The notes under the pieces: model-generated
What the model saw: only the letters and a program-made list of their open reading frames with translations
Told to the model about the DNA's origin: nothing
The model's database searches: none
IMG/VR virus record: IMGVR_UViG_3300005965_000002
Coordinates: 124,001-188,000 of that record
Reading direction: 5' to 3' (one strand)
Length of the DNA stretch: 64,000 nt
Translations under genes and position numbers: made by a program
Shown here: in pieces, positions 1-64,000 of the stretch
Layout of the letters: each line of letters opens with the position of its first letter
How positions within the stretch are numbered: position 1 is the stretch's first letter

Positions 1-1
1 G

Positions 2-43
2 AGCACAAGCGATCCTTTCATGGTTGTCCAGCTTCGTATCTGA
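2..43 (+). CDS. 3' end of upstream gene (partial), possibly capsid decoration/minor head protein
   Basis: Frame 2 reads STSDPFMVVQLRI-stop just before the capsid gene; only 13 codons visible. Confidence 0.3.
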   Translation, partial: STSDPFMVVQLRI

Positions 44-93
44 TGAGGGCCATCGGAGTCGCGTTTTAACTAACACATAAATGGAGGTTTTTA

Positions 94-975
94 ATGGAAC
101 AACCTATTACCAATGAACTTAAACAAGAGATCATTGGGCAGTATCTGAAGACTGCTGCCGGTCGTCAGAAGCTGGCTGCCAGCATGATTCAGCCCCTGCG
201 TCTGCGTCGTGACTACACCTCCGTGGCTCGTAAGGCCTTCTTGGTCGAACAGCTTCCGGATGGTGCTCTCCCGATCTATGACAAAGATCCCAATGTGACT
301 GCTTTTGTGGTCGGAGAAGAAGGCGAGAACATTCTCGCTATTACACGTCCTCGCCGTGTAATTTTCCCTCTCTTCGAGATTGCATCTAACCCTGAGATCC
401 CGTTGACACAGGTTAAAGAACGCCGTTTCGATCTTATCGAACGTAGCCAGGATCTTGCTAAAGCACAGATTCAGGCCGCTGAAGATGGTCGTGCATTTGA
501 CGTTCTCGATGCCGTTGCTAGCAATGGTTTTGATAACCTCGGTAGCGCTTATACAAACGCTCCGGTCAACGCTACAGCTCCTCTGACACCTAGTGACATG
601 ATTGATGCCTTCGCACGTATCGAAACTCATGACCTTCGTGTTGCTAGAGTTTTCTGTAACGCTCTGGACTTCGCTGACATCCGTAAGTGGGGTCGTGATG
701 TTCTGGATATCGAAAGCCAGGCTACTCTTCTGCGTACCGGTCTGATGGCCTCTGTTTGGGGTGCTCAGATCATCGTTACCAGAAAGGTCGCCCCGGGTTA
801 CATCTACGTTTGTGCAGAACCTGAGTTCCTAGGCCGTATACCGGTCAGAACAGAACTAACGGTTCTCTCAGCCGATGATCCGAAGGCTCGCCGTATAGGA
901 TTCTCTGTCTTCGAGAACCTTGGGATAGGAGCACATAATCCGCTTGCAGTCACGCGGATTCGTATAGCTCGCTAA
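94..975 (+). CDS. Major capsid protein (HK97-like fold, inferred)
   Basis: 293 aa, strong RBS (ggagg), biased high-expression codons (cgt, gct), followed by a strong terminator. Segments (FEIASNPEIPLTQVKERRFDLIER; GLMASVWGAQIIVT; RIGFSVFENLGIG) resemble large-phage MCPs. Confidence 0.82.
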   Translation: MEQPITNELKQEIIGQYLKTAAGRQKLAASMIQPLRLRRDYTSVARKAFLVEQLPDGALPIYDKDPNVTAFVVGEEGENILAITRPRRVIFPLFEIASNPEIPLTQVKERRFDLIERSQDLAKAQIQAAEDGRAFDVLDAVASNGFDNLGSAYTNAPVNATAPLTPSDMIDAFARIETHDLRVARVFCNALDFADIRKWGRDVLDIESQATLLRTGLMASVWGAQIIVTRKVAPGYIYVCAEPEFLGRIPVRTELTVLSADDPKARRIGFSVFENLGIGAHNPLAVTRIRIAR

Positions 976-993
976 GTAAATTCTTAGTAAAGT

Positions 994-1030
994 AAAAAAT
1001 CCCGGTATTTTTATATACCGGGATTTTTTT
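994..1030 (+). terminator. Rho-independent terminator (possibly bidirectional)
   Basis: aaaaaatcccggtat...ataccgggattttttt inverted repeat with A and T tracts after the MCP stop. Confidence 0.85.
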
Positions 1031-1061
1031 ATGCCCACATACGACCCAAAAAAAGGTATTA

Positions 1062-3032
1062 TTGGATATTGATAAATTTTTTGGCGATATATATATTGTT
1101 AATATGAATAAACTAGATGAAATCAGAGAGAAAATTAAGAATGGCTCTTCCTATGAGGAACTATCCAAGGAGTATCCTTTAACGATAAATGGATACAAGA
1201 AACTGGGAGGAGTAATAAAAAAGAAGAGAAAAGTAAATAGCCATTCGGTAGCTGCTGTATACGGGAAAAAGTTAAAGGACGGATTAAATACTATAGATAT
1301 AATAGTTCAAGATGAACAAAAAGGTAGAGAAAAGAAATTAAACAGATCTCATATTATAGGAACATTACTAGGAGACGCATCTATAATAGTCACCACAAAT
1401 AAATGCTACCGTAGAACTTTTTACTACACAGTGGCACATACATGGAGACAGATAGAATACACTAAACTTAACTATGAAAAATTAAAGCCATACGTATCCA
1501 GGGTTAATATATCGGAGCCTAGAGATTGTGACGGTTTTAAAGATCACTGTATTTATATAAATACGGAAAGTACATCTGATTTTTTAGAATATTACGATAT
1601 GTTTTATACCCATGGAAAAAGAGATTGTAATCCTAAGAAACATGTTTTTCGCAGCAATATAGCTACAGAAATAGATGTAGAAGTACTATCGTTTTGGTTA
1701 ATGGATGACGGTAATCAGAGGGGAAAAGCAAAAGGTGTATTTGAGTTGACCATAGGAATGCAGGATTTTTATACAGAGAGAGAAGTAAAATGCTTTGTTG
1801 ATATTCTAACAGATAAAATAGGTATACCTTTCTATTACAACTTTGGTTCTACTTCTATCGAGATATATAATAAAATAGAATCATCAGAAAAGGCTATTCA
1901 GTTATTATCTCCGTATATTATCCCTGACTTAAGTTACAAATTGGGTTTAGAACCTGACATGTGCGGTTCTGTTTATAGAGGTGAGATTTGGTATAAAAAC
2001 TGGCAAAAAAGTAGGATAAATATACAGCACCCCTTTTTAGAAGATAATGACATAGAAGACTACAGAAGATCTAAAGATCCAAAGTTTAAGGAAATGTTTA
2101 GAAGAGCTCTTTTATACCGTACGAAAGTAAGAGGGTTTCCACACGCATCTTATTCTAATTCAGAATTACTTGATCTATGGAATAATTTAAAAGAGAGTTC
2201 TTACGAGTGTGTTGAGGCGTATTTAAAACCTAATTACAATTTAAATAGATTTCCCAGTTATTTTTTCCCTAATAGATTCCGGTGTATTAAGAAAGGTCAT
2301 AAATCTGCTGTAGAGGTATTTAACAATAATAAGGATTTATCAAAGGTAATAGATAGACAGCTAAAATCAAAGGACAATATAAACAACAGTAATATAAGGA
2401 ACGCTATAGGTGGATACGGTGCTCCAGTACCCGCTCAGTTTAACCCGGCTTATGCTAGGTACTTCATTGCTAAATATAGTAATGAAGGGGACTTGATATT
2501 AGACCCTTCTGCAGGATGGGGTAGTAGACTAGCTTCATCTATTTCTTTAAATAGAAGTTATTACGGTATAGAGCCCAATAGTGAAACCGTAACAAACTTA
2601 AATAAAGAGATTTCTTGGTTTAAGAATAACAACATAGATGTTAATGCTACTATAGTAAAGGGTTGTTCAGAGGATATAGAATCTTATAGGGGTATTAAAT
2701 TCGATATGGCAATTACTAGTCCTCCGTTTTTTGACAAGGAGGTTTATAGTTATGAGGATACACAATCGATAAGAAGATACTCAGATTTTGAAGAGTGGTG
2801 TGAGAAATTCTTAAAGGTAATGATTTTAAATACATTTAATTCTTTGAAAAAAGGAAAATTTTTTGTACTAAATGTAGCTAATTATTCTGACTGTCATTTA
2901 GCATATATTTCTAAGTACTTGTTAAAAGATGTGGGGTATTCTATAAAGGATATAGTCTATACAAAACCTGTTTCTAGACCAGTTTCCGGTAAATCGTTAA
3001 AAGAGGAATTTATAGTAGCGGAGAAAATATGA
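1062..3032 (+). CDS. LAGLIDADG endonuclease - amino-DNA methyltransferase fusion
   Basis: IIGTLLGDAS and LSFWLMDDGN (LAGLIDADG_2-type motifs); C-terminal LDPSAGWGSRL (SAM motif I) and ITSPPFF (motif IV); TTG start, alternative ATG slightly downstream. Confidence 0.85.
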   Translation: MDIDKFFGDIYIVNMNKLDEIREKIKNGSSYEELSKEYPLTINGYKKLGGVIKKKRKVNSHSVAAVYGKKLKDGLNTIDIIVQDEQKGREKKLNRSHIIGTLLGDASIIVTTNKCYRRTFYYTVAHTWRQIEYTKLNYEKLKPYVSRVNISEPRDCDGFKDHCIYINTESTSDFLEYYDMFYTHGKRDCNPKKHVFRSNIATEIDVEVLSFWLMDDGNQRGKAKGVFELTIGMQDFYTEREVKCFVDILTDKIGIPFYYNFGSTSIEIYNKIESSEKAIQLLSPYIIPDLSYKLGLEPDMCGSVYRGEIWYKNWQKSRINIQHPFLEDNDIEDYRRSKDPKFKEMFRRALLYRTKVRGFPHASYSNSELLDLWNNLKESSYECVEAYLKPNYNLNRFPSYFFPNRFRCIKKGHKSAVEVFNNNKDLSKVIDRQLKSKDNINNSNIRNAIGGYGAPVPAQFNPAYARYFIAKYSNEGDLILDPSAGWGSRLASSISLNRSYYGIEPNSETVTNLNKEISWFKNNNIDVNATIVKGCSEDIESYRGIKFDMAITSPPFFDKEVYSYEDTQSIRRYSDFEEWCEKFLKVMILNTFNSLKKGKFFVLNVANYSDCHLAYISKYLLKDVGYSIKDIVYTKPVSRPVSGKSLKEEFIVAEKI

Positions 3033-3868
3033 AAATAGTATGTAAAATATGCGGGCACTCAGGATTAGACATATCATCGCATATAAGGCTAAAGCACAAT
3101 ATCTCTATTGTAGAGTATCGTGAAAAGTATAAATGCAGAGTAGTTAGTCCAGAGATAGATAAGAAAAGAAAAGAAACTACAAAGAAATTGTATGGGGATC
3201 CTAATTGGCGTAATAAAGACGCTCAAAAATTAATGTTCTCTGATTATAAAGGCGGGCATCCGTTTAAAGATCCTGAATGTAGAAAAAAAGCGTGTAAGAC
3301 AAAAGAAAAATTATATGGGGATCCTAATTACACTAATAGAGAAAAAGCAAAGAAAACTAATTTGGAGAGGTATGGGACTGAATATACATGTGCTTCAGAG
3401 CAAGTGATAGAAAAAAGGATAAAGACTCTAAAAAGCAGGTATGGGAAAGTATTTAATGTTGAGGAACCACATAACAAGACAAAACCTCCAGAAGATTTTA
3501 AGGAAGTATTTATTAAGGAGGGTTTGACATATGATGCCCTGTCTTATAAGTACGAAGTCTCTGTCCCTACTATAAAAAGGTGGGTAGACGAGCTATCTTT
3601 AAAAAGAGAACCTGTAAAATCTTCTGAAAAGAGCTACGAATCACCTGAAGAATTAGTATCAAAGTACTTGGATACATGTTACGAACTATCGAAACCTTTA
3701 TCATTTTATGATTACGGCAAAATAAAAGGTGGGAAGTATTGTAATAGACTTAAGAGGTTATTTAATAAAGGAAAAAAGTTTGAGCATATCAAACCCTTAT
3801 TGAATAGAGCAGTTACAGATCAGTCATTAAAGCATAAGGTTCTGTATGAAATGGAATCTCCGCTATAG
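3029..3868 (+). CDS. C2H2-type zinc finger / basic repeat / HTH protein (homing-endonuclease-associated architecture)
   Basis: CKICG...SHIRLKH; repeats KKLYGDPNW, KLYGDPNY, KKTNLERYG; HTH-like YEVSVPTIKRWV; ATGA overlap with upstream gene. Confidence 0.7.
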   Translation: MKIVCKICGHSGLDISSHIRLKHNISIVEYREKYKCRVVSPEIDKKRKETTKKLYGDPNWRNKDAQKLMFSDYKGGHPFKDPECRKKACKTKEKLYGDPNYTNREKAKKTNLERYGTEYTCASEQVIEKRIKTLKSRYGKVFNVEEPHNKTKPPEDFKEVFIKEGLTYDALSYKYEVSVPTIKRWVDELSLKREPVKSSEKSYESPEELVSKYLDTCYELSKPLSFYDYGKIKGGKYCNRLKRLFNKGKKFEHIKPLLNRAVTDQSLKHKVLYEMESPL

Positions 3869-3960
3869 ATATCTTTATGTTTTTTTAATTATAAATACTT
3901 TTTTGTATATTAGAATGAGCGTTAGATAATTCTTGGTTTCTAATAAAGGCCGGTAATAAT

Positions 3961-6000
3961 ATGCATAAGATATCAGATGATACTATAAAAGAGCTAATAA
4001 TCGATAGGAAAATGACAGATCACCAGGCAGCTAAGTATTTAGGTGTAAGCCGCATGACCGTATCTAGGAGAAGAAATAAAATAGGTATAGATCAGAAGCC
4101 TAAGCGTCCTGATGGTTACTATGAATTAACAGCGGAGCAGGAAAAAGAGTTAGAAAGGCACTACAACGAAGGTAGGAACGATTACGAAGTTTCAGAGTTA
4201 ACGTGTTTAGGCAGGAACAGATTACGTGAGTGGAGAAAAAAAAGAGGAATACTCTCTAAGTCTAATAAAAAAGGCTTAGGCAAAGAGGATGCTGAGAAAG
4301 CGATACTAATGAGAAATAGTGGTAGCACATATGAACAGATAGCTGCTGAGTTTGGTGTTAAAAGAACATCAATATCAAAACTACTTAAAAGAAGCGGGTA
4401 TAAAGAAGATAATATGTATAGGCCCACCAGCCCTAAATGGGCTGAATCCTATACTCTTACCAATGACCAGAGGTCTGTCATAATTGGAGATCTTTTAGGA
4501 GATGGTACTTTAGTATCTACTTCAGAAGAAAACGCATACTATCAGTCAGGCCACTCGAATTATCAAGAATTTTTTATAAGATGGAAATATAGTGTGTTAT
4601 CTCCGCTGACTTCGAGTGTGGGTAGTAAAAAAGATTATAGCGCTTACTCTGTAAAGACTTGGACATGCCGAGAACTAGGAGCATTAAAAAAAGTTTTTTA
4701 TCCCGAAGGTAATAAAGTTATTAATAAAGAGATCGCAGACACCATTAATGAGATCACGCTAGCAGTTTGGTATATGGGAGATGGGTCGTTAATTAGGAAA
4801 TCCCCTTATATACATATAGGCAAACAAGTGGATGCAAGTGTTTTTAAGGAATCCATTTTAAGGAATTTAAGCATATCTTCCTATGTGAGGGACTACAGTA
4901 AAGAGAGTCACTTAGTATTTGAGTCCGATTCTTTCTTTAAAAAAACGGCTCCATACATATTACCAGAATTTTATAAAAAGGTTCCTGAAAATTACCACAC
5001 TAACTTAGGGAAGTACTGGTCTGATAAGAGTTTGTTTCCTTATGTAACTTCTGATATTTATTTAAGATTACCGGATAAAGATAAGATACAAGTAGTTAAT
5101 GCTTTGTGCGCTTATTATAGAAAAAAAGGTTTTCCTTACCCGAGATGCAATAGAAGGGAGTTGCTCAAGTCTTATAAGTCTTTTTTAGATAAGGATAATG
5201 AGGTAGCAGCATTTAAGATATGTAACCATTTTATGCCTCATAGATATGATTGTCGTAGGTATGATAGCAACCCGATGGAAAATTGGAATAATGATAAACT
5301 TTTTAGAAAGTTTATTATTAACAGACTAACTTATGGAAAAGGTTATATATCAGATTCTGTCATTAGGACAGGTATGCAACTAAAAGGTGTAGTAGCTAAT
5401 TTCAGCCCTATGACTGCCCGTTACATCTATAATAACTATTTACCGGAAGGAGGATCTTCTCTAGATTTTAGTTCTGGTTTTGGTGGCAGGCTGCTTGGGT
5501 TTCTGGCTTCAAAACCCTCCGGTACGTATTTAGGTGTGGAGCCTTTTACAAAGTCTTATATTGGCTTAGAAAAAATGAAGGAATATTTTTTAGACCACAA
5601 CAAATCTAAGTCCGTAGATATAGTAAAATCTCCTTTTGAAGACTTATGTGGTAAACTTAGTGGTGGCTCGTTTGACATGGTATTTTCTTCTCCTCCTTAT
5701 TATGGCTTAGAGATTTATAGTGAAGACTCTACACAGAGTTTTATCCGTTACCCTAAATATGAAGATTGGCTAAATAACTTTTGGTATTTGGTTTTAGATG
5801 AAAGTATAAGGGTGCTGAAGAGGTCAGGTCATCTTATTTTTTCGATAGGAAACTATAAAAATTATGATCTAATACACGACACTAAATATTATTTAAGGCA
5901 GAAGAGCGTAGAAGAGAAAGGTTCCATTAATATTCATTATAAAAACGTATACCTTAATTCTAAGAAGAAAGAAGATGTATTCGTGTATAAAAAACTTTAA
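3961..6000 (+). CDS. HTH - LAGLIDADG endonuclease - amino-DNA methyltransferase fusion (second paralog)
   Basis: N-terminal HTH repeats (AAKYLGVSRMTVSRRR; IAAEFGVKRTSISKLL); IIGDLLGDGT and LAVWYMGDGS; LDFSSGFGGRLLG and VFSSPPYY. Confidence 0.85.
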   Translation: MHKISDDTIKELIIDRKMTDHQAAKYLGVSRMTVSRRRNKIGIDQKPKRPDGYYELTAEQEKELERHYNEGRNDYEVSELTCLGRNRLREWRKKRGILSKSNKKGLGKEDAEKAILMRNSGSTYEQIAAEFGVKRTSISKLLKRSGYKEDNMYRPTSPKWAESYTLTNDQRSVIIGDLLGDGTLVSTSEENAYYQSGHSNYQEFFIRWKYSVLSPLTSSVGSKKDYSAYSVKTWTCRELGALKKVFYPEGNKVINKEIADTINEITLAVWYMGDGSLIRKSPYIHIGKQVDASVFKESILRNLSISSYVRDYSKESHLVFESDSFFKKTAPYILPEFYKKVPENYHTNLGKYWSDKSLFPYVTSDIYLRLPDKDKIQVVNALCAYYRKKGFPYPRCNRRELLKSYKSFLDKDNEVAAFKICNHFMPHRYDCRRYDSNPMENWNNDKLFRKFIINRLTYGKGYISDSVIRTGMQLKGVVANFSPMTARYIYNNYLPEGGSSLDFSSGFGGRLLGFLASKPSGTYLGVEPFTKSYIGLEKMKEYFLDHNKSKSVDIVKSPFEDLCGKLSGGSFDMVFSSPPYYGLEIYSEDSTQSFIRYPKYEDWLNNFWYLVLDESIRVLKRSGHLIFSIGNYKNYDLIHDTKYYLRQKSVEEKGSINIHYKNVYLNSKKKEDVFVYKKL

Positions 6001-6080
6001 AAAGTGCGTACAAAACAGTATATTAGATTAACTTGATATTATTATCTCATATCAAAAACAAACAACATGAGGAGGCCCTA

Positions 6081-6278
6081 ATGGCTATTGCGGTAAAGAA
6101 GCCGCTGTCGAAGACAGCTCGAATCAAGCTTGTGCGTGCTGCTAAAAAGCAGGCAGGTAGAATGAAGCGTCCGGACATGATTAAGATGGTTCGGGACATG
6201 GACACCCGTGTTACCACAGCTGAAGCCGGTAAGATTGTAACCGAAGCTAACCAGGCAACAAAGGCTAAGAAGAAGTAA
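6081..6278 (+). CDS. Small basic K/R/A-rich protein, possible DNA-binding core protein
   Basis: ATG at 6081 after gaggagg RBS; 65 aa, ends KAKKK; followed by terminator. Confidence 0.6.
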   Translation: MAIAVKKPLSKTARIKLVRAAKKQAGRMKRPDMIKMVRDMDTRVTTAEAGKIVTEANQATKAKKK

Positions 6279-6306
6279 GTATATACTTACATACATTTGA
6301 GATATT

Positions 6307-6337
6307 AAAGGCGAGGGCTTAGGCTCTCGCCTTTTTT
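6307..6337 (+). terminator. Rho-independent terminator
   Basis: aaaggcgagggc-ttag-gctctcgccttt followed by T tract. Confidence 0.85.
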
Positions 6338-6344
6338 ATTTCAC

Positions 6345-6358
6345 ATAATCTTTTAATA
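6345..6358 (+). promoter_or_regulatory. Putative late promoter motif copy 1
   Basis: ATAATCTTTTAATA, 44 nt before the next start. Confidence 0.6.
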
Positions 6359-6402
6359 CAAAAGCTCTTATGTAGGACTAAAGATATTTTAGAGAGATTT
6401 GT

Positions 6403-7080
6403 ATGAAAAAGACCATAACTTCTAATATTCTAGTATTTGCCTTTACGATATTAGAGAAGAATGCTCCTATAGAGATTGAAAACAAGTACGGGATAAAGGT
6501 AGATGAATCCGTAGAAGGTAAGTTTGCTGTTTTAATTCTCAAGGCTCTCGATAGGCTTCCTTTAGAGTTAACTAAAGCTTGTGGTATAGTTTCATTAGGA
6601 ATAAAGGATTTAGGTCCTTCTAAGGAATATTATCCCAACCATGGAGTCTACGTATCTAATACTCTTTACCTAAATAAATGGAATACCGAAGATCCCTGGG
6701 TAGTTGAGGATTCATCGGGTAATAGGTTAGATAGGTTCGACCACACCTTATACCATGAGATGGGTCATGGCTTAGACGAAGTACTGGGAGGTGAAAAAGA
6801 CCTTTCACTTCAGCCAGAATGGTTAGATTTGTCTGGGTGGAGCCCAGAGCCTAAAGATGGTTTAAAAAGAGTGATTATTCGTGAAGCAGGATCCCCTGAG
6901 TTAGTAGGGGAGTGGTGGTACAATCCGGAGGCTGGGTACACTAGATTTTATGCTAAAAGAAATCCTTGGGATGATTGGGCAGATAGTTTTGCTTATTATG
7001 TAGCAGGACTTAAAAGTTATCTTCCTGAATCCAAAATCAGTTATTTCAATAAGTTAATAGGCAAATTTTTCAAGGAATAG
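6403..7080 (+). CDS. Zincin-type (HExxH) metallopeptidase-like protein
   Basis: TLYHEMGHGLDE plus downstream YAKRNPWDDWADSFAYY, matching the Y-x3-N-x2-E-x-F-A-E pattern of lethal-factor/Zmp1-like zincins but with Asp substitutions. Confidence 0.7.
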   Translation: MKKTITSNILVFAFTILEKNAPIEIENKYGIKVDESVEGKFAVLILKALDRLPLELTKACGIVSLGIKDLGPSKEYYPNHGVYVSNTLYLNKWNTEDPWVVEDSSGNRLDRFDHTLYHEMGHGLDEVLGGEKDLSLQPEWLDLSGWSPEPKDGLKRVIIREAGSPELVGEWWYNPEAGYTRFYAKRNPWDDWADSFAYYVAGLKSYLPESKISYFNKLIGKFFKE

Positions 7081-7082
7081 AT

Positions 7083-7880
7083 ATGAAGGAAGTAAGAAAT
7101 TATTTAGATAAATTAGCCGTGAAGCTAGCCAGCCATGGGTTTGAGGATTTTGCTTTTGATGTGTGGGATGCGGGTACCTCGATAATGAGGTACGCTTCTT
7201 CTAACCAGGTAGAGGAAGCTGAAAAAAGATATTACGAAACAAAAAAAGTAGATGATTTAGTAGAGTATCATAACTCGGGGCAAATGGATAGAGACATCGC
7301 AACTATGATAAAGGGCGGGAAGTCTTATAAAGAGATAGCAGAGAGAAAATTCAAGCAGATCCAACAGGATAACCCGCCGTATGCGCACGATCAAGGAGCT
7401 AAACAGTTAGCAGAAAGTTTAATGCGCGGTGTTCAGAGGGGTGCCATAAGAGCAGCTTCTTTGATTATGTCTAGAATGGCATGTTATCTAAAGGACCTGG
7501 GTTATGATAATGAGGCTCAGATACTGCATAGCTCCTTTTCTAAGGTAGCATCTAAGGGCCGTAACGTAGGTGATAAAGTAGAAAATTTTCAAGTAATTTC
7601 TCTTGAAGAAATGTATGAAAATTCTACTCACAAAGCTGAGCAGAAACCAATATTAGAAAATATCCAAATAATGGTTAAAACATATGAATCTGTACTAAAG
7701 CTTATTAAGAAATTTAAGAAAGATTACGAGAAGCTTATAAAGGTTTACTTGAAACAAACAGGTGAAGAAGTAGACAAAAAAGAATTAGAAGAATATTCAA
7801 CTAAAATGGTAGAGTTAATCACATACTATGACACTGCAATCAGTAATGAATTCAGGTCTCTCGCAAAGGCTATGGTATAG
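7083..7880 (+). CDS. Hypothetical head-associated protein
   Basis: 265-aa ORF with two copies of an amphipathic helix motif and RYAS/RAAS/KVAS sites. Confidence 0.6.
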   Translation: MKEVRNYLDKLAVKLASHGFEDFAFDVWDAGTSIMRYASSNQVEEAEKRYYETKKVDDLVEYHNSGQMDRDIATMIKGGKSYKEIAERKFKQIQQDNPPYAHDQGAKQLAESLMRGVQRGAIRAASLIMSRMACYLKDLGYDNEAQILHSSFSKVASKGRNVGDKVENFQVISLEEMYENSTHKAEQKPILENIQIMVKTYESVLKLIKKFKKDYEKLIKVYLKQTGEEVDKKELEEYSTKMVELITYYDTAISNEFRSLAKAMV

Positions 7881-7911
7881 CCTGATCAAGAGCATTTTAA
7901 GGAGCCCCGTT

Positions 7912-8175
7912 ATGAAAGCTCAATTTTTGAGTGAGGCTAGCGGTAAAACTAGTTTTATGAGAGTGATTACCACTTTTATCGTGATTACTATTATGGGAGT
8001 GTTTTTGGCTCAGAATATTATGTCTATGATAAACGGTGGTGGGTTAGTTTCTTTGGGGGTGTCTGAAGCTTCATTGTTAGCCGGTCTCTTAGGTATGAAA
8101 GCTGCCCAAAGGTTTGGTGAACATAAATCAAGTTCTGTGCAGTCATTGCCCGATAATGAGATGCCTAAGTCGTGA
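7912..8175 (+). CDS. Small two-TM membrane protein (holin-like)
   Basis: ATG at 7912 after aaggag; GKTSFMRV followed by two hydrophobic helices and a charged tail. Confidence 0.55.
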   Translation: MKAQFLSEASGKTSFMRVITTFIVITIMGVFLAQNIMSMINGGGLVSLGVSEASLLAGLLGMKAAQRFGEHKSSSVQSLPDNEMPKS

Positions 8176-8444
8176 AAAAATCAGATATTCTACCATCTTT
8201 GGAGTACTATATGCCAAACCCAAAGGATTATGATAATAAGCAAGATTGGATGGATGCCTGTATGTCCCAACAAAAGGACGAAGGCAAAAATATGAAGAAA
8301 GAAGATGAGAGGGATCAGGCAGTAGCCATTTGTCTAAATATGTGGAGAGATAAGAATAAGAAGACTGCCAGTAAGGGCAAGGTAGCGAGCGCCGCCAAAG
8401 CTTTATATAAATTATCAAAGAAATTAGAAGATCTTGGAAAGTAA
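8172..8444 (+). CDS. Small phage head-associated protein
   Basis: PNPKDY...WMDACM...DQAVAICLNMW pattern typical of small phage head-region proteins; KTAS/KVAS sites. Confidence 0.55.
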   Translation: MKKSDILPSLEYYMPNPKDYDNKQDWMDACMSQQKDEGKNMKKEDERDQAVAICLNMWRDKNKKTASKGKVASAAKALYKLSKKLEDLGK

Positions 8445-8445
8445 A

Positions 8446-9669
8446 ATGAAATATCTCATATCCGATTCCCTGAGACGTATTGCATCCGCTTTAGAAGTTG
8501 ATCTAGATAATGTTAAGAATAGCAAAAAGCCGGTTGTTTTCTTAGGTGGAAATGCTTCTGATAATTCCTGGAGAGAAGATATAAAAAAGGAATTTTCCGA
8601 TAAGATTATGTTTTTGGATCCCTTTGATAAAGATTGGGAAGCAGAAGAAAACATATATAAGGAATTAGAAGCATTGATGAAATCGGACAACGTCGTTTTC
8701 TATAAGGGCGGAGAAGGATCTGAAAAAGAAAAAGAATTTCTTGATCAGGTCAAAAAAAGTAATTACGAAGATTTTGACGACTTGAGCGAGCTAAAGAATT
8801 ATCTAAAAAAGATAAGCGGTAAAATGGAAAAAACTGCTTATCCTATAGTAGGTCAACCCGCTTCTGACCTTAAGTTGGAGAAGCTCGATAAAGAATCCAT
8901 CGAGGCTTTAATAGAGGATTTAAAACAGGGTGTGGATATTAAGGTAGACCCAGAAGTAAAAAAGATTCCCAATATGTCCGATTTGCATGAGTTGAAAGCT
9001 GAAGACATAAAAAAAGAGATAGCTAAAGGTAATCCTTTTTTAAAAGTGTTGCTTGATAAGTATAAGAGTTTACCCGGGAGTAAAAACCCAGCGCTCAAAT
9101 ATGATAAAGAAAAACATATGTATATACCAACTGAATTGGGGCAAATGAGTAAATCAGCAAAGCAAGGAATGGTATATGACCGGAGTTCTACTCAATATGA
9201 TTTTCCTGAATTAATAGCTGATAAAGTTCTGCGCTGGTCTAAAAAGAATGTCCCGGATATTGCACTAGGAGAAGATGGCAGAGAAGATGAGATTCATGTT
9301 ACTATTCTTTATGGGTTGTTTACTACAAATCCTTCCGAAGTAGAAGATATTATAAAAAAGTATAACATAGAACCTTTTGAGATAAGACTATCCTTAATTA
9401 CTGCTTTTTTAAATGGTGACCAGGATGTTTTGAAGATAGATGTAGAATCCTCTGGACTCCACAACCTCCATAAGCTACTCCAAGAAAATATCAAGAATGA
9501 TAACAAATATCCGGAGTACCGACCCCACGTAACTATAGCCTACCTTAAAAAAGGCGAATCAGAAAATTACATAGGTAGAGATGATTTTCAGGGAATATCG
9601 TGCAAGGTGAATAATATTGTTTTTAGCTCCAGAACGGGCGATAAAATAGACATTCCTCTTATTGGTTGA
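8446..9669 (+). CDS. Nucleoside 2-deoxyribosyltransferase-like domain + Acb1/T4 gp57B-like 2H phosphodiesterase
   Basis: N-terminal VVFLGG...SWRE...FLDPF...DW...E; C-terminal two HxT motifs EIHVTILYG and YPEYRPHVTIAY; ATG at 8446 preferred over TTG at 8434. Confidence 0.75.
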   Translation: MKYLISDSLRRIASALEVDLDNVKNSKKPVVFLGGNASDNSWREDIKKEFSDKIMFLDPFDKDWEAEENIYKELEALMKSDNVVFYKGGEGSEKEKEFLDQVKKSNYEDFDDLSELKNYLKKISGKMEKTAYPIVGQPASDLKLEKLDKESIEALIEDLKQGVDIKVDPEVKKIPNMSDLHELKAEDIKKEIAKGNPFLKVLLDKYKSLPGSKNPALKYDKEKHMYIPTELGQMSKSAKQGMVYDRSSTQYDFPELIADKVLRWSKKNVPDIALGEDGREDEIHVTILYGLFTTNPSEVEDIIKKYNIEPFEIRLSLITAFLNGDQDVLKIDVESSGLHNLHKLLQENIKNDNKYPEYRPHVTIAYLKKGESENYIGRDDFQGISCKVNNIVFSSRTGDKIDIPLIG

Positions 9670-9671
9670 TA

Positions 9672-9685
9672 ATATTCTATTAATA
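9672..9685 (+). promoter_or_regulatory. Putative late promoter motif copy 2
   Basis: ATATTCTATTAATA upstream of 9747. Confidence 0.6.
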
Positions 9686-9746
9686 ATACACATAAGTAGA
9701 TTCTATAAGATCTCAGACTATATTCATATCCAGAAAGGAGTATGAG

Positions 9747-10853
9747 ATGGCAGAACGTAACTATGTCGCTCTCGTTGATTTCAATGTCAACATCGACAAC
9801 GGTAAGGAGACAGTAAAAATAACGGCTGGCTCTGAGTTTTCATACGACGGGTTGTATGTTACTTTTGGTGATTCCAGAGGAATGTGCAAACCTCTAGGTA
9901 AGATGGCTGGAGAATGGTTTTCAGTATCCAATAATCAGCCAGCACAGACTAAGCCTGCAGCGCCTAACCCCAATACCACTAAATCTAGAGTAGAGAATAG
10001 TGATGAAGTACCGAACGCTCCTGTAGTGAATGCGGGGAAAGATCGAGAACTAGAAGGCATGGTGGATAACTATGAAAAGGGTACTTACAAAAATCCTTCA
10101 GCAAAAGTTATCCACGATGATGAGGCTGTAGTCGGCCAGGTAAAGAATACCGACCAGAACGCAGTAAAAAATACGACAGGTGTTCAGATGAATGAGCAAC
10201 CGGATAGCGAAAAAAGGGTTGTTTATGAGGAAGAAAGGGTTGCTAAGGAAACCGTCCCCCAGAAGCCTGATGAGGGTGAAAAGCACCTGAAGGTAGAAGG
10301 CGAAGGAGATGGCGTTTTAGTTAAGGAAACCAGTCCTCTGTCTGAAGTAGAAAAGCTTAGGAAGCAGTTAGCAGAAGCTGAGGCTCGTCTTGCCGAATCA
10401 CAGAAACCCCAGGTTTCTGTCGAAGAGGATGCAGTTAAAAAGACTTCTGCTCTGAATAACCAATCTACTGATATTGGTTCTTCCACTCAGGCTCAAACTA
10501 TAGAAAAGCCAGCAACTCCAAAGGGGAAACTTTCCGGAAAAAAGACTGGAACTTTGAAGAGAGCGACAAACTCAGGTAGACCTGTAGTGATAGAAGAGCA
10601 AGAGGGTACTGTAGTTGGTAAGGTAAAAAATACCAACGTTAATCAGACAAAGGATGGTATTACCATCCGTACCCGTGTGAAGAATATGGATGATGTGGAG
10701 GAGGCGGCGGTTACCTATGGTAACTCTGTACCGGATGAACCCTCTGTAGAAATAACCGGGTCTGAACCATCAGCAGTTGACGCCTCTGATGTCGGTGTGC
10801 CTGTTCAAAAGGATGCTGATATCGACGTAGAGGATTTACTTAGCGAAATATAA
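9747..10853 (+). CDS. Hypothetical acidic, largely low-complexity protein
   Basis: 368-aa ORF with good RBS (aaggag); recurring acidic-V-V/K motifs (DDEAVVGQV, EEQEGTVVGKV). Confidence 0.65.
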   Translation: MAERNYVALVDFNVNIDNGKETVKITAGSEFSYDGLYVTFGDSRGMCKPLGKMAGEWFSVSNNQPAQTKPAAPNPNTTKSRVENSDEVPNAPVVNAGKDRELEGMVDNYEKGTYKNPSAKVIHDDEAVVGQVKNTDQNAVKNTTGVQMNEQPDSEKRVVYEEERVAKETVPQKPDEGEKHLKVEGEGDGVLVKETSPLSEVEKLRKQLAEAEARLAESQKPQVSVEEDAVKKTSALNNQSTDIGSSTQAQTIEKPATPKGKLSGKKTGTLKRATNSGRPVVIEEQEGTVVGKVKNTNVNQTKDGITIRTRVKNMDDVEEAAVTYGNSVPDEPSVEITGSEPSAVDASDVGVPVQKDADIDVEDLLSEI

Positions 10854-10864
10854 GGTAGGTTCAA

Positions 10865-12625
10865 GTGGCGGCAAGGGTTTGGAAAGTAGTGGCTGATTAT
10901 TTAGACGGCCCAAACTATAGCGTTTTCTTTCAAGAACCTGCCTGGATGGACTATATGAAGCAGAAGGCTGAGAAGCCTAAAGGAAAAGCTCCTGAGTCCA
11001 TTAAGAAGATGATCAAAGAAAAAGGTCTTTCCGAACCCTTCCCCGCCTATAATCCTTATGATTATCAGTCTCCTACTGATAAGCCAAAGGATTTAAAAGA
11101 CGGGCCTCCTTTTCAAAACGAATTTCCCAATTATCCTATTAATCCTCCCCACGCTGAATTTAACAGAGGTAAAGTATTCAGCCCAGGTGGAGTAATGGAT
11201 TATAAGTATAAGACACGTAACCAAGATTGGACACAGGATCCGAGCGAGCAGTATCCTGCCATCAGTATAGACCGTAAGTATGCTTCTGATGAGCAGGTAA
11301 AGAGGGTGGTAGCTGGGTACTTACTCCAGCATATGCCTCTGGTGCTCAATCCAGAAGATTTCGATGATTTTGGAGCGTATATAAAGACAGCCGCAAGCTT
11401 AAATGAGATCATATCAAAGGATTTTCACTATAAAAATGATGAAAAGATTAATAGAGCAGAACAGTGCTCTGTAAAACGCTTGAATCGACCAAGTGAGATA
11501 GAGCAAGGAATGATACGCTACCATGTAAATTGTACTGGGTCCCCGGATACACATACAGTTGTTTTTCAGTTTATGAGGGATAAAACAGGGAGACGTCCTG
11601 ACACATATGCAGATTACCCTGTACAGATAGCGTGTAGCTGTGAATCTTTTCTTTTTTATGGGGCTCAGTATTATGCCGTGCAGGGTGAGTACATGTATAT
11701 GCCGAGATTTAGAAGATCCTTGGTTCCTCCCACTCCACACGAACAGATTTCTAGCACGGAAGGCAACAGACTGAATCCTGGTAGAGGTTTGAATTTTAGG
11801 GTGTGTAAACATATTCTTGCTTGCTATAACCAAATAAAAGGAATGAGGATTACAAAATACTATAGAAATTACCCGGAAATTGGGGCTCCTTCGAAGATAA
11901 TGAATAAGGAGCAGTGGAAAAAATTACTTAAGTTTGAATTTACTAAAGAAAACATTGTAAAAAGATTGACCTCATCAAAGCCAAAAATACCAGCATACTA
12001 TTCTAGTAAAAACATTAAACCTGAGTTAAATAAGTGGTTTAGAGAAGTATATGTTCCTAGAACAGAAGATGAAAAGATAAAGATTCTTGAAACGTTAGTG
12101 GAGCATCCTGAAGAAATTTTCTTTCTTGCAATAAAGGATGCGTACTTCCGACAGGGTAATCTTTCGAAGAGATATGTTGATAAGGTATATGATCTACTGT
12201 CAAAAGTTATAATGCCAGAAAGTGACCAAGAGCCCAGACAAGAGAAAATGGAAGGGGTGCCTGAGGAACAACAAGAGGTAGGCAAAGGCACTGGTATGGT
12301 CATTCCAGATGTAGAGAATATCCTGTCCGAGCGTGTAGAAGGTGAATTCGATGAAAGCATGATAAAAGATATTGAGACAGAGATAGAAAATATTAACCCG
12401 GAACTAAAGGGTGATAAGAAGGAACAAGCTATAGAAACCATAAAGTCTCAATTGATTGATGGCTTAGCCAAAGAAATAGAAGATGAGCTTAAGAAGCCTT
12501 ATGCTACCACGCCACAGGAAAAAATAGATAACAAATTAAAAAAGATAACACCTACATCTATAAGGAGAAAAATATGGAAGTCTATACAGCAGAATGGTCT
12601 GCAGCAGATATTAGGGGAGCTATAA
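10865..12625 (+). CDS. SWIM-type zinc-finger domain protein
   Basis: IACSCESF...VCKHILAC (CxC...CxH); KYAS and KTAA sites before the domain. Confidence 0.7.
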   Translation: MAARVWKVVADYLDGPNYSVFFQEPAWMDYMKQKAEKPKGKAPESIKKMIKEKGLSEPFPAYNPYDYQSPTDKPKDLKDGPPFQNEFPNYPINPPHAEFNRGKVFSPGGVMDYKYKTRNQDWTQDPSEQYPAISIDRKYASDEQVKRVVAGYLLQHMPLVLNPEDFDDFGAYIKTAASLNEIISKDFHYKNDEKINRAEQCSVKRLNRPSEIEQGMIRYHVNCTGSPDTHTVVFQFMRDKTGRRPDTYADYPVQIACSCESFLFYGAQYYAVQGEYMYMPRFRRSLVPPTPHEQISSTEGNRLNPGRGLNFRVCKHILACYNQIKGMRITKYYRNYPEIGAPSKIMNKEQWKKLLKFEFTKENIVKRLTSSKPKIPAYYSSKNIKPELNKWFREVYVPRTEDEKIKILETLVEHPEEIFFLAIKDAYFRQGNLSKRYVDKVYDLLSKVIMPESDQEPRQEKMEGVPEEQQEVGKGTGMVIPDVENILSERVEGEFDESMIKDIETEIENINPELKGDKKEQAIETIKSQLIDGLAKEIEDELKKPYATTPQEKIDNKLKKITPTSIRRKIWKSIQQNGLQQILGEL

Positions 12626-12861
12626 ATTTAGGATTCCATTATTTAGAAAACATGGACTGTATTGTGGGTCATGTGTTTACGCCTCCCATATTAATGAAAA
12701 ATATCATTATAGAGTGCTCCGAGGATGTAGTGTTTGACTTCATACCCGAAGGCATCGGCTTAATTAGAACAGCCTATTTAAAGTATAAGTTTGGGAAGAA
12801 TAATAAAATTGTTTTTGTCGATCAGCATAAGACAAAAGAGGTGGTCATTACTTTAAAATAA
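12574..12861 (+). CDS. Hypothetical protein
   Basis: 95-aa ORF filling the gap; start uncertain because of a 52-nt overlap. Confidence 0.45.
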   Translation: MEVYTAEWSAADIRGAINLGFHYLENMDCIVGHVFTPPILMKNIIIECSEDVVFDFIPEGIGLIRTAYLKYKFGKNNKIVFVDQHKTKEVVITLK

Positions 12862-12905
12862 AGATCAATATAGATATATTATACCAGACAATATAAGGAG
12901 ATAAC

Positions 12906-13367
12906 ATGCCTACCTATGAATACCGCTGCAGTGAATGTGGGACAATAAAGGAAATTGTCCACTCAATCAAGGAATCCCCAAAGTTTTTTTGTGAGTCATG
13001 CGATCCTGAAAATAAAAAAGACCCCTTAGAGCGTCTGATTTCCCAAAACATAGCCGGGGGCTTTTGCTTTAAAGGGATGGGTACGGAGAGCATGATTTGG
13101 AAAGAGAAGCGTATAAGGAATAAGAAAAACGCTGATCTTGAGATGCGCCAGTTGGAGCGTTGGGGAGGTTCCACCCCTAAGCTTACCCCAAATGTTGGTG
13201 GTGAGGTCTATGATAGCTGGGACGATGCCGGTAAAGCTGCGAAATCCAAGGGTTTAGATGACTCAAAGTATAAGCAGCAAGCTGAGGCCAGTAAGAGTAT
13301 CAGCAAAGTATCAGGTATTGATGACAGTAAGTGGAAGGCTGTGAAAGAGAAAAAGAATTCCGTATGA
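12906..13367 (+). CDS. FmdB-family zinc-ribbon protein
   Basis: MPTYEYRCSECG...FFCESC...LERLIS signature; RBS aaggag. Confidence 0.8.
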   Translation: MPTYEYRCSECGTIKEIVHSIKESPKFFCESCDPENKKDPLERLISQNIAGGFCFKGMGTESMIWKEKRIRNKKNADLEMRQLERWGGSTPKLTPNVGGEVYDSWDDAGKAAKSKGLDDSKYKQQAEASKSISKVSGIDDSKWKAVKEKKNSV

Positions 13368-13630
13368 CCCCAAATTATATAACCATGGTAGGATGGTTAG
13401 GATCTTTTTTCTTAATAGCTTGCGGAGTCCCTCAGCTTTTTAAAACCGTTAAAACAAAAAAAGTAGATGATATATCTATTCTTTTTTTGTTATCTTGGTT
13501 TTTTGGAGAAGTTTTTTCTCTTTTATTTGTGCTGATCCGAGCACCTGAAGTTCCCCTAATAGCAAACTATTCATGGAATCTTTTGATAACCGGGACGCTT
13601 TTGGTTTTTTATATCGTATATAGGAGATAA
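13364..13630 (+). CDS. PQ-loop / SemiSWEET-family three-TM protein
   Basis: GWLGS...GVPQLFKTVKTKKVDDIS motif with three hydrophobic helices; ATG at 13364 overlaps upstream TGA. Confidence 0.8.
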   Translation: MTPNYITMVGWLGSFFLIACGVPQLFKTVKTKKVDDISILFLLSWFFGEVFSLLFVLIRAPEVPLIANYSWNLLITGTLLVFYIVYRR

Positions 13631-13632
13631 AG

Positions 13633-16600
13633 ATGGAAAATGCCCTTAAAAAAGGATTAAGCTTAAGTCTTATTGTGGGCCCCGGTGAATCCTCTGAGCT
13701 GGAGAGATGTTTAAAGTCCTGTATTGGATCATTAAACGGGAAAAAGGATCTTTTTGATGAGATAAACATCACATTTGCTACAAAAAAAGAAGACGATAAA
13801 GTCTGGGAGGTAGCAAAAAAGTATGGTACTAAAGTTACGAGATTCGATTGGATAAATGATTTTTCTGCTGCAAGAAATTTCAACTTCAACCAATCAGAGA
13901 TGTCTCATATCTTCTGGGTAGATGCCGATGACGTTATAAAGCCCGAGCAGTACGATAAGTTACTGGAAAGAAAAGAACGTATCTATCAGTTAGATATGAT
14001 TTTAATTTCCTACGTATACGCGCACGACAACGAAGATAAACCTGTCATAGTTCTACCCCGCGAACGAATAGTCAGAAATTGCCCTCAGATAAGGTGGGAG
14101 GATCCGATACACGAGTACCTTCCCATGCTAGCAAACTTTAAAATGCAGGAATGGAAAGATTTAGCGCTTGACCACTATCGGATGAAACCATTTAATCCGG
14201 AGCGAAATGTTTCCATACTAGCGGAACAGTACAAGAAGCCTACCTGTACACCTCGGAATAAGTTTTACTATGGAAAAGAATTATTTGATATACAGCAGTA
14301 CGATAAAGCTCTTCCTATTCTTGAAGAATATGTAAACGAAGGAAAAGATTTCCGAGATAATCTAACGGTTGCTTGCATAAAACTAGCAACGTACTATTAC
14401 GTAAATAATGATAAGCCCTCTGCAAAGGATTTTGCTCTAAGGGGTATGCGGTTTAATAGTGAGTATGCAGAGAACTACGTAATAGTAGGAGATGTGTTAG
14501 CTGAATCAGGATTGTTTGATGAGGCTATCCAATATTATTCAGAAGCATCCGGCAAGAAGCTAACCGGGGGTATGTCTCAGCTAGTAGATTATTACGGGTT
14601 TATTCCGAATTATCGTTTAGCCGTGATGTACGCCAATAAGCGGGATTATAAGAAGTCCAAGGAATATGCCTTACAGGCATTGGAAATAAAACCTAATAAT
14701 CCTGAATTAAAAAATTTGGTAAACCAATTGGACACCAACATCTCTGAGAGCGAAAAAGAGAAGGTAATGGATGAGAACTTTGTAAATGAGTTGCAAAAGT
14801 TCTTGTCTGACCATAATTTTTCCTTAGCTGTTGAAGAAAACAATTCTTTCTTTGGAAGAATAAAACTTTCTGTAAAAAAGAATGTTTCTATAGCCTGGAT
14901 GTTGCCTGGTATAAATCCAGAAGATCCTGCCACCCGTATACGTCGGTTGAATATAAATAAATATTTTAACGATAACTCTGTCGGTGTCAAAACATGTATA
15001 GTAACCAATTATCTCACACTGTCTCCTTATGAGATAAGAAACAAGATAGGCGAGAGCACCGTAGCTGTTTTTACGACCTATACCTCGAAGGATAAGGAAG
15101 CAATAGATTATCTGAAAAATATAGGAGTACGAGTAATCTATGATATCGCTGAAGCCATCTTTGATATGCCGGGTGTTGCAGAATGCCTGAAATTAGCGGA
15201 TGGTATAGTATGCTGTTCCGAGAAGCTTGCAGAAATGTGTATGGAAAGAGGCCTGCGGAATGTAATGGTTATTAAGGATGCCATAGAAAAGTGGGCTCCA
15301 GTAAAAGAACACAAAGAAATAGAAAAACCAAAAGCTCTCTATATGGGTATGGGCGGTAACAGCTTTCTTGTTACAGAATTCTTAAAAGACACAATTACTG
15401 AAGCTGGTTATGATTTAGAAGTAATTACTGAATGGGATGACGCTACTAAGAAATGGTCATTGGAAACCTGGGCGGAAGATATGGTAGCGTGCGATGTTGT
15501 GTTATGCCCCCAAAGAGTTGACGTGCAGCCTGCGAAGTCGGACGTTAAGGCCTCAGTAGCAATGGCATTGGGAATGCCCGTTATAGCCAGCAGCCTGCCT
15601 TCTTATAGAACTATAATCAAAAATGGTGAAAACGGATACATATGCGAGACTAAGGACGATTGGAAAGAAGCTCTGATTAAATGCAAGGATTATAAACATA
15701 GAGCAGAAATCGGAAAGAAAGCTAGAGAATCTATAAAGGATCATAGCATAGAAAAAGTAACTGAGCAATGGAAGCAGGCTAGCCTGGAAACTCTTGAGAG
15801 TGAACAGACAAGCGTTCAGATCCAGCAGTCAACTCCAGATAAAAGAAGAGACATTGTAGACATAATCATTCCTAATTATCAGAATGTAGACTATTTGAAG
15901 ATGTGTCTCACATCGATAAGGATGAATACACTTTATCCTTATCATATCATCATTTCGGATGCAGGTAGCAATAAAGATACATGGGAGTACCTTAAGTCAT
16001 TAAAGGGAATTACGATCCTCGGCGAGGAGGGTGTTAGAAAAACATATTCCGAAACATGCAACACCGGGATAGAAGCGTCTTCTTCTAAGTTCTTTGTGAT
16101 TATTAATTCTGATATTATCGTGTCCAAGGGTTGGATTACAAATATGATGGACAAGATGACGTCAGTTGATCGATTAGCTGCCTGCGGAGTCCTATCTAAT
16201 TGTGATAGAGGGTGGCTGCACAATGTCCCTGGCAGAGATGACATACCGCAGTACCCTATGCGTTTAGAAAAAGCAGGAATAGATCTGGTTCCCGGCATGA
16301 AGAAAGATCAAATAGCTCCTCATATAGAAGAGCTGTACGCTTTTATGGATGCCTCTAACAAGAGATACAAAGGAAAATTTACCCCTCAGAAATGGGTAGC
16401 TGGTTACGCTACGGTATATGCACGCAGTGCTATTAATGAGGTCGGTCTCTTTGATCCTAGATATAAAAATGGGTGCGAAGATTCAGACCTTTGCTATCGT
16501 TTAGAGAAGTGTGGCTATGCCATGGGTCAGGCTATTGATGCTTTTGTTTTCCATTTCGGGGGCGTAAGCAGGGGTGCTTATCAAGATGAGGGGCGGGAGC

Positions 16601-17787
16601 ATTACGATAAGGAAGACAAGGAAAATCATGCAAAGATTAGAACTAAGTGGGCTAAACCCAGAGTGGCTATTTACACAGGACCAGCATGGGAGCCTTGGGA
16701 TAAGGAAAAAGTTGATGAGGGCATGGCCGGATCAGAAACTTGGGCAGTGTATTTAGCCGAAGCCTTTGTACGAAAAGGGTATGAGGTAAGAGTGTACAAT
16801 GATCTTACGGGAGATAAGAAAATACCCAAGGTAGAGCCTGTTTATTTAGATGGAGGTAGAGGAGTCGCCGGTGGAGTAATCTATAGGGATTACTCTGAGA
16901 TGATGGAAGATCTAAAGTACGACCATATAGATCATTTCATATGTTCACGCTCGGTTGCTCCTTTTTACGAAAATCTGCATTCAGGACGAAACTATGTAAT
17001 GATACATGATATCTGGTTGTCACAGGATCCTAATTATGATTTAATTTCCTGGAAAATACAGAGGTATGCCTATTTAAGTGAATGGCATAAAGCATTTCTC
17101 TTACAGCATCATAAAAACATGCCTGCAGAGAAAATGTTTTTAACAGCGAATGGAGTAGTGCAGGATTGGTACTCCGATGTAGATAGTTATGAAAAGAAAA
17201 ATATGGCTGTTTACAGCTCTTCCCCTGATAGGGGTTTATATCAGCTACTACAGATGGTACCTATGATTAGAGAAGAAGTAAAAGATTTTGAGCTGAATGT
17301 TTGCTATGGTTTTTATAACTGGGAAACCGCCGCAAAGTCTCGAAATGATATAGCATCTCTCCATTTGATAGAAAAAATTAAAGATCTGATGAATCAGCCT
17401 GGTGTAAATTACTTAGGAAGAGTCTCTAAAAAGGAGTTGGCTGAGTTACAGAAGCAAGCTAAAGTTTGGCTTTATCCGACCTGGTTTGCTGAAACCTTCT
17501 GTATAGGAAGCGTAGAGTGTGGCCTTAGCAAGTGTGCCCTGCTTACAACGGATCTAGCAGGATTACAGACGACAGCCAAAGATGCTGCGATAATGCTTAA
17601 CCCGAACGGATTGAGCAGAGACGGAGAGTACCCAGACACGTATATAAATGAATTCGTTAGCAAAGCTATTGATCTACTAAATAACGAGGAAGTTAGAAGA
17701 GAATGGGCTGATAAAGCTTATAATAAGATGCTAAATTATACATGGGATAAAATCGCAGACGGATGGGAACAACAATTTAAAGACTAA
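13633..17787 (+). CDS. Multidomain glycosyltransferase: GT2 + TPR + GT-B + GT2 + GT-B (GT4-like)
   Basis: DFSAARN and WVDADD (GT-A); TPR helices; KSDVKASVAMALGMPVIAS (GT-B); DIIIPNY, INSDI, GCEDSDLC (GT-A); GSETWAVYLA, SSSPDRGL, ETFCIGSVE (GT-B). Confidence 0.88.
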   Translation: MENALKKGLSLSLIVGPGESSELERCLKSCIGSLNGKKDLFDEINITFATKKEDDKVWEVAKKYGTKVTRFDWINDFSAARNFNFNQSEMSHIFWVDADDVIKPEQYDKLLERKERIYQLDMILISYVYAHDNEDKPVIVLPRERIVRNCPQIRWEDPIHEYLPMLANFKMQEWKDLALDHYRMKPFNPERNVSILAEQYKKPTCTPRNKFYYGKELFDIQQYDKALPILEEYVNEGKDFRDNLTVACIKLATYYYVNNDKPSAKDFALRGMRFNSEYAENYVIVGDVLAESGLFDEAIQYYSEASGKKLTGGMSQLVDYYGFIPNYRLAVMYANKRDYKKSKEYALQALEIKPNNPELKNLVNQLDTNISESEKEKVMDENFVNELQKFLSDHNFSLAVEENNSFFGRIKLSVKKNVSIAWMLPGINPEDPATRIRRLNINKYFNDNSVGVKTCIVTNYLTLSPYEIRNKIGESTVAVFTTYTSKDKEAIDYLKNIGVRVIYDIAEAIFDMPGVAECLKLADGIVCCSEKLAEMCMERGLRNVMVIKDAIEKWAPVKEHKEIEKPKALYMGMGGNSFLVTEFLKDTITEAGYDLEVITEWDDATKKWSLETWAEDMVACDVVLCPQRVDVQPAKSDVKASVAMALGMPVIASSLPSYRTIIKNGENGYICETKDDWKEALIKCKDYKHRAEIGKKARESIKDHSIEKVTEQWKQASLETLESEQTSVQIQQSTPDKRRDIVDIIIPNYQNVDYLKMCLTSIRMNTLYPYHIIISDAGSNKDTWEYLKSLKGITILGEEGVRKTYSETCNTGIEASSSKFFVIINSDIIVSKGWITNMMDKMTSVDRLAACGVLSNCDRGWLHNVPGRDDIPQYPMRLEKAGIDLVPGMKKDQIAPHIEELYAFMDASNKRYKGKFTPQKWVAGYATVYARSAINEVGLFDPRYKNGCEDSDLCYRLEKCGYAMGQAIDAFVFHFGGVSRGAYQDEGREHYDKEDKENHAKIRTKWAKPRVAIYTGPAWEPWDKEKVDEGMAGSETWAVYLAEAFVRKGYEVRVYNDLTGDKKIPKVEPVYLDGGRGVAGGVIYRDYSEMMEDLKYDHIDHFICSRSVAPFYENLHSGRNYVMIHDIWLSQDPNYDLISWKIQRYAYLSEWHKAFLLQHHKNMPAEKMFLTANGVVQDWYSDVDSYEKKNMAVYSSSPDRGLYQLLQMVPMIREEVKDFELNVCYGFYNWETAAKSRNDIASLHLIEKIKDLMNQPGVNYLGRVSKKELAELQKQAKVWLYPTWFAETFCIGSVECGLSKCALLTTDLAGLQTTAKDAAIMLNPNGLSRDGEYPDTYINEFVSKAIDLLNNEEVRREWADKAYNKMLNYTWDKIADGWEQQFKD

Positions 17788-17798
17788 GGGGAATAAAA

Positions 17799-18047
17799 AT
17801 GGTGAAAGCAATTCATGTAGCTAACGGTAAGCATTATTATAATGCTAATTTTGATGGTTTTAATTTTGATGGCACTAACAACTTTGTTTATCTACAGAAC
17901 GTAAAAAAGCAAGAAGTGGTATTTGGTGATAATAGGAAGATCATTGCTAATTGCGTAGATGTCTTGGCTGTATACCTGCCTATATCTCAGACATATACCA
18001 CAATTGTAGATAAAGAACCTGATTGGGTTAAGCCTGTAGAGGGGTAG
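17799..18047 (+). CDS. Hypothetical protein
   Basis: 82-aa ORF 11 nt after the glycosyltransferase, with RBS. Confidence 0.55.
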   Translation: MVKAIHVANGKHYYNANFDGFNFDGTNNFVYLQNVKKQEVVFGDNRKIIANCVDVLAVYLPISQTYTTIVDKEPDWVKPVEG

Positions 18048-18104
18048 ACCTGAATATGTTTTTTATTTACGGTACTAAGTTAGCAGATTTACGAGAGTGA
18101 GCGG

Positions 18105-18139
18105 GAAAGCCCACGACTTCAGTCGTGGGAGTACGTCAG
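18105..18139 (+). mobile_element. Orphan IS200/IS605-type terminal hairpin (right-end-like)
   Basis: gaaagcccacgac-ttca-gtcgtggg-agtacgtcag matches the subterminal hairpin + gtca ending of IS200/IS605 right ends; no tnpA/tnpB in the window. Confidence 0.7.
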
Positions 18140-18419
18140 GGATGCACAGCTTAAGATGTTAGGTACAAACATGTGGGTACAGCTAGCGGAAAAGCTAGCT
18201 CCTTCGAATTTGGTAGTGAGAAACATAATTCTCAATGAGATACTTATAAACAACCGTAAGAGAAAAATGGAGAATCGCCTCCAGAAAGTATGCAATATCC
18301 TTTTCGGAAGAGATTGTATCTGGCAAGAGGGGAAACCAGCAGTACCATAGCAAATATCCTTCCTTCTTCCACGAGCTCTTAAGTATGCTCTCTCCCTCCA
18401 GATTTCGCCTCTATTATTA

Positions 18420-18433
18420 ATATTCTTTTAATA
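18420..18433 (+). promoter_or_regulatory. Putative late promoter motif copy 3
   Basis: ATATTCTTTTAATA upstream of 18473. Confidence 0.6.
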
Positions 18434-18472
18434 AGGCCTCTCTTCATATAACTCATAATAAGAGAGGTTAAT

Positions 18473-18928
18473 ATGGCAGCGCCTAAAATTCAAATATACT
18501 TTAATGATGAAAAGATTAGATTGTACTGGTCAAAGGCTGACTCTAGTACATATAGAGGTTTCTTTTTGTACTATTCGACGTCTTCGGCTATGGCTGGTGA
18601 GTCTAAGGTAACTGATAAGGAACTACCTAATGTAGTAGATTCCACCTACAGCCGTGAACATATAATTTATACTTTTAACCGCAGCGATATCAGCATGCCT
18701 TTAGATTCCGGTTTTTTTGCTCGATTGAAAGGTGTAACGCCAGCCGGATCTGAAGACTCAGCCAGCCCTGGGCCCACTGTTTATATACCAAGCACTTATG
18801 AAAAAGTACCACAGTACCAGGCAGTGATTATTCACGGGTATGATCCAGAGTTTGGTGTGTGGAGGAGGAGCAAGATGCGTAAGGATACTACTGGAGGTAG
18901 TGACGCAGGTGAGATAGATACCTTCTAA
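18473..18928 (+). CDS. Fibronectin-III/Ig-like virion protein
   Basis: IRLYWS...YRGFFLYYS...FFARLKGV...EDSASPG pattern resembles FN3 strands. Confidence 0.5.
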   Translation: MAAPKIQIYFNDEKIRLYWSKADSSTYRGFFLYYSTSSAMAGESKVTDKELPNVVDSTYSREHIIYTFNRSDISMPLDSGFFARLKGVTPAGSEDSASPGPTVYIPSTYEKVPQYQAVIIHGYDPEFGVWRRSKMRKDTTGGSDAGEIDTF

Positions 18929-18939
18929 AGGAACTACTA

Positions 18940-19908
18940 ATGATTGAAAGTAACCGCACAGCTGGGATAACAAAATATCTGGATTCTCCATCTCAGGTAT
19001 TTAATAGGCTAAAGGACGAGACTCTATTATTCTTTGACACAGAAACTACTGGTCTTAACCCCCACCAGTGCCAGTTGACTGAAATTGCTGCTCAGGTAGT
19101 AAGAGGCCCTAGCTTTGAAGTCATTGATAGCTTTGATAGGAAAATAGATCTTAACGAAAAGACTTTGAATAAAATCAAAGAGGAGTCTGAGGGTCACAAA
19201 GACCCTAAAAAAATGACTGTCGAACAGATTCTAAAGATGAATCGATATCACGATAATACTAAAAAGTCAGAATCTGAAGACAAAGTGTTGAATGACTTTT
19301 ATGATTTCTGCAAAAAGTATAATCCTATTATAGTAGCTCAGAACGCAAAATTTGATCTTGATTTCGTTAACACTCGTGGAGATAAAAAGATACCGAATAA
19401 GGGTGTTTATGACACAATGCTTATGGCACGGTATTGGTTCATCCCGGCTGTTAAAACTCTTTCAGAAAAAGATGTATTAAAGGAAAAAATTAGAAGTCGA
19501 ATTATTACGGATGATAAAGGAAAAATTCGATCCACTTTAGGAAATCTTATTAAAGCTTTTGCTGAAAAAATCTCAGGATGGCACCGTGCTATAGATGATG
19601 TAAAATCTACGGTTAAGGCGTTCCAAAAGATTATGAACTACTTCGAGGAATATAAGGATGTTCATGAAGAAGATAAATATAAGAGTGAGATGGGAAAAGC
19701 ACTAAGACGGCAAAAAGAAGTCACTATGACGCCTGGTAAAAAGAAGTGGCTGGAAAAGCAAAGAGGCAAGAAATTGGAATATAAGTATGCCTCAAGTATT
19801 GTGAGTGCTTTGGATCTATTAGCAGATAAGTTAGAATTTAAAGGATATACGAAAAAAGCATGTCAATTAGATATACTTAGTAATTCTATAGAATCATTTA
19901 TTAGATAG
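18940..19908 (+). CDS. DEDDh 3'-5' exonuclease (DnaQ/epsilon-like) with C-terminal helical extension
   Basis: Exo I FFDTETTG, Exo II AQNAKFDLDF, Exo III WHRAIDDV. Confidence 0.88.
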   Translation: MIESNRTAGITKYLDSPSQVFNRLKDETLLFFDTETTGLNPHQCQLTEIAAQVVRGPSFEVIDSFDRKIDLNEKTLNKIKEESEGHKDPKKMTVEQILKMNRYHDNTKKSESEDKVLNDFYDFCKKYNPIIVAQNAKFDLDFVNTRGDKKIPNKGVYDTMLMARYWFIPAVKTLSEKDVLKEKIRSRIITDDKGKIRSTLGNLIKAFAEKISGWHRAIDDVKSTVKAFQKIMNYFEEYKDVHEEDKYKSEMGKALRRQKEVTMTPGKKKWLEKQRGKKLEYKYASSIVSALDLLADKLEFKGYTKKACQLDILSNSIESFIR

Positions 19909-19927
19909 TCTATTAAGGTGCTAACTA

Positions 19928-19941
19928 ATAATCTTTTAATA
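19928..19941 (+). promoter_or_regulatory. Putative late promoter motif copy 4
   Basis: ATAATCTTTTAATA upstream of 20027. Confidence 0.6.
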
Positions 19942-20026
19942 CGGCAAGATTTATGAGAGGAGTCTTTTTATAGGGCTCTATTTACATAAAACACTGTAGA
20001 AATAACTCCTAAAGGAGGAAGTAAAA

Positions 20027-20458
20027 ATGGCTGACAATCAATTAAGAATTCAGTACACCGGTACAAATGTTGGTAAGATTTACCTCAATGATATCGGAAA
20101 ACGTTACCAGCTCGGTGGAGGCCAGGAAGGTGATTATTACAATCATTCTGGTCAAGATAGATACATCATCTGGGGAGAAACTCTCGTCCTGCAGAAGAGC
20201 GGTGAAGTTCTCAGCTCCTGGGCTGATGGTATTCTGAAGTATTTCTCAACTGAAAGCAGCTCAACTGCTTTTACCAATGGCGCTCCTCTGACTATTACTG
20301 AGGGTACCTACACATCTGCTGACGAGGTTCCTCGTTCAGATATTGGTGTGACTTCTGGTTCCCGTTTTGAGGACTCCTACCTCACTCGTCTTGCTAATGA
20401 CCGTTGGGAACCGACCGGTGCTGCTGGTGCGACTGGTAAGTTCGTTGGTACTATCTAA
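20027..20458 (+). CDS. Probable abundant virion structural protein
   Basis: Very strong RBS (aaaggaggaag), MCP-like codon bias, followed by a hairpin. Confidence 0.6.
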   Translation: MADNQLRIQYTGTNVGKIYLNDIGKRYQLGGGQEGDYYNHSGQDRYIIWGETLVLQKSGEVLSSWADGILKYFSTESSSTAFTNGAPLTITEGTYTSADEVPRSDIGVTSGSRFEDSYLTRLANDRWEPTGAAGATGKFVGTI

Positions 20459-20475
20459 GTTGGATAGGTAATGGT

Positions 20476-20501
20476 GCTACTGCTCCTTCGGGGGCAGTAG
20501 C
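20476..20501 (+). terminator. UUCG-loop hairpin (terminator or mRNA stabiliser)
   Basis: gctactgctcc-ttcg-ggggcagtagc; T tract weak. Confidence 0.6.
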
Positions 20502-20544
20502 TTCCTATAAATTTTTATTATAGATGAAATAAAAGGAATATAGA

Positions 20545-20829
20545 ATGAATAACAGCACAATACATGGAGACTTAATTCACACGGATGAAGGTGTAAAAAC
20601 CTGTGACTTATATCTCGCTGCTTTTTTTGTTTCCGCAGCGTGCCCTATTAAGAAGACACTTAAGGATCCAAGAAGAGTTTATTTTCTTTTTGATAATCCT
20701 GAAATCATAGAAAAGTTAAGAGAAGATTATTACACTCGACAGGCTAATATTGATGCACTAACTTATGCCGATAATATTAAATCTTTAAAAAGTCTTTGCG
20801 CAAGCATAACTGATAACTTAAGGAGATGA
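20545..20829 (+). CDS. Small DUF5659-like protein
   Basis: KTCDLYLAAFF...RVYFLF...YY pattern. Confidence 0.6.
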   Translation: MNNSTIHGDLIHTDEGVKTCDLYLAAFFVSAACPIKKTLKDPRRVYFLFDNPEIIEKLREDYYTRQANIDALTYADNIKSLKSLCASITDNLRR

Positions 20830-20837
20830 GGTAAAAA

Positions 20838-21047
20838 GTGGCAACCTCTGATACTTTTCAAGGACGAATAGGAACCGTATCTCCAGCCTTCGCCCAATAC
20901 TACGAAACTATCGGTATTAATTTAGATATAGGCGCTTCTGGGGTAGCAGGCGTAACTGGTGCAAATACCCTTCAACCCTGGAAGCATGTTGTAGGTCTAA
21001 CAGGTATACAGGGCAGCAATAGAGTACACTCCAACCACGAGTATTAA
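20838..21047 (+). CDS. Small hypothetical protein with collagen-like stubs
   Basis: GTG start after gaggt; GASGVAGVTGA and GLTGIQG. Confidence 0.55.
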   Translation: MATSDTFQGRIGTVSPAFAQYYETIGINLDIGASGVAGVTGANTLQPWKHVVGLTGIQGSNRVHSNHEY

Positions 21048-21048
21048 A

Positions 21049-21546
21049 ATGCTTAGAACTACTGCTGTACAATCTATGAAACTGCTTGCTTCCAAGAATT
21101 TTGAATTGGGTGAGGTAGTTTTTAAAGGTTTTGATTCGGTCGAAGAGTACGAGTCTGAAGGTACTATTAATATCACTAGAGATAACTTTGATCAACAAAT
21201 AGAGCACGAATACAACCAGCTGGATATTTGGGCAGAGCTTTCAATTTCATATTCTGGTGATTGCCCGGATAGCTATAGAGTAATTAATTCCATGATTATG
21301 GATTGGGTTGATGATAACGAGGATAAAATTAAAGAGATCGTTAATCCAGAATTGAAAAAATTTCTAAATGATAAATATCCTGACATAGATGATTCCGATT
21401 TGGATACTGACTTTGATGATTATATATGGGAAGATCAGGTTGATTATACCCCTGAAGTTGATATAGAAAATAAGAAAATAGATTTTTCTGTTGAGCTAGT
21501 CCTTGAGATAGCTGATGAAAACGAGGACGAAGAGGATGAAGAATAA
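21049..21546 (+). CDS. Highly acidic hypothetical protein
   Basis: 165 aa, D/E-rich, ends EDENEDEEDEE. Confidence 0.65.
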   Translation: MLRTTAVQSMKLLASKNFELGEVVFKGFDSVEEYESEGTINITRDNFDQQIEHEYNQLDIWAELSISYSGDCPDSYRVINSMIMDWVDDNEDKIKEIVNPELKKFLNDKYPDIDDSDLDTDFDDYIWEDQVDYTPEVDIENKKIDFSVELVLEIADENEDEEDEE

Positions 21547-21572
21547 AAACAAAGAGGGAATTTAGCGATACA

Positions 21573-21719
21573 ATGGTTAACAACAATGTCGCTGATGGGC
21601 CTGACAGATCCAGACCAGATTATAGAGAAGTTAAGCCTGTTAACCAATCTACTAATGTTACTTCCACTAATAGAAGTGGTGGCCCATTAGTGGGTGAGCT
21701 GCAGACAAAACAAAAATAA
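21573..21719 (+). CDS. Small 48-aa protein (not in ORF track)
   Basis: MVNNNVADGPDRSRPDY...LQTKQK; stop abuts the RBS of the next gene. Confidence 0.4.
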   Translation: MVNNNVADGPDRSRPDYREVKPVNQSTNVTSTNRSGGPLVGELQTKQK

Positions 21720-21729
21720 GGAGTGAAAA

Positions 21730-21876
21730 ATGCCTAGAGATACAAGACCTGGAGGAAACAGGATTCAGCCGGATGCTTTTCCTCATGAGCAAACAAATCA
21801 GACTAAAGCTGAGAAAGTAACACAAGTACCGAGCGGTACAATTGTCGGAGAAAAAAAGGATTACATAAACGGTTAA
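21730..21876 (+). CDS. Small 48-aa protein (not in ORF track)
   Basis: aaggag RBS; MPRDTRPGGNRIQPDAF...KKDYING; followed by terminator. Confidence 0.55.
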   Translation: MPRDTRPGGNRIQPDAFPHEQTNQTKAEKVTQVPSGTIVGEKKDYING

Positions 21877-21899
21877 CCTTCAGCTTAATCAGATCCACT

Positions 21900-21929
21900 A
21901 AGGCTGGGCAGAAATGTCCAGCCTTTTTT
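21900..21929 (+). terminator. Rho-independent terminator
   Basis: aaggctgggca-gaaa-tgtccagcctt + T tract. Confidence 0.85.
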
Positions 21930-21947
21930 GTTTTAAAGGCATAGGTA

Positions 21948-21961
21948 ATAATGTTTTAATA
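21948..21961 (+). promoter_or_regulatory. Putative late promoter motif copy 5
   Basis: ATAATGTTTTAATA upstream of the collagen gene. Confidence 0.6.
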
Positions 21962-22002
21962 AATCTTGTTATTGATATCTATGTTTCCCGGAGGTATTAA
22001 TC

Positions 22003-26643
<4,641 letters not shown>

Positions 26644-26646
26644 GAT

Positions 26647-27717
26647 ATGGCTGATACAGCAGTAAGCTCGGTACAAATAGGACAAAAGATAGTATCGTCC
26701 GCTGATTCTTCAGATACTGTAACAATTAGTTCCGTAGACACTACAAAGTCTGTCCTTTTTTATAGCGTACGAATGTCTGAAGGATCTGGGCCTGACGAAG
26801 AGAGAATAGTAGGAGAATTAACAGACAGCACTACTTTAACATTTACTAAAAGAAGCTCTGGTTTAGATATTATAGTAGAGTGGAAAGTTGTAGAGTTTAG
26901 CTCCGGTGTGTCTGTGCAAAGAGGGAGCATCACGGGGGCATCCTCAACGGAAGATGTGACTATTACCAATGTATCAGATACTACAAAATGTTTTGTTCTG
27001 GTAAATTCTTTTTATGATGATTCTTCCTATAATAGGACTCCTGAAGTAATTACTGGATATCTGTCTTCGACTACAAATTTGAGGTTAGAGTGTGGTAGTG
27101 GTAACACAAACGGCATATGGGTATGGCAGGTAGTAAAAATAGACAATGCCAGTGTTCAGACTGGTGAGTTTACTATGACAACCATAAGCGCTACTGCTAC
27201 TATCTCGTCGGTGACTACTTCGAAATCTTTTGTTGTATCAGGGGCTCGGGATTCCGCCGCGAAGGTTAACGGTCCAGATGACTGGTCTATTACTTGTGAT
27301 TTAACAAATTCTACAACAGTAACTGCTTACAGAAAAAATAACGCTAGAGATCTTGTAGTTAGGTATCACGTTGTATCTCTGTCTGATACCGATTTTTCTG
27401 TCCAAAGGAATTTAGAAAGTATTACTTCCACATCTGCTCAAAATATTACAATTTCATCAGTAGATACCGATAGATCCGTGCCTATCGTAGGGGGTAAAGG
27501 TAATTTTAGTGCTATTACCAGTGAGGGCAGCACCAGTAACGGACTCCACCATATAGGAACTACTTTAATTCTTACCTCTTCAACTAATTTGCAGGTAGAA
27601 AATGAAGGGTATACCTCTGGTGATGACGTGGATCTATATTGGCAAGTTCTTGAGTTTCCCGGAGAAGCATTGGCTGTTATCCCAATGCAGATCATCTGGA
27701 TCCCAAGCATAAACTAA
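26647..27717 (+). CDS. Ser/Thr-rich structural protein with three ~110-aa repeats (fibre-associated)
   Basis: Three units of S/VQxG...TISSVDTxKS...L...TxL...W/YxVVxF. Confidence 0.7.
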   Translation: MADTAVSSVQIGQKIVSSADSSDTVTISSVDTTKSVLFYSVRMSEGSGPDEERIVGELTDSTTLTFTKRSSGLDIIVEWKVVEFSSGVSVQRGSITGASSTEDVTITNVSDTTKCFVLVNSFYDDSSYNRTPEVITGYLSSTTNLRLECGSGNTNGIWVWQVVKIDNASVQTGEFTMTTISATATISSVTTSKSFVVSGARDSAAKVNGPDDWSITCDLTNSTTVTAYRKNNARDLVVRYHVVSLSDTDFSVQRNLESITSTSAQNITISSVDTDRSVPIVGGKGNFSAITSEGSTSNGLHHIGTTLILTSSTNLQVENEGYTSGDDVDLYWQVLEFPGEALAVIPMQIIWIPSIN

Positions 27718-27731
27718 ATAATGTATTAATA
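27718..27731 (+). promoter_or_regulatory. Putative late promoter motif copy 6
   Basis: ATAATGTATTAATA upstream of 27773. Confidence 0.6.
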
Positions 27732-27772
27732 AAAAATTACCTACGGGTTTAAAGATAAATAAGGAGAGATAA

Positions 27773-29305
27773 ATGTCAGTAGCTTTTTATCCGGGTCAAA
27801 CGCTAGAAAGCACAGACCTTAATATTATCATAAGAAACGACACAGGAACCCCTGTAGATCCGTTTTATATTCGTTACTCGCTTTTTGATAATACTACTGG
27901 TATTCCCGTCCTTATAGGAGCTCCAAATAGAGTGCCCGCGACCACCGGGGTTGGTAAGTACTATGCAAATGCTACTTTACCACTAGATTCCAATATAGGC
28001 GATTGGATGATCCATTGGGATTTTAGAGAAACCTCAGGCAGTCCGATGGTACAGGTAGTCCAAGAATTTAATGTAGTGGACCAGGAAGTACGAATAACTG
28101 TATCCGATAATAATAACATGAATGATATGATCCGTAGAGTCAGAGTGCTCTTGCGAGACAATAATCCCGACAGAAATTATCGCTTCAGACCACCAGCTTC
28201 AGAAAAGTTCCTACAATCTCAAGCACAGGTTTTTGGTTATATCTGGGAAGATGAAGAAATACTTGAATACATTTTAATGGCTATTGATGACTTTAATGCT
28301 GCCCCTCCTGTAACCGGGGTAACTATAGATAGTATCCCGCTGAGATGGCGTACAGCCGTTATTCTTAGGGCTTGTTCGTTTGCCTGTTTTGCTATTGCAA
28401 TGAACTGGATAGCTGATGAGTTTTCCGTAAAAGGGGACGAAAAGGTTAAGGTTAAGGACGAGGAAGGTAACGTTTATGAATTATCATTAGAAGAACTATT
28501 TGATGTAATATATGGTGATAAAATTTTGGAGATGGAGAAAGAAGTACGGGACGAATATAAGAAAGTTATGAAGGAACTAGATAGTGATCAATTAGTTATG
28601 AATAGAGAAAAAAACACATTTGTAAAAACCATAAAAAAAGTTTTCAGGAAGATAAAGGATATCCTTGTAAAGAAAAAAGCATACAATGTTGATAAGATAA
28701 AAGAATCTTTTTATAAAGGTAGGCTAGAAGTAAAAAGCTTATCGGAAGATAAGGGGAATGTTGATTGGGTACCTATAAAGGATATATATAGGCACAATTC
28801 CCTATATAAAAAGATGATAAAGGTAGTTACGGATAAAGGAGATGTAGTAGTAACCGACGACCACAGTTTGTTTTCTTGGGAGACAAAAAAGCCTATAGCA
28901 GCTAATAAGTTGAAGATAGGGTATCCAATAATAGCTAATGAAAATAATATTTTAGTAAAAGCTGTCATAAGAAGTATAGAAGATAATCCCGCCGAAAATT
29001 ATACATATGATTTATGCGTACCTGGAACCGAGAGCGCTTTTTTGTCCTCTGGTATTTTGGTTCATAATTCTTATACCATATCAGGCGTATCTCTGGATGT
29101 TGATAAAAGTGCAAAATATGAAGGTATGAAGAACAACTTTATCACTGAGTATGATAAGTTAAAAGAACAAGCCAAGAGATCTATTAAGATCATCCGTGGC
29201 CTTCGTCAACCGAGATACGGTGTGGGCATTTCCTCAGCACTCGGACCCTATAGTAGCCCGGGTGTCCAAGCCCGCCGCAACTTTATATCTGGCTTTAGAA
29301 ATTAA
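27773..29305 (+). CDS. Neck / head-tail connector protein interrupted by an intein
   Basis: IRRVRVLLRD...WEDEEI...AIDDFN connector-like core; exteins join as WIADEF|SYTISGVSLD. Confidence 0.7.
   Translation: MSVAFYPGQTLESTDLNIIIRNDTGTPVDPFYIRYSLFDNTTGIPVLIGAPNRVPATTGVGKYYANATLPLDSNIGDWMIHWDFRETSGSPMVQVVQEFNVVDQEVRITVSDNNNMNDMIRRVRVLLRDNNPDRNYRFRPPASEKFLQSQAQVFGYIWEDEEILEYILMAIDDFNAAPPVTGVTIDSIPLRWRTAVILRACSFACFAIAMNWIADEFSVKGDEKVKVKDEEGNVYELSLEELFDVIYGDKILEMEKEVRDEYKKVMKELDSDQLVMNREKNTFVKTIKKVFRKIKDILVKKKAYNVDKIKESFYKGRLEVKSLSEDKGNVDWVPIKDIYRHNSLYKKMIKVVTDKGDVVVTDDHSLFSWETKKPIAANKLKIGYPIIANENNILVKAVIRSIEDNPAENYTYDLCVPGTESAFLSSGILVHNSYTISGVSLDVDKSAKYEGMKNNFITEYDKLKEQAKRSIKIIRGLRQPRYGVGISSALGPYSSPGVQARRNFISGFRN
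28424..29068 (+). mobile_element. Mini-intein (215 aa, Ser1, no endonuclease)
   Basis: Starts SVKGDEKVKV; block B VVVTDDHSLF; block F YTYDLCVPGTE; ends ILVHN followed by Ser. Confidence 0.85.
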
Positions 29306-31731
29306 TTTTCTTTATTGATTATATTTATTTGTCTTTTTATCCATCTTTTATTTTCATTTAAATGCTCAGCCATTTCTTGATATGTCATAGTGCCCCTATT
29401 ATTCTTTATAAAGTATATTTTATATTTATTTTTTCGGCTTTTAGTACTACCTATAGGATTCTTCGGAGACAGAATTCCATCTTTTATCATAGATCTTACT
29501 CTGCCACTGACCCATCTTTTAGTTTCGTTTAAGTTTATAGCTATTTTTTCCTGGGTCAAGCTTTGGTAGTTATCTAAGATATATTGATCTTTTTCTTTTG
29601 TGATTCTAGAGTTGTTACTTATCCTTTTGCTTGTTCTTTTGTTTTTAGATATTTTTATCAAGTTACTATAAAAGTCGCTAAAATCATCAACGGGTACACT
29701 ATTTCTTTTAGGGTAAACTTTATCTTTATATGTTTTAAGCTTTTCCAAAATTTGTTTTTCTCTTTTGTTACAGCTTGTGAGAAGTGCGTATTTATGTTTT
29801 TTTGAGATAGGTATCTTTACTGATTTATTAATAATGGATTTTATATCTTTGTACCACTGATGTAATATTTCCTTAGGTATCTTTTTTATATTTTTATATC
29901 CGTTGTCTTTAAACCATTCACTTTTAGTTTCTATTCCTTTACTTTTGCACCAAGCTTTAAAAGCTGAAGTTCTTTTTAAGCTTTGTTCAGAGAAGGGTAA
30001 ACCATTTTTAATTTCTTTATTTTGGTATACATAACCGGTTCCGAAATCATCCCCAAGATACGAAAAGTTACAACTTTGATATATAGTACCTATTTCATTT
30101 GCCTTTGGATCTGCGTAGCAGACAAATAGCCTCTTAGGTGTGTTTTTAGTCATCCACTTACAGGAAAACATTATTAACCTACTCCCTAGGTTTTTCGGTG
30201 TCCATGAAGCAGTAGCTCCCCGTTGTATAAGGGCTTCAAAGTGTTTCGTATTCTCTCCTAATAACTTAGAATAAGAGTTTGGCTCATTAATTAGAACTAC
30301 GCCGCCCAAAAATCCTTTATATCGTGCGGTAAAAACCCATTTAGGATTGTTTCCTATTGTACCTAACCATTCATACTTTTCTATAAAGTGTTTAATTTCT
30401 TTTGTATATTTTTCTTGCTTTAGCACAAAGTCTTTTGCCTTTATCTTTGAATAGTCAAAGCTTATATTTTCTAAATCATTTTTTAATGTAGATACTTTTA
30501 TTTTGTATTGATGGCAAACAGATTTAGACGCTTTTTTGTTTAACTCATCGGTGATAAATTCTATAATATCTCCTTTTTTTTCATGGTCTACGACCAACCT
30601 GGAGTCAAATCTTACTAAATTATCTATAACGGAGTTTTGCCTTTCATCTCTAATAGATGTTTTTAAGATATTTTCCTTTCTAGGCCCTTTCTTAAAATCT
30701 TTAATCTTACCATGCCAGAAATATCCATCATATTGTACCCACACGTTAATAGATGGTAGATAGAAATCAATATTAGATTTTGAAATAGGGTGGTATACCT
30801 GGAACTCGGTATAGGGGTCTATCTTTTTAAGATACATAAGAAATTTTATTTCTTCATCGGAAGAGCTAAAGGTATTTTTTTCTTTTGATGTGTTTAATAC
30901 TTTTTTATAGATTTCCTCATTCTGCAGGGGGCTAGGTACTCCATATTTTTTAATGTTGGTTTCTTTTATTTTTTCTTTTGTAGGTTCATCCTGAAATATG
31001 TTGTCTACTCCATACTTTTTGTTTAATGTAGATTTTACCTTATTCCTTACTGCAGGGTCTTGGGAAGGATACTCTACTCCTCTTCTTTTAAGATTAGTTT
31101 CTCGGCTTTTTCTTTTCATAGATTCTAATTGAGTGGTGTACTGCACTCCGTATTTAGCTTGTACGGCTTTGGAGGTACCTAGGACATTGTCTTTTTTTAT
31201 AATATCCGGGTTTCTACTTAGACCCAATTGGTTAGCTTTATACCTAATAGATTTCCATGATCTACTAAATTTATTGATTAAAAATTCTTTAGTATTGTTG
31301 ACATATATTTCTTTCAAAAGATTTATTTCTTCCTCTTTCCAGAAATCTTCTCTTTCTGGTACTTTTTTACCACCTTCAATAGATTCTTTTTTTACTATTT
31401 CCGGATCTCTCCTTAAACCCATTGCATAAGCTTTCCCCCAAATTCCAGACCAGGGTCTATTTAATTTGTCTTGGATTTCTTTTTTAGTACCAATTGGGTA
31501 TATTGACTTAAGAGTCGATAACTCTTCCTCGGACCAGGAATCTTTTCTTTTCCCCCTAGTGGCTCGGTCTTTTCCAATCACAGTGGCGTCTCTTTTTAAT
31601 CCTAGCTTTTTTGAGCGTCGATAGATAGTAGCCCATTCTTTATCGAGTAGTTTAGTCAATTCCGATTTTCTTTTATTTTCAAAATTTTCTCTTAGGATCT
31701 TATCTTCTTCAGGAGTCCATCGTTTAGCCAT
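29302..31731 (-). CDS. Myb-like repeats + basic repeats + DUF559/Vsr-like nuclease + Mom-like GNAT domain + HTH fusion
   Basis: 3x W(T/S/K)xEE..L..LGL.R repeats; KKYGV repeats; IDFYLP...VQYDGYFWHG; FIEKYEWLG...KNLGSRLI...YADPKANEIGTIYQSCNFSYLG; two terminal HTHs; only credible minus-strand gene. Confidence 0.8.
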   Translation of the reverse strand: MAKRWTPEEDKILRENFENKRKSELTKLLDKEWATIYRRSKKLGLKRDATVIGKDRATRGKRKDSWSEEELSTLKSIYPIGTKKEIQDKLNRPWSGIWGKAYAMGLRRDPEIVKKESIEGGKKVPEREDFWKEEEINLLKEIYVNNTKEFLINKFSRSWKSIRYKANQLGLSRNPDIIKKDNVLGTSKAVQAKYGVQYTTQLESMKRKSRETNLKRRGVEYPSQDPAVRNKVKSTLNKKYGVDNIFQDEPTKEKIKETNIKKYGVPSPLQNEEIYKKVLNTSKEKNTFSSSDEEIKFLMYLKKIDPYTEFQVYHPISKSNIDFYLPSINVWVQYDGYFWHGKIKDFKKGPRKENILKTSIRDERQNSVIDNLVRFDSRLVVDHEKKGDIIEFITDELNKKASKSVCHQYKIKVSTLKNDLENISFDYSKIKAKDFVLKQEKYTKEIKHFIEKYEWLGTIGNNPKWVFTARYKGFLGGVVLINEPNSYSKLLGENTKHFEALIQRGATASWTPKNLGSRLIMFSCKWMTKNTPKRLFVCYADPKANEIGTIYQSCNFSYLGDDFGTGYVYQNKEIKNGLPFSEQSLKRTSAFKAWCKSKGIETKSEWFKDNGYKNIKKIPKEILHQWYKDIKSIINKSVKIPISKKHKYALLTSCNKREKQILEKLKTYKDKVYPKRNSVPVDDFSDFYSNLIKISKNKRTSKRISNNSRITKEKDQYILDNYQSLTQEKIAINLNETKRWVSGRVRSMIKDGILSPKNPIGSTKSRKNKYKIYFIKNNRGTMTYQEMAEHLNENKRWIKRQINIINKEN

Positions 31732-31772
31732 TTTTTATCCTTCCTAGGATGTAATAGACCTGTTATTACTTT

Positions 31773-31801
31773 AATATACTCTTTTGCTAAAAGAAATTCA
31801 A
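31773..31801 (-). promoter_or_regulatory. Sigma70-like promoter for the minus-strand fusion gene
   Basis: Minus strand TTGAAT-N17-TATATT, 41 nt upstream of the start codon. Confidence 0.6.
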
Positions 31802-31805
31802 GTTA

Positions 31806-31819
31806 ATAATCTTATAATA
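31806..31819 (+). promoter_or_regulatory. Putative late promoter motif copy 7
   Basis: ATAATCTTATAATA upstream of 31857. Confidence 0.55.
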
Positions 31820-31856
31820 ATCATCCCTATATATTCTTAGTATCATTGGAGAGATT

Positions 31857-32165
31857 ATGCCCATAGAAGTAGAATTTTTTACGTTAACCGGAATGCAGGG
31901 ATCTGGCGGAGAAACCGGAATACTTGAGCTTTCGCGTTACCCATCCACAGGTGTAGATGGTAATTACGATATTGCGATTGATCCGGTGGATGGTCCAGCT
32001 CAAATTTTAGGTGCCGACTTTGGGATCACCCACTATGGAGGTACAGCAAAGGTATTCTTTAACCTTCCTAATTCTGATATAAGAGATGTCCTATTAAACA
32101 GGGATCACGGCATTACGGCACCATTAAGAATTAGAGCTTTATATAACGGTGAAACTGGAATCTAA
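31857..32165 (+). CDS. Small structural protein
   Basis: 102-aa ORF; pattern ...LRIRALY resembles Ig-like strands; GETG stubs. Confidence 0.55.
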   Translation: MPIEVEFFTLTGMQGSGGETGILELSRYPSTGVDGNYDIAIDPVDGPAQILGADFGITHYGGTAKVFFNLPNSDIRDVLLNRDHGITAPLRIRALYNGETGI

Positions 32166-32185
32166 ATATAGGAAATGAGGTGACT

Positions 32186-32401
32186 ATGAGTTTGACTAAA
32201 GACCAAATTATGGGTCAATTCGCGGAAATAAGATATTTAGTTTTAGAATGTAGCAGAGAATTTGAAAAGCCAGATCCTTCCCTTGATGTAATTCAGGATT
32301 TAACTGATAGGTACAAGGAAAAGGTTGATACAAATTACATAAATATTAGAGAATGGTTTTACGATAATACTGACCAGATTTCGGAAGATATGGTAGTATA
32401 A
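32186..32401 (+). CDS. Small hypothetical protein
   Basis: ATG after gaggt RBS; TAATG-coupled to the next gene. Confidence 0.55.
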   Translation: MSLTKDQIMGQFAEIRYLVLECSREFEKPDPSLDVIQDLTDRYKEKVDTNYINIREWFYDNTDQISEDMVV

Positions 32402-33747
32402 TGGCTTTAGAATTTTTACCTTCTGATAAGCTCACTTTTGAGACAGATGATAGAAGATTCCACGACAATCCTTCTATAGTAAAGGATAAGCATGGAAGGC
32501 TGGTAGTATTCTATCAAAAGTACCTCTATTCGGGCAGACTTACGGGAGGTGACTTATCATTTGGTGAAGAAACTTTGAACTGCTCCATATCTGCTGGGAC
32601 GGGAGAACTTAACGGTACTGATATTTCTTGGCCAGATACTAATCTTACTCTCCAGGCAAACTCAGACACTTTGGTTTATGCAGATATTGACGGCGCAGTT
32701 AAAAGCACTACTGAACCAACGATGACTCTGACAAAAGATGTTGTTATGCTATCTTACGTAAACGTTGGTAGCATTATTGTTAGAGCTAAAACTGTACAAT
32801 CGGGTTATTACATCTATAATAGAAGACAAGAGTTCATCAACGGAAGCTATGCTTGGGATGATAAGGAATATAAGATTTGTACAGGAGTGTCACCATACGC
32901 TGCCTATGATGGAGAAAATGACAGAATTTATTTGTCTTACCAAATGAATGGGAGCAGTTGTTTAAGAATATTTGATCTAAATAACTCTTCAACATTTAGA
33001 GATCAGTGGCACTATCATGTAGGTAATGAAGGCGAAATTAGTCCTAAACCACAACCTAAGGAAGAATTATTTCCTGGTTTTGGAGTCAGCTCCGGAAGGG
33101 GAATAGTAACGCAGCCAGAGTTATTTTCGTTTGGTAGGTCTATTGGTATTGGTTATAAATATGAAAATGGAGAGTATGTTCCATATGTCCATCTTCCGTA
33201 CACAGTGAGTGAGCATCTAGATTACATAATTGGTAATCCTATTCTTCAAGTTTTAAGTAAAAACGGAGATTCCTATTCGGTTATTGCTGAGTACAGCATT
33301 AATAAGGGAACAGATCTATATAACGGCCTAAACACAAAGTGGACCTACGGCCACGACAATATGTACTTACGTTTAAAAGTTAATCATCTTTTATTTAATA
33401 ATGTGTTTTATACTGATACGTCCAATTACATGAAGGTGCTAGTACCGGAAACTAGAGATTATCTGAAAGAAAAATCAGAATCAAAAATAGATTTTCAGGT
33501 TAGGGACGCTGTTGTATATCCTAGTTATGGTGTGTCAGAGGGCAAACTTAATAAGACATTCGAATCCAATTTTTTATATAAGTTCCCTAGTGATAATTTG
33601 AGTAATATCTCTTATGGTATATCCGATGGTAAGTTAACTAAAACAGAAGAATTATTTCAAGATTTTAAGTTTTCGGAAGACTCCCTAGAAAATATTTCTT
33701 ATGGAGTATCTGAAGGAAAATATACAATAACAAACAAAGAAGTATGA
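32401..33747 (+). CDS. Probable tail/baseplate-associated structural protein
   Basis: 448 aa, beta-rich; C-terminal repeated SYGxSEGK motif; translationally coupled. Confidence 0.55.
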   Translation: MALEFLPSDKLTFETDDRRFHDNPSIVKDKHGRLVVFYQKYLYSGRLTGGDLSFGEETLNCSISAGTGELNGTDISWPDTNLTLQANSDTLVYADIDGAVKSTTEPTMTLTKDVVMLSYVNVGSIIVRAKTVQSGYYIYNRRQEFINGSYAWDDKEYKICTGVSPYAAYDGENDRIYLSYQMNGSSCLRIFDLNNSSTFRDQWHYHVGNEGEISPKPQPKEELFPGFGVSSGRGIVTQPELFSFGRSIGIGYKYENGEYVPYVHLPYTVSEHLDYIIGNPILQVLSKNGDSYSVIAEYSINKGTDLYNGLNTKWTYGHDNMYLRLKVNHLLFNNVFYTDTSNYMKVLVPETRDYLKEKSESKIDFQVRDAVVYPSYGVSEGKLNKTFESNFLYKFPSDNLSNISYGISDGKLTKTEELFQDFKFSEDSLENISYGVSEGKYTITNKEV

Positions 33748-36700
33748 GGATTGCTATGATTAAACCTAAAGGTGTTTATAAGTGGAAATTGGTAGATAAG
33801 GTTACAAAAGAAATTCGAGAAGTAGGAGAGCAACAAAATTTAGTAACCGATTCTTTTTACCAATCATTTATAGGGACTAAGCCTGAAAATGATGTGACAG
33901 TTGGCGTTTTCAATCCAGATAGATGGAAATTGGCAATATTTTTATCTGAAACTCCTTTGCCCCTACCTGAGGGTGAATATAGAGACCCTACTGTAGCTGA
34001 CGCTAACATATCAGAAGCCGCCAGCACAGAGGATATGGAAGTTGTTTGGGATATGCCGTCTAGAACTGGAACTGTTAAGCATAATTTTGACCCACCGGAG
34101 GGGGATGATAGAACCATTACCATACTTGGTGTTTACGTTTATAATCCTGGTAAAATAGGTTTGATGTCTTTTGTAGAATTAACAATTCCTATAGTACAAA
34201 GTACTAGCTATTTTTTATATGTTGAATATTCTGTATCATTTGAATACACCGGGGGTGGGTTAAATTCTCCGGATAATGCTTTTATTACAGATTGGTTTAA
34301 TGAGGACCTTAAAAGAGTTAGTGCTTTAGTATGGGGTAAATATCACATATCATTTGTTACAGGACATACTATGTTTCTACCCCCCGTAGACAAAGATAAG
34401 GTAATGAGGTGCCCGTCATTTAGAATCTCGTATAAGGATGCTATTGACTCCGGATGTAATTTTGGGCACACAGTTACTAAGAGTTTTTCATATGAAGACA
34501 TATCAGGTCCGTTAGGAGCCGTTGTCCGTGGTAGGATACATATTGGTGATAGTGATACTTTAGCTTTAGGCTATAATGGTCCAGTTGATCGATGTATTGG
34601 AAGTTATAATTCTAATGAGCAGCCGTCTATATCTCGAATATTTGTTCATCCCGGAGATCATATCGATAAGATTTTTAGCGATCCTTCAAATCCGCCTTTA
34701 ACTCGTGGAAAAATTGTAGCCTCAGGGACTCCTACTAATAAGTGGCCTCTAATAGTTCGTCTTCATGTAACAAAAAGTGGAAAAGCTGTTGATACTATCA
34801 GTGAGACGTTTACAGCAAATCCATCGACCAACGAGCTTACGATTTCATCTGATGATTGGGCCGTTGATGACACGGTAAGGTTTACTTCTACAGGCACTCT
34901 GCCCACACCTCTTCAGGTTGGTACCGACTACACTATTAGTAGCAGGGATGGCGATAATATAACACTTACCCTCGGTGAGAGTTCTGTAGATATTGAGGAT
35001 TCCGGTTCAGGTACTCATACAATTATTACACAAAGCGAAGGTAGATACAAGTTAGAGTTAGAACCGTTTATGGATAGCGGTATAAATGAAGAAGAAGTAA
35101 CTTATAGTAGTACTAGTCTCACTAATCCAGCTTCTTATACAGAAAGTTATTTTACACCTGTTTACCAGTTAACTCCAGGTATAGATATCAACGGTAACTT
35201 GATGGATACGGTGGATCCCGATATCCACATACCCGAAATTCATTATGGGTCTTTTAGAGAGGGTGATTACATATATGGACTAAGTCCGGATTCCAGCGGT
35301 AGCGGGTTGTATATCCATAAGTGGAGATTTGGGACAGTTGAGACATCAGAAGTTATCCACACGGTAAGCACAACAGTAACACATCATGGGGATTCTAGCC
35401 ATGACATGATGCAAGCTATAAGGGCAAAAGGTTCGTACTCAAACAATGTATACATTGCAACAAGAGAAGGCCTGTATGTTTTTGATATCGTTAACGAAAC
35501 GGAACCTACAAAGCTTTCTATTTCTGGAGTTATTGATGAGGATTTTAGGGACGTCACTTTTGATCCAGTTACTGAAATGTTATGGACCGGGCACTCCATG
35601 GGTCTGTGTAAAATTAACTTAGCAACTAATACAGCTACTCAGTATATTTCAGATAATGGGGGTGCTCTGGATGGGATTGGGGAAAATGCATACTCAAACC
35701 CAGGCGGTTTAACTGCGTATGATGGTGTCGTACTGTGCGCCCCGTGTGGTGATGACGATAACTATAATTTCTTTTTTATCTATGATGATAACGTAAATGG
35801 TTATTATTATGAAAATAATATCGATGATTATTTTCATGGTGGTTACATAGATGAAACTGACGGAGCTATAATTATACGTATAGGAAATGATTGGGTTACA
35901 TATGAGGTTTCAGATATAACAGGCAATAACACAGGCACATTGACTAAAATAGAAGAGTATACTATGCCTACAGGATCCGGGAGTCCTAGCAGCCAGGGTA
36001 CCACAATAACAAAAATAGCTAAAGATACATTTATGGCAACCGTTGCTGTGAAGATAGGCTATAACGAGTCTCAAAAATTAGAAATGTATAAAAGAGGAGA
36101 AGGTGTACAAGAAATGATAGGTGCTGGGTGGGGGTTGTACCGTCCTTGGCTAACTCCTTCTCCTTATCAACATACTGGTATACCTAGAAGTCTTATAGAT
36201 TTATCAGAAGATGGTTCAGGTCTATATGCAGTTTCTACGGGTAAAGCATTTTTTAAAACTATACCAGGTATACCTATACCGTACGGTTGGAATGGATCTG
36301 AGTGGAGCAATGAAAGTTCCTCTGATAGAGTAATAGCGAAGACAGGGACACACGATCTCGGTCACGGTGTTGAGGTTTCCTTCTCGAATGCTGTAGGAGA
36401 AACCTGGGATACTCAGTTTGTACTGGACGAGCATATAACTTTTATGATAGCCGCAACTCCTATTAAGGATAACCTGCAGACATATTCTTTTCGAGGCAGA
36501 TATTATTGGGTGGAATCTAGAAGAGTAGAAGATTGGAACACAACAGTATCCGGAACATCGTTGTCAATACCTGAGTCTTCAGATGAAGATTTTAGACAGT
36601 TAGATACTGAAGAAGTAGTTATTTCTGTTAAGGATTCTACTGCTGACACTTATCTAACATATGTAGTGGGTGAGTCCCCTGAAGTTGGTGCCTCCCCTAG

Positions 36701-36803
36701 TGCAGGAGAATTCTCTGCGCAGACGGATGGTACATTATTATTCAATGAGGCTGAAGACGGCCATTCTATTTCAGTTAGCTATAATTACACACTCTACTCA
36801 TAA
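33744..36803 (+). CDS. Large tail fibre/receptor-binding-type protein with beta-propeller-like region
   Basis: KGVYKWKLVD...QQNLVTD start; VRFTSTGTLPTPLQVGTDYTI module; YIATREGLYVFD and LWTGHSMGLCKI propeller-like blades. Confidence 0.6.
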   Translation: MRIAMIKPKGVYKWKLVDKVTKEIREVGEQQNLVTDSFYQSFIGTKPENDVTVGVFNPDRWKLAIFLSETPLPLPEGEYRDPTVADANISEAASTEDMEVVWDMPSRTGTVKHNFDPPEGDDRTITILGVYVYNPGKIGLMSFVELTIPIVQSTSYFLYVEYSVSFEYTGGGLNSPDNAFITDWFNEDLKRVSALVWGKYHISFVTGHTMFLPPVDKDKVMRCPSFRISYKDAIDSGCNFGHTVTKSFSYEDISGPLGAVVRGRIHIGDSDTLALGYNGPVDRCIGSYNSNEQPSISRIFVHPGDHIDKIFSDPSNPPLTRGKIVASGTPTNKWPLIVRLHVTKSGKAVDTISETFTANPSTNELTISSDDWAVDDTVRFTSTGTLPTPLQVGTDYTISSRDGDNITLTLGESSVDIEDSGSGTHTIITQSEGRYKLELEPFMDSGINEEEVTYSSTSLTNPASYTESYFTPVYQLTPGIDINGNLMDTVDPDIHIPEIHYGSFREGDYIYGLSPDSSGSGLYIHKWRFGTVETSEVIHTVSTTVTHHGDSSHDMMQAIRAKGSYSNNVYIATREGLYVFDIVNETEPTKLSISGVIDEDFRDVTFDPVTEMLWTGHSMGLCKINLATNTATQYISDNGGALDGIGENAYSNPGGLTAYDGVVLCAPCGDDDNYNFFFIYDDNVNGYYYENNIDDYFHGGYIDETDGAIIIRIGNDWVTYEVSDITGNNTGTLTKIEEYTMPTGSGSPSSQGTTITKIAKDTFMATVAVKIGYNESQKLEMYKRGEGVQEMIGAGWGLYRPWLTPSPYQHTGIPRSLIDLSEDGSGLYAVSTGKAFFKTIPGIPIPYGWNGSEWSNESSSDRVIAKTGTHDLGHGVEVSFSNAVGETWDTQFVLDEHITFMIAATPIKDNLQTYSFRGRYYWVESRRVEDWNTTVSGTSLSIPESSDEDFRQLDTEEVVISVKDSTADTYLTYVVGESPEVGASPSAGEFSAQTDGTLLFNEAEDGHSISVSYNYTLYS

Positions 36804-36812
36804 GAAAAAAAG

Positions 36813-39800
36813 ATGAATATTCCAATTGATGATAAAACACAATACGTAGTTAGTTCTACCGGCAGAGAGCACTCGCCAGATATAGTCGTAGCTAAGAGTG
36901 CTCTCTGGTGCGTTTTTTCTCGTTTTGGATCTCTTTATCTAAAGGAGTACAATGGTAGGGTTTTTAAGCGTATAAGATCAAAAAATAAGAACTTCTATCT
37001 TTCTCCAGCGTTAGATTCGCAGGCTAACTTAAATCCGGATAGGTTTTGGTTGTGGGAAGTAACAGGCGAGGGGTCGATAAATCTTATCGAGATAGAACCT
37101 TTTAGTGACAAGGATCCCATAGTACATAGAGAGATTAACATAGAAAATGAAAATATATTAAACATACGAGCTGAGGTACATCCTGGGGAATACACAAGAG
37201 TTTTTATGCTTACGGATACTCCCAGGAAGCTTCATTTGAAAATTTATGCGAATGTCCTCAATGCTGTATCTACATACGAACAGGTGTTTCCTTGGAATAC
37301 ATCAAGATTAGATTCTTTTTCAACAGGAAATAGCTTAGCCTACATAGAGGTTTCTTCACCACCAAATGTGTATGAGCAGGGATTTGCGCAGCCCTCCCCC
37401 TATATCGATTCTGTTTTTCAAGTAGTTCCGTACGCCGAAGTAACTGTAAAATGGAATACTGTTGATGACACTGATCAATATCAGCTTCAGAGATCAACTA
37501 GTCCTACATTTACGACAGGGGTGGAGACCGTCTATGAAGGAGTGGGTATAGAATATACGGATCTGACGCCTAGTTATAGTACATTTTATTATAGAGTAAG
37601 ATCAAGGTTATTAGGTGCAGACGTAGATAGCGATTGGTCTAATATTGAAGGAGTAACTTTACATAGCTCATCAGATTTTCCAAATGATCGACGTCCTGTT
37701 ATATACGTAGACCTGCAAAATGGTTCGGACGCAAATCTGGGCGATATACTACATCCTGTAAGAACCCTTTTTAGAGCCTATGAAATTACGTTTCCAGGAT
37801 CAATTATTATTCTCCAAAATGGCGGAACAAGTACAAGCGTCTCCTATGGAAACCTAACTATTGATAAAAACCTTACAATCCGGGGTGCCTATGGTTCTGA
37901 AGCTTATGTAGGAACTCTTACGGTTACTTCTGGTAATGTACTGTTTGAAAACTTAATTTTCAATAATACTGAGACCGGTATTGCTATAGACCATTCCGGT
38001 ATAGGTTCTGTTGCAGTAAAAGATTGTACATTTAATGAAGTCGATTATGGTATTCAAATAACAAATTCAAATTATGTAAGTGTACACAGAAATACTTTTA
38101 CAGGCCACAAGGTAGGCATAAAAGTTGAGGGCGGTACAGAGGTTAATATTAGTTCTAATGTTTTTGATTCAGGCTTTAGGTCAATTGATATAGAGAGCGT
38201 AGAAAGACTCGATCTGTGGAGAAATACGATCTACGGAGCTGGGAACATTTCTTTAGGAATATCACCTGACGAAAATTTGCGTATTGTGTATGTTACCCTG
38301 AGCAGTTTTAATATTAGTACAAAAAGAATACAACTTCCAGGTTTTGCCTCAGAATCTTCATCTACGCCAGGTAATTATGATGTTGTTGTGAATACCGTCA
38401 ACGGTCCTGCTTTCGATTACGGTACAGACTATACAGTTACAGGAAGCGGTTCTATAGTATCATGGGACGGGTTATCCATAGAGAATACGCTACAGGTAGG
38501 AGATATTCTCCGGGTCATGTATTCAGAGGGTACTGATCCTGGGGGAGGGGATGCTATTCGCCTTTTTAACATAGGTGATGACAGAAGCCGAGTAGACTCT
38601 AATAGCATTACTGGAGTAGGATCGGACATTCTATTTGGGGTGTTTTTTAACACACCAATAAGAATCAGGCATAACAACTTCTTCGGCGTAACTGGTTCTC
38701 AGCCTTACTCATCTATTGTGGCTCCCACGGAACCAGCAACGTATCCTGGAACAAATTTTTCAGATGATCCATTATACGTTGATCCGGGTAACCTAACGGA
38801 TCCGGATTTTAGATTACAGTCTACCTCACCAAACATAGATTCTGGAGACTATATTAGGTGGGGTCAAATACTGGAAGAAATGGGCATAGAAAAAATAAAC
38901 GGTAGCTACACTGGAATCAGTCCTATATTAAGACATAATGTAGCTGCTTTTAACAGAGATATAGACAGAGACGGAGCGCATCGTTTATATGGGGATGCCA
39001 CCGGGGATGTCGGAGCTTACGAATATCTAAGAGGTACATTTACTGGTGATGACTATTATGTAGATGAAAGAGGTTACGATTTAGTTAATACAGGAACTGA
39101 GAGTAGCCCCCTGGCTACGTTAGACCGGGGAGCTGTTTTAGCCGGTACAGGTGGAGCTGTTATCGTACACTCAAATAAGGTAATACCGTATTCTTCAGAA
39201 GGATACAACTATGGTAGGTATAGAAGTAAAAATATAAGGTTTAGTAGTACGGGTAGTGCATTTACGGTAGGTAGCGGAAGAACCCGTGATATGGCTTACG
39301 TGTACCCGTCTTTCCCGACGTACGCCACCGGTGAGGTGTATGTATCCAATGATGGTAACGATTCCAATCCTGGCACACATGACCAACCATTTAGAACTAT
39401 TAATAGGGCTCTTCAAGAAAGTCAAAATTATGTTATTGTGAAACCTGGAATATATAATAGCTTTGAGTCCGTGGCGGGTAAGCATTTAATCGGGGTTTCT
39501 CAGACTGACTCTGTTCTTCTATACGGAAAGAATTATAATACACTAAAATCCGGTTATTGGAGTCAAGATACTGTTTTGCCAGGTAGCGCCTCTTTTAGTA
39601 GTGGTGATGTGCTGACATTAACACCAGAGGTATGCCTGCTTTCCGATTTCTCTATGGAATCTAAAATAGATTTTAAAGCTACAGCGAATATAAACACAGA
39701 TGAATTTATCATAAGACTTGTTAATGATCCCGATTCTGAAGCAAAATTGGATGTACTGACTACAACTAAAAAATTTATAGAGGTAAAAAAATCTGGGACC

Positions 39801-40208
39801 ACTAATCCAAGGATATACCTGAGATATGGTAATGGGACAAACAGTTACTCCTCATCCTATTCCTTCACTGATACAGGTGAAGATGTAAAAATTAGAATCA
39901 TACTTGATGTTTTTTCTGGAATAAAATTTAGAGTAAAGGGAATTAAGAAGTTAGATGACAACCCAGAGAATGGCAGCGCTAATATAGAGAATGTAGATAT
40001 CAGTAAAGACATAAACATAAATAAGACTTTTGAAGACACAGAAGATTGGTGGGAATCCGCAGAAGGGTGGAGGGTCGCTTTTTATTCATCAGGAGGCGGC
40101 ACAACGGAGATAAAAAATATGAAAATAACCGCTAGTGATATCACCGATGTAGAAGCATACTCCTATTCAAAAATTAAAAGAAAAGTATTTGCTATCTTAG
40201 GGGCATAA
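36813..40208 (+). CDS. FN3 + right-handed beta-helix (pectate-lyase-like) tailspike/depolymerase-like protein
   Basis: FN3 (VTVKW...YQLQRS...YYRVRS); three YV(D/S)..G.D.N.G...P..T motifs; parallel beta-helix coils; DPDFRLQSTSPNIDSG...DVGAYEY. Confidence 0.75.
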   Translation: MNIPIDDKTQYVVSSTGREHSPDIVVAKSALWCVFSRFGSLYLKEYNGRVFKRIRSKNKNFYLSPALDSQANLNPDRFWLWEVTGEGSINLIEIEPFSDKDPIVHREINIENENILNIRAEVHPGEYTRVFMLTDTPRKLHLKIYANVLNAVSTYEQVFPWNTSRLDSFSTGNSLAYIEVSSPPNVYEQGFAQPSPYIDSVFQVVPYAEVTVKWNTVDDTDQYQLQRSTSPTFTTGVETVYEGVGIEYTDLTPSYSTFYYRVRSRLLGADVDSDWSNIEGVTLHSSSDFPNDRRPVIYVDLQNGSDANLGDILHPVRTLFRAYEITFPGSIIILQNGGTSTSVSYGNLTIDKNLTIRGAYGSEAYVGTLTVTSGNVLFENLIFNNTETGIAIDHSGIGSVAVKDCTFNEVDYGIQITNSNYVSVHRNTFTGHKVGIKVEGGTEVNISSNVFDSGFRSIDIESVERLDLWRNTIYGAGNISLGISPDENLRIVYVTLSSFNISTKRIQLPGFASESSSTPGNYDVVVNTVNGPAFDYGTDYTVTGSGSIVSWDGLSIENTLQVGDILRVMYSEGTDPGGGDAIRLFNIGDDRSRVDSNSITGVGSDILFGVFFNTPIRIRHNNFFGVTGSQPYSSIVAPTEPATYPGTNFSDDPLYVDPGNLTDPDFRLQSTSPNIDSGDYIRWGQILEEMGIEKINGSYTGISPILRHNVAAFNRDIDRDGAHRLYGDATGDVGAYEYLRGTFTGDDYYVDERGYDLVNTGTESSPLATLDRGAVLAGTGGAVIVHSNKVIPYSSEGYNYGRYRSKNIRFSSTGSAFTVGSGRTRDMAYVYPSFPTYATGEVYVSNDGNDSNPGTHDQPFRTINRALQESQNYVIVKPGIYNSFESVAGKHLIGVSQTDSVLLYGKNYNTLKSGYWSQDTVLPGSASFSSGDVLTLTPEVCLLSDFSMESKIDFKATANINTDEFIIRLVNDPDSEAKLDVLTTTKKFIEVKKSGTTNPRIYLRYGNGTNSYSSSYSFTDTGEDVKIRIILDVFSGIKFRVKGIKKLDDNPENGSANIENVDISKDININKTFEDTEDWWESAEGWRVAFYSSGGGTTEIKNMKITASDITDVEAYSYSKIKRKVFAILGA

Positions 40209-40211
40209 TCT

Positions 40212-41606
40212 ATGGATAGAGATGAAGTAAGAAGACCACATCAATTTAGGGATAACTTTGGTAGGCCGGAATTCAGGTTACCATACCGTGACGGTAATGA
40301 TACTCCGTATTCTTTGCCTTTAAGCCCTAAAAATGTAAATGTAACCAGCCCCTACTTAATAGGAGTAATAGACATTAGATGGGATTCTCCTGCTAGCTAT
40401 GCAGCCCATAATAGCTGGGAAGTGCAGGGCGTGAACATTTATAAGTCTTATGACACCCCCGAAGGTCCTTATAAAAAAATTAATGATACGCCTGTAGGTG
40501 CTCTATACTACCGCGATCAGACCAAAGAAGTTTATGTGGTAGATGAAGACCCTCTTGCTGGTGGTAGGTTTATCGCTGGGACTAATGCAACAAATGATTG
40601 GATAATAAAAACATTTCACAAGCCTTTAGTTATTCCTGGTACTAATGGTGAGATAGCTACTACCAGGGACCACGTAACCGTGAAAGTCAAAGAAACAGCA
40701 ATAGACGATTTCATAGAAGTCCCCCCATTTAAGGTATTCGGGGAAACTGGTGAGATATATTTAATAAACAGAAAGATCTATAATCACACGACTAACACTT
40801 TAGATGACCCGATACTTCCTAATATCACTGCCGGTGGTGAGGTGAGAGTAAGCTACACTCATATCGATAACCACATACAAACTAATATCAATAGGAAAAT
40901 TTACTATAAGGTGACTACAGTAGCTATTGATCCGGATGATGGGAATACTAAGGAGACACCTTTAAATGAATGTGAAGCTTATAATCTTTATGATATGGAA
41001 AAGATTGATTGGATATGGGCTGAGGCTATTCGAAGAAATAGATGGATGTTAGAGCAGGCGGGAGAAAGAGTAAACTTATTTATCCGTAAATGGGCGGGGC
41101 AAAGGTGCCATTGTTGGGATGAGCAATATAGAACATCAAAGTCTGATTGCTCAATATGCTACGGCACCGGGTATGTTGGGGGCTATGAAGGGCCGTACCC
41201 GATTATAGTAGCTCCTCCGGAAACCGAAAAAATGGTACAGCTCATGGATATGGGTTTACGGGTATCTTACGATTGGAATACATGGACCGGGCCTTACCCT
41301 CTTTTAAATGATAGGGATATAGTTGTACGTCAGAATAACGATAGATTTATGGTGAGTAGAGTGAATCCTCAGGGTTCAAGGGGAGCTATATATCAGCAGC
41401 ATTTTAGTCTAGAGCATCTTAATCAAAGTGATCCTGTATACCAAGTGGGTATACCAGGAGGAAGTGCTAATGTGCCTGCCGAATGGAATGCTTATAGAGA
41501 GGATCGTCCTACTGATGCTAGTCCAACTATACCTAATAAACCTGAGATACCTGATCAGTATGAATATAGAGGCCGGACTGTTTGTTTCGAGAATATAGTT
41601 TATTAA
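40212..41606 (+). CDS. FN3-containing head-closure/neck protein with Cys cluster
   Basis: PKNVNV...IRWDSP FN3; EAIRRNRWMLEQAGERV...RCHCWD...DCSICYGTGYVGGY; LLNDRDIVV...RFMVSRV. Confidence 0.65.
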   Translation: MDRDEVRRPHQFRDNFGRPEFRLPYRDGNDTPYSLPLSPKNVNVTSPYLIGVIDIRWDSPASYAAHNSWEVQGVNIYKSYDTPEGPYKKINDTPVGALYYRDQTKEVYVVDEDPLAGGRFIAGTNATNDWIIKTFHKPLVIPGTNGEIATTRDHVTVKVKETAIDDFIEVPPFKVFGETGEIYLINRKIYNHTTNTLDDPILPNITAGGEVRVSYTHIDNHIQTNINRKIYYKVTTVAIDPDDGNTKETPLNECEAYNLYDMEKIDWIWAEAIRRNRWMLEQAGERVNLFIRKWAGQRCHCWDEQYRTSKSDCSICYGTGYVGGYEGPYPIIVAPPETEKMVQLMDMGLRVSYDWNTWTGPYPLLNDRDIVVRQNNDRFMVSRVNPQGSRGAIYQQHFSLEHLNQSDPVYQVGIPGGSANVPAEWNAYREDRPTDASPTIPNKPEIPDQYEYRGRTVCFENIVY

Positions 41607-41619
41607 TTATCTCTTAATA
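41606..41619 (+). promoter_or_regulatory. Putative late promoter motif copy 8
   Basis: ATTATCTCTTAATA upstream of 41667. Confidence 0.6.
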
Positions 41620-41666
41620 AACAATTTTACAACAAGCATTAGTTTTTAATACTTTTGGAGGATAAC

Positions 41667-42425
41667 ATGGATCTTAAAGTTGCCGCTGAGAATCTGTTAA
41701 AAGTTGCAGATCAAATAGAAAGAGAAGCAGAGCAAAAGACTGTTTTTGCTTGCGAATCCTGTAATCATACTGCCACTCTGGCAGAAATAAATGCGGCTCG
41801 TAAGTCTTTCGCTGAGAAGGAAGCTTCAGAAACTGGTAAATCTGTGCGTGTAGCAAAAATCACTGTAAATGATAAGGTAGCCTGCGGTAACTGTGGTGAA
41901 GGCGCTATGTGCTATGAGTCTGATGAAGTGAGCTCTAAGTATTGGGTCGAAGCTGCAGATGAAGATGATTTAGAAACTCTTGATATAGCTGAAGAAGACG
42001 ATAAAGAAGTTTCGGAAAAAGAAGAGGATAAAGAGGAAGATAAAGAAGATTCTGATACTGAAGAAGATAAAGATACCGATGAAGATACGGACGAAGAGGA
42101 AAGTGAAGAGGAAGAAGAACTTCCCGATGACCTTTTTGAGCCTGTAGATGAACAGGATGATAAAAACGAGAAGGAAGAGGGAGAAGAAGAAGATAAAGAA
42201 GAAGAGTCTACTGAAGAAGATGATGAAGAGACAGACACAGAAGATATTGACGATGAAGAAGATGAAGAAGAGCCTAAGCCTAAGCCTAAGCCTAAGAAGA
42301 AAAAGAAAGACAGCCCTACAGATGGAAAAGCTAATGTGAATAAAGAGCCGCCGCCAAAGTTTGAAAAGATGCCTAAGGAAGCATCTGATCGTTTTTGGTC
42401 TTCGGTTTCAAGATATTCAATCTAA
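41667..42425 (+). CDS. Zinc-ribbon protein with long acidic tract
   Basis: CESCNH...CGNCG; about 100-aa D/E tract; KPKPKPK; ATG after ggagga. Confidence 0.7.
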   Translation: MDLKVAAENLLKVADQIEREAEQKTVFACESCNHTATLAEINAARKSFAEKEASETGKSVRVAKITVNDKVACGNCGEGAMCYESDEVSSKYWVEAADEDDLETLDIAEEDDKEVSEKEEDKEEDKEDSDTEEDKDTDEDTDEEESEEEEELPDDLFEPVDEQDDKNEKEEGEEEDKEEESTEEDDEETDTEDIDDEEDEEEPKPKPKPKKKKKDSPTDGKANVNKEPPPKFEKMPKEASDRFWSSVSRYSI

Positions 42426-42448
42426 GGAAAGGGATTTAATCCCTTTCC
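42426..42448 (+). terminator. Hairpin (possible terminator)
   Basis: ggaaagggat-tta-atccctttcc; no clear T tract. Confidence 0.5.
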
Positions 42449-42471
42449 TCACCAGTATATAAGATATAGAT

Positions 42472-43179
42472 ATGATTAAAGTAATCGGTAATTCTCCTCA
42501 GAAGATCACGATTCCTGACCTCCAGGAAGTCGTTTACTATAAACAAGTTAAAATATTTAGTGATGATGAGTACAAGGGATCTAAAGACCTGCAAAGGAAG
42601 ATCCAACAAGGCTTGTTAACTATAGTAGACGAATCTAAAGACCAGAGATCATCTTATATACCTCCAACATCTGTTAGAGTAGTTACTTCTGGTCAGGAAA
42701 GAACAGAGGTTGGAAAGCTAGTTGATTACATAAAGTCGTTAGAAGATAAGCTTGATCGTCTCCAGCAGGGATCCCCGGCTGTAGAAACTAAATCTGTTGA
42801 TAATGATAAGATAGATTTATTATTAGCGAAGATACATCAGCTAGAAGAGAAACTGAATAGTAAACCGCAAAATGATGCTGGTACTAATAATAGTGACAAT
42901 GAAGGGGTGATGCAGGCCATTTCTAAATTAGAGGAAAAGATTAACTCAAATGTAGAAGTTAATGCTCTAATACAGAAACTAGAAAAGTTAGTTACTTCCG
43001 GAGGTAGATCAGGAGCTGTAGAAAAATCTTCTGAGCCCACAAGACCTGAAGATATTTATATCCCCAATGTTACTGTGGAAGACGGAAGTTCTCATATAAA
43101 GCTTAAGGTAAGGTCTGTAGAAAAGAGCGATAATATCAATGATGCTCTTAAAGCCTTAAAAAAGATGAAATCTAAATAG
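42472..43179 (+). CDS. Coiled-coil hypothetical protein
   Basis: Repeated I/L-x-x-LE-x-K-L heptads. Confidence 0.65.
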   Translation: MIKVIGNSPQKITIPDLQEVVYYKQVKIFSDDEYKGSKDLQRKIQQGLLTIVDESKDQRSSYIPPTSVRVVTSGQERTEVGKLVDYIKSLEDKLDRLQQGSPAVETKSVDNDKIDLLLAKIHQLEEKLNSKPQNDAGTNNSDNEGVMQAISKLEEKINSNVEVNALIQKLEKLVTSGGRSGAVEKSSEPTRPEDIYIPNVTVEDGSSHIKLKVRSVEKSDNINDALKALKKMKSK

Positions 43180-43217
43180 GGTTAGAACAAGATAAAATTT
43201 TTTCTTAGGAGGAAATT

Positions 43218-45329
43218 ATGGCTAAAGGATTGGACGTCGGAACCTGCTTTTTGGTTTGTGCTGCTAATAACCCAAGGGACGAAAACGCAGATACAGAGAT
43301 TAACTCTATAAGAGATGCCTTTCTAGATATTGAGGCGGAAACCTCAACTATGAACATGCTGAAGATGTCTAATGTGTCCTTTGTGCAAGAAAATGATTTA
43401 GTGTATATAGTAGGTGACGCTGCTATGAATATGGCTAATCTCTTTAAAAGAGAAGCCAGGCGTCCGCTGAGTAAGGGTATAATTTCAGCAGGCGAGTTGG
43501 ATGCAGAGAAGATTCTCCTTATTCTTCTGAAGAATATTATAAAGGATCCTCAGGTAGACGAAGAAACAGTATACTACTCAGTCCCGGCAAAGCCTATTGA
43601 TAGAGATACGGACATAGTTTATCACGAGGCTATGTTTAAGAAATTGATTGAATCCCTGGGGTATAAAGCTATCGCTATGAATGAAGCAGCGGCCATTGTT
43701 TACGCTAACTGTGCTGCTGAGGGATTTACAGCTCTTGCTACAAGCTGCCTTACACCAGGTCAAAAAGTCATTACTAATAAAGGGTTTTGTAATATAGAAG
43801 ATATCAAAGATGGTTATGAGATTTTAACTAAAGAAGGTGCTTGGTGCAGGTGCACCCCGACGCAAAGGGCATATGAGGGAGACGTATATAAAATATCATC
43901 ATATGGTGGCAGCCCTTTTGAAGTTACATCAGACCATTTAGTTTGGGTTGGTCGTAATGGGGTATGGTCTTGGGTACCCGCAAAAGAAGTTGTTGTAGGT
44001 GATTTTATAAAGCAACCGTGGGATAACTTTAATTTAGAATTCTTGCCTAGTAGTAAACGTCCTTATATATGTTGTGAGGAAAGAATAACTAATTCTATCA
44101 GTAGCTCTCATAAAACGTACAATCTTACGGATGAAATGGCAGAGTTGATTGGATTTTGGTTAGGGGATGGTCACTTAGAGAGAGAACGTGGGGGTATATG
44201 CTTTACACAGAATGTTGCTGAACAAGAAAATATAGACAGAATTGCATACCTCGTTGATTCCGTTTTTGGTAAAGATATAGCTACATATGATCATGGTGAA
44301 AACTCCTGCAGAATCAAATTTTATACTAACTCTTTCCTAAATTGGTTAGATAAAAATTGCTATGATGAAGATGGTGTAAAGATTGTTCCCTGGAAGGTTT
44401 CCGAGCTAAACGATAGCATTTGTATGTCGATGCTTAGAGGTCTTATTGCTACGGACGGGGACATATCAAAGGACAAGAAACATATAGGATTTACTAATAC
44501 AAGTGCTAACTTAGCCCAATTTGTATATTTATCACTACAAAGATTAGGGTGTAATCCAACAGTTCATATAAGTTCTCCTAGAAAGGGCAAAGATGCAGTA
44601 CCCGATGGCCATAGCATTAACGGGACTAAGGATATTTATACAGTAAGGTCCTCTGGCTACCAATCCTTGTCATATATTTCATGGTTTAAAGCTCCTTATA
44701 AGACTATTAAAAAAAGTTACATAAGAGGAGAAACCGTCACAAAGATCAATAGTATCGATAAAAAGACCTACTCGGGAAAGGTTTATGATGTTTCTATAGA
44801 TGATGATAGTCACTCTTTTTGCCTCCCTGGAGCAGCTATTCATAATTGCGGTGCTGGTATGGTAAATACTTCTTTGGTTTATCAGACTATGGTAGGTATG
44901 TCTTTCTCGATTTCTCAATCCGGGGACTTTATAGACGAAAGCGCAGCTAAGGCAGTAGGAACAACAGCTACCCGCATTATGTCGGTAAAAGAACGCGGTG
45001 TAGACCTGCTCGATCCTTCTAAGGGAGATCCAAAGTACCTCAGGGAACGTGAGGCTATTGTAGTGTACTATCGTAACCTGATCCATAGAGTTATCGATGC
45101 TATTAAGAAAGAGTTCAAGAAGGATCAGAGCACGATAGAGCTTCCAGAAAGTGTACCGTGGATTATCAGTGGCGGCACCTCTAAAGCCATTAATTTCTTG
45201 GACTTCTTCCGCCAGGAATTTGATAAGGTAAAAGACACATTTCCCATTAACATTTCTGAAATTAGAATGGCTCAGGATCCTCTAAACGATGTAGCTAAAG
45301 GTCTTTTAATCGCCGCTATGAATGATTAA
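43218..45329 (+). CDS. Actin-like ATPase (MreB/ParM superfamily) interrupted by an intein
   Basis: Phosphate-1 GLDVGT; connect-1 MNEAAAI; phosphate-2 rebuilt as ATS|CGAGMVN; adenosine IISGGTS; connect-2 DPLNDVAKG. Confidence 0.85.
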   Translation: MAKGLDVGTCFLVCAANNPRDENADTEINSIRDAFLDIEAETSTMNMLKMSNVSFVQENDLVYIVGDAAMNMANLFKREARRPLSKGIISAGELDAEKILLILLKNIIKDPQVDEETVYYSVPAKPIDRDTDIVYHEAMFKKLIESLGYKAIAMNEAAAIVYANCAAEGFTALATSCLTPGQKVITNKGFCNIEDIKDGYEILTKEGAWCRCTPTQRAYEGDVYKISSYGGSPFEVTSDHLVWVGRNGVWSWVPAKEVVVGDFIKQPWDNFNLEFLPSSKRPYICCEERITNSISSSHKTYNLTDEMAELIGFWLGDGHLERERGGICFTQNVAEQENIDRIAYLVDSVFGKDIATYDHGENSCRIKFYTNSFLNWLDKNCYDEDGVKIVPWKVSELNDSICMSMLRGLIATDGDISKDKKHIGFTNTSANLAQFVYLSLQRLGCNPTVHISSPRKGKDAVPDGHSINGTKDIYTVRSSGYQSLSYISWFKAPYKTIKKSYIRGETVTKINSIDKKTYSGKVYDVSIDDDSHSFCLPGAAIHNCGAGMVNTSLVYQTMVGMSFSISQSGDFIDESAAKAVGTTATRIMSVKERGVDLLDPSKGDPKYLREREAIVVYYRNLIHRVIDAIKKEFKKDQSTIELPESVPWIISGGTSKAINFLDFFRQEFDKVKDTFPINISEIRMAQDPLNDVAKGLLIAAMND
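43746..44846 (+). mobile_element. Intein with LAGLIDADG homing endonuclease (367 aa)
   Basis: Starts CLTPGQKVIT; block B VTSDHLVWV; ELIGFWLGDGH and LRGLIATDG; VYDVSI...AAIHN followed by Cys. Confidence 0.92.
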
Positions 45330-45355
45330 AGTAATATCCCACCAGGTAGCACACT

Positions 45356-45388
45356 AAAGGGGGAGGAACTAGTTCCTCCCCCTTTTTT
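45356..45388 (+). terminator. Rho-independent terminator
   Basis: aaagggggaggaac-ta-gttcctcccccttt + T tract. Confidence 0.85.
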
Positions 45389-45396
45389 ATTGGCCA

Positions 45397-45410
45397 ATTA
45401 TCTATTAATA
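45397..45410 (+). promoter_or_regulatory. Putative late promoter motif copy 9
   Basis: ATTATCTATTAATA upstream of 45450. Confidence 0.6.
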
Positions 45411-45449
45411 AGAAATTGTTATTAGTACTTGTTTTTTAAAGAGATTTTT

Positions 45450-46862
45450 ATGGAAAGTAACCTTTTAAGAGCTATAAAATTTAGGGTTTTTGACGAGCTC
45501 CAGAACTCTGTCAATGCTCATGTGCAGTACCGTAATAAGGTCAAGGTATGGCATAAGTATCCTTATAAAGCGCGTGAGCACATGGGCGTATACATGAGGA
45601 ATGTATCCGCTACTAGGATTAAACTCTCTGCGGATGATTATGCTGGTGCTCTAAAAAGTCATTTGGCTATGGCTCGTGCTGAAAACCACGAGGGTAAATT
45701 TTTAGAGTGGGTATGGGAGGATTCTAATAATATTACCAAGTGGGAAGAAGAAGATGTAAGCAGCCAGGTAGACGGTAGTACTCGATTATTCACATTAAGT
45801 AAGGAAATGATAGCCGGGCAAGGTAATACTAGTATAGCAAATAACATAGGACAAGTTACAGTAACTATTAATGGAACAAAAATTTTTCCAGAGTTTGTCG
45901 ATGGAAAAAGAAAAATAGTTATGGTTCCTGAATGCCCCGCAGCTACAGATGTTGTAAAAATAGGCTATTACTACAACAATCTGACTCCCGCCGGAAGATA
46001 TTACATTCGCATAGCTACTCCTACGCTTTTTGATATTAGCCCACTTTATCAGGTGACCGGTGAGGTAGTTATTCAGCAGACTACAGGTACCGAGACCTCA
46101 GTTACTTTAGATAAGTCTAACCTTTTGCCCGGTAACGAGATTCTTTACACAAAAAAGGGTAAAAATTCTCATAAAATATACCTGGACAGAAGTACAGACT
46201 ATACCATAGATAATACTACAGGAGAGATTACATTTTTAGAACCTTTAAAGGCGAATACTACCCTTTACGCAAACTATAGGTGGATTGGTGATCTATTAGG
46301 TCCTTTTGATATACCTGATGAACGATACCATTATGTGAATGATGCTCTCCCTGGTGTTACTTTGGCTTTTGGTAATGAGATTATAGTAGGGGATCAATTA
46401 GTAGTTATTGTTTATAAAAGTAGAGAAGTTGCCGCAAAGGTATACAGTGGACACTGGGGCATGAACTTTGATATAGAAGTATTTGGTAGAGATCCGATAC
46501 AGTTACCAGAGCTGACAGACCAGATAGTAGATCATATGTGGAGTAAAAGAGAGAAATTAGTTGGTGAGGGTTTGACTTTAGAAGAGCTAGAGCCCACAGG
46601 CGAGGTAGAGGAAGTATACATAGAAGGTACTAACGATCAATATTATAAAAACACTATCACAATGACAATGATGACAGAGTGGAAGAGAATTAATGCTTAT
46701 AAGTATCAGCTTCTTGACTACAATACTCAAGTTTCTACTTCCCTGCAGACTTTTGACTATGTAGTTAATAATCAAGGTGTAATGATGCAGCTTCATTTGG
46801 AGCCTGTATACAAATCTGTGGAGGTTATCTACCCGAAAGTAGGATATCCCAGATATTTATAA
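45450..46862 (+). CDS. Tail completion/terminator-like protein with inserted Ig-like modules
   Basis: Position before sheath; GMNFDIEVFGRDPIQLPELTDQIVDHM pattern; EDVSSQVDG module shared with sheath; ATG 45450 preferred. Confidence 0.6.
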   Translation: MESNLLRAIKFRVFDELQNSVNAHVQYRNKVKVWHKYPYKAREHMGVYMRNVSATRIKLSADDYAGALKSHLAMARAENHEGKFLEWVWEDSNNITKWEEEDVSSQVDGSTRLFTLSKEMIAGQGNTSIANNIGQVTVTINGTKIFPEFVDGKRKIVMVPECPAATDVVKIGYYYNNLTPAGRYYIRIATPTLFDISPLYQVTGEVVIQQTTGTETSVTLDKSNLLPGNEILYTKKGKNSHKIYLDRSTDYTIDNTTGEITFLEPLKANTTLYANYRWIGDLLGPFDIPDERYHYVNDALPGVTLAFGNEIIVGDQLVVIVYKSREVAAKVYSGHWGMNFDIEVFGRDPIQLPELTDQIVDHMWSKREKLVGEGLTLEELEPTGEVEEVYIEGTNDQYYKNTITMTMMTEWKRINAYKYQLLDYNTQVSTSLQTFDYVVNNQGVMMQLHLEPVYKSVEVIYPKVGYPRYL

Positions 46863-46874
46863 GGATAATGTAGA

Positions 46875-46888
46875 ATTATCTATTAATA
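46875..46888 (+). promoter_or_regulatory. Putative late promoter motif copy 10
   Basis: ATTATCTATTAATA upstream of 46939. Confidence 0.6.
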
Positions 46889-46938
46889 TGTATAAGTTTA
46901 ATGGACCTAATATAAAGATTTAGATATGGAGATGAGAT

Positions 46939-47397
46939 ATGCCGATGTACGAGTACAAGTGCGGTCATTGTGGTTTTGAGTTCGAGGATATCACTTCCTT
47001 CGAGAAGAAGGATGATACCCGTAAATGTCCAGACTGTGAATCTATTGATGTCGTCCGGAAGCAGATATCCAGTTTTTCCTTTAAAACATCAATAGACCCG
47101 AGAAAGGGAGACACGGTAGCGACAAACAAGGAAATCGATAAAGTTGTAGGAGAGGCTTCCGCTATAAGGTGGGAAAATCTCGAAAAGAGAAGAAAAGAGA
47201 GATGGAAAAAAGGAAAACCGTTAGAGATAGCGGTTCCCAAGGATAATAAAGGACAACCCCGACCGATGGAAGTGGTGGGTACTGAGAAGCAGAGGCAGTT
47301 TAGAAAAGAATTCTCAGAAGCTTTAAGAGAGCATAGAAAAGAGAGATCCAAAAAGGGTCTGAAGCAGTTTGATGGTCCTGGAGCTATTACCGACTAA
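46939..47397 (+). CDS. FmdB-family zinc-ribbon protein (second paralog)
   Basis: MPMYEYKCGHCG...KCPDCES...VRKQISS. Confidence 0.8.
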   Translation: MPMYEYKCGHCGFEFEDITSFEKKDDTRKCPDCESIDVVRKQISSFSFKTSIDPRKGDTVATNKEIDKVVGEASAIRWENLEKRRKERWKKGKPLEIAVPKDNKGQPRPMEVVGTEKQRQFRKEFSEALREHRKERSKKGLKQFDGPGAITD

Positions 47398-47403
47398 TTG
47401 GTA

Positions 47404-47417
47404 ATAATCAATTAATA
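47404..47417 (+). promoter_or_regulatory. Putative late promoter motif copy 11
   Basis: ATAATCAATTAATA upstream of the sheath gene. Confidence 0.55.
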
Positions 47418-47521
47418 TTAACATCAAATATAATAGAATATCCCATATGAGATTCAGTTGTCCTAAATATTAAGGATATTAGATTGAAATCAATTAGTTC
47501 TGAATAAAAAGGAGAAATAGC

Positions 47522-50485
47522 ATGGCTATAGGACCGTTAGAATCTTTTGCCTTTCCTGGGGTATTTACTAGAACGATAAATGAGTCCACTGCTACCACCG
47601 CTGCAGGAGATATAAGGTTCCCTGCTATTATCGGTGTCGGGGCAGAAGAGCTAAGAGTCAGCGATTTTGAGATGATCAGAGGAAGCTCTTCTGTTGCTGA
47701 TAATCTTATTATCGATGAAGATGTAAGCTCCCAGCTTGATGGTACCAACAAAACTTTCACTGTTGAAAATTTTCCTATTGTTACCGGAGATGGAAATGGC
47801 ACAGTAGCAACATTACCTAATAATGTTATTGTTCTTGTTGATGACGAGCCTGTTCCCGTAGCAAAAGTTGAAGGATTGATTGGTCAGGTTACCCTGGTTA
47901 ATATTCCCGGGACGAACAGCACAGTAAGAGTAAATTATTACTACAAGCGTAGAGATACCTACATTGAAAATGAAGATATCTCCGACCAGGCTGACGGAAC
48001 AAACAAACAGTTTAAAGTAAAAAGTCGCAGAATTGTTACTGGGGACAACGGCGGCACCTCAGCCACAGACACTGAAATTAATCAGACAGTTGAAATTCTT
48101 TATGATCCTACCACTTCGGTAGGTGACGAATTCTTGAGAACTGTTCCGATTATCCAGGTTACTGTCGATGGTAACATTGCTACGATTACCGACCTGGACG
48201 GTGCTGATGGAATGTTCACTCTTCAAACGGCTCCCGCCTCTGATTCAGTTGTTCTTGTTAATTACTTCACGAACGATTGGCAGAATACTTTTGATATCCT
48301 TCCAGCAGCGCAGGTAAACAGGCTGGTTAAAGTCGGTCTTAGTCAGGATACCTCTGATTATTCAATTGGGAATGACTGCGTCTTGGCCGGAAGCAACAGA
48401 ATCCATTGGGGTCATTCTGTACAGACTCAAACTGGTATTTTTACATCTGGAGCTACACCTCTTGTTGATAGTGTTGTTGCTTCTCTTAGAGATGATAAAG
48501 TTTACGGTAGACTGGCTGAGCCTGATAAAGTGGCTACGGATTCGAGCGGAAACACAATTACTGACTCTTTAGGTAGAGCCTTGAATGATACTAACAATAA
48601 AGTGTTTGTTCTTCCTACTAATCCGGTTGATGGTACTGGCGTAGGAAAGTCTACTGAGAATATGAATGATGGTCCCGATTCGGGATCCTCAGATGATATT
48701 ATAGCTTATGTCGGATCAGACTGGGACGATGCTTTAAGTAACGGCCCTGTTACCATCACTAAAGTTGATGGTAATAAAATCTGGTTATCAACCGCTCCTT
48801 CACAGGCTCTTGAAGAAAAGGTTTTCGTTACTTATTACGAAAATAATTTGATAGACGAAACTTGGACAATTACTAATAAAGTTTCTGGTGGAATCGGTGT
48901 TGGAAAATATACGATTACTTCTAGAGTCAGTGGAAACGGAATCGCAGTTACACGCACGGGAGACGGGTCGATTGCTCCTGTTTATGCAGGGTCGGGCGCT
49001 GTAGACGTACAGGTTAATCCTCTTAAGGGCAGTGTAGAAAGAGTAACTATTACTTTTGACGGCACTGGCGGTTTCACAGTTACTTCTAAGCTGGGACCAA
49101 CTTTTACGACTGACGGTCGCACGGGTTCAGTAACAGCTAATGATGCTAATAAAGGATACCTGGGACAGACTTATATTGATCCTACCACAGGGTTCAGAGT
49201 TACTTTCTCTTCAGATACAGGATCCTTTGACCCGGGTGATGGTGATACCGTGGTCTATGATCTTGGTAATCCTGAAACTACTGATGCGGAAGAGAGATTC
49301 TATATCGATGTCGACACCGATTTTATAAGAGCCATTCCGGGCATCAACCTTACGGTAAGCAATACTTCCGGAGGTGGTGTTGATAACGTTGATAACACCG
49401 CCTTGGTAAGAACATATAACAGAAGCGGAAACGAGCCCTCAGTGGGAGATACCTACTACGTTTCTTTTGACAGGCAGAAGACCAGCTATCTTAAGAGATT
49501 TTTCACATCAATGAGTGACGTTATAAGAGAATACGGACCCATTGATCCTAATAATCCTATTGTTGTAGCTGCTAACCTTATGTTCTTGAATGGAGCCAGG
49601 GCGATTGTTATTAAACAGATCCAAAAGGCTGCTGGTCAGACAGACGCAACTGTTCAATCTTATATTGAAGGAATCGATGAATTTGACGAACCTCTGTCTA
49701 ACGGTTTGCGGCCTTCTTTGATCCAACCTCTGACCACTAACAGTGAAGTTCAGAATTATCTGAAACTTTCTAACGCTACTCAGAGTAGTCTCCGTTACAG
49801 AAATGAGCGTACTAGTATTATCGGTTTTGCTACCGGAACTACTCCTGACCAGGTAATACAGAGAGTGAAGGCTATCAAGAGCGAAAAGATAACAGCCGTT
49901 TATCCTGACTCAGGAATCATCGCAATTGAAGATGCCTTTGGAAATGAAGTCGAGTATATTTTCGACGGTTCTTTTATAGCGGCAGCTTTAGCTGGACGAG
50001 ATGTTTCTCCGGTTAATGATATAGCTACTACACTTACTAATAAAAACATTGTAGGATTCAGAAGACTTAACAGGAACCTTGATAATGTGACAGCTTCCTT
50101 GGTTGCTAACGCAGGTTGTACAATGTTAGAGGATAGAAATAACTCAATCCGAGTTATGTTTTATCTAACAACTGATCTAAGTACTCCTCTTACACGTAAC
50201 CCCAGAATAGTAGAAGTAAAACACTTTATTCAGAAGGGACTGCGTGACGTCCTTGATAGATATATAGGGGTAAAGAATCTTCCTAGAGTTATACCTCAGG
50301 TATCTGCTACAGTAGACTCCTATTTCAGGAGTCTAAAGCAAGCAAACATAATAGCAGATTTTCGCCCCAGCAAAGTAACTCAAAATAATACGGATCCGAG
50401 TACTTTAGATGTAGAGGGATTCTATAGCCCAGTATTTCCTGTCAACTGGATTATTGTCACACTTAACCTGAGAAGTTCAATATAA
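47522..50485 (+). CDS. Contractile tail sheath protein
   Basis: N-terminal FPGVFTR; C-terminal AAALAG...TNK.I.GF...AGCTMLE...FYSPVFPVNWIIVTL sheath signature. Confidence 0.9.
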   Translation: MAIGPLESFAFPGVFTRTINESTATTAAGDIRFPAIIGVGAEELRVSDFEMIRGSSSVADNLIIDEDVSSQLDGTNKTFTVENFPIVTGDGNGTVATLPNNVIVLVDDEPVPVAKVEGLIGQVTLVNIPGTNSTVRVNYYYKRRDTYIENEDISDQADGTNKQFKVKSRRIVTGDNGGTSATDTEINQTVEILYDPTTSVGDEFLRTVPIIQVTVDGNIATITDLDGADGMFTLQTAPASDSVVLVNYFTNDWQNTFDILPAAQVNRLVKVGLSQDTSDYSIGNDCVLAGSNRIHWGHSVQTQTGIFTSGATPLVDSVVASLRDDKVYGRLAEPDKVATDSSGNTITDSLGRALNDTNNKVFVLPTNPVDGTGVGKSTENMNDGPDSGSSDDIIAYVGSDWDDALSNGPVTITKVDGNKIWLSTAPSQALEEKVFVTYYENNLIDETWTITNKVSGGIGVGKYTITSRVSGNGIAVTRTGDGSIAPVYAGSGAVDVQVNPLKGSVERVTITFDGTGGFTVTSKLGPTFTTDGRTGSVTANDANKGYLGQTYIDPTTGFRVTFSSDTGSFDPGDGDTVVYDLGNPETTDAEERFYIDVDTDFIRAIPGINLTVSNTSGGGVDNVDNTALVRTYNRSGNEPSVGDTYYVSFDRQKTSYLKRFFTSMSDVIREYGPIDPNNPIVVAANLMFLNGARAIVIKQIQKAAGQTDATVQSYIEGIDEFDEPLSNGLRPSLIQPLTTNSEVQNYLKLSNATQSSLRYRNERTSIIGFATGTTPDQVIQRVKAIKSEKITAVYPDSGIIAIEDAFGNEVEYIFDGSFIAAALAGRDVSPVNDIATTLTNKNIVGFRRLNRNLDNVTASLVANAGCTMLEDRNNSIRVMFYLTTDLSTPLTRNPRIVEVKHFIQKGLRDVLDRYIGVKNLPRVIPQVSATVDSYFRSLKQANIIADFRPSKVTQNNTDPSTLDVEGFYSPVFPVNWIIVTLNLRSSI

Positions 50486-50487
50486 GG

Positions 50488-50518
50488 GTAGAGGAGCTTA
50501 GCTCCTCTACTTCTTTTT
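50488..50518 (+). terminator. Rho-independent terminator
   Basis: gtagaggagc-tta-gctcctctac-ttcttttt. Confidence 0.8.
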
Positions 50519-50554
50519 AATTAGAATCTTAATCGATTATATAAGGAGAAAACA

Positions 50555-51829
50555 ATGGATCGTATAGCACTGTCGGAAAGATTTGAAGGATTAGCAGACG
50601 TCTTCAGCAGCGAGAGTAAGATTGCTATTGATTTGAAGGCCATGGCTCACGTACTGCGTGAGGCTGATGACGACTCTTTTACAAAAATTATAAATCCTAA
50701 GTTTGCCAGTATGGGGGCTGAAGCTGAGGATAAGGAAGCTGTTTTTAAGGGCGTAGCTCCGGCTGATTACAAATTACCGGAGAGTAAGAGGAGTCTTACA
50801 CCCAGAAAGCTTACGGATGACGAAAAAGCTAAGATGTTCGACGAAATGATTAAAGGCGGGTTTGGTCAGCAGGCTAAAAAATTTGTAACTGATATCGTTG
50901 AAAAGGTGCAAGGTGGTGGGATGTCTAAGGGAGCTACCGAAGAGGAAACAATTGAAGCTTCAGAAGAAGTATCAGAAAACTCCTTTTGGTCTAAGGAAGC
51001 TAATGACACAGTAGCTCAGAATCTACTGCGCAATGTCCTTGGGATGGATAAACAAATTTGTTGTGATACTAAGAGTAAGCTTACTCCTGAACAGACTCCT
51101 GATGGAAAGCATAAAGGAGTTCCGGAGAGGCCTGCTACTTTGAAACCTGAACAGACGCCCGACCAGGTTGATGATCTTGATTCCAATATGGTTGAAAAGT
51201 CTAAGGGTAAAGTTCGCAAGGAAGCTGGAAAGATTAAAGGACCGGGCAACCCTGATGGCACCGGGCCTCACTCAGGTACAGAAGAGTGCCCTAAGTCTGA
51301 AGAAAATAAGAAGGAAGCAAAAGGAAAAGGCAAAGCTAAAATGGTTAAATGCCCCAAGTGCAAAGGTGATGTTCTTGAAACAACCGGATATTGCTTAACG
51401 TGCAAAGGTGATATCAAAGATATGGGCAAGGGCAAAAAGGCTGCTGAAGAGTCCAAAGATATGGAAAAGAAAGAAATGAAAGCCATTAAGGACATCGCTA
51501 AAGCCATCGATAGTCTTAAGGATTTAGAGAAAAAAGAAGAAGAGATGGGTATGGGCGATCCTGAGCATGAAGAAGCAGAAAAAGAAATCCTCGATAATAT
51601 GACTGAGGATGTAGAGAAGTTAAAAGACCTTGAGAAAGAAGAAGGCGGAGAAGATACAGAGGAAGATATAGAAGAAATGAAAGAAATGGAAGCTTCTAAG
51701 AAGGAAGCATCCACTCAGATTCAGTCAACTGTTGTAGCTGAGGGAATTGAACTAAGCGGCGGAGACGCCATGGATGAGATATCACTCGACTCTCCTGAGA
51801 TTCAGAAGCTTAGCTCTCTTTTTAACTAA
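50555..51829 (+). CDS. Charged head-type protein with CxxC...CxxC ribbon and many KxA sites
   Basis: KCPKCK...YCLTCK; KFAS, KEAN, KEAG, KKAA, KEAS; acidic C-terminus. Confidence 0.65.
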   Translation: MDRIALSERFEGLADVFSSESKIAIDLKAMAHVLREADDDSFTKIINPKFASMGAEAEDKEAVFKGVAPADYKLPESKRSLTPRKLTDDEKAKMFDEMIKGGFGQQAKKFVTDIVEKVQGGGMSKGATEEETIEASEEVSENSFWSKEANDTVAQNLLRNVLGMDKQICCDTKSKLTPEQTPDGKHKGVPERPATLKPEQTPDQVDDLDSNMVEKSKGKVRKEAGKIKGPGNPDGTGPHSGTEECPKSEENKKEAKGKGKAKMVKCPKCKGDVLETTGYCLTCKGDIKDMGKGKKAAEESKDMEKKEMKAIKDIAKAIDSLKDLEKKEEEMGMGDPEHEEAEKEILDNMTEDVEKLKDLEKEEGGEDTEEDIEEMKEMEASKKEASTQIQSTVVAEGIELSGGDAMDEISLDSPEIQKLSSLFN

Positions 51830-51866
51830 GCACAAATCGAATCTCAAATCATAAAGGAGTATATGT

Positions 51867-52601
51867 ATGGCAAGGGATAGAGACACATATGTACATCGTC
51901 ACGGCGTTACACCCGAAACGATGTCTGTTATTAGTACCAAGAATAAGCTTTATGCTGTTCCTGCAGATAGCGGGGCTACCGAAGCTTTTCAAATTGGTGT
52001 AATTGCTACTTTTGATCCGAGCGAGACACGCGGTATCGAAACTGTGCGCGGTATAGGTTTTGGCGATCATGTAGCCGAATTAGTTCCCGGTTTAACGGAG
52101 CCAATGACTATTACTGTTACTCGTACAGCACAGTATCTTTCCATGATCTTTCAGGTTTTTGGTTATAAGGGTGGTATTGATGGTCTGGTCAGGTCTTTAC
52201 GCCACCACAAGTGGCCCTTTGATGTGCGCCAGGAGCAAGTGATTAGTAGCATAGAGCAAGTTACTAGTTCAACTTCAAATCGATCTGGTAGCAGATACGG
52301 AGGTATTGTTCCATCTTCCGACGAATTTGATGAGGATTCTCTCAATGGTGAGCCTCTAGATGCTATAGTCACCTTATATGAGGGCTGTTGGATGTCTGAT
52401 TATAGTGTAAGCTATTCTTCAGATACAGCTTTGGTTCAAGAGAACGTAACTCTTAATGTGACGGATGTTGTTTCTAGTAATGTTGATTACACTGAGAGTT
52501 CCGATTTCTTTAATACGGAAGCTATTTCCAGTATCATGAGAAATCCCGGACCGGGGGTAGACCCGCTTGGTGAGGGTGGAGTTGCCGTAGGTAGGCAATA
52601 G
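51867..52601 (+). CDS. Tail tube protein
   Basis: IGVIATFDPSETR...VRGIG...ELVPG...LYEGCWMSDYSVSY...VQENVTLNVTD myophage tube pattern. Confidence 0.85.
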   Translation: MARDRDTYVHRHGVTPETMSVISTKNKLYAVPADSGATEAFQIGVIATFDPSETRGIETVRGIGFGDHVAELVPGLTEPMTITVTRTAQYLSMIFQVFGYKGGIDGLVRSLRHHKWPFDVRQEQVISSIEQVTSSTSNRSGSRYGGIVPSSDEFDEDSLNGEPLDAIVTLYEGCWMSDYSVSYSSDTALVQENVTLNVTDVVSSNVDYTESSDFFNTEAISSIMRNPGPGVDPLGEGGVAVGRQ

Positions 52602-52777
52602 TATACGGAATCTTAGGGATTCTTTCATATTTAGATAACATTATATACATATTTTACATTCCATAGATTTAGATAACATTTTGATGGCATATCCTTCCCA
52701 AGTTCCCGCATATATTGCCTATTCAGGTATATACATTCCTGTTTTCCCACAGATTAATATCCATATAAGGAGATGTT

Positions 52778-53338
52778 ATGTCACAAATTAATTTGGACAG
52801 TGTGCTGAGCAACCTCCAAAAGTCTTTAGCATTTACTAAAGAAGTAGAGGTTATGGGCCTCAAATTAAAGCTAAGGCTGCTAAGCCTCACTGAGGAGCAA
52901 AAAGCTAATTCTGATCCAGAGTTAGAGGAGCTAGATGGTGCCTCATTCATGAATAGAATGAGAAAAAATGTTCTTTGCTACTCGATAATTAAAATCGATG
53001 AACAAGAATTTGACCCCATCGTTGAATACCAGGATAAGGAAGGAAATGTTATAAAAAAAGAGAGATCAATAGTATTAAGAGAGATACTTGATGGTCTGCC
53101 TGCAGATATTGTAGAGGCTTTATTTGATATTTATGTAGACCTTAAGGAAGAATCCGAGCAAAAAATTAAGGATAATTTGAATTATAAATGGTTTAAGGAT
53201 CCGGTTACCCGGGAAAAAGAAATGAGAGAAAGAATAAAAAAGCTTAGTGAAGCAGAACATGAGAAAAATGAGTCCATAAAATTTAAAGAAGTGCCCAAGC
53301 AGGAAGAAGACGATAATATAGAAAAAAATCCAGAATGA
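52778..53338 (+). CDS. Tail assembly chaperone
   Basis: Between tube and tape measure; LKLRLLSLTEE...LCYSIIKID...IVEALFD pattern. Confidence 0.7.
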   Translation: MSQINLDSVLSNLQKSLAFTKEVEVMGLKLKLRLLSLTEEQKANSDPELEELDGASFMNRMRKNVLCYSIIKIDEQEFDPIVEYQDKEGNVIKKERSIVLREILDGLPADIVEALFDIYVDLKEESEQKIKDNLNYKWFKDPVTREKEMRERIKKLSEAEHEKNESIKFKEVPKQEEDDNIEKNPE

Positions 53339-53342
53339 AAAA

Positions 53343-54395
53343 ATGGAAACAATAGAAGCATATAATAATATAGAAGATATCATTGCTAAGGGTTTTTTAT
53401 CAGAGTTATTGGAATACGAAGGAATAAAAATAGTACTAAAGAATATCACTGATAAAGAATTCAACATGTTGCCCTATTTTTCGGGCTCAGAAAGCGAGCA
53501 TAATGTTTTTTATAAGCTCGCTTTTGCTACATATATGATTAATGGTGTGAATTACATCAAGAATCGAAGTAGCAATGTGGAAGAATTAGCAAATTTTTAT
53601 AGAGATGTGCCATCTCCCTTTTTATCTGTTTTGTTAGAGGTCCTGGAAGATTTACATTTAAATTATTTGGAGTCTTCCAGGTTTTTGGAGGGGTTTAGTT
53701 ATACTAACAAGTCTAGAAATTTATGGAAGTCAATTAGTAATAATCTATTTGTAATAAACCCATATGGTATAGAAGGTATTGAATCGCTGGGTATTAATAG
53801 TGTACAAGAAAATTGGGTTATTATAAATAAGCAGTTAGATGCTGAAGAATCCTATAAGGTACAGTTCAATTTATCAATATTAGTAGCTTCTTCCTTTAAC
53901 GGTAAGGGCGCAAAGTCGATATCCAACAATTTTGAAGCTCGGCAAAAGGATATAGAGGAATATAGAGAGACAATAAGTAAATATGGTTATGATAAGAAAA
54001 GAGTAGAGGAAGAAAGAAAAAGTGAATGGTCCCCTCAATTACTAACCCGAGAAGATTTAGTACATGAATTAGAAAAACAAATGAGAGGCGAGAAAGATAA
54101 GCACGATTTGTTTATGGAAGAATGGTATGAAAGGCAGAGGCAAAGGTCAGAAGAAGCTAAGCGTAACGCTCTGGAAAGGCACAAATTATTAGCTGCTAAG
54201 TTTGAGGAAATCGACTTGGACTCTGAGCCCTCTAGATCGGCTACAGAAGAAGAATTAAATAGAATATCAAGACCTATAAGAAATCCCGGAGCATCTGTTT
54301 CTCATGATGCATATAGGAAAAAAGAAGATGAAGAGAGATTTCTCTCTAAAATGAGTTCCAAAGTAATTAGAGCAAAAGACCTTGAGGATAAATAA
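53343..54395 (+). CDS. Second tail-assembly chaperone-like protein
   Basis: Related architecture (IVLKNITDKE...LAFATYMING...FLSVL); immediately before tape measure. Confidence 0.6.
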   Translation: METIEAYNNIEDIIAKGFLSELLEYEGIKIVLKNITDKEFNMLPYFSGSESEHNVFYKLAFATYMINGVNYIKNRSSNVEELANFYRDVPSPFLSVLLEVLEDLHLNYLESSRFLEGFSYTNKSRNLWKSISNNLFVINPYGIEGIESLGINSVQENWVIINKQLDAEESYKVQFNLSILVASSFNGKGAKSISNNFEARQKDIEEYRETISKYGYDKKRVEEERKSEWSPQLLTREDLVHELEKQMRGEKDKHDLFMEEWYERQRQRSEEAKRNALERHKLLAAKFEEIDLDSEPSRSATEEELNRISRPIRNPGASVSHDAYRKKEDEERFLSKMSSKVIRAKDLEDK

Positions 54396-54397
54396 TT

Positions 54398-57300
54398 ATG
54401 TTACCAGAAGATGAAGTTAAGAAATTGACCGAAGCTATAACTAAAAGCTTTAGGTATGCTGATGGTATTCATAGAGCCGCTCAGGAGCAAGAAAAGCTTG
54501 CTAGAGTTATGAAAGATGTCGATGAGATGCGGAAGAAGAACATAGCTACCATGAGAGAAGAGAAGAAAGAGTCTAGGCGATTAGAAGTTGCTGCTGCAGA
54601 CTTAGCAAGAAAGAGAGCAAAAACTGCTGAAGAGAGAAAAAAAGCTGATGAAGATTATAAAAGAAAAGTAAAAAAATTTTATGGCACAGAAGAAGTGAGT
54701 CGTTATGAAAAAACTGTGCTAAGCAGTTTACAAAAGCAGCACGGATCGGTAGAAAAATTAACGAAAGCGCAAAAAGCACATAGAAAAGAATATGAAAAGC
54801 TTTCTGGGGTAAATTTATCCGGTTTAAAAAAAGCACAAGCTGAATTGTTTGATGCTTTCACTTCTAAAAAAACTGGTAAAAGTATAGATGAAATAGCGGA
54901 TAAATACCAGAATGTGGTGAAGTCGATGCAAGATGCCGCAAAGAGAACTGGACAAGAAGGTCCTGAGATGCCCTCTGCTCAGGAAGCTTTGAGAACAGGC
55001 TTTTTGGCTGCTGCAAAGAGCAGAGAAAAAACTATGGAGAAATCTAGTGGGCAGATTGTAGATAGTCTCATAGATGAACTTAGAAGAGCTTCTTCTGAAG
55101 CGGAAGAAATGGAGATAATGGAGAAAGCTCTTGATATAGAGGGAGCCACAAAAGCTTTAGAACAGATGAAGCTTAAGTATGGAAAAGCTTCTTTTTTTAC
55201 AGAGTCTGGAAAGGCCGTGGGAGGTGCCGCAAAGTCCTTATTTAAAGGAGATCAGGGAGGTTTTCAGCATCAGGCTAAGAATATGCAGGAGTGGGCTACG
55301 GCTGCTAAAGCTTCAGGAAAAAAATTGGGATTTTTAGGAAAAAATATAGGATCGTTAGCCGATTTTCTAGGTAAACTGGGGAAGCTTAATTGGATCTTTA
55401 CTCTTATATCTGCTTTAGGTAAAATGATATCTATTTTCAATGACCTGGATAAGTATGTAAAAGGATTAAATCAACAGTTCTTAACTATGGCCGGTCCTGC
55501 AGGTGCTCTCGAAAATGCTGAAGCATCAATGGTGGAATTTAATAGGGCTATACACGACCTACAAAGAAACATGGAATTAGGGTTACTACCTAAAGAGGTC
55601 CAAGCATTTTTTGGTGCGGTGTCTGGAGCGGGTTTAAGCCTTCAAGGTATAATGCAATCTGTAGGAAACTATGGTGACGTTATAGAAGAAGGTAGAAAGA
55701 TGAGTTTAGAATTTGGTGTATCCATGGAAGACATGGGTAAGATGATATCCACTCAGATGCTAGAACTAAGGGCTTCGCTTACTGATGTGTCAGACGGTTT
55801 TGAGAAAATTTCTTATGATGCTGCTATGGCTGGTGTAAGCTCTAATAAGTTTTATAACGCTATTGAGTCTACCGCTCTTTCGCTAGAATTCTACGGAAAT
55901 AGTTTAAAGTACGTTTCGGGTTTACTAGCCGATATTAAGAAGACGGGAAGAATCGGATTTAAAGGAGCAGAAGATTTAGCAAAGTCGTATACTGAAATGT
56001 TTGAAGGAATGGACTTAACTAAAAAGATTTCTTTAATTGAGATGGTCGGTGTGGATCAAATGAGGTCCATTTTCGAGGAGATTGGAAAAAGAGCTGACAA
56101 GCAGTTACAAAACTTAAATAATCAGATCAAGGTAATGACAGCAGAAGGAAAGGATTTAACGGAAGAGGATAAAAAAAGATTAGAAGCTTTAAGAGAGCAA
56201 CAAAAGAATTTGAGGCATCAGGTTGATTACTATGACGAAATAGCTAAATCAGGAGATAGGGGCAGGATGGCCGAAGGTCTGTCGGGAGCTGCTGCTGCCG
56301 GTTTTGCTCCTTATTTGATACAGACGATAATGCAAAGGCTAGGACCTGGATTAATAGGAGGGGGAGAGGGAGAGACTGTAGCCAGGAAAACTATAATGGG
56401 TTCCTTATTAAGTATAGATCCAAAACATATAGATCAGACGGAAGAAATTTTGAGGGTTTTCTACAGGACTTTTGATGAATTAAATAAAAAAGCCTTAAGG
56501 TTATCTCAACAATTTCTTATAGGCGATGAAACTATGAGGAATTTGCTGTTGGAAGCAAGAGAGTCTGGGAAAGGTTTTGATCAATTAAAACCGGAATTGT
56601 TTAAGAAGTTAGTGGAAGCAAATAAAGATTTATTTGAGAACGAAGAGGAACTTAATGCTTTTGTTAAAAATTTAATAGACGCAGTTTCTGATAATATAAA
56701 CTTGTTATTAAAACCAGGAATTACAGGGGAAGAGTACGCTGAAGGAGCATTTGCTCAAATTGGTACAATGACTAGGGGCACGGCTGGGTTATCTGGTAGA
56801 GGGATGGATGAACTTGTTAGGAGCGTAACTCCGTTAGAAAAAATGTTGAATATTACTCAGGATTCTTTGAAGTATGAACTCGCGGATAACCTGATCTTCC
56901 GTAGCATGAATAATTGGTTGCATGATATATTTGAATTGCTCAAGTTTATAGGGAAAATAATGCCCAAAGGAAAATCCTACGAAGAAATGCAAGCGGATAA
57001 AGAAAAAAAGTTTCTAAAAGAAGAATTTGAAATGTACGCTGTAGCTCAAGATAAAGCTGCACAAGCCATTATGGCTATATCCGAAAAGCAGGGCCGACTA
57101 GAGGGAGAAGAAGATCCCAAAAAGATAAAACTATTAAAAGAAGAGATATCAGCAGAAGAAGAAAAATTAAAGTTGGCTAAAGAACAGATGTCAGAAATTG
57201 AATCTACCAGCGGAAGGGGAAGAGATTTAGCCGCAACCAGCAGTGTAAGCATTTCAGAATTAATACGTCGTTTACAGGAGGGTACAATACAGAGGGGTGA

Positions 57301-57802
57301 AAGGAGTCGCTTATCATTTTTACAGGATAGGATATTAGAAGGATTGGGTAGAGATCCCAAAGATAGATCTTTCCAAGATCTTTTACCTATAGAGAAAGGT
57401 TATTACGATCTCTTAGGCTCCAGGGAAGATAAGCAGAATTTTTTGTACAGAAAGCATTATAATCCTGAGGCGAAAACATCCCCCGAAAATAGAAATAAAG
57501 TATTAGATTACCGCGCAGATACAAGTGGTTGGGTAAATATCAGTCGTGGAGATATAGTAGTAAATAGTGGAAGCTTAGCCAAAGGAATTAAAGGTGGGGT
57601 TGGTCAATTTGCTCATCAAGTTATGGCTAAATCAAACATAGGTGGAATTGGGGGGTCACAGCATAATTGGGGTGGTATTAATATTGTTTTCCAGGCACCG
57701 GCTGACAGCACTAACCCGAACGCCTATAAAAGAATGTTTGTTGATGCCGTGGAGCAGATTGTGGATAGAAAGCTATACGCAGAAAAACAGAGGATTAGTT
57801 AA
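54398..57802 (+). CDS. Tape measure protein
   Basis: 1134 aa, helical A/E/K-rich, central hydrophobic stretch (LNWIFTLISALG), canonical position. Confidence 0.82.
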   Translation: MLPEDEVKKLTEAITKSFRYADGIHRAAQEQEKLARVMKDVDEMRKKNIATMREEKKESRRLEVAAADLARKRAKTAEERKKADEDYKRKVKKFYGTEEVSRYEKTVLSSLQKQHGSVEKLTKAQKAHRKEYEKLSGVNLSGLKKAQAELFDAFTSKKTGKSIDEIADKYQNVVKSMQDAAKRTGQEGPEMPSAQEALRTGFLAAAKSREKTMEKSSGQIVDSLIDELRRASSEAEEMEIMEKALDIEGATKALEQMKLKYGKASFFTESGKAVGGAAKSLFKGDQGGFQHQAKNMQEWATAAKASGKKLGFLGKNIGSLADFLGKLGKLNWIFTLISALGKMISIFNDLDKYVKGLNQQFLTMAGPAGALENAEASMVEFNRAIHDLQRNMELGLLPKEVQAFFGAVSGAGLSLQGIMQSVGNYGDVIEEGRKMSLEFGVSMEDMGKMISTQMLELRASLTDVSDGFEKISYDAAMAGVSSNKFYNAIESTALSLEFYGNSLKYVSGLLADIKKTGRIGFKGAEDLAKSYTEMFEGMDLTKKISLIEMVGVDQMRSIFEEIGKRADKQLQNLNNQIKVMTAEGKDLTEEDKKRLEALREQQKNLRHQVDYYDEIAKSGDRGRMAEGLSGAAAAGFAPYLIQTIMQRLGPGLIGGGEGETVARKTIMGSLLSIDPKHIDQTEEILRVFYRTFDELNKKALRLSQQFLIGDETMRNLLLEARESGKGFDQLKPELFKKLVEANKDLFENEEELNAFVKNLIDAVSDNINLLLKPGITGEEYAEGAFAQIGTMTRGTAGLSGRGMDELVRSVTPLEKMLNITQDSLKYELADNLIFRSMNNWLHDIFELLKFIGKIMPKGKSYEEMQADKEKKFLKEEFEMYAVAQDKAAQAIMAISEKQGRLEGEEDPKKIKLLKEEISAEEEKLKLAKEQMSEIESTSGRGRDLAATSSVSISELIRRLQEGTIQRGERSRLSFLQDRILEGLGRDPKDRSFQDLLPIEKGYYDLLGSREDKQNFLYRKHYNPEAKTSPENRNKVLDYRADTSGWVNISRGDIVVNSGSLAKGIKGGVGQFAHQVMAKSNIGGIGGSQHNWGGINIVFQAPADSTNPNAYKRMFVDAVEQIVDRKLYAEKQRIS

Positions 57803-58932
57803 TGACTATTTCTGAAGGAATATTAAGATCATCTTCTACTTTTTTAGAAGAAACTGGTCAGTTATCTACAGTTCCTGAAGCGCTTTCAACCGCAAATATA
57901 CTTGAGAGCAGTCCAGAATTTCTCGCTGAGACAGGCCAAGATCTTCCTACGTCAAATTTAGATAGCCAGTCAATTTCTACACCTACAAATAACGGTTTTT
58001 TAACTTCTGGATATATAGTCGTAAATCCATTAAATGCAGATATGCAGAAAGTTCCTTTAAGCCAAATTGGTTTAGAGGAGGCTCGTGAAATCAGGCCTTC
58101 TATACGAAAGCATCCTGATTGGAGATCTTTTTACATACAAATGGTTGATAGGAACTTTGATAGCGTAGGAATTGTTCTTTCTTCGGGCGTGTTGATATCC
58201 TCTCTTAAGCTTACCCCTACGCCAAACTCTTTGACTATTAACTCCGCTAAAATAATTAATAGATATAATACTATGACACGTTGGGTAGAAGAGCATTGGG
58301 GAGACGAAATCGACACGATAACACTAGCAGGATCAACCTACTCTTTCCTAGCCCATAATCTGGCTAATGTGCCAGAGGTAGGAGTGACAAATAAATACCG
58401 GAGAGGTACTAAAGCTTATGAGATTATGAGGGAAATGCAAAAGATATTTCATTATAATGGTATTATTTTTCAAGATAGTAAAACCTACGAGGGTACTGGC
58501 AATCTCTTTGAAGGTAACTTGGGCGTTTTTGGGTCTAATCTTACAGCTACTGATAGGTTTTTATCTGACCCAACCAATCAATTTTTTATAAACAGACACC
58601 CTCGAAGAGGCCTAGCCAAAGAAAGACTTTATATCAATCTTTACTTCGATTACCTGTCAGCTACTGGATACTTTGAGTCTTTTGATTTAATGCAGGATGA
58701 AAACGATCCTTTTAAGCTTACCTATAGTATATCGTTTAAAGCTGAAAGAATTAAGTGGATACAAGGAAACAAGGCAACCTCTTCTACCTCTTTACTGATA
58801 CCCCCTGGTACCGATACAGGAGCTACGCAGACACCTAATAAGAAAGATCCCGAAGTTCCTAGAGATGTTATGGGGTTTACTGAGCTAGCTTCAGCGGAAG
58901 AAGTAGGGTTTAATGCGGACGTGGGAGTGTAA
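57802..58932 (+). CDS. Baseplate/tail-tube initiator-like protein
   Basis: RWVEEHWGDEIDTITLAGST...GYFESF...DPFKLTYSISF. Confidence 0.65.
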   Translation: MTISEGILRSSSTFLEETGQLSTVPEALSTANILESSPEFLAETGQDLPTSNLDSQSISTPTNNGFLTSGYIVVNPLNADMQKVPLSQIGLEEAREIRPSIRKHPDWRSFYIQMVDRNFDSVGIVLSSGVLISSLKLTPTPNSLTINSAKIINRYNTMTRWVEEHWGDEIDTITLAGSTYSFLAHNLANVPEVGVTNKYRRGTKAYEIMREMQKIFHYNGIIFQDSKTYEGTGNLFEGNLGVFGSNLTATDRFLSDPTNQFFINRHPRRGLAKERLYINLYFDYLSATGYFESFDLMQDENDPFKLTYSISFKAERIKWIQGNKATSSTSLLIPPGTDTGATQTPNKKDPEVPRDVMGFTELASAEEVGFNADVGV

Positions 58933-58934
58933 TT

Positions 58935-60410
58935 ATGGCCATCGAACCTACACAGACATTAAATGCTTTTGCTGATATGGTAGCCCGCCAAGGAGGGGGC
59001 TTAATCTTTTATCAAAATAGAGTATTTCCTGTAAATTCTAGTGAATTTATAACTGCGGCAAGAAAGGTTGATGGCTACCATCCTTTTACGGTTAGCATTT
59101 ATAACTCCAGTACGAGCACTGACGCTGTTTCGCTGACGCTGTTAGTAAACCCTTCTGATATTACTATCGGTAATGTGGCTATTACAAGCAACTCTTATAC
59201 GAGGGAGGGGTGGGTATCAACAATTTGGGGTAACCAACAAACTACCATAGCGGGCAGCGGGGACACGGCAGGTTTTTACATTCCAGAAGCGGGTTTAACA
59301 AATAAAGATAGAAGAAGTTCATTAGCATTTATAGATTTTCAAACGTTAATCGCCATGTTTAAAAACAATGGATACTATTTCCTTACAGCACCTTCTGATC
59401 AGAGCCTTTGGAAAGACGGTTTTAGCAGGGTGATTAATGTCATGGATTCTATTAAAATTGATTATGATGGGACTACGTATATAGGATCTTTTAGCACGTT
59501 TTCCGTAGATGACTCCGCAGAAAATCCTTATAAAATGACCTATAATTTTGAGTTTGTTGTTTCGGCTTTTAATGATGATACCATAGAGGGTCATGTTAGA
59601 AAAAATGGAAACGAATATAGCTCCCGGGTAGTTCTAGATATTCAAGGTCAGGACACAAGCTTTAGCAGAACTGCTCGAATGGATACATCCGAGCTTAATG
59701 AAAATTTTAGGTATGATAGGGTACCCAGAGAGAGGGTACATGAAAGCTATATGAATTTGACAGGCCCTGCAATAAGAGATAGAAGTAGAGTTGATGTGTA
59801 TAAACCCTATATAGCTAGAAATTTGCCCAAAATTGCATATGAAGATTTACCGGAGTCAACAAGGTCTGCTGTAAGAAGTAAAGCCAATAGTTTGAATTTA
59901 ACAGAAGAACAACTAGCAGGATTCCTTACGCATGAGTCTGCAGCTACATGGGATACTAGAGTACAAGCAGAAACCTCTACAGCTCAGGGGATCGGACAGT
60001 GGACAGAAGGTACGGTGATTGATATGGTAGCCTATATGAAAAAAAATAAGTTATTGCCACAGTCGTCAAACATTAGAACTCCATCTCAGCTAGTACAGGA
60101 ATTCAACACAATAGAAAAACAATTAGGTCTGATAGATGTATACATAGACATGAGACAAGTAAAGGGTAGATCCTTAAGGGATAGGATAAATGAGGCCCCC
60201 CCAGAAGAAAGATTAGAGGTAATGCTTGTCGGTTGGTTTTATCCTGATTATGTACTGGAGCCTAGAGATAAAGTTTTCCCCCCAGAAGTGTTAAGAGATA
60301 ATCCAGGGATATATACACCTAACGATTATATAAATTTTGTTAATAAAAGAATACGAAGTTTGGAGAGAAGAGCAAAAGCAAGAACAACAACCCAAGATGG
60401 TGAAGAGTAA
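58935..60410 (+). CDS. Baseplate protein paralog with C-terminal lysozyme/lytic-transglycosylase-like domain
   Basis: GWVSTIWG...GSFSTF...NPYKMTYNFEF; C-terminal AGFLTHES...TAQGIGQW. Confidence 0.7.
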   Translation: MAIEPTQTLNAFADMVARQGGGLIFYQNRVFPVNSSEFITAARKVDGYHPFTVSIYNSSTSTDAVSLTLLVNPSDITIGNVAITSNSYTREGWVSTIWGNQQTTIAGSGDTAGFYIPEAGLTNKDRRSSLAFIDFQTLIAMFKNNGYYFLTAPSDQSLWKDGFSRVINVMDSIKIDYDGTTYIGSFSTFSVDDSAENPYKMTYNFEFVVSAFNDDTIEGHVRKNGNEYSSRVVLDIQGQDTSFSRTARMDTSELNENFRYDRVPRERVHESYMNLTGPAIRDRSRVDVYKPYIARNLPKIAYEDLPESTRSAVRSKANSLNLTEEQLAGFLTHESAATWDTRVQAETSTAQGIGQWTEGTVIDMVAYMKKNKLLPQSSNIRTPSQLVQEFNTIEKQLGLIDVYIDMRQVKGRSLRDRINEAPPEERLEVMLVGWFYPDYVLEPRDKVFPPEVLRDNPGIYTPNDYINFVNKRIRSLERRAKARTTTQDGEE

Positions 60411-62890
60411 TGGCTGATCTTAGATCCGGAATTTTTACTTTTAGAGAGTTCGTTAACAGAAACGTACTCAAGTTAGCTCCCGATGGTTTTATTACTGTAA
60501 ACGGGTCGCTTGGGTCTAGAGTTATTGTTCCTGTAGAAACAGACGAAAATAACAGCGTCAAGCAGAGAAACCTTGAAGTCCGGGGCGGGGTGACCAGTAT
60601 AAGTGTAACAGGAGCAGTATCCCCCCCGGGATCTAATAAGGCTACTATTGAAGTCATAGCACCTCAGCATAGGGGATTACACGAGGATTATTATGTCACG
60701 TTGCCTACCGGTGTGAAGGTTCCTTTCTTTGCTCCTATGATGGAAGTAAAAGTTTACATGAAAGGTAGGTTTTTAGATTCAGCCGATGGATACATACCTA
60801 AGTATTATCCAGTTTTTTGGGGATTCATAACAGAAATAAGCGAGAACTATTCGGGCGGAGTACACACTTTCTCCATTACATGTTCAGACATGCTTACGTG
60901 GTGGAAATATCAGAAAATTGTATTAAGACCCTCTGCAGCAAATACCTTTTTTGGTGCGCCCTTGGCTAAAAATATTCCGACAATTTTTAAAAATAAAAAT
61001 CCCTGGCAAATAATTATTGCGCTTTTTACTGAAACCTTTTTTCTCACGAAGGAGAGCTCCTATAATTTTGTTTATCCCAAATTCTCTAAATCGGGTTTTA
61101 TTCCTAATCTGGGAAGGAACTCAGGAGAAATAGGTGACTTGTTTGGGGGTCTGGCGCAAGATGCCATGCGGTACTGGAATAAGAGATTTGGATTTCTGAT
61201 TTCCGATGCTAGTGATCAAGGAGAGAGGATCCCTTTAGAAATTTTTAGCTTACGAGGCAGGTCTATTAGTTATAGGGATGTACAACTAGGAAGATATAAA
61301 AATGTACCGTCGCTAGAGAAAGAGGTTCCTTATAACGAGATTTTATATGCTGACTTGGATCTTGACTTTAATATGCTCGCCAGAGTAATGCCTTTTGGGG
61401 AACTGAGCTTATACGGAGATAGCTCTGAGCCTTTAGAGATGACAAAGCTAGAGATCGCAAACGCTATTTGTGATCAGACTCATTTGGAATTTTTTACCGA
61501 TATGAATGGTAGCTTTGTATTTAAGCCACCTTTTTACAATATGGACACACTTACAGGAGATGTTCCATACTACAACATACAATCAAGTGACATAATTAAC
61601 TTTAATTCTTCAGTCAGCTCAGATAACATTGTTACTTTTTTAGAGGTGACATCTCCTCAAAGATATGACATGCCCAATATAGAGTTGATAGGGTTTCATT
61701 TTGATCTTGATTTGTTAAAAATATTTGGTATGAGACATGAAACAGTAGCTTTTAGGTATGGAAATGACTCTAGATCATTACAAATGTTGGCTGCTGCAGA
61801 GATGACACGTATAAATGGTAGGGCTTATACTGGAAGTGTATCTATACCTCTTAGGCCAGAGTTAAGGCTTGGTTACCCAGTGTATGTAGATCATTTGGAT
61901 GCGTACTTTTATGTCTCCGGTATTAGCCATAATATTACTTTTGGTACTTCAGCTACCACTGATCTATCTCTCGAATTCCGTAGAGATAGGGTTTTTGATC
62001 CAGATGGGACTGTAGGTAAAGGTAAAGAACCAAGTTATCCTGGTAAAGTTTTAAAGGGTTACGTATATAGATTTCAGGAAGGCAGGCTTAATATAAATGA
62101 TACAGAACGAGTGCAGTTAGATAGCGTTGTATCAGCTCAGGTAGAGTTAGAAAGAAGGCAGAGAGAGCTGTCGAACGCAAGAGATGAAAGCGCGGTAGAA
62201 AAGTTGAACAGGGAGATAAGACAGCTCCAGAACGACATATTAAAAGATACTCTTCAAAGAGCTAATAATATAGTAAGCGGACCAAAGACCACAGGGCTAT
62301 ATGATGTTGACTTAGCTCAAAAGAAAGCCATAACTATAGATAATGCAGGGACACAAGATGCAATAGTTTCTAATGAGCTATTAATGATAACAGACGAAAC
62401 CGTTCCTTATACCGATTTAAATGGATACAGGCATATAGGGGCTTTTCCTTATGGGGCCAATTTAAAACTGGTAAGAGGCGGAATTACAGATGCTTTTAAC
62501 AGAGCGGATGAGACAGATGCACAGGTATCTAGATTAGTCACTGCTGGTCCCTATCAGGAAGTTAAAACTAATGTATACAGGAATAATAACGATGAAACTA
62601 TATATCAGTTTGGTAGAGATTCTTTGGAAGAAATAGACGAAAAAACATTTAATCAGCTAATAGAGAACCAGCAAAAAGCAGTGGAAGATGCTGAGCAAGA
62701 TAGAAGAAACGGAGTGAAGGTAAGGCCAGATTTTAAAAATGATCCTAACTACAATCCTAAAACTCCCTTAAAAGCGGAGAAAACTACGGATGTTATTGTG
62801 AACGCAAGTCCTAGAAATACCGGTGACTCTTCAATAGGTATCAGACCGGGACGCCAAGAGCGGCCTTCATCAGGAAATACCTTAGTGTAA
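60410..62890 (+). CDS. Baseplate hub protein (gp27/gpD-like)
   Basis: VFWGFITEI...FSITCSD; EFFTDMNGSFVFKPP; GSVSIPLRPELRLGYPV...YVSGISH. Confidence 0.8.
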   Translation: MADLRSGIFTFREFVNRNVLKLAPDGFITVNGSLGSRVIVPVETDENNSVKQRNLEVRGGVTSISVTGAVSPPGSNKATIEVIAPQHRGLHEDYYVTLPTGVKVPFFAPMMEVKVYMKGRFLDSADGYIPKYYPVFWGFITEISENYSGGVHTFSITCSDMLTWWKYQKIVLRPSAANTFFGAPLAKNIPTIFKNKNPWQIIIALFTETFFLTKESSYNFVYPKFSKSGFIPNLGRNSGEIGDLFGGLAQDAMRYWNKRFGFLISDASDQGERIPLEIFSLRGRSISYRDVQLGRYKNVPSLEKEVPYNEILYADLDLDFNMLARVMPFGELSLYGDSSEPLEMTKLEIANAICDQTHLEFFTDMNGSFVFKPPFYNMDTLTGDVPYYNIQSSDIINFNSSVSSDNIVTFLEVTSPQRYDMPNIELIGFHFDLDLLKIFGMRHETVAFRYGNDSRSLQMLAAAEMTRINGRAYTGSVSIPLRPELRLGYPVYVDHLDAYFYVSGISHNITFGTSATTDLSLEFRRDRVFDPDGTVGKGKEPSYPGKVLKGYVYRFQEGRLNINDTERVQLDSVVSAQVELERRQRELSNARDESAVEKLNREIRQLQNDILKDTLQRANNIVSGPKTTGLYDVDLAQKKAITIDNAGTQDAIVSNELLMITDETVPYTDLNGYRHIGAFPYGANLKLVRGGITDAFNRADETDAQVSRLVTAGPYQEVKTNVYRNNNDETIYQFGRDSLEEIDEKTFNQLIENQQKAVEDAEQDRRNGVKVRPDFKNDPNYNPKTPLKAEKTTDVIVNASPRNTGDSSIGIRPGRQERPSSGNTLV

Positions 62891-62902
62891 TAAGGAAAAA
62901 AT

Positions 62903-64000
62903 ATGTTACAAGCAAAAGACTTATCATTAAGTGGTAGAAGAGTTCCTTCGGGTGACAGGCCACCACCAGGCTTCAGAAAACGCAATGATATGACCTTCCA
63001 GATGGGTCTGGTCAGATTAGTCAATGTCGAAAAAATGAGAATGAATATTGAGCTGTTTGATCGTAGGGGTACTCATATTAATATACCGATCAGTCAGCCC
63101 TACTCGGGTCCGGGTAGTTATATAGCTTCTACTCCTGAAATAGGATCAATTGTTTTATTAGCAGTCCAGGAAAATCTAACTATTCCTATAATGTACTTAC
63201 CTAATTATGCTTCAGCTCTTGATCCTACTCATACTCAAATGTGGCCCGATAGCGTTGATATTTTTGCGGATAATGATTACTTCTATAGAATGCCTCAGCT
63301 CCGAAAGGGAGAAATTGGATTAGGATCTTCTGAGGGTATCGATATACTCCTAAATGATAGTTTCTCTGTCCAAAACAGTTTAGGTGATAAGCTTGAGCTT
63401 AGGAGAGCAGATAAATCTTTCATCCTTACCGCAAGAAATAGCTATTTCTTTAATGGCGGAATTTGGCTAAATTCAGGTATAATTTATCGGAATAGTCTAG
63501 GGAAGGAAAACACTCAGGACGGCCAATTTGCCCAAAGGATCCCGCTTGAGGATGGTAGGTCTGCTTTTGCCTTGAAATATTCCGGAAAGGGTGCCGAAGG
63601 TGATTACTTTTCTGAATATTTAATAGAAGCGGAAGAAAAGACTAGTGGGGATGTACCCAGTAACGACGTTAGCCATTATAAGAACATTGGGGCCCGGGTA
63701 CCTATAGCTGTCTTCAGTCTTGGAAACTTTTCAGGAAACAATCCCTATAAGAGAAAATCTTATGGTAAGCTGCTGGGGGTATCTCTATTTAACGACGGGT
63801 TTGCTGAGGATGGCGCTTTTGATTTAAGGGCTTTAAGTAATGAGGATCCAAAGCGCTACGGTATGGCAGTTACTCTGTATAAGCCTGAAAGAAGGAATTA
63901 TGAGACCGGGGCTTTTTTCGGTATAGATAAAGAGGGTCACTTTTATCAGCATATACCTGCAGCTTCTGGCGGAGGTTTAGGGCGAGGACGCTCTATGTCT
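62903..64000 (+). CDS. Baseplate spike/gp5-like OB-fold protein (partial, runs off the window)
   Basis: ATG 62903 after aagga; MGLVRLVNVE...PEIGSIVLLA OB-fold pattern; no stop found in the part I translated, and absent from the ORF track as expected if open to the edge. Confidence 0.65.
   Translation, partial: MLQAKDLSLSGRRVPSGDRPPPGFRKRNDMTFQMGLVRLVNVEKMRMNIELFDRRGTHINIPISQPYSGPGSYIASTPEIGSIVLLAVQENLTIPIMYLPNYASALDPTHTQMWPDSVDIFADNDYFYRMPQLRKGEIGLGSSEGIDILLNDSFSVQNSLGDKLELRRADKSFILTARNSYFFNGGIWLNSGIIYRNSLGKENTQDGQFAQRIPLEDGRSAFALKYSGKGAEGDYFSEYLIEAEEKTSGDVPSNDVSHYKNIGARVPIAVFSLGNFSGNNPYKRKSYGKLLGVSLFNDGFAEDGAFDLRALSNEDPKRYGMAVTLYKPERRNYETGAFFGIDKEGHFYQHIPAASGGGLGRGRSMS

What the first reader, a model, noticed from the sequence alone, without database searches (positions are those of the whole stretch)
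13364..17787. SemiSWEET/PQ-loop transporter coupled to a four-catalytic-domain glycosyltransferase
Seen: an 88-aa three-TM PQ-loop gene 2 nt upstream of a 1384-aa GT2-TPR-GTB-GT2-GTB protein. Known: SemiSWEETs are dimeric sugar uniporters, and GT2-TPR enzymes glycosylate proteins such as flagellins and spore collagens. Inference: a phage glycan assembly line able to build a multi-sugar chain, with its own transporter.
Basis: partly seen in the sequence, partly recalled or inferred. Interest (0 to 1): 0.68.

Follow-up and report, generated by a model that had tools for sequence, protein, structure and literature searches.

The report
Huge-phage four-domain glycosyltransferase, unlinked PQ-loop gene
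A giant phage from salt lakes encodes a large four-in-one sugar-adding enzyme that most likely decorates its collagen-like virion fibres, while the small membrane-transporter gene beside it is a lineage-specific add-on that is not a canonical sugar transporter and is not linked to this enzyme in other phages.

Summary
Both genes exist as described. The 88-aa ORF (13364-13630) has a SemiSWEET fold and ends 2 nt before a 1384-aa GT2-TPR-GTB-GT2-GTB protein (13633-17787). The window lies in a 258-kb record of a huge phage from hypersaline lakes and mats.

The proposed transporter-enzyme coupling does not hold. The GT is a conserved gene of a huge-phage clade, with more than 100 protein clusters at 40-77% identity. 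Only 2 of 22 GT loci carry the PQ-loop gene. Most others have a small RHH-like gene in that slot. None of 10 other phage PQ-loop loci examined shows a GT next to it, and five such phages lack the GT entirely.

The PQ-loop protein belongs to a separate clade with the signature W45-x-x-G-E49 and N68-Y69. It lacks the sugar-stacking Trp, the most conserved SemiSWEET residue, and scores 33.8 bits against NCBIfam's cut-off of 80.

The "assembly line" reading is plausible. Catalytic-type motifs are invariant in all four domains. The N-terminal GT2-TPR module resembles GmaR, SunS and SgtA, which glycosylate proteins or peptides. All ten GT-bearing phage records searched encode collagen-like proteins; those next to the GT have 30-50% Thr at the Y position, and in six records they lie within about 15 kb. 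Glycosylation of these fibres is inferred, not shown.

The parts
12906..13367 (+). Zn-ribbon protein (153 aa). It is the conserved upstream neighbour of the GT across the clade, and its stop overlaps the PQ-loop start (ATGA).
   Evidence: Pfam Zn_ribbon_8 at 1.7e-9. Homologues sit upstream of the GT in L005, L010, L011, L012, L016-L018, L023, L027 and L028.
13364..13630 (+). 88-aa three-helix PQ-loop protein with a SemiSWEET fold, from a phage-borne clade (G10-W11, P23-Q24, S38, W45-x-x-G48-E49, N68-Y69). Ser52 replaces the canonical pocket Trp.
13654..14337 (+). GT domain 1 of P0002 (about aa 8-235): GT2/GT-A with invariant D42 and D97-x-D99-D100. It resembles GmaR, SunS and ThuS.
   Evidence: Pfam GT2 at 35.3 bits, PDB hits, invariant residues, phrog_13126.
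14338..14757 (+). TPR region (about aa 236-375), the presumed protein-substrate docking module.
   Evidence: TPR_2 at 38.9 bits, plus TPR_8 and TPR_1, and consensus-TPR PDB hits.
14875..15807 (+). GT domain 2 (about aa 415-725): GT-B, GT4/CgeB-like. Invariant R435, R437, G572-x-G574-G575-N576, K635 and S636, but no canonical E-x7-E.
   Evidence: Glycos_transf_1 at 35.5 bits and Glyco_trans_1_2, PDB BshA and TarM, phrog_7162, invariants.
15850..16662 (+). GT domain 3 (about aa 740-1010): GT2/GT-A with invariant D776, N825-S826-D827 and E949-D950-x-D952.
   Evidence: Pfam GT2 at 66.4 bits, PDB chondroitin synthase K4CP at 3.8e-11 and GalT1, invariants.
16666..17787 (+). GT domain 4 (about aa 1012-1384): GT-B, GT4-like, with invariant G1033-S-E1035 and E1287 of an E-x7-E motif (E1287...E1295). 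Relatives carry an intein inside this motif.
   Evidence: Glycos_transf_1 at 32.1 bits and Glyco_transf_4, phrog_2170, NCBIfam PRK15484 and MshA, invariants, intein position.
22003..26643 (+). 1546-aa collagen-like protein and candidate substrate: an Ig-like N-domain (aa 1-105), about 406 G-x-y triplets with Y = Gln 45% and Thr 41%, and a C-terminal domain of a virion-structural PHROG family. It is the only collagen-like ORF in the 258-kb record.

Best explanation
These are two separate things that happen to sit next to each other. (1) P0002 is a soluble cytoplasmic enzyme with four glycosyltransferase domains, and it is a conserved gene of a clade of huge phages. Its N-terminal GT2-TPR module works like SgtA or GmaR: the TPR docks a protein substrate and the Mn/Mg-dependent GT-A domain puts the first sugar on a hydroxyl residue. 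The three further domains (GT-B, GT2, GT-B) extend it, giving up to a four-sugar O-glycan from host-made nucleotide sugars. The most likely substrates are the phage's collagen-like virion fibres, here the 1546-aa protein 4.2 kb downstream, whose G-x-T triplets offer about 165 Thr at the Y position. This parallels BclA and BclA3 on Bacillus and Clostridioides spores. The domain identities, conserved motifs, homologies and gene associations are shown. The substrate, the sugars and the order of action are inferred. (2) P0001 is a real, selected gene for a SemiSWEET-fold membrane protein that presumably works as a dimer. It belongs to a phage-borne PQ-loop clade with a different pocket: it has a conserved Trp45 and Glu49 and lacks the sugar-stacking Trp. 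It was inserted in this sub-lineage into a variable slot between the Zn-ribbon gene and the GT. It probably carries some small solute other than the canonical SemiSWEET sugars and acts independently of the GT.
For: GT: domain calls are over the Pfam cut-offs. Invariant catalytic-type residues occur in all four domains across 28 sequences at 42-77% identity. There is no hydrophobic segment (max KD19 1.36). Module 1 is nearest to GmaR, SunS and ThuS. Module 3 is nearest to K4CP and to GalT1 of Fap1 O-glycan extension. SgtA is GT-A plus TPR, is encoded next to bclA3, and adds O-GlcNAc to Thr of G-P-T repeats (PMC7157674). All 10 GT-bearing phage records searched have collagen-like genes, within about 15 kb of the GT in 6 of them; in G000, G007, G010 and G011 every collagen gene of the record lies there, while G008 and G009 also have smaller collagen genes 40-70 kb away. 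A crude Fisher combination gives p about 0.003. Y positions are 30-50% Thr in every GT-linked collagen ORF. The collagen protein's C-domain belongs to a virion-structural PHROG. An intein sits in the E-x7-E motif in relatives. No nucleotide-sugar enzymes were found in G000. PQ-loop: fold and homology, clade signature and missing Trp, below the NCBIfam and MtN3 cut-offs, present in 2 of 22 GT loci, other phage copies in unrelated contexts, no GT homologue in five PQ-loop phages, purifying selection.
Against: No experiment or proteomic data exist and no RNA runs hold the locus. In four GT-bearing records the collagen genes lie 57-60 kb or more from the GT. Two phages without the GT still have collagen-like genes, so the link is neither exclusive nor always positional. 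Related phages share synteny, so the proximity statistic overstates independence. GT-B domain 2 lacks the canonical E-x7-E by my by-eye alignment. The GT lies in a block of nucleic-acid enzymes, not among obvious structural genes. The tight translational coupling of the PQ-loop gene to the GT (2-nt gap, Shine-Dalgarno inside the PQ gene) is kept in both genomes that have it, so a lineage-specific functional link cannot be excluded. The dimer prediction gave no verdict.
Confidence: 0.5

Rival explanations
1. One reading: the PQ-loop protein is a sugar uniporter that supplies or exports sugar for the adjacent GT, and the two form one functional glycan-assembly unit.
For: The genes are 2 nt apart and translationally coupled, and this arrangement is conserved in the 77% relative L010. 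The protein has a SemiSWEET fold. Some bacterial SemiSWEET genes sit in carbohydrate operons (PMC5972207). The phage record has no nucleotide-sugar synthesis genes of its own.
Against: The PQ-loop gene is absent from 20 of 22 GT loci. No other phage PQ-loop locus examined shows a GT neighbour, and five such phages lack the GT. The sugar-stacking Trp is replaced by Ser52 and is never Trp in the clade. The protein is below the SemiSWEET family cut-offs. A cytoplasmic GT uses nucleotide sugars, not free imported sugar.
Confidence: 0.1
2. The GT hypermodifies phage DNA with a sugar chain as an anti-restriction measure, like the T-even glucosyltransferases or arabinosylating phages.
For: The neighbours are nucleic-acid enzymes: a 2H/Acb1-like phosphoesterase with a deoxyribosyltransferase-like domain and a 3'-5' exonuclease. 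A Mom-family DNA-modification protein lies at 29302-31731. Virus GTs are known to hypermodify DNA (cited in PMC12619734).
Against: Five GT-bearing genomes, two of them at least 91% complete, have no ThyA-family pyrimidine hydroxymethylase. TPR domains and the GmaR/SunS/SgtA likeness point to a protein substrate. No hit to the known DNA-GT families was seen in Pfam, PHROG or NCBIfam.
Confidence: 0.1
3. The GT remodels a host envelope glycan (O-antigen, teichoic acid or S-layer glycan) for superinfection exclusion. The PQ-loop protein would help handle a lipid-linked sugar, as the PQ-loop protein MPDU1 does in eukaryotes (recalled from memory, not tested).
For: Phage GTs near tail-fibre regions have been proposed to alter host surfaces (PMC7029224). 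GT2 and GT4 domains are typical of polysaccharide synthesis.
Against: The GT has no membrane segment. No flippase, polymerase or GtrA/B-type partners were seen in the locus. The gene is conserved across a whole huge-phage clade, unlike a variable moron. The PQ-loop gene is missing in most relatives.
Confidence: 0.1
4. The PQ-loop protein is a SWEET-fold half-transporter for a nucleoside or ribosyl compound that feeds phage nucleotide metabolism. The analogy is PnuC, a full-length SWEET-fold nicotinamide-riboside transporter (recalled from memory).
For: In three of ten other phage loci the gene lies in a block with RNR, dCMP deaminase, ThyX and thioredoxin, and in L002 the RNR stop overlaps its start. 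The pocket has a conserved Glu49 and Trp45 in place of the sugar Trp. A deoxyribosyltransferase-like gene lies 4 kb upstream in the window.
Against: This is context only. Seven other loci show no such context. Fused domains gave no informative clue. No supporting literature was retrieved.
Confidence: 0.15

Closest known systems
SgtA of Clostridioides difficile (protein O-GlcNAc transferase, GT-A plus TPR) acting on spore collagen-like BclA3
   Same: It has the same GT-A-then-TPR architecture as aa 1-375 of P0002. It is encoded beside a collagen-like gene and glycosylates Thr at the Y position of G-x-T triplets in a metal-dependent way (PMC7157674).
   Different: SgtA is 358 aa and only initiates; its extending enzymes were never found. 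P0002 fuses three more GT domains. The setting is a phage virion, not a spore.
GmaR (Listeria flagellin O-GlcNAc transferase) and SunS/ThuS (peptide S-glycosyltransferases)
   Same: These are the best solved-structure sequence matches to module 1: GmaR at 1.8e-9, SunS at 9e-8 and ThuS at 1.4e-3. All are GT2 enzymes that act on proteins or peptides.
   Different: Identity is low and they are single-GT enzymes. NCBIfam SunS scores only 20.4 bits against a cut-off of 350, so P0002 is not a family member.
Bacterial SemiSWEET sugar uniporters (LbSemiSWEET 4QNC, EcSemiSWEET 4X5M, BjSemiSWEET 9KAX)
   Same: Same length, three-helix fold (TM 0.8-0.9), PQ motif on TM1 and pocket Asn on TM3.
   Different: The pocket Trp, the most conserved SemiSWEET residue and one required for uptake, is Ser52 here. 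The clade instead conserves W45, G48, E49 and Y69. The protein scores below the NCBIfam and MtN3_slv cut-offs.
Mycobacteriophage virion glycosylation (Freeman et al. 2023, cited in PMC12619734)
   Same: Phage-encoded GTs O-glycosylate virion proteins in the host cytoplasm.
   Different: There, separate single-domain GTs act on C-terminal tails of the capsid and tail-tube subunits. Here one four-domain enzyme is involved and the presumed acceptor is a collagen-like repeat.

Membership tests
SemiSWEET sugar transporter (NCBIfam NF037968, Pfam MtN3_slv) | Three-TM triple-helix-bundle fold of about 85-100 aa | tested here: met
   The model has pLDDT 93.5 and helices at 5-31, 39-59 and 63-86. The top Foldseek hits are all SemiSWEETs at TM 0.84-0.91 and rmsd 1.0-1.8.
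SemiSWEET sugar transporter (NCBIfam NF037968, Pfam MtN3_slv) | PQ motif on TM1 | tested here: met
   P23-Q24 is present. In the 150 best relatives, Pro occurs in 148 and Gln in 131.
SemiSWEET sugar transporter (NCBIfam NF037968, Pfam MtN3_slv) | Sugar-stacking Trp on TM2 (Lb W48, Ec W50), the most conserved residue, required for uptake | tested here: not met
   Three independent alignments to solved SemiSWEETs place Ser52 there. In the clade the column is T/A/G/M/S/L/C and never W. The importance of the residue is taken from PMC5972207.
SemiSWEET sugar transporter (NCBIfam NF037968, Pfam MtN3_slv) | Pocket Asn on TM3 (Lb N64) | tested here: met
   N68 aligns to it, and Asn occurs in 135 of 150 relatives.
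SemiSWEET sugar transporter (NCBIfam NF037968, Pfam MtN3_slv) | Score above the curated family cut-off | tested here: not met
   NCBIfam SemiSWEET_2 scores 33.8 bits against 80. Pfam MtN3_slv scores 19.6 against 23.7.
SemiSWEET sugar transporter (NCBIfam NF037968, Pfam MtN3_slv) | Homodimer that forms the translocation path | tested here: inconclusive
   Complex prediction with two copies scored 0.27 against a mark of 0.42 and gave no verdict.
SemiSWEET sugar transporter (NCBIfam NF037968, Pfam MtN3_slv) | Transports mono- or disaccharides | not testable with these tools
   This needs an uptake assay.
PQ-loop superfamily (Pfam PF04193) | Score above the gathering threshold | tested here: met
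   47.5 bits against 22, E 1.5e-12.
GT2 / GT-A glycosyltransferase (both GT2 domains of P0002) | Pfam Glycos_transf_2 above cut-off, and a DxD-type metal and nucleotide-sugar motif that is conserved | tested here: met
   Domain 1 scores 35.3 bits and has invariant D97, D99 and D100. Domain 3 scores 66.4 bits and has invariant N825-S826-D827 and E949-D950-x-D952.
GT4-like GT-B glycosyltransferase (domain 4, aa 1012-1384) | Glycos_transf_1 above cut-off and an E-x7-E motif | tested here: met
   32.1 bits against 26.4. E1287-x7-E1295 is present, with E1287 invariant. The intein of relatives is inserted in this motif.
GT4-like GT-B glycosyltransferase (domain 2, aa 415-725) | Glycos_transf_1 above cut-off and an E-x7-E motif | tested here: inconclusive
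   35.5 bits against 26.4. By my by-eye alignment the two Glu positions are A634 and V642. The clade instead keeps K635, S636 and K639 invariant or nearly so. The domain also hits CgeB-like Glyco_trans_1_2.
SgtA/GmaR-type protein O-glycosyltransferase | GT-A domain followed by TPR repeats, with homology to characterised members | tested here: met
   The architecture is shown. GmaR matches at 1.8e-9 and SunS at 9e-8. The SgtA architecture is taken from PMC7157674.
SgtA/GmaR-type protein O-glycosyltransferase | Transfers sugar to Ser/Thr of a protein acceptor | not testable with these tools
   This needs an enzyme assay or glycoproteomics.
Prokaryotic collagen-like (BclA-type) glycoprotein, as candidate substrate | Long G-x-y repeat region rich in Thr at the Y position | tested here: met
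   406 triplets with Y = Thr in 41% and Gln in 45%. Pfam Collagen matches occur in relatives.

The most novel reading that the evidence does not exclude
A clade of huge phages (about 200-470 kb) makes glycosylated collagen-like 'hairs' on its virions with a single fused enzyme that both starts an O-glycan of up to four sugars on the Thr of G-x-T triplets and extends it. This would be convergent with the BclA nap of Bacillus and Clostridioides spores and with the glycosylated fibrils of giant viruses. It would also supply the glycan-extending activities that were never found for BclA3. Separately, phages carry their own clade of SemiSWEET-fold half-transporters with a Trp/Glu pocket for a non-sugar solute.
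Probability: 0.3. Interest if true: 0.7.

Novelty: new variant of a known kind. Interest (0 to 1): 0.5.

Why it matters
If the fused enzyme glycosylates collagen-like fibres, it is a compact, soluble, single-polypeptide system for writing a defined oligosaccharide onto a simple repeat (G-x-T). That would be useful for glyco-engineering and would explain how huge phages dress their virions. It would extend phage virion glycosylation, so far shown in mycobacteriophages, to environmental megaphages. The PQ-loop result is a caution: a SemiSWEET fold and a neighbouring GT do not make a sugar transporter. It also points to a sizeable, uncharacterised clade of SWEET-fold proteins with a different pocket, whose nearest members to this protein are phage-encoded and whose substrate is unknown.

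Tried and rejected
1. The P0001 homodimer prediction scored 0.27 against a mark of 0.42 and gave no verdict, so it is not used as evidence either way.
2. The word-based homologue search with P0001 found only P0001 itself.
3. The search for related loci with the broad alignment A3 failed because no stretch was conserved enough. With A2 it added only two loci.
4. tblastn of P0001 against GenBank phages gave one hit, the unannotated 642-kb LR756502.
5. I looked for informative domains fused to PQ-loop modules in the longer relatives and found none.
6. blastn of the locus against GenBank phages gave no meaningful match.
7. The fold search of the collagen protein's N-domain gave only weak Ig-like matches, with phage 80alpha and NF5 baseplate proteins on top at TM about 0.4-0.5. 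This is suggestive only.
8. A literature search for a link between PnuC, SWEET and deoxynucleosides returned nothing usable. No paper combines huge phages, glycosyltransferase and collagen.
9. No RNA runs hold the locus, so read laying was not used and co-transcription is untested.
10. The holin idea for P0001 was considered and set aside. Full-length homology and fold match to SemiSWEETs and the conserved polar pocket residues argue for a transporter-type protein, but lysis function was not tested.
Full report
**Observation**

The two ORFs are real and lie at the stated coordinates. ORF 13364-13630 (+) encodes 88 aa (P0001). ORF 13633-17787 (+) encodes 1384 aa (P0002). The small gene's ATG overlaps the stop of an upstream Zn-ribbon gene (ATGA). 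Its stop lies 2 nt before the GT's ATG, and the GT's AGGAGA ribosome-binding site is inside the small gene. The window is positions 124001-188000 of a 258,580-bp linear virus record that is about 55% complete, so this is a huge phage. The same DNA occurs in hypersaline-lake and microbial-mat metagenomes, and no RNA run holds it.

**The small protein**

P0001 matches Pfam PQ-loop at 47.5 bits against a cut-off of 22. It matches MtN3_slv over its full length but below cut-off, at 19.6 against 23.7 bits. It aligns end to end with solved SemiSWEETs: 9KAX at 7e-6, 4X5M at 7e-5 and 4QNC at 6e-4.

A model built on 36 relatives has pLDDT 93.5 and three helices. Its best structural matches are all SemiSWEETs, at TM 0.84-0.91 and rmsd 1.0-1.8 A, followed by the mitochondrial pyruvate carrier and cystinosin. 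The fold claim therefore holds.

The functional label does not hold as well. All three alignments put Ser52 where canonical SemiSWEETs have the pocket Trp (Lb W48, Ec W50). The pocket Asn (N68) and the PQ motif (P23-Q24) are kept. Jia et al. 2018 (PMC5972207) call this Trp the most highly conserved SemiSWEET residue and report that Trp-to-Ala or Asn-to-Ala markedly reduces uptake.

A profile search of 1.84 billion representatives found 3,107 relatives, 392 of them at E <= 1e-10. In the best 150 the clade signature is G10-W11, P23-Q24, S38, W45-x-x-G48-E49, Y55 and N68-Y69. Position 52 is T, A, G, M, S, L or C and never Trp. Residues W45, E49, S52 and V56 follow an i, i+4, i+7, i+11 spacing, so I infer that they line one face of TM2.

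NCBIfam's SemiSWEET model gives 33.8 bits against a cut-off of 80. P0001 is thus a SemiSWEET-fold PQ-loop protein from a distinct clade whose pocket differs from the sugar-binding one. Its substrate is unknown. Against its orthologue in L010 it shows 33 identical, 26 synonymous and 26 non-synonymous codons, which indicates purifying selection. A homodimer prediction gave no verdict.

**The large protein**

Per-domain Pfam calls all exceed their cut-offs:
- Glycos_transf_2 at aa 19-116, 35.3 bits
- TPR_2 at aa 327-356, 38.9 bits
- Glycos_transf_1 at aa 643-699, 35.5 bits
- Glycos_transf_2 at aa 744-869, 66.4 bits
- Glycos_transf_1 at aa 1186-1364, 32.1 bits, plus a weak Glyco_transf_4 hit at aa 1033-1175

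PHROG and NCBIfam hits agree. There is no hydrophobic segment, so the enzyme should be soluble.

P0002 belongs to a large family. The search returned more than 100 clusters at 40-77% identity, mostly 1300-1400 aa, many on contigs of 100-470 kb. In an alignment of 28 members the invariant residues fall at catalytic-type positions in every domain:
- GT2-1: D42 and D97-x-D99-D100
- GT-B1: R435, R437, G572-x-G574-G575-N576, K635 and S636
- GT2-2: D776, N825-S826-D827 and E949-D950-x-D952
- GT-B2: G1033-S-E1035 and E1287

GT-B2 has a full E-x7-E motif (E1287 to E1295). In GT-B1 my by-eye alignment finds no such Glu pair. Relatives of 1765-1803 aa carry an intein. In P0020 it sits after E-T-F and ends in HN|C, which is inside the E-x7-E motif. 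This is the kind of conserved active-site position inteins favour.

**Is the pair a unit?**

It is not, beyond this sub-lineage. The block of Acb1-like 2H phosphoesterase, a ~370-aa gene, a ~580-aa gene, a 95-aa gene, the Zn-ribbon gene and then the GT is conserved. The slot just before the GT varies.

A PQ-loop gene occupies it only in the window and in L010, whose GT is 77% identical. Two HMMs built from phage PQ-loop proteins found no other copy in any of the 22 distinct GT loci with flanks of up to 10 kb. In seven relatives the slot holds a conserved ~58-aa RHH-like protein beginning MERVNFHLTDGE. Four relatives have a different RHH-like protein there. One has an unrelated two-TM protein, and some have nothing.

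The reverse test agrees. Ten other phage PQ-loop loci were examined. Seven have Pfam-annotated neighbours:

| Locus | Neighbours of the PQ-loop gene |
|---|---|
| L002 | class II RNR |
| L003 | Hsp20 and a baseplate spike |
| L004 | HNH endonuclease and RNA ligase |
| L034 | small unannotated ORFs |
| L035, L037 | thioredoxin, dCMP deaminase, RNR and ThyX |
| L036 | GGDEF protein and RusA |

L040, L041 and L043 were inspected only as ORF lists, and none has a large GT-sized gene beside the PQ-loop gene. Five such phages have no P0002 homologue at all. These include complete 193-kb and 82-kb genomes and the 642-kb LR756502.

**What the GT probably does**

Module 1 is closest among solved structures to three enzymes that glycosylate proteins or peptides:
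- GmaR, the Listeria flagellin O-GlcNAc transferase, at 1.8e-9
- SunS, a peptide S-glycosyltransferase, at 9e-8
- ThuS, also a peptide S-glycosyltransferase, at 1.4e-3

Module 3 resembles chondroitin synthase K4CP (3.8e-11) and GalT1, which extends the Fap1 O-glycan. Module 2 resembles BshA and TarM.

C. difficile SgtA is a 358-aa protein with a GT-A domain followed by TPR. It is encoded immediately upstream of bclA3 and adds beta-O-GlcNAc to Thr in the G-P-T collagen repeats. Its extending enzymes were never identified (PMC7157674).

The window encodes a 1546-aa collagen-like protein at 22003-26643, 4.2 kb downstream of the GT. It is the only collagen-like ORF in the 258-kb record. It has 406 G-x-y triplets with Gln (45%) or Thr (41%) at the Y position. 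Its C-terminal domain matches phrog_35197 and the virion-structural phrog_10330.

All ten GT-bearing records searched have collagen-repeat genes. In six the main ones lie within about 15 kb of the GT. That includes every collagen gene of the 424-kb, 98%-complete G007, and of G000, G010 and G011. G008 and G009 also carry smaller collagen genes 40-70 kb away. In four records the collagen genes sit 57-60 kb or more from the GT. A crude Fisher combination gives p about 0.003, uncorrected for relatedness. All GT-linked collagen ORFs have 30-50% Thr at the Y position.

The Ig-like N-domain of the collagen protein (pLDDT above 95 for aa 1-105) has stand-alone homologues 6-8 kb downstream of the GT in almost every relative. 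Its structural matches are weak, with phage baseplate proteins on top.

Against exclusivity, two phages without the GT still have collagen-like genes.

Against DNA glycosylation, five GT-bearing genomes have no ThyA-family hydroxymethylase. G000 has no epimerase/dehydratase and no NDP-sugar pyrophosphorylase, so donors would come from the host.

**Verdict**

The "glycan assembly line" reading is plausible and gains a concrete candidate substrate. The "own transporter" reading is not supported.

I rate this a new variant of known kinds. It combines an SgtA/GmaR-type protein GT fused to three extender domains, conserved in huge phages, with a non-canonical clade of SemiSWEET-fold proteins whose nearest members are phage-encoded. 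No paper in the searchable library combines these elements. The substrate, the sugars and the transporter's solute are all inferred and need the experiments listed under the next steps.

Noticed in passing
Relatives of P0002 (P0020, P0025, P0034, P0036, P0038, P0040, P0044; loci L017, L023, L027-L029): GT variants of 1765-1803 aa carry an intein (Pfam Intein_splicing, LAGLIDADG_3 or Hint). In P0020 it is inserted after E-T-F and ends in HN|C, inside the E-x7-E motif of the last GT-B domain. An intein in a glycosyltransferase active site is unusual.
   Followed up: partly
Immediately upstream of the GT in L014, L017, L018, L023, L027, L028, L029 (locus positions about 9807-9998) and in L021, L022, L025, L026: The conserved upstream partner of the GT in most relatives is a ~58-aa protein (MERVNFHLTDGE...AEIIRRAIDDYI) that looks like a ribbon-helix-helix (CopG/Arc-type) protein. 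A second clade has a different RHH-like protein there. It is absent from the window, where the PQ-loop gene takes that place. The RHH assignment is by eye and was not tested.
   Followed up: partly
window 22003-22320 and 27773-28100; about 6-8 kb downstream of the GT in nearly all related loci: A ~105-aa Ig-like beta-sandwich domain (confident model, no Pfam or PHROG match) forms a conserved gene family near the GT, as stand-alone ~150-aa and ~300-aa proteins. Only in the window and in L012/L013 is it fused to collagen repeats. The 510-aa protein at 27773-29305 has it too, together with a sub-threshold intein-splicing hit.
   Followed up: partly
window 29302-31731 (-): An 809-aa protein on the opposite strand combines DUF7487 with a Mom-family domain (the phage Mu DNA-modification family). 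The phage may therefore modify its DNA by a route unrelated to the GT.
   Followed up: no
window 8434-9669 (+): A 411-aa fusion of a nucleoside 2-deoxyribosyltransferase-like domain with a 2H phosphoesterase / Acb1-like (anti-CBASS) domain. The Acb1-like gene is conserved in the syntenic block upstream of the GT in relatives.
   Followed up: no
L035, L037, L002 (other phage PQ-loop loci): In three of ten other phage loci the PQ-loop gene is embedded in a nucleotide-metabolism block with thioredoxin, dCMP deaminase, RNR and ThyX. In L002 the RNR stop overlaps its start. This hints at a non-sugar substrate.
   Followed up: partly
P0093 (1486 aa, 43% identical to P0002, on a 102,850-bp contig): This relative is labelled 'MAG: glycosyltransferase [Nitrosarchaeum sp.]' in NCBI. 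Given the rest of the family, the contig is probably a huge-phage contig binned into an archaeal MAG.
   Followed up: no
window 22000-26600: G+C rises to 0.50-0.54 with strong GC and AT skew against a background of about 0.38. The collagen G-x-y codon repeats explain this, so it is not a foreign island.
   Followed up: yes
G000:C1:8476-8802 (-), outside the window: The same phage record has a second, stand-alone GT2 gene (302-aa open frame, 55.7 bits), about 130 kb from the four-domain GT.
   Followed up: no

What the first reader, a model, noticed from the sequence alone, without database searches (positions are those of the whole stretch)
29302..31731. Lone antisense gene fusing a DUF559/Vsr-like nuclease to a Mom-like adenine-modifying domain
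Seen: Myb-like x3, KYGV repeats, DFYLP...QYDGYFWH (Gln where Glu is usual), a Mom-like GNAT core (NLGSRL; YAD...GTIYQSCNFSYLG) and two HTHs. Known: Mu Mom hypermodifies adenine to block restriction and is toxic and tightly regulated. Inference: a hypermodification enzyme with its own targeting or cutting modules, or a selfish nuclease carrying its antidote.
Basis: partly seen in the sequence, partly recalled or inferred. Interest (0 to 1): 0.74.

Follow-up and report, generated by a model that had tools for sequence, protein, structure and literature searches.

The report
Huge-phage nuclease fused to Mom enzyme
A very large phage from a salt lake encodes one 809-residue protein that joins a Vsr-like DNA-cutting domain to a Mom-type adenine-modifying domain; the domains are real and conserved, but this kind of fusion was already predicted for jumbo phages and has never been tested.

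Summary
Window 29302-31731 (-) is an intact 809-aa ORF and the only sizeable minus-strand gene in a 163-kb plus-strand block.

Domain order:
- three Myb/SANT-like repeats
- four KYGV repeats (Pfam DUF7487)
- a Vsr/DUF559-like PD-(D/E)xK nuclease (VIA Z 10.5 to Vsr, 9.1 to homing endonuclease I-Bth0305I)
- a Mom-family GNAT (Pfam above cut-off; best Foldseek match is Mu Mom, 8bv8)
- two C-terminal HTH repeats

The Mom residues matching Mu R111, S124, D149, Y159 and W181 are invariant in 23 homologues. So are nuclease residues D322, Q333, D335, H340 and D362.

About 90 metagenomic clusters share the fusion. In 12 related huge-phage contigs the gene, or in one a Mom-less variant, sits in the same slot beside an intein-bearing gene. 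It is antisense in 11 and co-directional in one; one relative has an empty slot.

This Mom subfamily is also fused to PD-ExK, HNH/EndoVII-like, LAGLIDADG and GIY-YIG nucleases.

Best reading (about 0.5): momylation protects the phage's own DNA while the fused nuclease cuts unmodified DNA.

Iyer et al. 2021 predicted such Mom-REase fusions, so this is a new member of a known but untested kind.

The parts
31732..31856 (-). 125-bp divergent intergenic region upstream of the gene. It holds the ribosome-binding site (AGGAAGGA) and a sigma-70-like TTGAAT-17-TATATT at 31801-31773.
   Evidence: Sequence read. Promoter-like matches in this region are no more frequent than in shuffles (12 found against 12.2 expected), so the promoter is only positional.
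31186..31731 (-). Residues 1-182: three Myb/SANT-like helix-turn-helix repeats (W-x-x-E-E...W...GL-R), presumed DNA-binding.
   Evidence: Internal repeat scores are 77-133 against shuffles of 26-30 +/- 5.5. Pfam Myb_DNA-binding is recorded for homologues P0032, P0036 and P0070. A family profile matches c-Myb R3 weakly (E 0.3). The repeat number varies from 1 to 4 across the family.
30862..31185 (-). Residues 183-290: four KYGV repeats of about 23-29 aa (Pfam DUF7487), presumed modular DNA-binding array.
   Evidence: Pfam PF24308, E 2.7e-16, 60.6 bits against a cut-off of 27. PHROG homing-endonuclease families 3339 and 12131 also match. The array expands to 8 or more units in relatives. The same repeats sit in front of other nuclease types.
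30532..30861 (-). Residues 291-400: Vsr/DUF559-like PD-(D/E)xK nuclease domain. Invariant residues are D322, Q333, D335, W339, H340, D362, N371 and R374.
   Evidence: AF2 model m8d7722623a85 has pLDDT 82.9. VIA-align gives Z 10.5 to Vsr-DNA 1cw0, 9.1 to I-Bth0305I 3r3p and 8.4 to DUF559 3hrl. Foldseek's top hits are the same proteins. Invariant columns are listed. The register to E. coli Vsr D51/H64/H69/D97 comes.
30397..30531 (-). Residues 401-445: helical linker with a conserved CHQY motif between the nuclease and Mom domains.
   Evidence: Helices at model residues 107-140. H407 and Q408 are nearly invariant or invariant.
29704..30396 (-). Residues 446-676: Mom-family GNAT domain with the Mom-specific helical insertion, ending in the Mom C-terminal YPK motif. 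R504, S517, D541, Y551 and W606 are invariant.
   Evidence: Pfam Mom PF25680, 39.5 bits against a cut-off of 27.1. PHROG 1384, Mom-like. hhalign to Mu Mom gives 92%, E 6.6e-7. The AF2 model has pLDDT 91.7. The best Foldseek match is 8bv8 Mu Mom, E 1.3e-8, TM 0.67 by target. The ESM Atlas structure match to a Mom cluster has TM 0.80.
29305..29703 (-). Residues 677-809: basic linker and two helix-turn-helix repeats (...NETKRWV...), presumed DNA-binding. The stop codon is at 29302-29304.
   Evidence: Repeat score 75 against shuffles of 27 +/- 5.4. The DNA-level repeat is 29341-29387 / 29512-29558. HTH_11 hits weakly (E 0.028) and phrog_14101 at E 0.023. Relatives carry 0, 1 or 2 copies.

Best explanation
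The gene encodes a bifunctional DNA enzyme of a huge phage, a single-chain analogue of a restriction-modification system.

Mom domain (by homology to Mu Mom): it takes glycine from Gly-tRNAGly and puts it on N6 of adenines in double-stranded DNA. The adduct rearranges to N6-carbamoylmethyl-adenine.

Nuclease domain (inferred): the Vsr-like domain keeps a complete acidic/histidine active site and nicks or cuts DNA that lacks this mark. Targets would be the host chromosome or a co-infecting unmodified phage. The phage's own DNA is packaged modified and re-modified after replication, so it is spared. The same mark would also blunt host restriction enzymes.

DNA-binding modules (inferred): the Myb-like, KYGV and HTH repeats tether both activities to DNA and set site preference.

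Origin (inferred): the KYGV-nuclease module comes from free-standing homing-endonuclease-type genes, so the cassette may still show some mobility.

Shown here: domain identities, conservation of catalytic residues, conservation of the fusion and of its genomic slot, and recurrent Mom-nuclease fusion.

Not shown: the chemistry, the nuclease activity, and protection by the modification.
For: Mom domain
- It passes Pfam's gathering score.
- It aligns to Mu Mom and folds like it.
- The residues matching Mu R111, S124, D149, Y159 and W181 are invariant in 23 homologues of 40-54% identity. The first two are essential, and the others strongly reduce activity when mutated (PMC13219725).
- It is the best-conserved part of the protein: 66% mean column identity, against 55% for the nuclease and 42% overall.

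Nuclease domain
- It has the Vsr fold.
- The positions of Vsr D51, H64, H69 and D97 hold invariant D322, D335, H340 and D362.

Coupling of the two activities
- In a second set of fusions a canonical PD...E-I-K nuclease occupies the same position between the KYGV repeats and Mom.
- Other relatives carry EndoVII/HNH-like, LAGLIDADG-type or GIY-YIG nucleases in front of the same Mom subfamily.
- Unrelated nuclease folds have thus replaced one another; in the PD-ExK set, the only one inspected, the catalytic motif is intact. This argues that nuclease activity, not just DNA binding, is what is coupled to Mom.

Conservation and selection
- The fusion is retained in the same slot in 11 huge-phage contigs.
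- Against strains about 97% identical, listed differences are 13 synonymous to 8 non-synonymous.

Literature
- Iyer et al. 2021 reached the same prediction for jumbo-phage Mom-REase fusions.
Against: - No activity has been measured for this protein or for any Mom-nuclease fusion.
- Mu R151, essential in Mu Mom, is Lys here and varies across the family. The equivalents of Mu W48, H58 and Y59 could not be aligned. The acyl donor or the target could therefore differ.
- The canonical metal-binding Glu of DUF559/EDxHD nucleases is Gln.
- A natural variant, P0094, keeps the Myb-KYGV-nuclease-HTH frame in the same slot but has lost the Mom domain. The nuclease can apparently persist without a cis antidote, unless a Mom gene lies elsewhere in that genome.
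- A Mom domain in the same cell would also modify host and competitor DNA. Discrimination would then depend on untested kinetics.
Confidence: 0.5

Rival explanations
1. It is a free-standing homing endonuclease gene that has captured a Mom domain. The nuclease has a long, rare target in or near the neighbouring conserved genes of cassette-less relatives and drives its own spread by double-strand-break repair. Mom is either a locally acting antidote that masks the target in the resident genome, or simply a useful passenger (anti-restriction) that makes the phage keep the selfish gene.
For: - The KYGV-nuclease module's nearest relatives are free-standing, nuclease-only ORFs and annotated putative homing endonucleases such as F-LimIII of Dickeya phage LIMEstone1.
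- The indel is exactly one gene. Relatives L009 and L012 have the two flanking genes 31 bp apart with no cassette.
- L007 has the cassette in the same slot in the opposite orientation.
- The slot is a hotspot of selfish elements. The adjacent gene carries a mini-intein without a nuclease domain in 6 of 11 fusion-bearing contigs compared, an intein hit is also on record in L101, and L101 has an IS607-like resolvase + TnpB beside it.
- All the nuclease folds fused to this Mom subfamily are classical homing-endonuclease folds.
- The Mom-less variant P0094 persists in the slot.
Against: - The gene is single-copy in this genome.
- It is kept intact in the same slot across relatives only 40-54% identical, about as diverged as the neighbouring gene (47-65%). 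That looks like long co-residence rather than invasion-decay cycles.
- Mom, not the nuclease, is the most conserved part.
- No target site, flanking repeats or co-conversion tract could be shown.
Confidence: 0.25
2. The nuclease-like domain no longer cuts. Together with the Myb, KYGV and HTH repeats it only binds or distorts DNA, as Vsr intercalates at its target. This delivers the Mom domain to particular sites. The protein is then purely an anti-restriction modifier with an elaborate targeting apparatus.
For: - Gln replaces the canonical Glu, and the domain fails Pfam Vsr and DUF559 models.
- The Mom domain is the most conserved part.
- The same window encodes LAGLIDADG + N6/N4 DNA methyltransferase fusions and a nuclease-less KYGV + HTH protein. 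Homing-endonuclease-derived modules may serve as DNA-binding scaffolds for modifiers in this phage.
- Stand-alone small Mom proteins of the same subfamily work without any nuclease partner in many phages.
Against: - D322, D335, H340 and D362 are invariant at the positions of the Vsr catalytic residues.
- Gln is also the rule in free-standing nuclease-only relatives, and Vsr itself has Phe there.
- In the parallel fusion family the nuclease has an intact canonical PD...ExK motif.
- Inactive domains usually lose such residues.
Confidence: 0.17
3. The Mom-like domain does not modify DNA adenine. It acylates another substrate (RNA, tRNA, a protein or a small molecule), or uses another aminoacyl-tRNA or acyl-CoA, giving a different product.
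For: - Identity to Mu Mom is only about 15-24%.
- Mu R151 is not conserved, and the N-terminal active-site residues W48, H58 and Y59 could not be mapped.
- The Mom-specific insertion is about 30 residues longer here.
Against: - The best structural match by a wide margin is Mom itself, not other GNATs (E 1.3e-8 against 2.3e-5).
- Five functionally tested Mom residues are invariant.
- Every fusion partner is a DNA nuclease or a DNA-binding module.
Confidence: 0.06

Closest known systems
Bacteriophage Mu Mom (Pfam PF25680; PDB 8bv8), the tRNAGly-dependent adenine N6-carbamoylmethyl transferase
   Same: GNAT fold with the Mom-specific helical insertion and the C-terminal PYPK-type end. Residues equivalent to R111, S124, D149, Y159 and W181 are conserved. 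It is phage-encoded.
   Different: Mu Mom is a 231-241-aa stand-alone dimer under Dam/OxyR/C/Com control. Here the domain lies inside an 809-aa protein between a nuclease and HTH repeats. R151 is not conserved and the insertion is longer. Identity is only about 15-24%. No activity data exist.
Jumbo-phage Mom-REase-fold endonuclease fusions predicted by Iyer, Anantharaman, Krishnan, Burroughs and Aravind 2021 (Viruses 13:63)
   Same: This is the same concept and the same kind of genome. Mom is fused to a restriction-endonuclease-fold DNase, with momylation predicted to protect phage DNA while the nuclease attacks host or superinfecting DNA.
   Different: That paper gives a one-paragraph prediction from cultured jumbo phages. 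No cultured phage in the INPHARED set has this architecture; the best hit covers 34% of the query. The Myb-KYGV-Vsr-like-Mom-HTH layout, its fixed genomic slot and the other nuclease folds fused to Mom are described here from metagenomes.
Vsr very-short-patch repair endonuclease, and the DUF559 / EDxHD homing endonuclease I-Bth0305I
   Same: Same fold (Z 10.5, 8.4 and 9.1). The motif D...x-x-(D/H)-G-x-F/Y-W-H...D is in the same register as Vsr D51, H64, H69 and D97.
   Different: No Pfam Vsr or DUF559 hit. Gln replaces the Glu of EDxHD/DUF559 (Phe in Vsr). Vsr is a mismatch-specific nickase coupled to Dcm, whereas this domain is preceded by KYGV and Myb repeats.
Free-standing phage homing endonucleases with DUF7487 repeats (for example putative F-LimIII of Dickeya phage LIMEstone1; PHROGs 3339 and 12131)
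   Same: Same KYGV repeat array followed by a PD-(D/E)xK-type nuclease. Both are single-gene cassettes between conserved phage genes with presence/absence polymorphism.
   Different: Those proteins are 300-430 aa with no modification domain. Their endonuclease activity is itself only putative.
Type IIG/IIL single-chain restriction-modification enzymes (BpuSI, MmeI, DrdV)
   Same: One polypeptide carries a PD-(D/E)xK nuclease, a DNA-modifying domain and DNA-recognition modules. The DrdV and BpuSI nuclease domains appear among the structural matches (Z 6.2 and 5.8).
   Different: They use a SAM-dependent methyltransferase, while this protein has a tRNA-dependent GNAT. They are cellular defence genes, and this is a gene of a lytic-type huge phage.
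Phage T4 hydroxymethylcytosine with EndoII/EndoIV (self DNA modified, host DNA degraded)
   Same: Same logic: the phage marks its own DNA, and phage nucleases of homing-endonuclease ancestry destroy unmarked DNA. This rests on established knowledge, not on a test here.
   Different: T4 modifies at the nucleotide-pool level and uses separate proteins. Here the modification would be post-replicative and both activities are in one chain.

Membership tests
Mom family (PF25680) | Passes the curated Pfam gathering score | tested here: met
   39.5 bits against a cut-off of 27.1, residues 448-580. PHROG 1384 'Mom-like' hits at E 6.8e-13.
Mom family (PF25680) | GNAT fold with the Mom-specific HTH-like insertion, closest to Mu Mom among solved structures | tested here: met
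   The model has pLDDT 91.7. 8bv8 is the top match at E 1.3e-8 and TM 0.67 by target, and the next GNAT scores 2.3e-5. The insertion is present and about 30 residues longer.
Mom family (PF25680) | Catalytic residues R111 and S124 of Mu Mom | tested here: met
   R504 (one-column shift in the hhalign output) and S517, in P-K-N-L-G-S-R matching Mu P-R-N-S-E-S-R. Both are invariant in 23 fusion proteins and in 19 mixed fusion and stand-alone proteins.
Mom family (PF25680) | Other residues needed for activity: D149, R151, Y159, W181; W48, H58, Y59 | tested here: inconclusive
   D541, Y551 and W606 are aligned and invariant. R151 aligns to K543, which varies (K/S/A/E/T/Q/M/N). W48, H58 and Y59 lie in a part that hhalign did not align.
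Mom family (PF25680) | Makes N6-carbamoylmethyl-dA in dsDNA from Gly-tRNAGly | not testable with these tools
   Needs biochemistry or modification-aware sequencing.
Vsr / DUF559 (EDxHD) branch of the PD-(D/E)xK nucleases | Vsr-type alpha/beta fold | tested here: met
   VIA-align gives Z 10.5 (1cw0, 112 residues, rmsd 2.9), 9.1 (3r3p) and 8.4 (3hrl). Foldseek's top four are the same proteins.
Vsr / DUF559 (EDxHD) branch of the PD-(D/E)xK nucleases | Sequence-model membership (Pfam PF03852 Vsr or PF04480 DUF559) | tested here: not met
   Neither family appears at E up to 1. hhalign to E. coli Vsr gives only 6.6% probability. A PDB profile search found no nuclease.
Vsr / DUF559 (EDxHD) branch of the PD-(D/E)xK nucleases | Active-site residues (Vsr D51, H64, H69, D97; EDxHD Glu, Asp, His, Asp) | tested here: inconclusive
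   D322, D335, H340 and D362 are invariant at the corresponding positions. The Glu position is an invariant Gln (Q333). Vsr has Phe there.
DUF7487 (PF24308) | Passes the curated Pfam gathering score over the KYGV repeats | tested here: met
   60.6 bits against a cut-off of 27, residues 188-287.
Free-standing homing endonuclease gene (functional class) | Single-gene cassette, present or absent at one site between conserved genes | tested here: met
   The slot is filled in 12 contigs, by the fusion gene in 11 and by the Mom-less variant P0094 in L101. It is empty (31-bp spacer) in L009 and L012. The cassette is inverted in L007.
Free-standing homing endonuclease gene (functional class) | Cuts the cassette-less allele and spreads by repair | not testable with these tools
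   No target site can be derived from sequence. No flanking repeats were found.
Single-chain restriction-modification enzyme (type IIG-like logic) | Nuclease and modification domains in one polypeptide, both with intact catalytic residues | tested here: met
Single-chain restriction-modification enzyme (type IIG-like logic) | The modification made by one domain blocks cutting by the other | not testable with these tools
   Needs nuclease assays on modified and unmodified DNA.

The most novel reading that the evidence does not exclude
Mom-nuclease fusions would be a distinct class of selfish phage cassettes in which a tRNA-dependent DNA hypermodification, not target-site disruption, gives the resident genome immunity to its own homing-type nuclease. 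Here the free-standing nuclease would also cut the intein-less allele of the adjacent gene and so mobilise the neighbouring nuclease-less mini-intein (collaborative homing). That would explain why the intein, the cassette and, in one relative, an IS607-like element cluster at this one slot, and why this Mom subfamily has been fused to PD-(D/E)xK, HNH, LAGLIDADG and GIY-YIG nucleases.
Probability: 0.12. Interest if true: 0.8.

Novelty: new member of a known kind. Interest (0 to 1): 0.45.

Why it matters
Mom is the only known enzyme that uses a charged tRNA to hypermodify DNA, and that mechanism was published only in 2026. No Mom-nuclease fusion has been tested.

If momylation shields DNA from the fused nuclease, these proteins would be restriction-modification-like systems built on a non-methyl, tRNA-dependent mark and carried by phages rather than cells. 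They would help explain how huge phages degrade host DNA or exclude competitors.

The conserved core with variable DNA-binding repeats could also serve as a natural set of specificity variants. KYGV arrays range from 4 to more than 8 units, Myb repeats from 1 to 4, and HTH repeats from 0 to 2.

The idea is already in the literature as a prediction. The value here is a well-defined, conserved and testable example, plus the wider pattern of Mom fused to every classical homing-endonuclease fold.

Tried and rejected
- Megablast of window 26-35 kb against cultured phages: no match. No close cultured relative exists.
- tblastn of the protein against cultured phages: no record covers more than 34% of it.
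- PADLOC and NCBIfam: no hits.
- Sequence searches of the PDB with the protein and with family profiles gave only marginal hits: Mom at E 0.29-0.59, c-Myb at 0.3, and no nuclease. The fold comparisons were needed.
- hhalign of the nuclease profile to E. coli Vsr is weak (6.6%). I use it only for the register of the motif.
- Adding stand-alone Mom relatives to the profile did not extend the alignment to Mu Mom's N-terminal active-site residues.
- Homodimer prediction of the Mom domain gave no verdict. It is neither support for nor evidence against dimerisation.
- Promoter and terminator scans were not above shuffles.
- Repeat search found no terminal inverted or direct repeats that would mark a transposon. 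The 17-nt pair I5 looks like chance.
- Sequencing-run search found only DNA metagenomes from hypersaline lakes and mats, and no RNA run. Transcription and timing could not be checked. The laid contigs show the gene intact in strains about 97% identical.
- No tRNA lies in the window.
- An alternative genetic code was considered because the genome has a CTA-anticodon tRNA. I rejected it: coding density is 91% under table 11 and 40 of 231 ORFs end in TAG.
- A tree-congruence test of cassette against distant flanking genes was not attempted, because the flanks are variable tail-fibre genes that are not shared between loci.

Full report
**1. The observation**

Window 29302..31731 on the minus strand is an intact ORF of 809 codons. 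It has an ATG start, an AGGAAGGA ribosome-binding site 8 nt upstream and a TAA stop. That stop shares a TTAA with the stop of the convergent gene 27773..29305.

The window is bases 124001-188000 of a single 258,580-bp viral contig. The contig is 38.6% G+C and comes from a hypersaline-lake metagenome. CheckV estimates it at 55% complete, which implies a genome of roughly 470 kb.

A simple ORF map shows genes mostly on the minus strand up to 94 kb. About 106 plus-strand ORFs then run from 94.8 to 257.7 kb. Within that block this gene is the only sizeable minus-strand ORF. 'Lone antisense gene' is therefore correct.

Its neighbours look like late or structural genes:
- a collagen-repeat tail fibre at 22003..26643
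- beta-helix proteins downstream
- several proteins with no family match

**2. Anatomy of the protein**

- **Residues 1-182:** three Myb/SANT-like repeats. Pairwise scores are 77-133 against 26-30 +/- 5.5 for shuffles. Some homologues hit Pfam Myb_DNA-binding.
- **Residues 183-290:** four KYGV repeats, Pfam DUF7487, above the gathering score. They also hit PHROG 'homing endonuclease' families.
- **Residues 291-400:** no Pfam hit. The AF2 model, built on a 23-sequence alignment, has pLDDT 82.9. It matches Vsr bound to DNA (Z 10.5, 112 residues, rmsd 2.9), the catalytic domain of homing endonuclease I-Bth0305I (Z 9.1) and a DUF559 protein (Z 8.4). Foldseek ranks the same proteins first.
- **Residues 446-676:** Pfam Mom, 39.5 bits against a cut-off of 27.1. 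The family profile aligns to Mu Mom at 92% probability, E 6.6e-7, right up to the shared C-terminal PYPK. The AF2 model has pLDDT 91.7. Its best PDB match is the Mu Mom crystal structure 8bv8 (E 1.3e-8, TM 0.67 by target), well ahead of ordinary GNATs.
- **Residues 707-809:** two HTH-like repeats. The repeat score is 75 against 27 +/- 5.4 for shuffles, with weak HTH_11 and PHROG regulator hits.

**3. Are the catalytic sites intact?**

I aligned 23 full-length homologues of 40-54% identity.

*Mom domain.* The 2026 study of Mu Mom (PMC13219725) found:
- R111 and S124 essential
- R151 essential
- D149, Y159, W181, H58, Y59 and W48 important

In the hhalign register:
- S124 is S517
- R111 is R504 (one-column shift)
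- D149 is D541
- Y159 is Y551
- W181 is W606

All five are invariant in the family. R151 falls on K543, which varies. The N-terminal residues could not be aligned even with a broader profile.

*Nuclease domain.* The invariant residues are D322, Q333, D335, W339, H340, D362, N371 and R374. Alignment to E. coli Vsr is weak, but its register puts:
- D322 on D51
- D335 on H64
- H340 on H69
- D362 on D97
- Q333 on F62

This agrees with the structural match.

The 'Gln where Glu is usual' is therefore the norm of this lineage. Free-standing KYGV-nuclease ORFs without Mom carry the same IDFY...QFDGxYWH.

Mean column identity is 66% for Mom, 55% for the nuclease and 42% overall. Against strains about 97% identical from other salt-lake and mat samples, the listed differences are 13 synonymous to 8 non-synonymous, and the gene is intact.

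**4. Distribution and context**

About 90 clusters in the 5.8-billion-protein set have the same DUF7487 + Mom architecture. All are unnamed and sit on contigs up to 589 kb. No cultured phage has it. The best hit there covers 34% of the protein and is a stand-alone 290-aa Mom-like protein of Vibrio phage 501E54-1.

In 12 distinct huge-phage contigs the gene occupies the same slot, between homologues of window genes 27773..29305 and 31857..32165:
- the window itself
- L002, L004, L005, L006, L007, L008, L010, L021, L022 and L024
- L101, which carries the Mom-less variant P0094

It is antisense to its neighbours in 11 of them and co-directional in L007. In L009 and L012 the two flanking genes are 31 bp apart with nothing between them, and the 150-kb fragment holding L009 (G001, CheckV-estimated 32% complete) has no copy elsewhere.

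The unit that comes and goes is exactly this gene plus its 125-bp upstream region. No flanking repeats mark it.

P0094 keeps the Myb-KYGV-nuclease-HTH frame in the same slot but lacks the Mom domain.

Accessory modules vary across the family:
- Myb repeats: 1-4
- KYGV units: 4 to more than 8
- C-terminal HTH repeats: 0-2

**5. The wider pattern**

The same Mom subfamily is fused to other nucleases:
- About 17 IMG/VR loci encode proteins of about 660 aa with KYGV repeats, a canonical PD...E-I-K nuclease and Mom.
- Relatives of about 500 aa have EndoVII/HNH-like N-termini.
- L025 and P0119 have LAGLIDADG-type domains.
- The ESM Atlas holds a GIY-YIG (+NUMOD3) + Mom cluster.

The nuclease always precedes Mom. 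Several unrelated nuclease folds in the same position, with the catalytic motif seen intact in the PD-ExK set, argue that nuclease activity is functionally coupled to Mom. These folds are the classical homing-endonuclease folds.

The same window also encodes two LAGLIDADG + N6/N4-methyltransferase proteins and a nuclease-less KYGV + HTH protein.

**6. Mechanism**

The best-supported reading (about 0.5) is a single-chain nuclease-modifier.

- Mom installs glycine-derived N6-carbamoylmethyl groups on adenines of dsDNA, using Gly-tRNAGly. This rests on homology to Mu Mom.
- The Vsr-like domain cuts or nicks unmarked DNA of the host or of competing phages. This is inferred.
- The repeats supply DNA binding. 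This is also inferred.

This is the prediction that Iyer et al. 2021 made for jumbo-phage Mom-REase fusions (PMC7824862). It mirrors T4's use of modified DNA together with EndoII and EndoIV.

The conserved antisense placement inside a late gene block would insulate the gene from late promoters. It might also shut the gene off by transcriptional collision. That is speculation; no RNA data exist.

Rivals:
- **Homing endonuclease gene that has captured Mom, as antidote or passenger (0.25).** The one-gene indel, the inverted copy, the selfish-element hotspot and the Mom-less variant favour it. Long co-residence with the neighbouring gene and Mom being the best-conserved part count against it.
- **Dead nuclease used only for targeting (0.17).** The invariant active-site residues count against it.
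- **Mom-like domain with another substrate (0.06).**

**7. Comparison and novelty**

The Mom domain passes the membership tests that can be run here. The exceptions are R151 and the unmapped N-terminal residues.

The nuclease is a structural member of the Vsr/DUF559 branch. It fails those families' sequence models and has Gln at the Glu position, so I call it Vsr-like rather than a Vsr or DUF559 member.

The kind (Mom fused to a REase-fold nuclease in jumbo phages, predicted to act like a restriction-modification pair) is already published as a computational prediction. This is a new member of that kind.

What is added here:
- a defined and conserved architecture
- its fixed slot, with presence, absence and inversion variants
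- the catalytic-residue audit against the 2026 Mom structure
- the observation that this Mom subfamily is joined to every classical homing-endonuclease fold

No experiment exists for any such fusion. I score interest at 0.45.

Noticed in passing
window 27773-29305 (+); intein about residues 217-432 (window about 28421-29068): The convergent neighbour gene (510 aa, no family match) carries a mini-intein of about 215 aa without an endonuclease domain. It ends in VHN|S and gives a weak Pfam Intein_splicing hit. Intein-less alleles of 295-301 aa occur in L002, L008, L009, L021, L022 and L024. In L004-L007 and L010 the gene is called as two ORFs split inside the intein region. In strains about 97% identical (X3, X4) the intein region is replaced by unlike sequence of similar length. 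The intein was seen only in contigs that also carry the nuclease cassette (6 of 11 fusion-bearing contigs compared, plus an intein hit in L101, which carries the Mom-less variant) and not in the one phage without it. The numbers are too small to test.
   Followed up: partly
window 1062-3032 (+) and 3961-6000 (+): Two paralogous proteins of about 660-680 aa combine a LAGLIDADG_2 domain (E 1e-13 and 3e-22) with an N6/N4 DNA-methyltransferase region. The second also has N-terminal HTH domains. These are further fusions of a homing-endonuclease-type module to a DNA modifier in the same phage.
   Followed up: partly
window 3029-3868 (+): A 279-aa protein with a DUF7487 KYGV repeat (E 7.5e-9), a ROS/MucR-like zinc-finger region and an HTH, but no nuclease domain. 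It lies between the two LAGLIDADG-methyltransferase genes.
   Followed up: no
genome C1 2056-59314 (outside the window), minus strand: There are 37 tRNA genes in the first 60 kb of the contig. They include tRNA-Gly(TCC) at 56510-56584 and tRNA-Gly(GCC) at 58570-58644, the co-substrate type of Mu Mom. A tRNA with anticodon CTA (amber-suppressor-like) lies at 30968-31041. Coding density is 91% under the standard code and 40 of 231 ORFs end in TAG, so nothing indicates recoding.
   Followed up: partly
window 22003-26643 (+): A 1546-aa collagen-triple-helix-repeat tail-fibre protein (Pfam Collagen, E 2.6e-188). Its Gly-X-Y coding raises local G+C to 50-54% against 38% elsewhere.
   Followed up: no
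L101 9776-11456: In the relative that carries the Mom-less variant P0094, a serine resolvase gene and a Cas12f1-like/TnpB gene (an IS607-type pair) sit next to the intein-bearing gene. This is a third kind of mobile element at the same locus.
   Followed up: no
window 13633-17787 (+): A 1384-aa protein with three glycosyltransferase-like regions (PHROGs 13126, 2170 and 7162). A similar large multi-glycosyltransferase gene lies near the cassette in L006.
   Followed up: no
window 30920-31080: Contig depth in runs X3 and X4 jumps about five-fold over the KYGV-repeat coding region. Short pieces of other contigs match here, which shows that KYGV-repeat genes are common in other members of these communities.
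   Followed up: no

What the first reader, a model, noticed from the sequence alone, without database searches (positions are those of the whole stretch)
43218..45329. Phage actin-like ATPase embedded among neck and tail genes, with an intein in the phosphate-2 loop
Seen: all five actin-fold motifs in a 336-aa extein; a 367-aa LAGLIDADG intein sits exactly in phosphate-2, where the +1 Cys is part of S-C-G-A-G. The gene follows a coiled-coil gene, and the pair ends in a strong terminator. Known: tubulin (PhuZ) spindles occur in jumbo phages; phage actins are much less characterised. Inference: a two-gene cytomotive or assembly system, with the coiled-coil as adaptor, for positioning capsids or DNA, dependent on splicing.
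Basis: partly seen in the sequence, partly recalled or inferred. Interest (0 to 1): 0.66.

Follow-up and report, generated by a model that had tools for sequence, protein, structure and literature searches.

The report
Huge-phage actin homologue split by intein
A very large bacteriophage carries, inside its tail-gene block, an actin-like (volactin-family) gene interrupted by a self-splicing intein in its ATP-binding loop; the gene, a small partner gene and their position are conserved across a clade of huge phages, which points to an uncharacterised phage cytoskeletal system.

Summary
ORF 43218-45329 encodes 703 aa: a 176-aa N-extein, a 367-aa class-1 LAGLIDADG intein (43746-44846) and a 160-aa C-extein.

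- **Family:** the exteins match Pfam Volactin (195 bits, cut-off 35), not MreB (10 bits).
- **Insertion site:** the intein sits between the residue aligned to the phosphate-2 Asp of MreB and the G-x-G loop. In this family that residue is an invariant Ser, also in haloarchaeal members.
- **Recurrence:** at least 27 other alleles carry inteins, at three to four sites in and just after this loop.
- **Context:** the window is a fragment of a phage estimated at about 0.47 Mb. The order sheath-like protein, acidic protein, 235-aa partner, actin, sheath-like protein, Zn-ribbon protein, sheath is kept in three subclades, down to 43% identity.
- **Partner:** a virus-only orphan with a folded N-domain, three heptad-like helices and a conserved C-terminus. 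Complex prediction gives only weak support (0.57; best control 0.01).

Filament formation and the biological role are inferred, not shown.

The parts
41609..41619 (+). Promoter-like motif ATCTCTTAATA ahead of the acidic gene. It may start the transcription unit that includes the partner and actin genes.
   Evidence: ATCTWTTAATA (up to 1 mismatch) occurs 23 times in the window against 9.7 +/- 2.8 in shuffles. Most + strand copies lie 30-115 nt before gene starts.
41655..42425 (+). Gene for a 256-aa protein: an N-terminal CxxC...CxxC region, an extremely acidic middle, and a KPKPKPKKKKK tail. It is a conserved upstream neighbour.
   Evidence: Translation. Homologues sit in the same position in L003-L007, L016 and L017. 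No Pfam or PHROG family.
42425..42449 (+). Perfect 12-nt-arm hairpin just before the partner gene, with no T-run after it.
   Evidence: dG -15. Strong hairpins occupy the same place in L003, L004, L005, L007 and L016.
42472..43179 (+). Partner gene, 235 aa: a folded N-domain (aa 1-55), three heptad-like helices, and a conserved C-terminal segment ending in a basic amphipathic helix.
   Evidence: Alignments A2, A3 and A5. AF2 model: pLDDT 92 for aa 1-55, 67.8 overall. Virus-only orphan cluster. No fold match.
43207..43212 (+). Shine-Dalgarno AGGAGG, 5 nt before the ATG of the actin gene.
   Evidence: Read directly from the sequence.
43218..45329 (+). Precursor ORF, 703 aa: volactin-family actin homologue with an intein.
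   Evidence: PF25216 195 bits; LAGLIDADG_3 3.6e-14.
43218..43745 (+). N-extein, aa 1-176: phosphate-1, connect-1 and the first strand of phosphate-2.
   Evidence: It is 59-71% identical to L003-L007.
43746..44846 (+). Class-1 intein with a LAGLIDADG homing endonuclease, 367 aa. Motifs: C1, TSDH (block B), LIGFWLGDGH, LRGLIATDGD, block F, terminal HN.
   Evidence: Related inteins at the same site occur in 19 other alleles, 44-68% identical. GC is 0.371 against 0.417 and 0.429 for the exteins.
44847..45329 (+). C-extein, aa 544-703, plus the stop codon: +1 Cys, G-A-G-M-V-N loop, GDFID, adenosine motif GGTS, connect-2.
   Evidence: It is 63-85% identical to L003-L007.
45356..45385 (+). Intrinsic terminator: perfect 15-nt arms followed by TTTTATT.
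   Evidence: dG about -30. Equivalent hairpins lie after the gene in L004, L006 and L007.
45400..45410 (+). Exact copy of the promoter-like motif ATCTATTAATA. It starts the next unit (the 477-aa sheath-like gene).

Best explanation
The gene encodes a phage member of the volactin family of actin homologues. Translation gives an inactive 703-aa precursor, because a selfish class-1 LAGLIDADG intein splits the phosphate-2 hairpin of the nucleotide-binding cleft. Protein splicing joins Ser176 to Cys544 and yields a 336-aa actin-fold protein plus a free homing endonuclease.

The spliced protein most likely binds ATP and assembles into filaments, as its cellular relative volactin does. It is probably made together with the upstream 235-aa partner, and perhaps the acidic 256-aa protein, from a unit that ends at the terminator at 45356.

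The unit keeps its place between sheath-like genes across a clade of huge phages. I therefore infer a late-infection cytoskeletal role in virion morphogenesis or in positioning large virion parts or DNA, with the partner as the likely link between filament and cargo.

Shown: the gene, the intein anatomy, family membership, the fold of a close homologue, the synteny and the recurrent inteins. Inferred: splicing, ATP binding, polymerisation, partner binding and the biological role.
For: - **Family:** PF25216 at 195 bits against a 35-bit cut-off; MreB_Mbl only 10 bits.
- **Motifs:** the same S-x-G-x-G-M-x-N, GGDWID, GGTS and PLxxVAxG motifs occur in haloarchaeal family members that are 35-37% identical.
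- **Experimental precedent:** volactin forms dynamic filaments in vivo (PMC10869688).
- **Selection on the gene:** 723 word-search relatives, the best 120 at 63% identity or more, on contigs up to 470 kb. The phage clade has 98/95 support. Inteins have entered this gene at three to four sites in and just after the phosphate-2 hairpin, a pattern seen in conserved, indispensable genes.
- **Synteny and operon signals:**
- **Partner binding:** Complex prediction score 0.57, 0.57, 0.50 against a best control of 0.01.
Against: - No experiment exists on any phage member.
- Phosphate-2 lacks the Asp that MreB, ParM and actin use, so ATP hydrolysis could be slow or absent. I could not read HVO_2015 itself to confirm that it shares the Ser.
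- The complex result is rated weak by the tool. The mark was reached by 58 of 80 solved complexes and 2 of 110 mismatched pairs, but at 0.60 or under by only 7 of those 80 and by both mismatches that passed. Partner pLDDT is at least 54 and runs agree in at least 33% of contacts. The actin chain was P0006, not the window's own product, and my own alignments were used.
- Placement in a tail module is only circumstantial for function. A deeper viral branch (P0154) sits among NAD, RtcB and RNA-repair genes instead.
- The hairpin before the partner gene may terminate or process transcripts.
Confidence: 0.5

Rival explanations
1. A ParMRC/AlpAC-type DNA positioning system. The actin filament, through a DNA-binding adaptor, moves or anchors phage genomes for replication, packaging or a carrier state, rather than acting on virion parts.
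For: Precedent: prophage CGP3 AlpC with its adaptor AlpA (PMC4446434, PMC5539076). Relatives carry DNA-binding domains fused to the actin: ParB-HTH (E 3.5e-4) in the planctomycete paralogue L021:3232-5193, and HTH_23 (E 4e-4) in the phage protein P0147. The partner's layout (N-domain, linker, C-terminal amphipathic helix) recalls ParR.
Against: No iterons or centromere-like repeats lie around the unit. The partner has no recognisable HTH or RHH domain and no family at all. Both HTH hits are below Pfam's cut-offs. The gene sits in a tail block, not a replication block.
Confidence: 0.2
2. A non-polymerising ASKHA ATPase that acts as an assembly chaperone for sheath, tail or neck proteins, analogous to the Hsp70 homologue of closteroviruses.
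For: It sits between three sheath-domain paralogues (464 aa, 477 aa and the sheath). In the viral structure library the nearest matches are viral Hsp70 homologues. The loss of the phosphate-2 Asp could mean altered chemistry.
Against: There is no substrate-binding domain and no Hsp70 Pfam hit. Against solved structures, all 50 best matches are filament formers and no Hsp70 appears among them. The viral library has few actin-like entries, so its Hsp70 hits (TM 0.5-0.6 by the query, rmsd 7-10) reflect what it holds. The same Ser variant occurs in cellular volactin-family proteins.
Confidence: 0.12
3. A virion-borne protein. It is packaged, perhaps with the acidic 256-aa protein, and delivered into the host to set up infection, or it forms a structural polymer of the particle.
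For: Only the location in the structural block and the adjacency to a highly acidic protein that recalls internal virion proteins.
Against: I know of no precedent. All nucleotide-binding motifs are conserved, which argues for an enzyme-like cytoplasmic role. There is no PHROG structural family hit.
Confidence: 0.05
4. The window's copy is functionally dead: the intein no longer splices, and the gene is tolerated debris.
For: None directly. Splicing was not tested.
Against: All splicing residues and both LAGLIDADG motifs are intact. The 2,112-nt frame is open. The exteins remain 88.7% identical to an intein-less allele. Nineteen other alleles keep related inteins open at the same site.
Confidence: 0.03

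Closest known systems
Volactin (HVO_2015 of Haloferax volcanii; Pfam PF25216)
   Same: Same Pfam family (195 bits). It is 35-37% identical to haloarchaeal family members and shares their phosphate-2 variant S-F-G-A-G-M-x-N, GGDWID, GGTS and connect-2 motifs. The size is similar, about 335 aa.
   Different: It is encoded by a huge phage, in a tail-gene block, and forms its own clade (98/95). It carries an intein. Its neighbour is a soluble orphan protein, whereas the haloarchaeal copies I read follow a membrane protein with no detectable similarity. Volactin's role is cell shape.
MamK, MreB and BeeR (bacterial actins with solved filaments)
   Different: Only 16-21% identical. It fails the MreB HMM (10 bits against 27). 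The phosphate-2 Asp is replaced by Ser and Thr-Thr by Met-Val. No membrane-targeting helix was looked for.
AlpC/AlpA of prophage CGP3 and ParM/ParR of plasmid R1
   Same: A mobile-element-encoded actin homologue next to a small partner gene; the partner ends in a C-terminal helix. For ParR that feature is from my own knowledge and was not tested here.
   Different: A different actin family. The partner is unrelated and lies upstream. No centromere repeats lie nearby. The locus is in a structural module of a lytic-type huge phage.
PhuZ tubulin spindle of nucleus-forming jumbo phages
   Same: A phage-encoded cytoskeletal polymer in very large phages (reviewed in PMC7950403).
   Different: A tubulin fold, not an actin fold. 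No tubulin was found in the 258-kb fragment, but it is only about 55% of the genome. No function is known here.
Class-1 inteins with LAGLIDADG endonucleases in phage and archaeal genes (for example PI-PkoII, 2cw7)
   Same: Cys1, TxxH, two LAGLIDADG motifs, terminal HN and +1 Cys. Weak sequence match to PI-PkoII (8.7e-6). The insertion lies in a nucleotide-binding motif of a conserved gene.
   Different: The host protein is an actin homologue. In the library searched I found no natural intein reported in an actin-fold cytoskeletal protein; in the listed papers that use both words, 'intein' occurs only once or twice, presumably as a purification tag (I did not open them).

Membership tests
Volactin family (Pfam PF25216) | Score above the curated gathering cut-off over the whole profile | tested here: met
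   195.2 bits against a cut-off of 35. Two stretches cover profile positions 1-169 and 174-321, on either side of the intein.
Volactin family (Pfam PF25216) | Family-specific motifs shared with cellular members (S-x-G-x-G-M-x-N, GGDWID, GGTS, PLxxVAxG) | tested here: met
   Alignment A4 with the Haloarcula pNG700, Halogeometricum pHBOR01 and Planctomycetota proteins.
Volactin family (Pfam PF25216) | Dynamic filaments in vivo | not testable with these tools
   Shown only for HVO_2015 (PMC10869688).
Polymerising actin superfamily (actin, MreB, ParM, MamK, FtsA) | Five conserved motifs: phosphate-1, connect-1, phosphate-2, adenosine, connect-2 | tested here: met
   Motif positions. Their register on MreB and FtsA comes from hhalign.
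Polymerising actin superfamily (actin, MreB, ParM, MamK, FtsA) | Canonical phosphate-2 Asp (D-x-G-x-G-T) | tested here: not met
   An invariant Ser occupies that column in 122 phage sequences and in haloarchaeal and planctomycete members. MreB has VVD-IGGGT there.
Polymerising actin superfamily (actin, MreB, ParM, MamK, FtsA) | Four-subdomain actin fold closest to filament formers rather than to Hsp70 or sugar kinases | tested here: met
Polymerising actin superfamily (actin, MreB, ParM, MamK, FtsA) | Nucleotide-dependent polymerisation and ATPase activity | not testable with these tools
   Needs purified protein.
MreB/Mbl (Pfam PF06723) | Score above the gathering cut-off | tested here: not met
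   10.3 bits against 27. MreB sits on a very long branch in the tree.
Type II (ParMRC/AlpAC-like) segregation locus | The adaptor protein binds the actin | tested here: inconclusive
   Complex prediction gives weak support: 0.57 against a best control of 0.01.
Type II (ParMRC/AlpAC-like) segregation locus | Centromere-like repeat array next to the genes | tested here: not met
   Window 41500-47600 holds only codon-level repeats inside the acidic gene and the two hairpins.
Type II (ParMRC/AlpAC-like) segregation locus | The adaptor has a DNA-binding domain | tested here: inconclusive
   No Pfam or PHROG family and no fold match. The N-domain (aa 1-55) is confidently folded but unassigned.
Class-1 intein with LAGLIDADG homing endonuclease | Cys/Ser1, block B TxxH, block F, terminal HN, nucleophilic +1 residue | tested here: met
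   C177, TSDH 237-240, VYDVSIDDDSHSF 522-534, HN 542-543, C544. Intein_splicing and Hint hits fall below cut-off, but LAGLIDADG_3 scores 53 bits against 22.5.
Class-1 intein with LAGLIDADG homing endonuclease | Two LAGLIDADG motifs with acidic residues | tested here: met
   LIGFWLGDGH (310-319) and LRGLIATDGD (406-415).
Class-1 intein with LAGLIDADG homing endonuclease | Intein-free alleles with an uninterrupted host motif exist | tested here: met
   L003-L007 and P0002-P0121 read ...S-[FLWCAH]-G-A-G....
Class-1 intein with LAGLIDADG homing endonuclease | Protein splicing and homing activity | not testable with these tools
   Needs expression. Indirect support: the exteins of P0142 are 26-27% identical to the window's, while its intein is 44% identical.
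Hsp70/DnaK | Hsp70 family match and a substrate-binding domain | tested here: not met
   No Hsp70 Pfam hit. The protein ends with the actin-fold domain. hhalign to DnaK aligns only phosphate-1.

The most novel reading that the evidence does not exclude
Huge phages of this clade build their own actin cytoskeleton, an actin counterpart of the PhuZ tubulin spindle. It is encoded inside the tail module and, with its orphan partner, moves, aligns or scaffolds very large virion parts (or the genome) late in infection. The intein in the ATP loop could also make filament formation conditional on splicing.
Probability: 0.25. Interest if true: 0.8.

Novelty: new variant of a known kind. Interest (0 to 1): 0.6.

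Why it matters
Phage-made cytoskeletons are so far known in detail only for tubulin (PhuZ) in nucleus-forming jumbo phages, and for a ParM-like actin in one prophage. Here a different actin family turns out to have a large, well-conserved viral branch in phages of roughly 0.2-0.6 Mb. Its cellular members shape haloarchaeal cells, and the family passed the Pfam cut-off in 55 of 121 sampled Planctomycetota genomes.

The gene always sits between sheath-like genes and has a dedicated orphan partner. That gives a concrete, testable candidate for how very large phages organise late infection.

The family-wide loss of the phosphate-2 Asp is a natural experiment on actin-fold catalysis. Repeated intein invasion at three to four sites in and just after one loop marks that loop as the most constrained part of the protein. 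It also supplies natural split and conditional versions of an actin homologue.

Two broad reviews of jumbo phages do not mention actin homologues at all.

Tried and rejected
- **Joined exteins.** The exteins were searched apart by reference, and natural intein-less homologues (P0006, L003-L007) served as proxies.
- **PHROGs** gave nothing for either extein.
- **Sequence search of solved structures** gave nothing for the actin, the 464-aa and 477-aa neighbours or the sheath.
- **hhalign against single E. coli sequences** (MreB, FtsA, DnaK) gave low probabilities (2-6%). I used it only for motif register.
It was redone without that row.
- **No centromere-like repeats**.
- **No tubulin** in the 258-kb fragment. 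This is not evidence of absence at 55% completeness.
- **The big profile search** (search of protein representatives) was not used, because the family was already settled by Pfam and the word search.
- **P0155** (Volactin fragment plus BY-kinase domains on a 2.2-kb contig) was set aside as a possible chimeric or truncated record.
- **Host** was not determined.
Full report
**What the window is.** The window is bases 124,001-188,000 of a 258,580-bp linear IMG/VR virus record that CheckV rates about 55% complete. The full phage is therefore probably near 0.47 Mb. Related proteins lie on contigs of 464-470 kb and in the uncultured huge phages LR745208.1 (485 kb) and LR756511.1 (595 kb).

Around the finding, all on the + strand, lie:
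- a collagen-like tail fibre (22003-26643);
- a beta-helix protein (36813-40208);
- a 464-aa virion structural protein (40212-41606);
- the tail sheath (47522-50485);
- a further virion structural protein (51867-52601).

The 464-aa and 477-aa proteins that flank the finding both show weak similarity to sheath proteins. 'Tail genes' is confirmed. I could not verify any neck gene.

**The observation.** ORF 43218-45329 is open for 703 codons. Residues 177-543 are an intein: Cys1 (CLTPG), block B TSDH, two LAGLIDADG motifs (LIGFWLGDGH, LRGLIATDGD), block F, terminal His-Asn and a +1 Cys. Pfam finds LAGLIDADG_3 at 3.6e-14, and there is a weak match to the solved intein PI-PkoII.

The flanks of 176 and 160 aa match Pfam Volactin at 195 bits over profile positions 1-169 and 174-321. 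Five IMG/VR contigs and more than 100 database proteins carry the same gene without the insert. They read ...S-S-F-G-A-G-M... straight through, which fixes the boundaries to the residue. They were searched apart, and the natural intein-less allele P0006 (88.7% identical to the exteins) stood in for the spliced product.

**Fold and family.** P0006, folded with 122 homologues, gives pLDDT 90.5 and pTM 0.87.
- Foldseek against solved structures puts MamK first (TM 0.71/0.73), then MreB, BeeR and actins.
- Sequence alone finds no solved relative, and the MreB HMM scores 10 bits against a 27-bit cut-off.

So this is a distinct actin family, not an MreB.

Haloarchaeal megaplasmid proteins of the family (Haloarcula pNG700, Halogeometricum pHBOR01) are 35-37% identical to P0006 and share its motifs. 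The family also passes the cut-off in 55 of 121 sampled Planctomycetota genomes. There it sits next to ordinary cellular genes such as HflX.

In a maximum-likelihood tree the huge-phage sequences form a clade with 98/95 support, apart from the planctomycete and haloarchaeal rows. E. coli MreB sits on a very long branch. The founding member, H. volcanii volactin, forms dynamic filaments in vivo (PMC10869688).

**Where the intein sits.** Profile alignment to E. coli MreB and FtsA puts ALASS-FGAGMVN on VVD-IGGGTTE and VVD-IGGGTMD. The probabilities are low, so I use these alignments only for register.

One amendment matters. In this family that Asp is an invariant Ser, Thr-Thr is Met-Val, and the following acidic residue is Asn. 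This is a family-wide trait, found in cellular members too, and not a defect of this copy. I could not read HVO_2015 itself to confirm it there.

**Recurrent inteins.** A word search with the whole precursor found at least 27 further intein-bearing alleles. By junction reading, in P0006 numbering, they fall at these sites:

| Site | Position | +1 residue | Intein type | Alleles |
|---|---|---|---|---|
| A | S177 \| 178 | Cys | LAGLIDADG, 360-369 aa | the window plus 19 others |
| A' | after G179 | Ser | begins CLTPD, like the site-A inteins | P0141 |
| B | after N184 or S185 | Cys | HNH seen in P0149; P0152 carries the same precomputed annotation | P0149, P0152 |
| C | before G-D-W-I-D | Cys | longer inteins; weak LAGLIDADG_3 hit in P0143 | six alleles |

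- Site-A inteins are 44-68% identical to the window's. In P0142 the exteins are only 26-27% identical but the intein is 44%, which fits horizontal homing.
- The nearest intein-free allele (88.7%) is closer to the window's exteins than any intein-bearing one (72-75%). Presence is therefore polymorphic among close relatives.
- The position that becomes +1 is variable (F, L, W, C, A, H) and is natively Cys in some intein-free and planctomycete proteins.
- The phage itself is intein-rich.

Several independent inteins within about 25 residues argue that the gene is indispensable and that this loop is its most constrained part.

**Neighbours and transcription.** The order runs: beta-helix protein, 464-aa structural protein, acidic 256-aa protein, 235-aa protein, actin, 477-aa protein, Zn-ribbon protein, sheath. 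It is kept in L003-L007 and in two contigs binned into unrelated MAGs (L016, L017). The core is also kept in LR745208.1 at 43-49% identity, in L032 and in the contig of P0143. A deeper viral branch (P0154) lies among NAD, RtcB and RNA-repair genes instead.

- The gap between partner and actin genes is 3-38 nt in five genomes, with AGGAGG before the ATG here.
- A perfect hairpin (42425-42449) precedes the partner gene, and a strong terminator (45356-45385) follows the actin gene. Equivalent hairpins occur in relatives.
- An enriched promoter-like motif, ATCTWTTAATA (23 copies against 9.7 +/- 2.8), stands before the acidic gene (41609), the 477-aa gene (45400), the Zn-ribbon gene (46878) and the sheath gene (47407). 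None stands before the partner gene.

The unit may therefore be three genes rather than two.

**The partner.**
- It has no Pfam or PHROG family.
- The word search found only 5 further homologues besides the window's own record.
- Its Atlas cluster is virus-only.
- Its model shows a confident 55-aa alpha/beta N-domain (pLDDT 92), three amphipathic heptad-like helices separated by disordered linkers, and a conserved C-terminal stretch ending in a basic helix.

Complex prediction of P0006 with the window's partner gave scores of 0.57, 0.57 and 0.50 against a best control of 0.01. The tool rates this as weak support. The mark was reached by 58 of 80 solved complexes and 2 of 110 mismatched pairs, but at 0.60 or under by only 7 of those 80 and by both passing mismatches. 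Partner pLDDT was at least 54, and runs agreed in at least 33% of contacts. My own alignments were used, so the counts hold only roughly. With conserved adjacency as a prior, I put binding at about even odds.

**Mechanism and rivals.** My best reading has three parts:
- a selfish intein must splice out to restore the nucleotide cleft;
- the 336-aa product then polymerises like its cellular relatives;
- it acts with its partner late in infection on virion parts or DNA.

I rank a ParMRC/AlpAC-like DNA system second. Two relatives carry weak HTH fusions, and the CGP3 AlpAC system is a precedent. Against it, there are no centromere repeats and no DNA-binding domain in the partner.

An Hsp70-like chaperone role is third. 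The tail context and the Hsp70 hits in the viral library favour it. No Hsp70 appears among the best solved matches, and there is no substrate-binding domain. A virion-borne role and a dead gene are unlikely.

**Novelty.** Automated pipelines already label these proteins 'actin-like ATPase', and Pfam and Atlas clusters include viral members. The fold is therefore not news. In the library searched I found no description of this phage clade, its tail-module position, its partner, or natural inteins in an actin homologue. Two broad jumbo-phage reviews do not mention actin, MreB or ParM.

Noticed in passing
G000:C1 62405-62962 (-), 68751-69620 (+), 89426-91210 (-), 115911-116702 (+), 248581-248739 (+); all outside the window: The phage is intein-rich. 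At least five further long ORFs (1010-1299 aa) carry LAGLIDADG_3 and/or intein-splicing domains. I did not identify their host genes.
   Followed up: partly
window 3961-6000 (+): A 679-aa ORF combines HNH-like and LAGLIDADG homing-endonuclease-like regions (aa 6-320) with a C-terminal DNA methyltransferase domain. The neighbour at 1062-3032 has a similar methyltransferase end.
   Followed up: no
window 28562-29068, inside ORF 27773-29305 (+): A weak intein-splicing/Hint-like match (19.7 bits, below cut-off) at the C-terminal part of a 510-aa protein of unknown function.
   Followed up: no
window 6348, 9675, 18423, 19931, 21951, 27721, 31809, 41609, 45400, 46878, 47407 (+): The motif ATCTWTTAATA is enriched (23 copies against 9.7 +/- 2.8 in shuffles, 0 of 100 shuffles reach it). 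It lies about 30-115 nt before many gene starts, so it is a candidate phage promoter element. Similar words follow the actin terminator in L004 and L006. A different TATATA[AG] word lies just before the partner gene here and in L003, L005, L006 and L016.
   Followed up: partly
window 41655-42425 (+): A 256-aa protein with an N-terminal CxxC...CxxC pair, about 130 residues of almost pure Asp/Glu, and a KPKPKPKKKKK tail. It is conserved upstream of the partner gene in relatives and may share its transcript.
   Followed up: partly
window 40212-41606 and 45429-46862 (+): Both proteins flanking the actin unit show weak similarity to tail-sheath proteins (29-35% over 77-110 aa). The sheath itself is unusually long (987 aa here, 1526-1665 aa in L032 and L008).
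   Followed up: partly
L021:2206-3222 and L021:3232-5196 (Planctomycetales MAG), and the genome search: PF25216 passes its cut-off in 55 of 121 sampled Planctomycetota genomes, often with two or more matches per genome. In L021 the second of a tandem pair has a weak ParB-HTH N-terminus and a long low-complexity tail. I found nothing in the papers retrieved here about a planctomycete actin family.
   Followed up: partly
L025:2920-3828 and L026:2797-3696 (haloarchaeal megaplasmids): The volactin-family genes of Haloarcula pNG700 and Halogeometricum pHBOR01 each follow a conserved ~300-aa membrane protein with an acidic tail (36% identical to each other). It may be a cellular partner and is unrelated to the phage partner.
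   Followed up: partly
L016 (WJJK01000382.1, 'Candidatus Altiarchaeales' MAG) and L017 (QNDG01000298.1, 'KSB1' MAG): These MAG contigs carry the same huge-phage synteny as the window (structural protein, acidic protein, partner, actin, sheath-like protein). They are almost certainly phage contigs mis-binned into cellular genomes.
   Followed up: partly
window 13633-17787 (+): A 1384-aa ORF with at least four glycosyltransferase-type regions in a row.
   Followed up: no
window 22003-26643 (+): A 1546-aa collagen-like tail-fibre gene. Its repeats create many long spurious ORFs on both strands, for example 24617-26335 (-).
   Followed up: no
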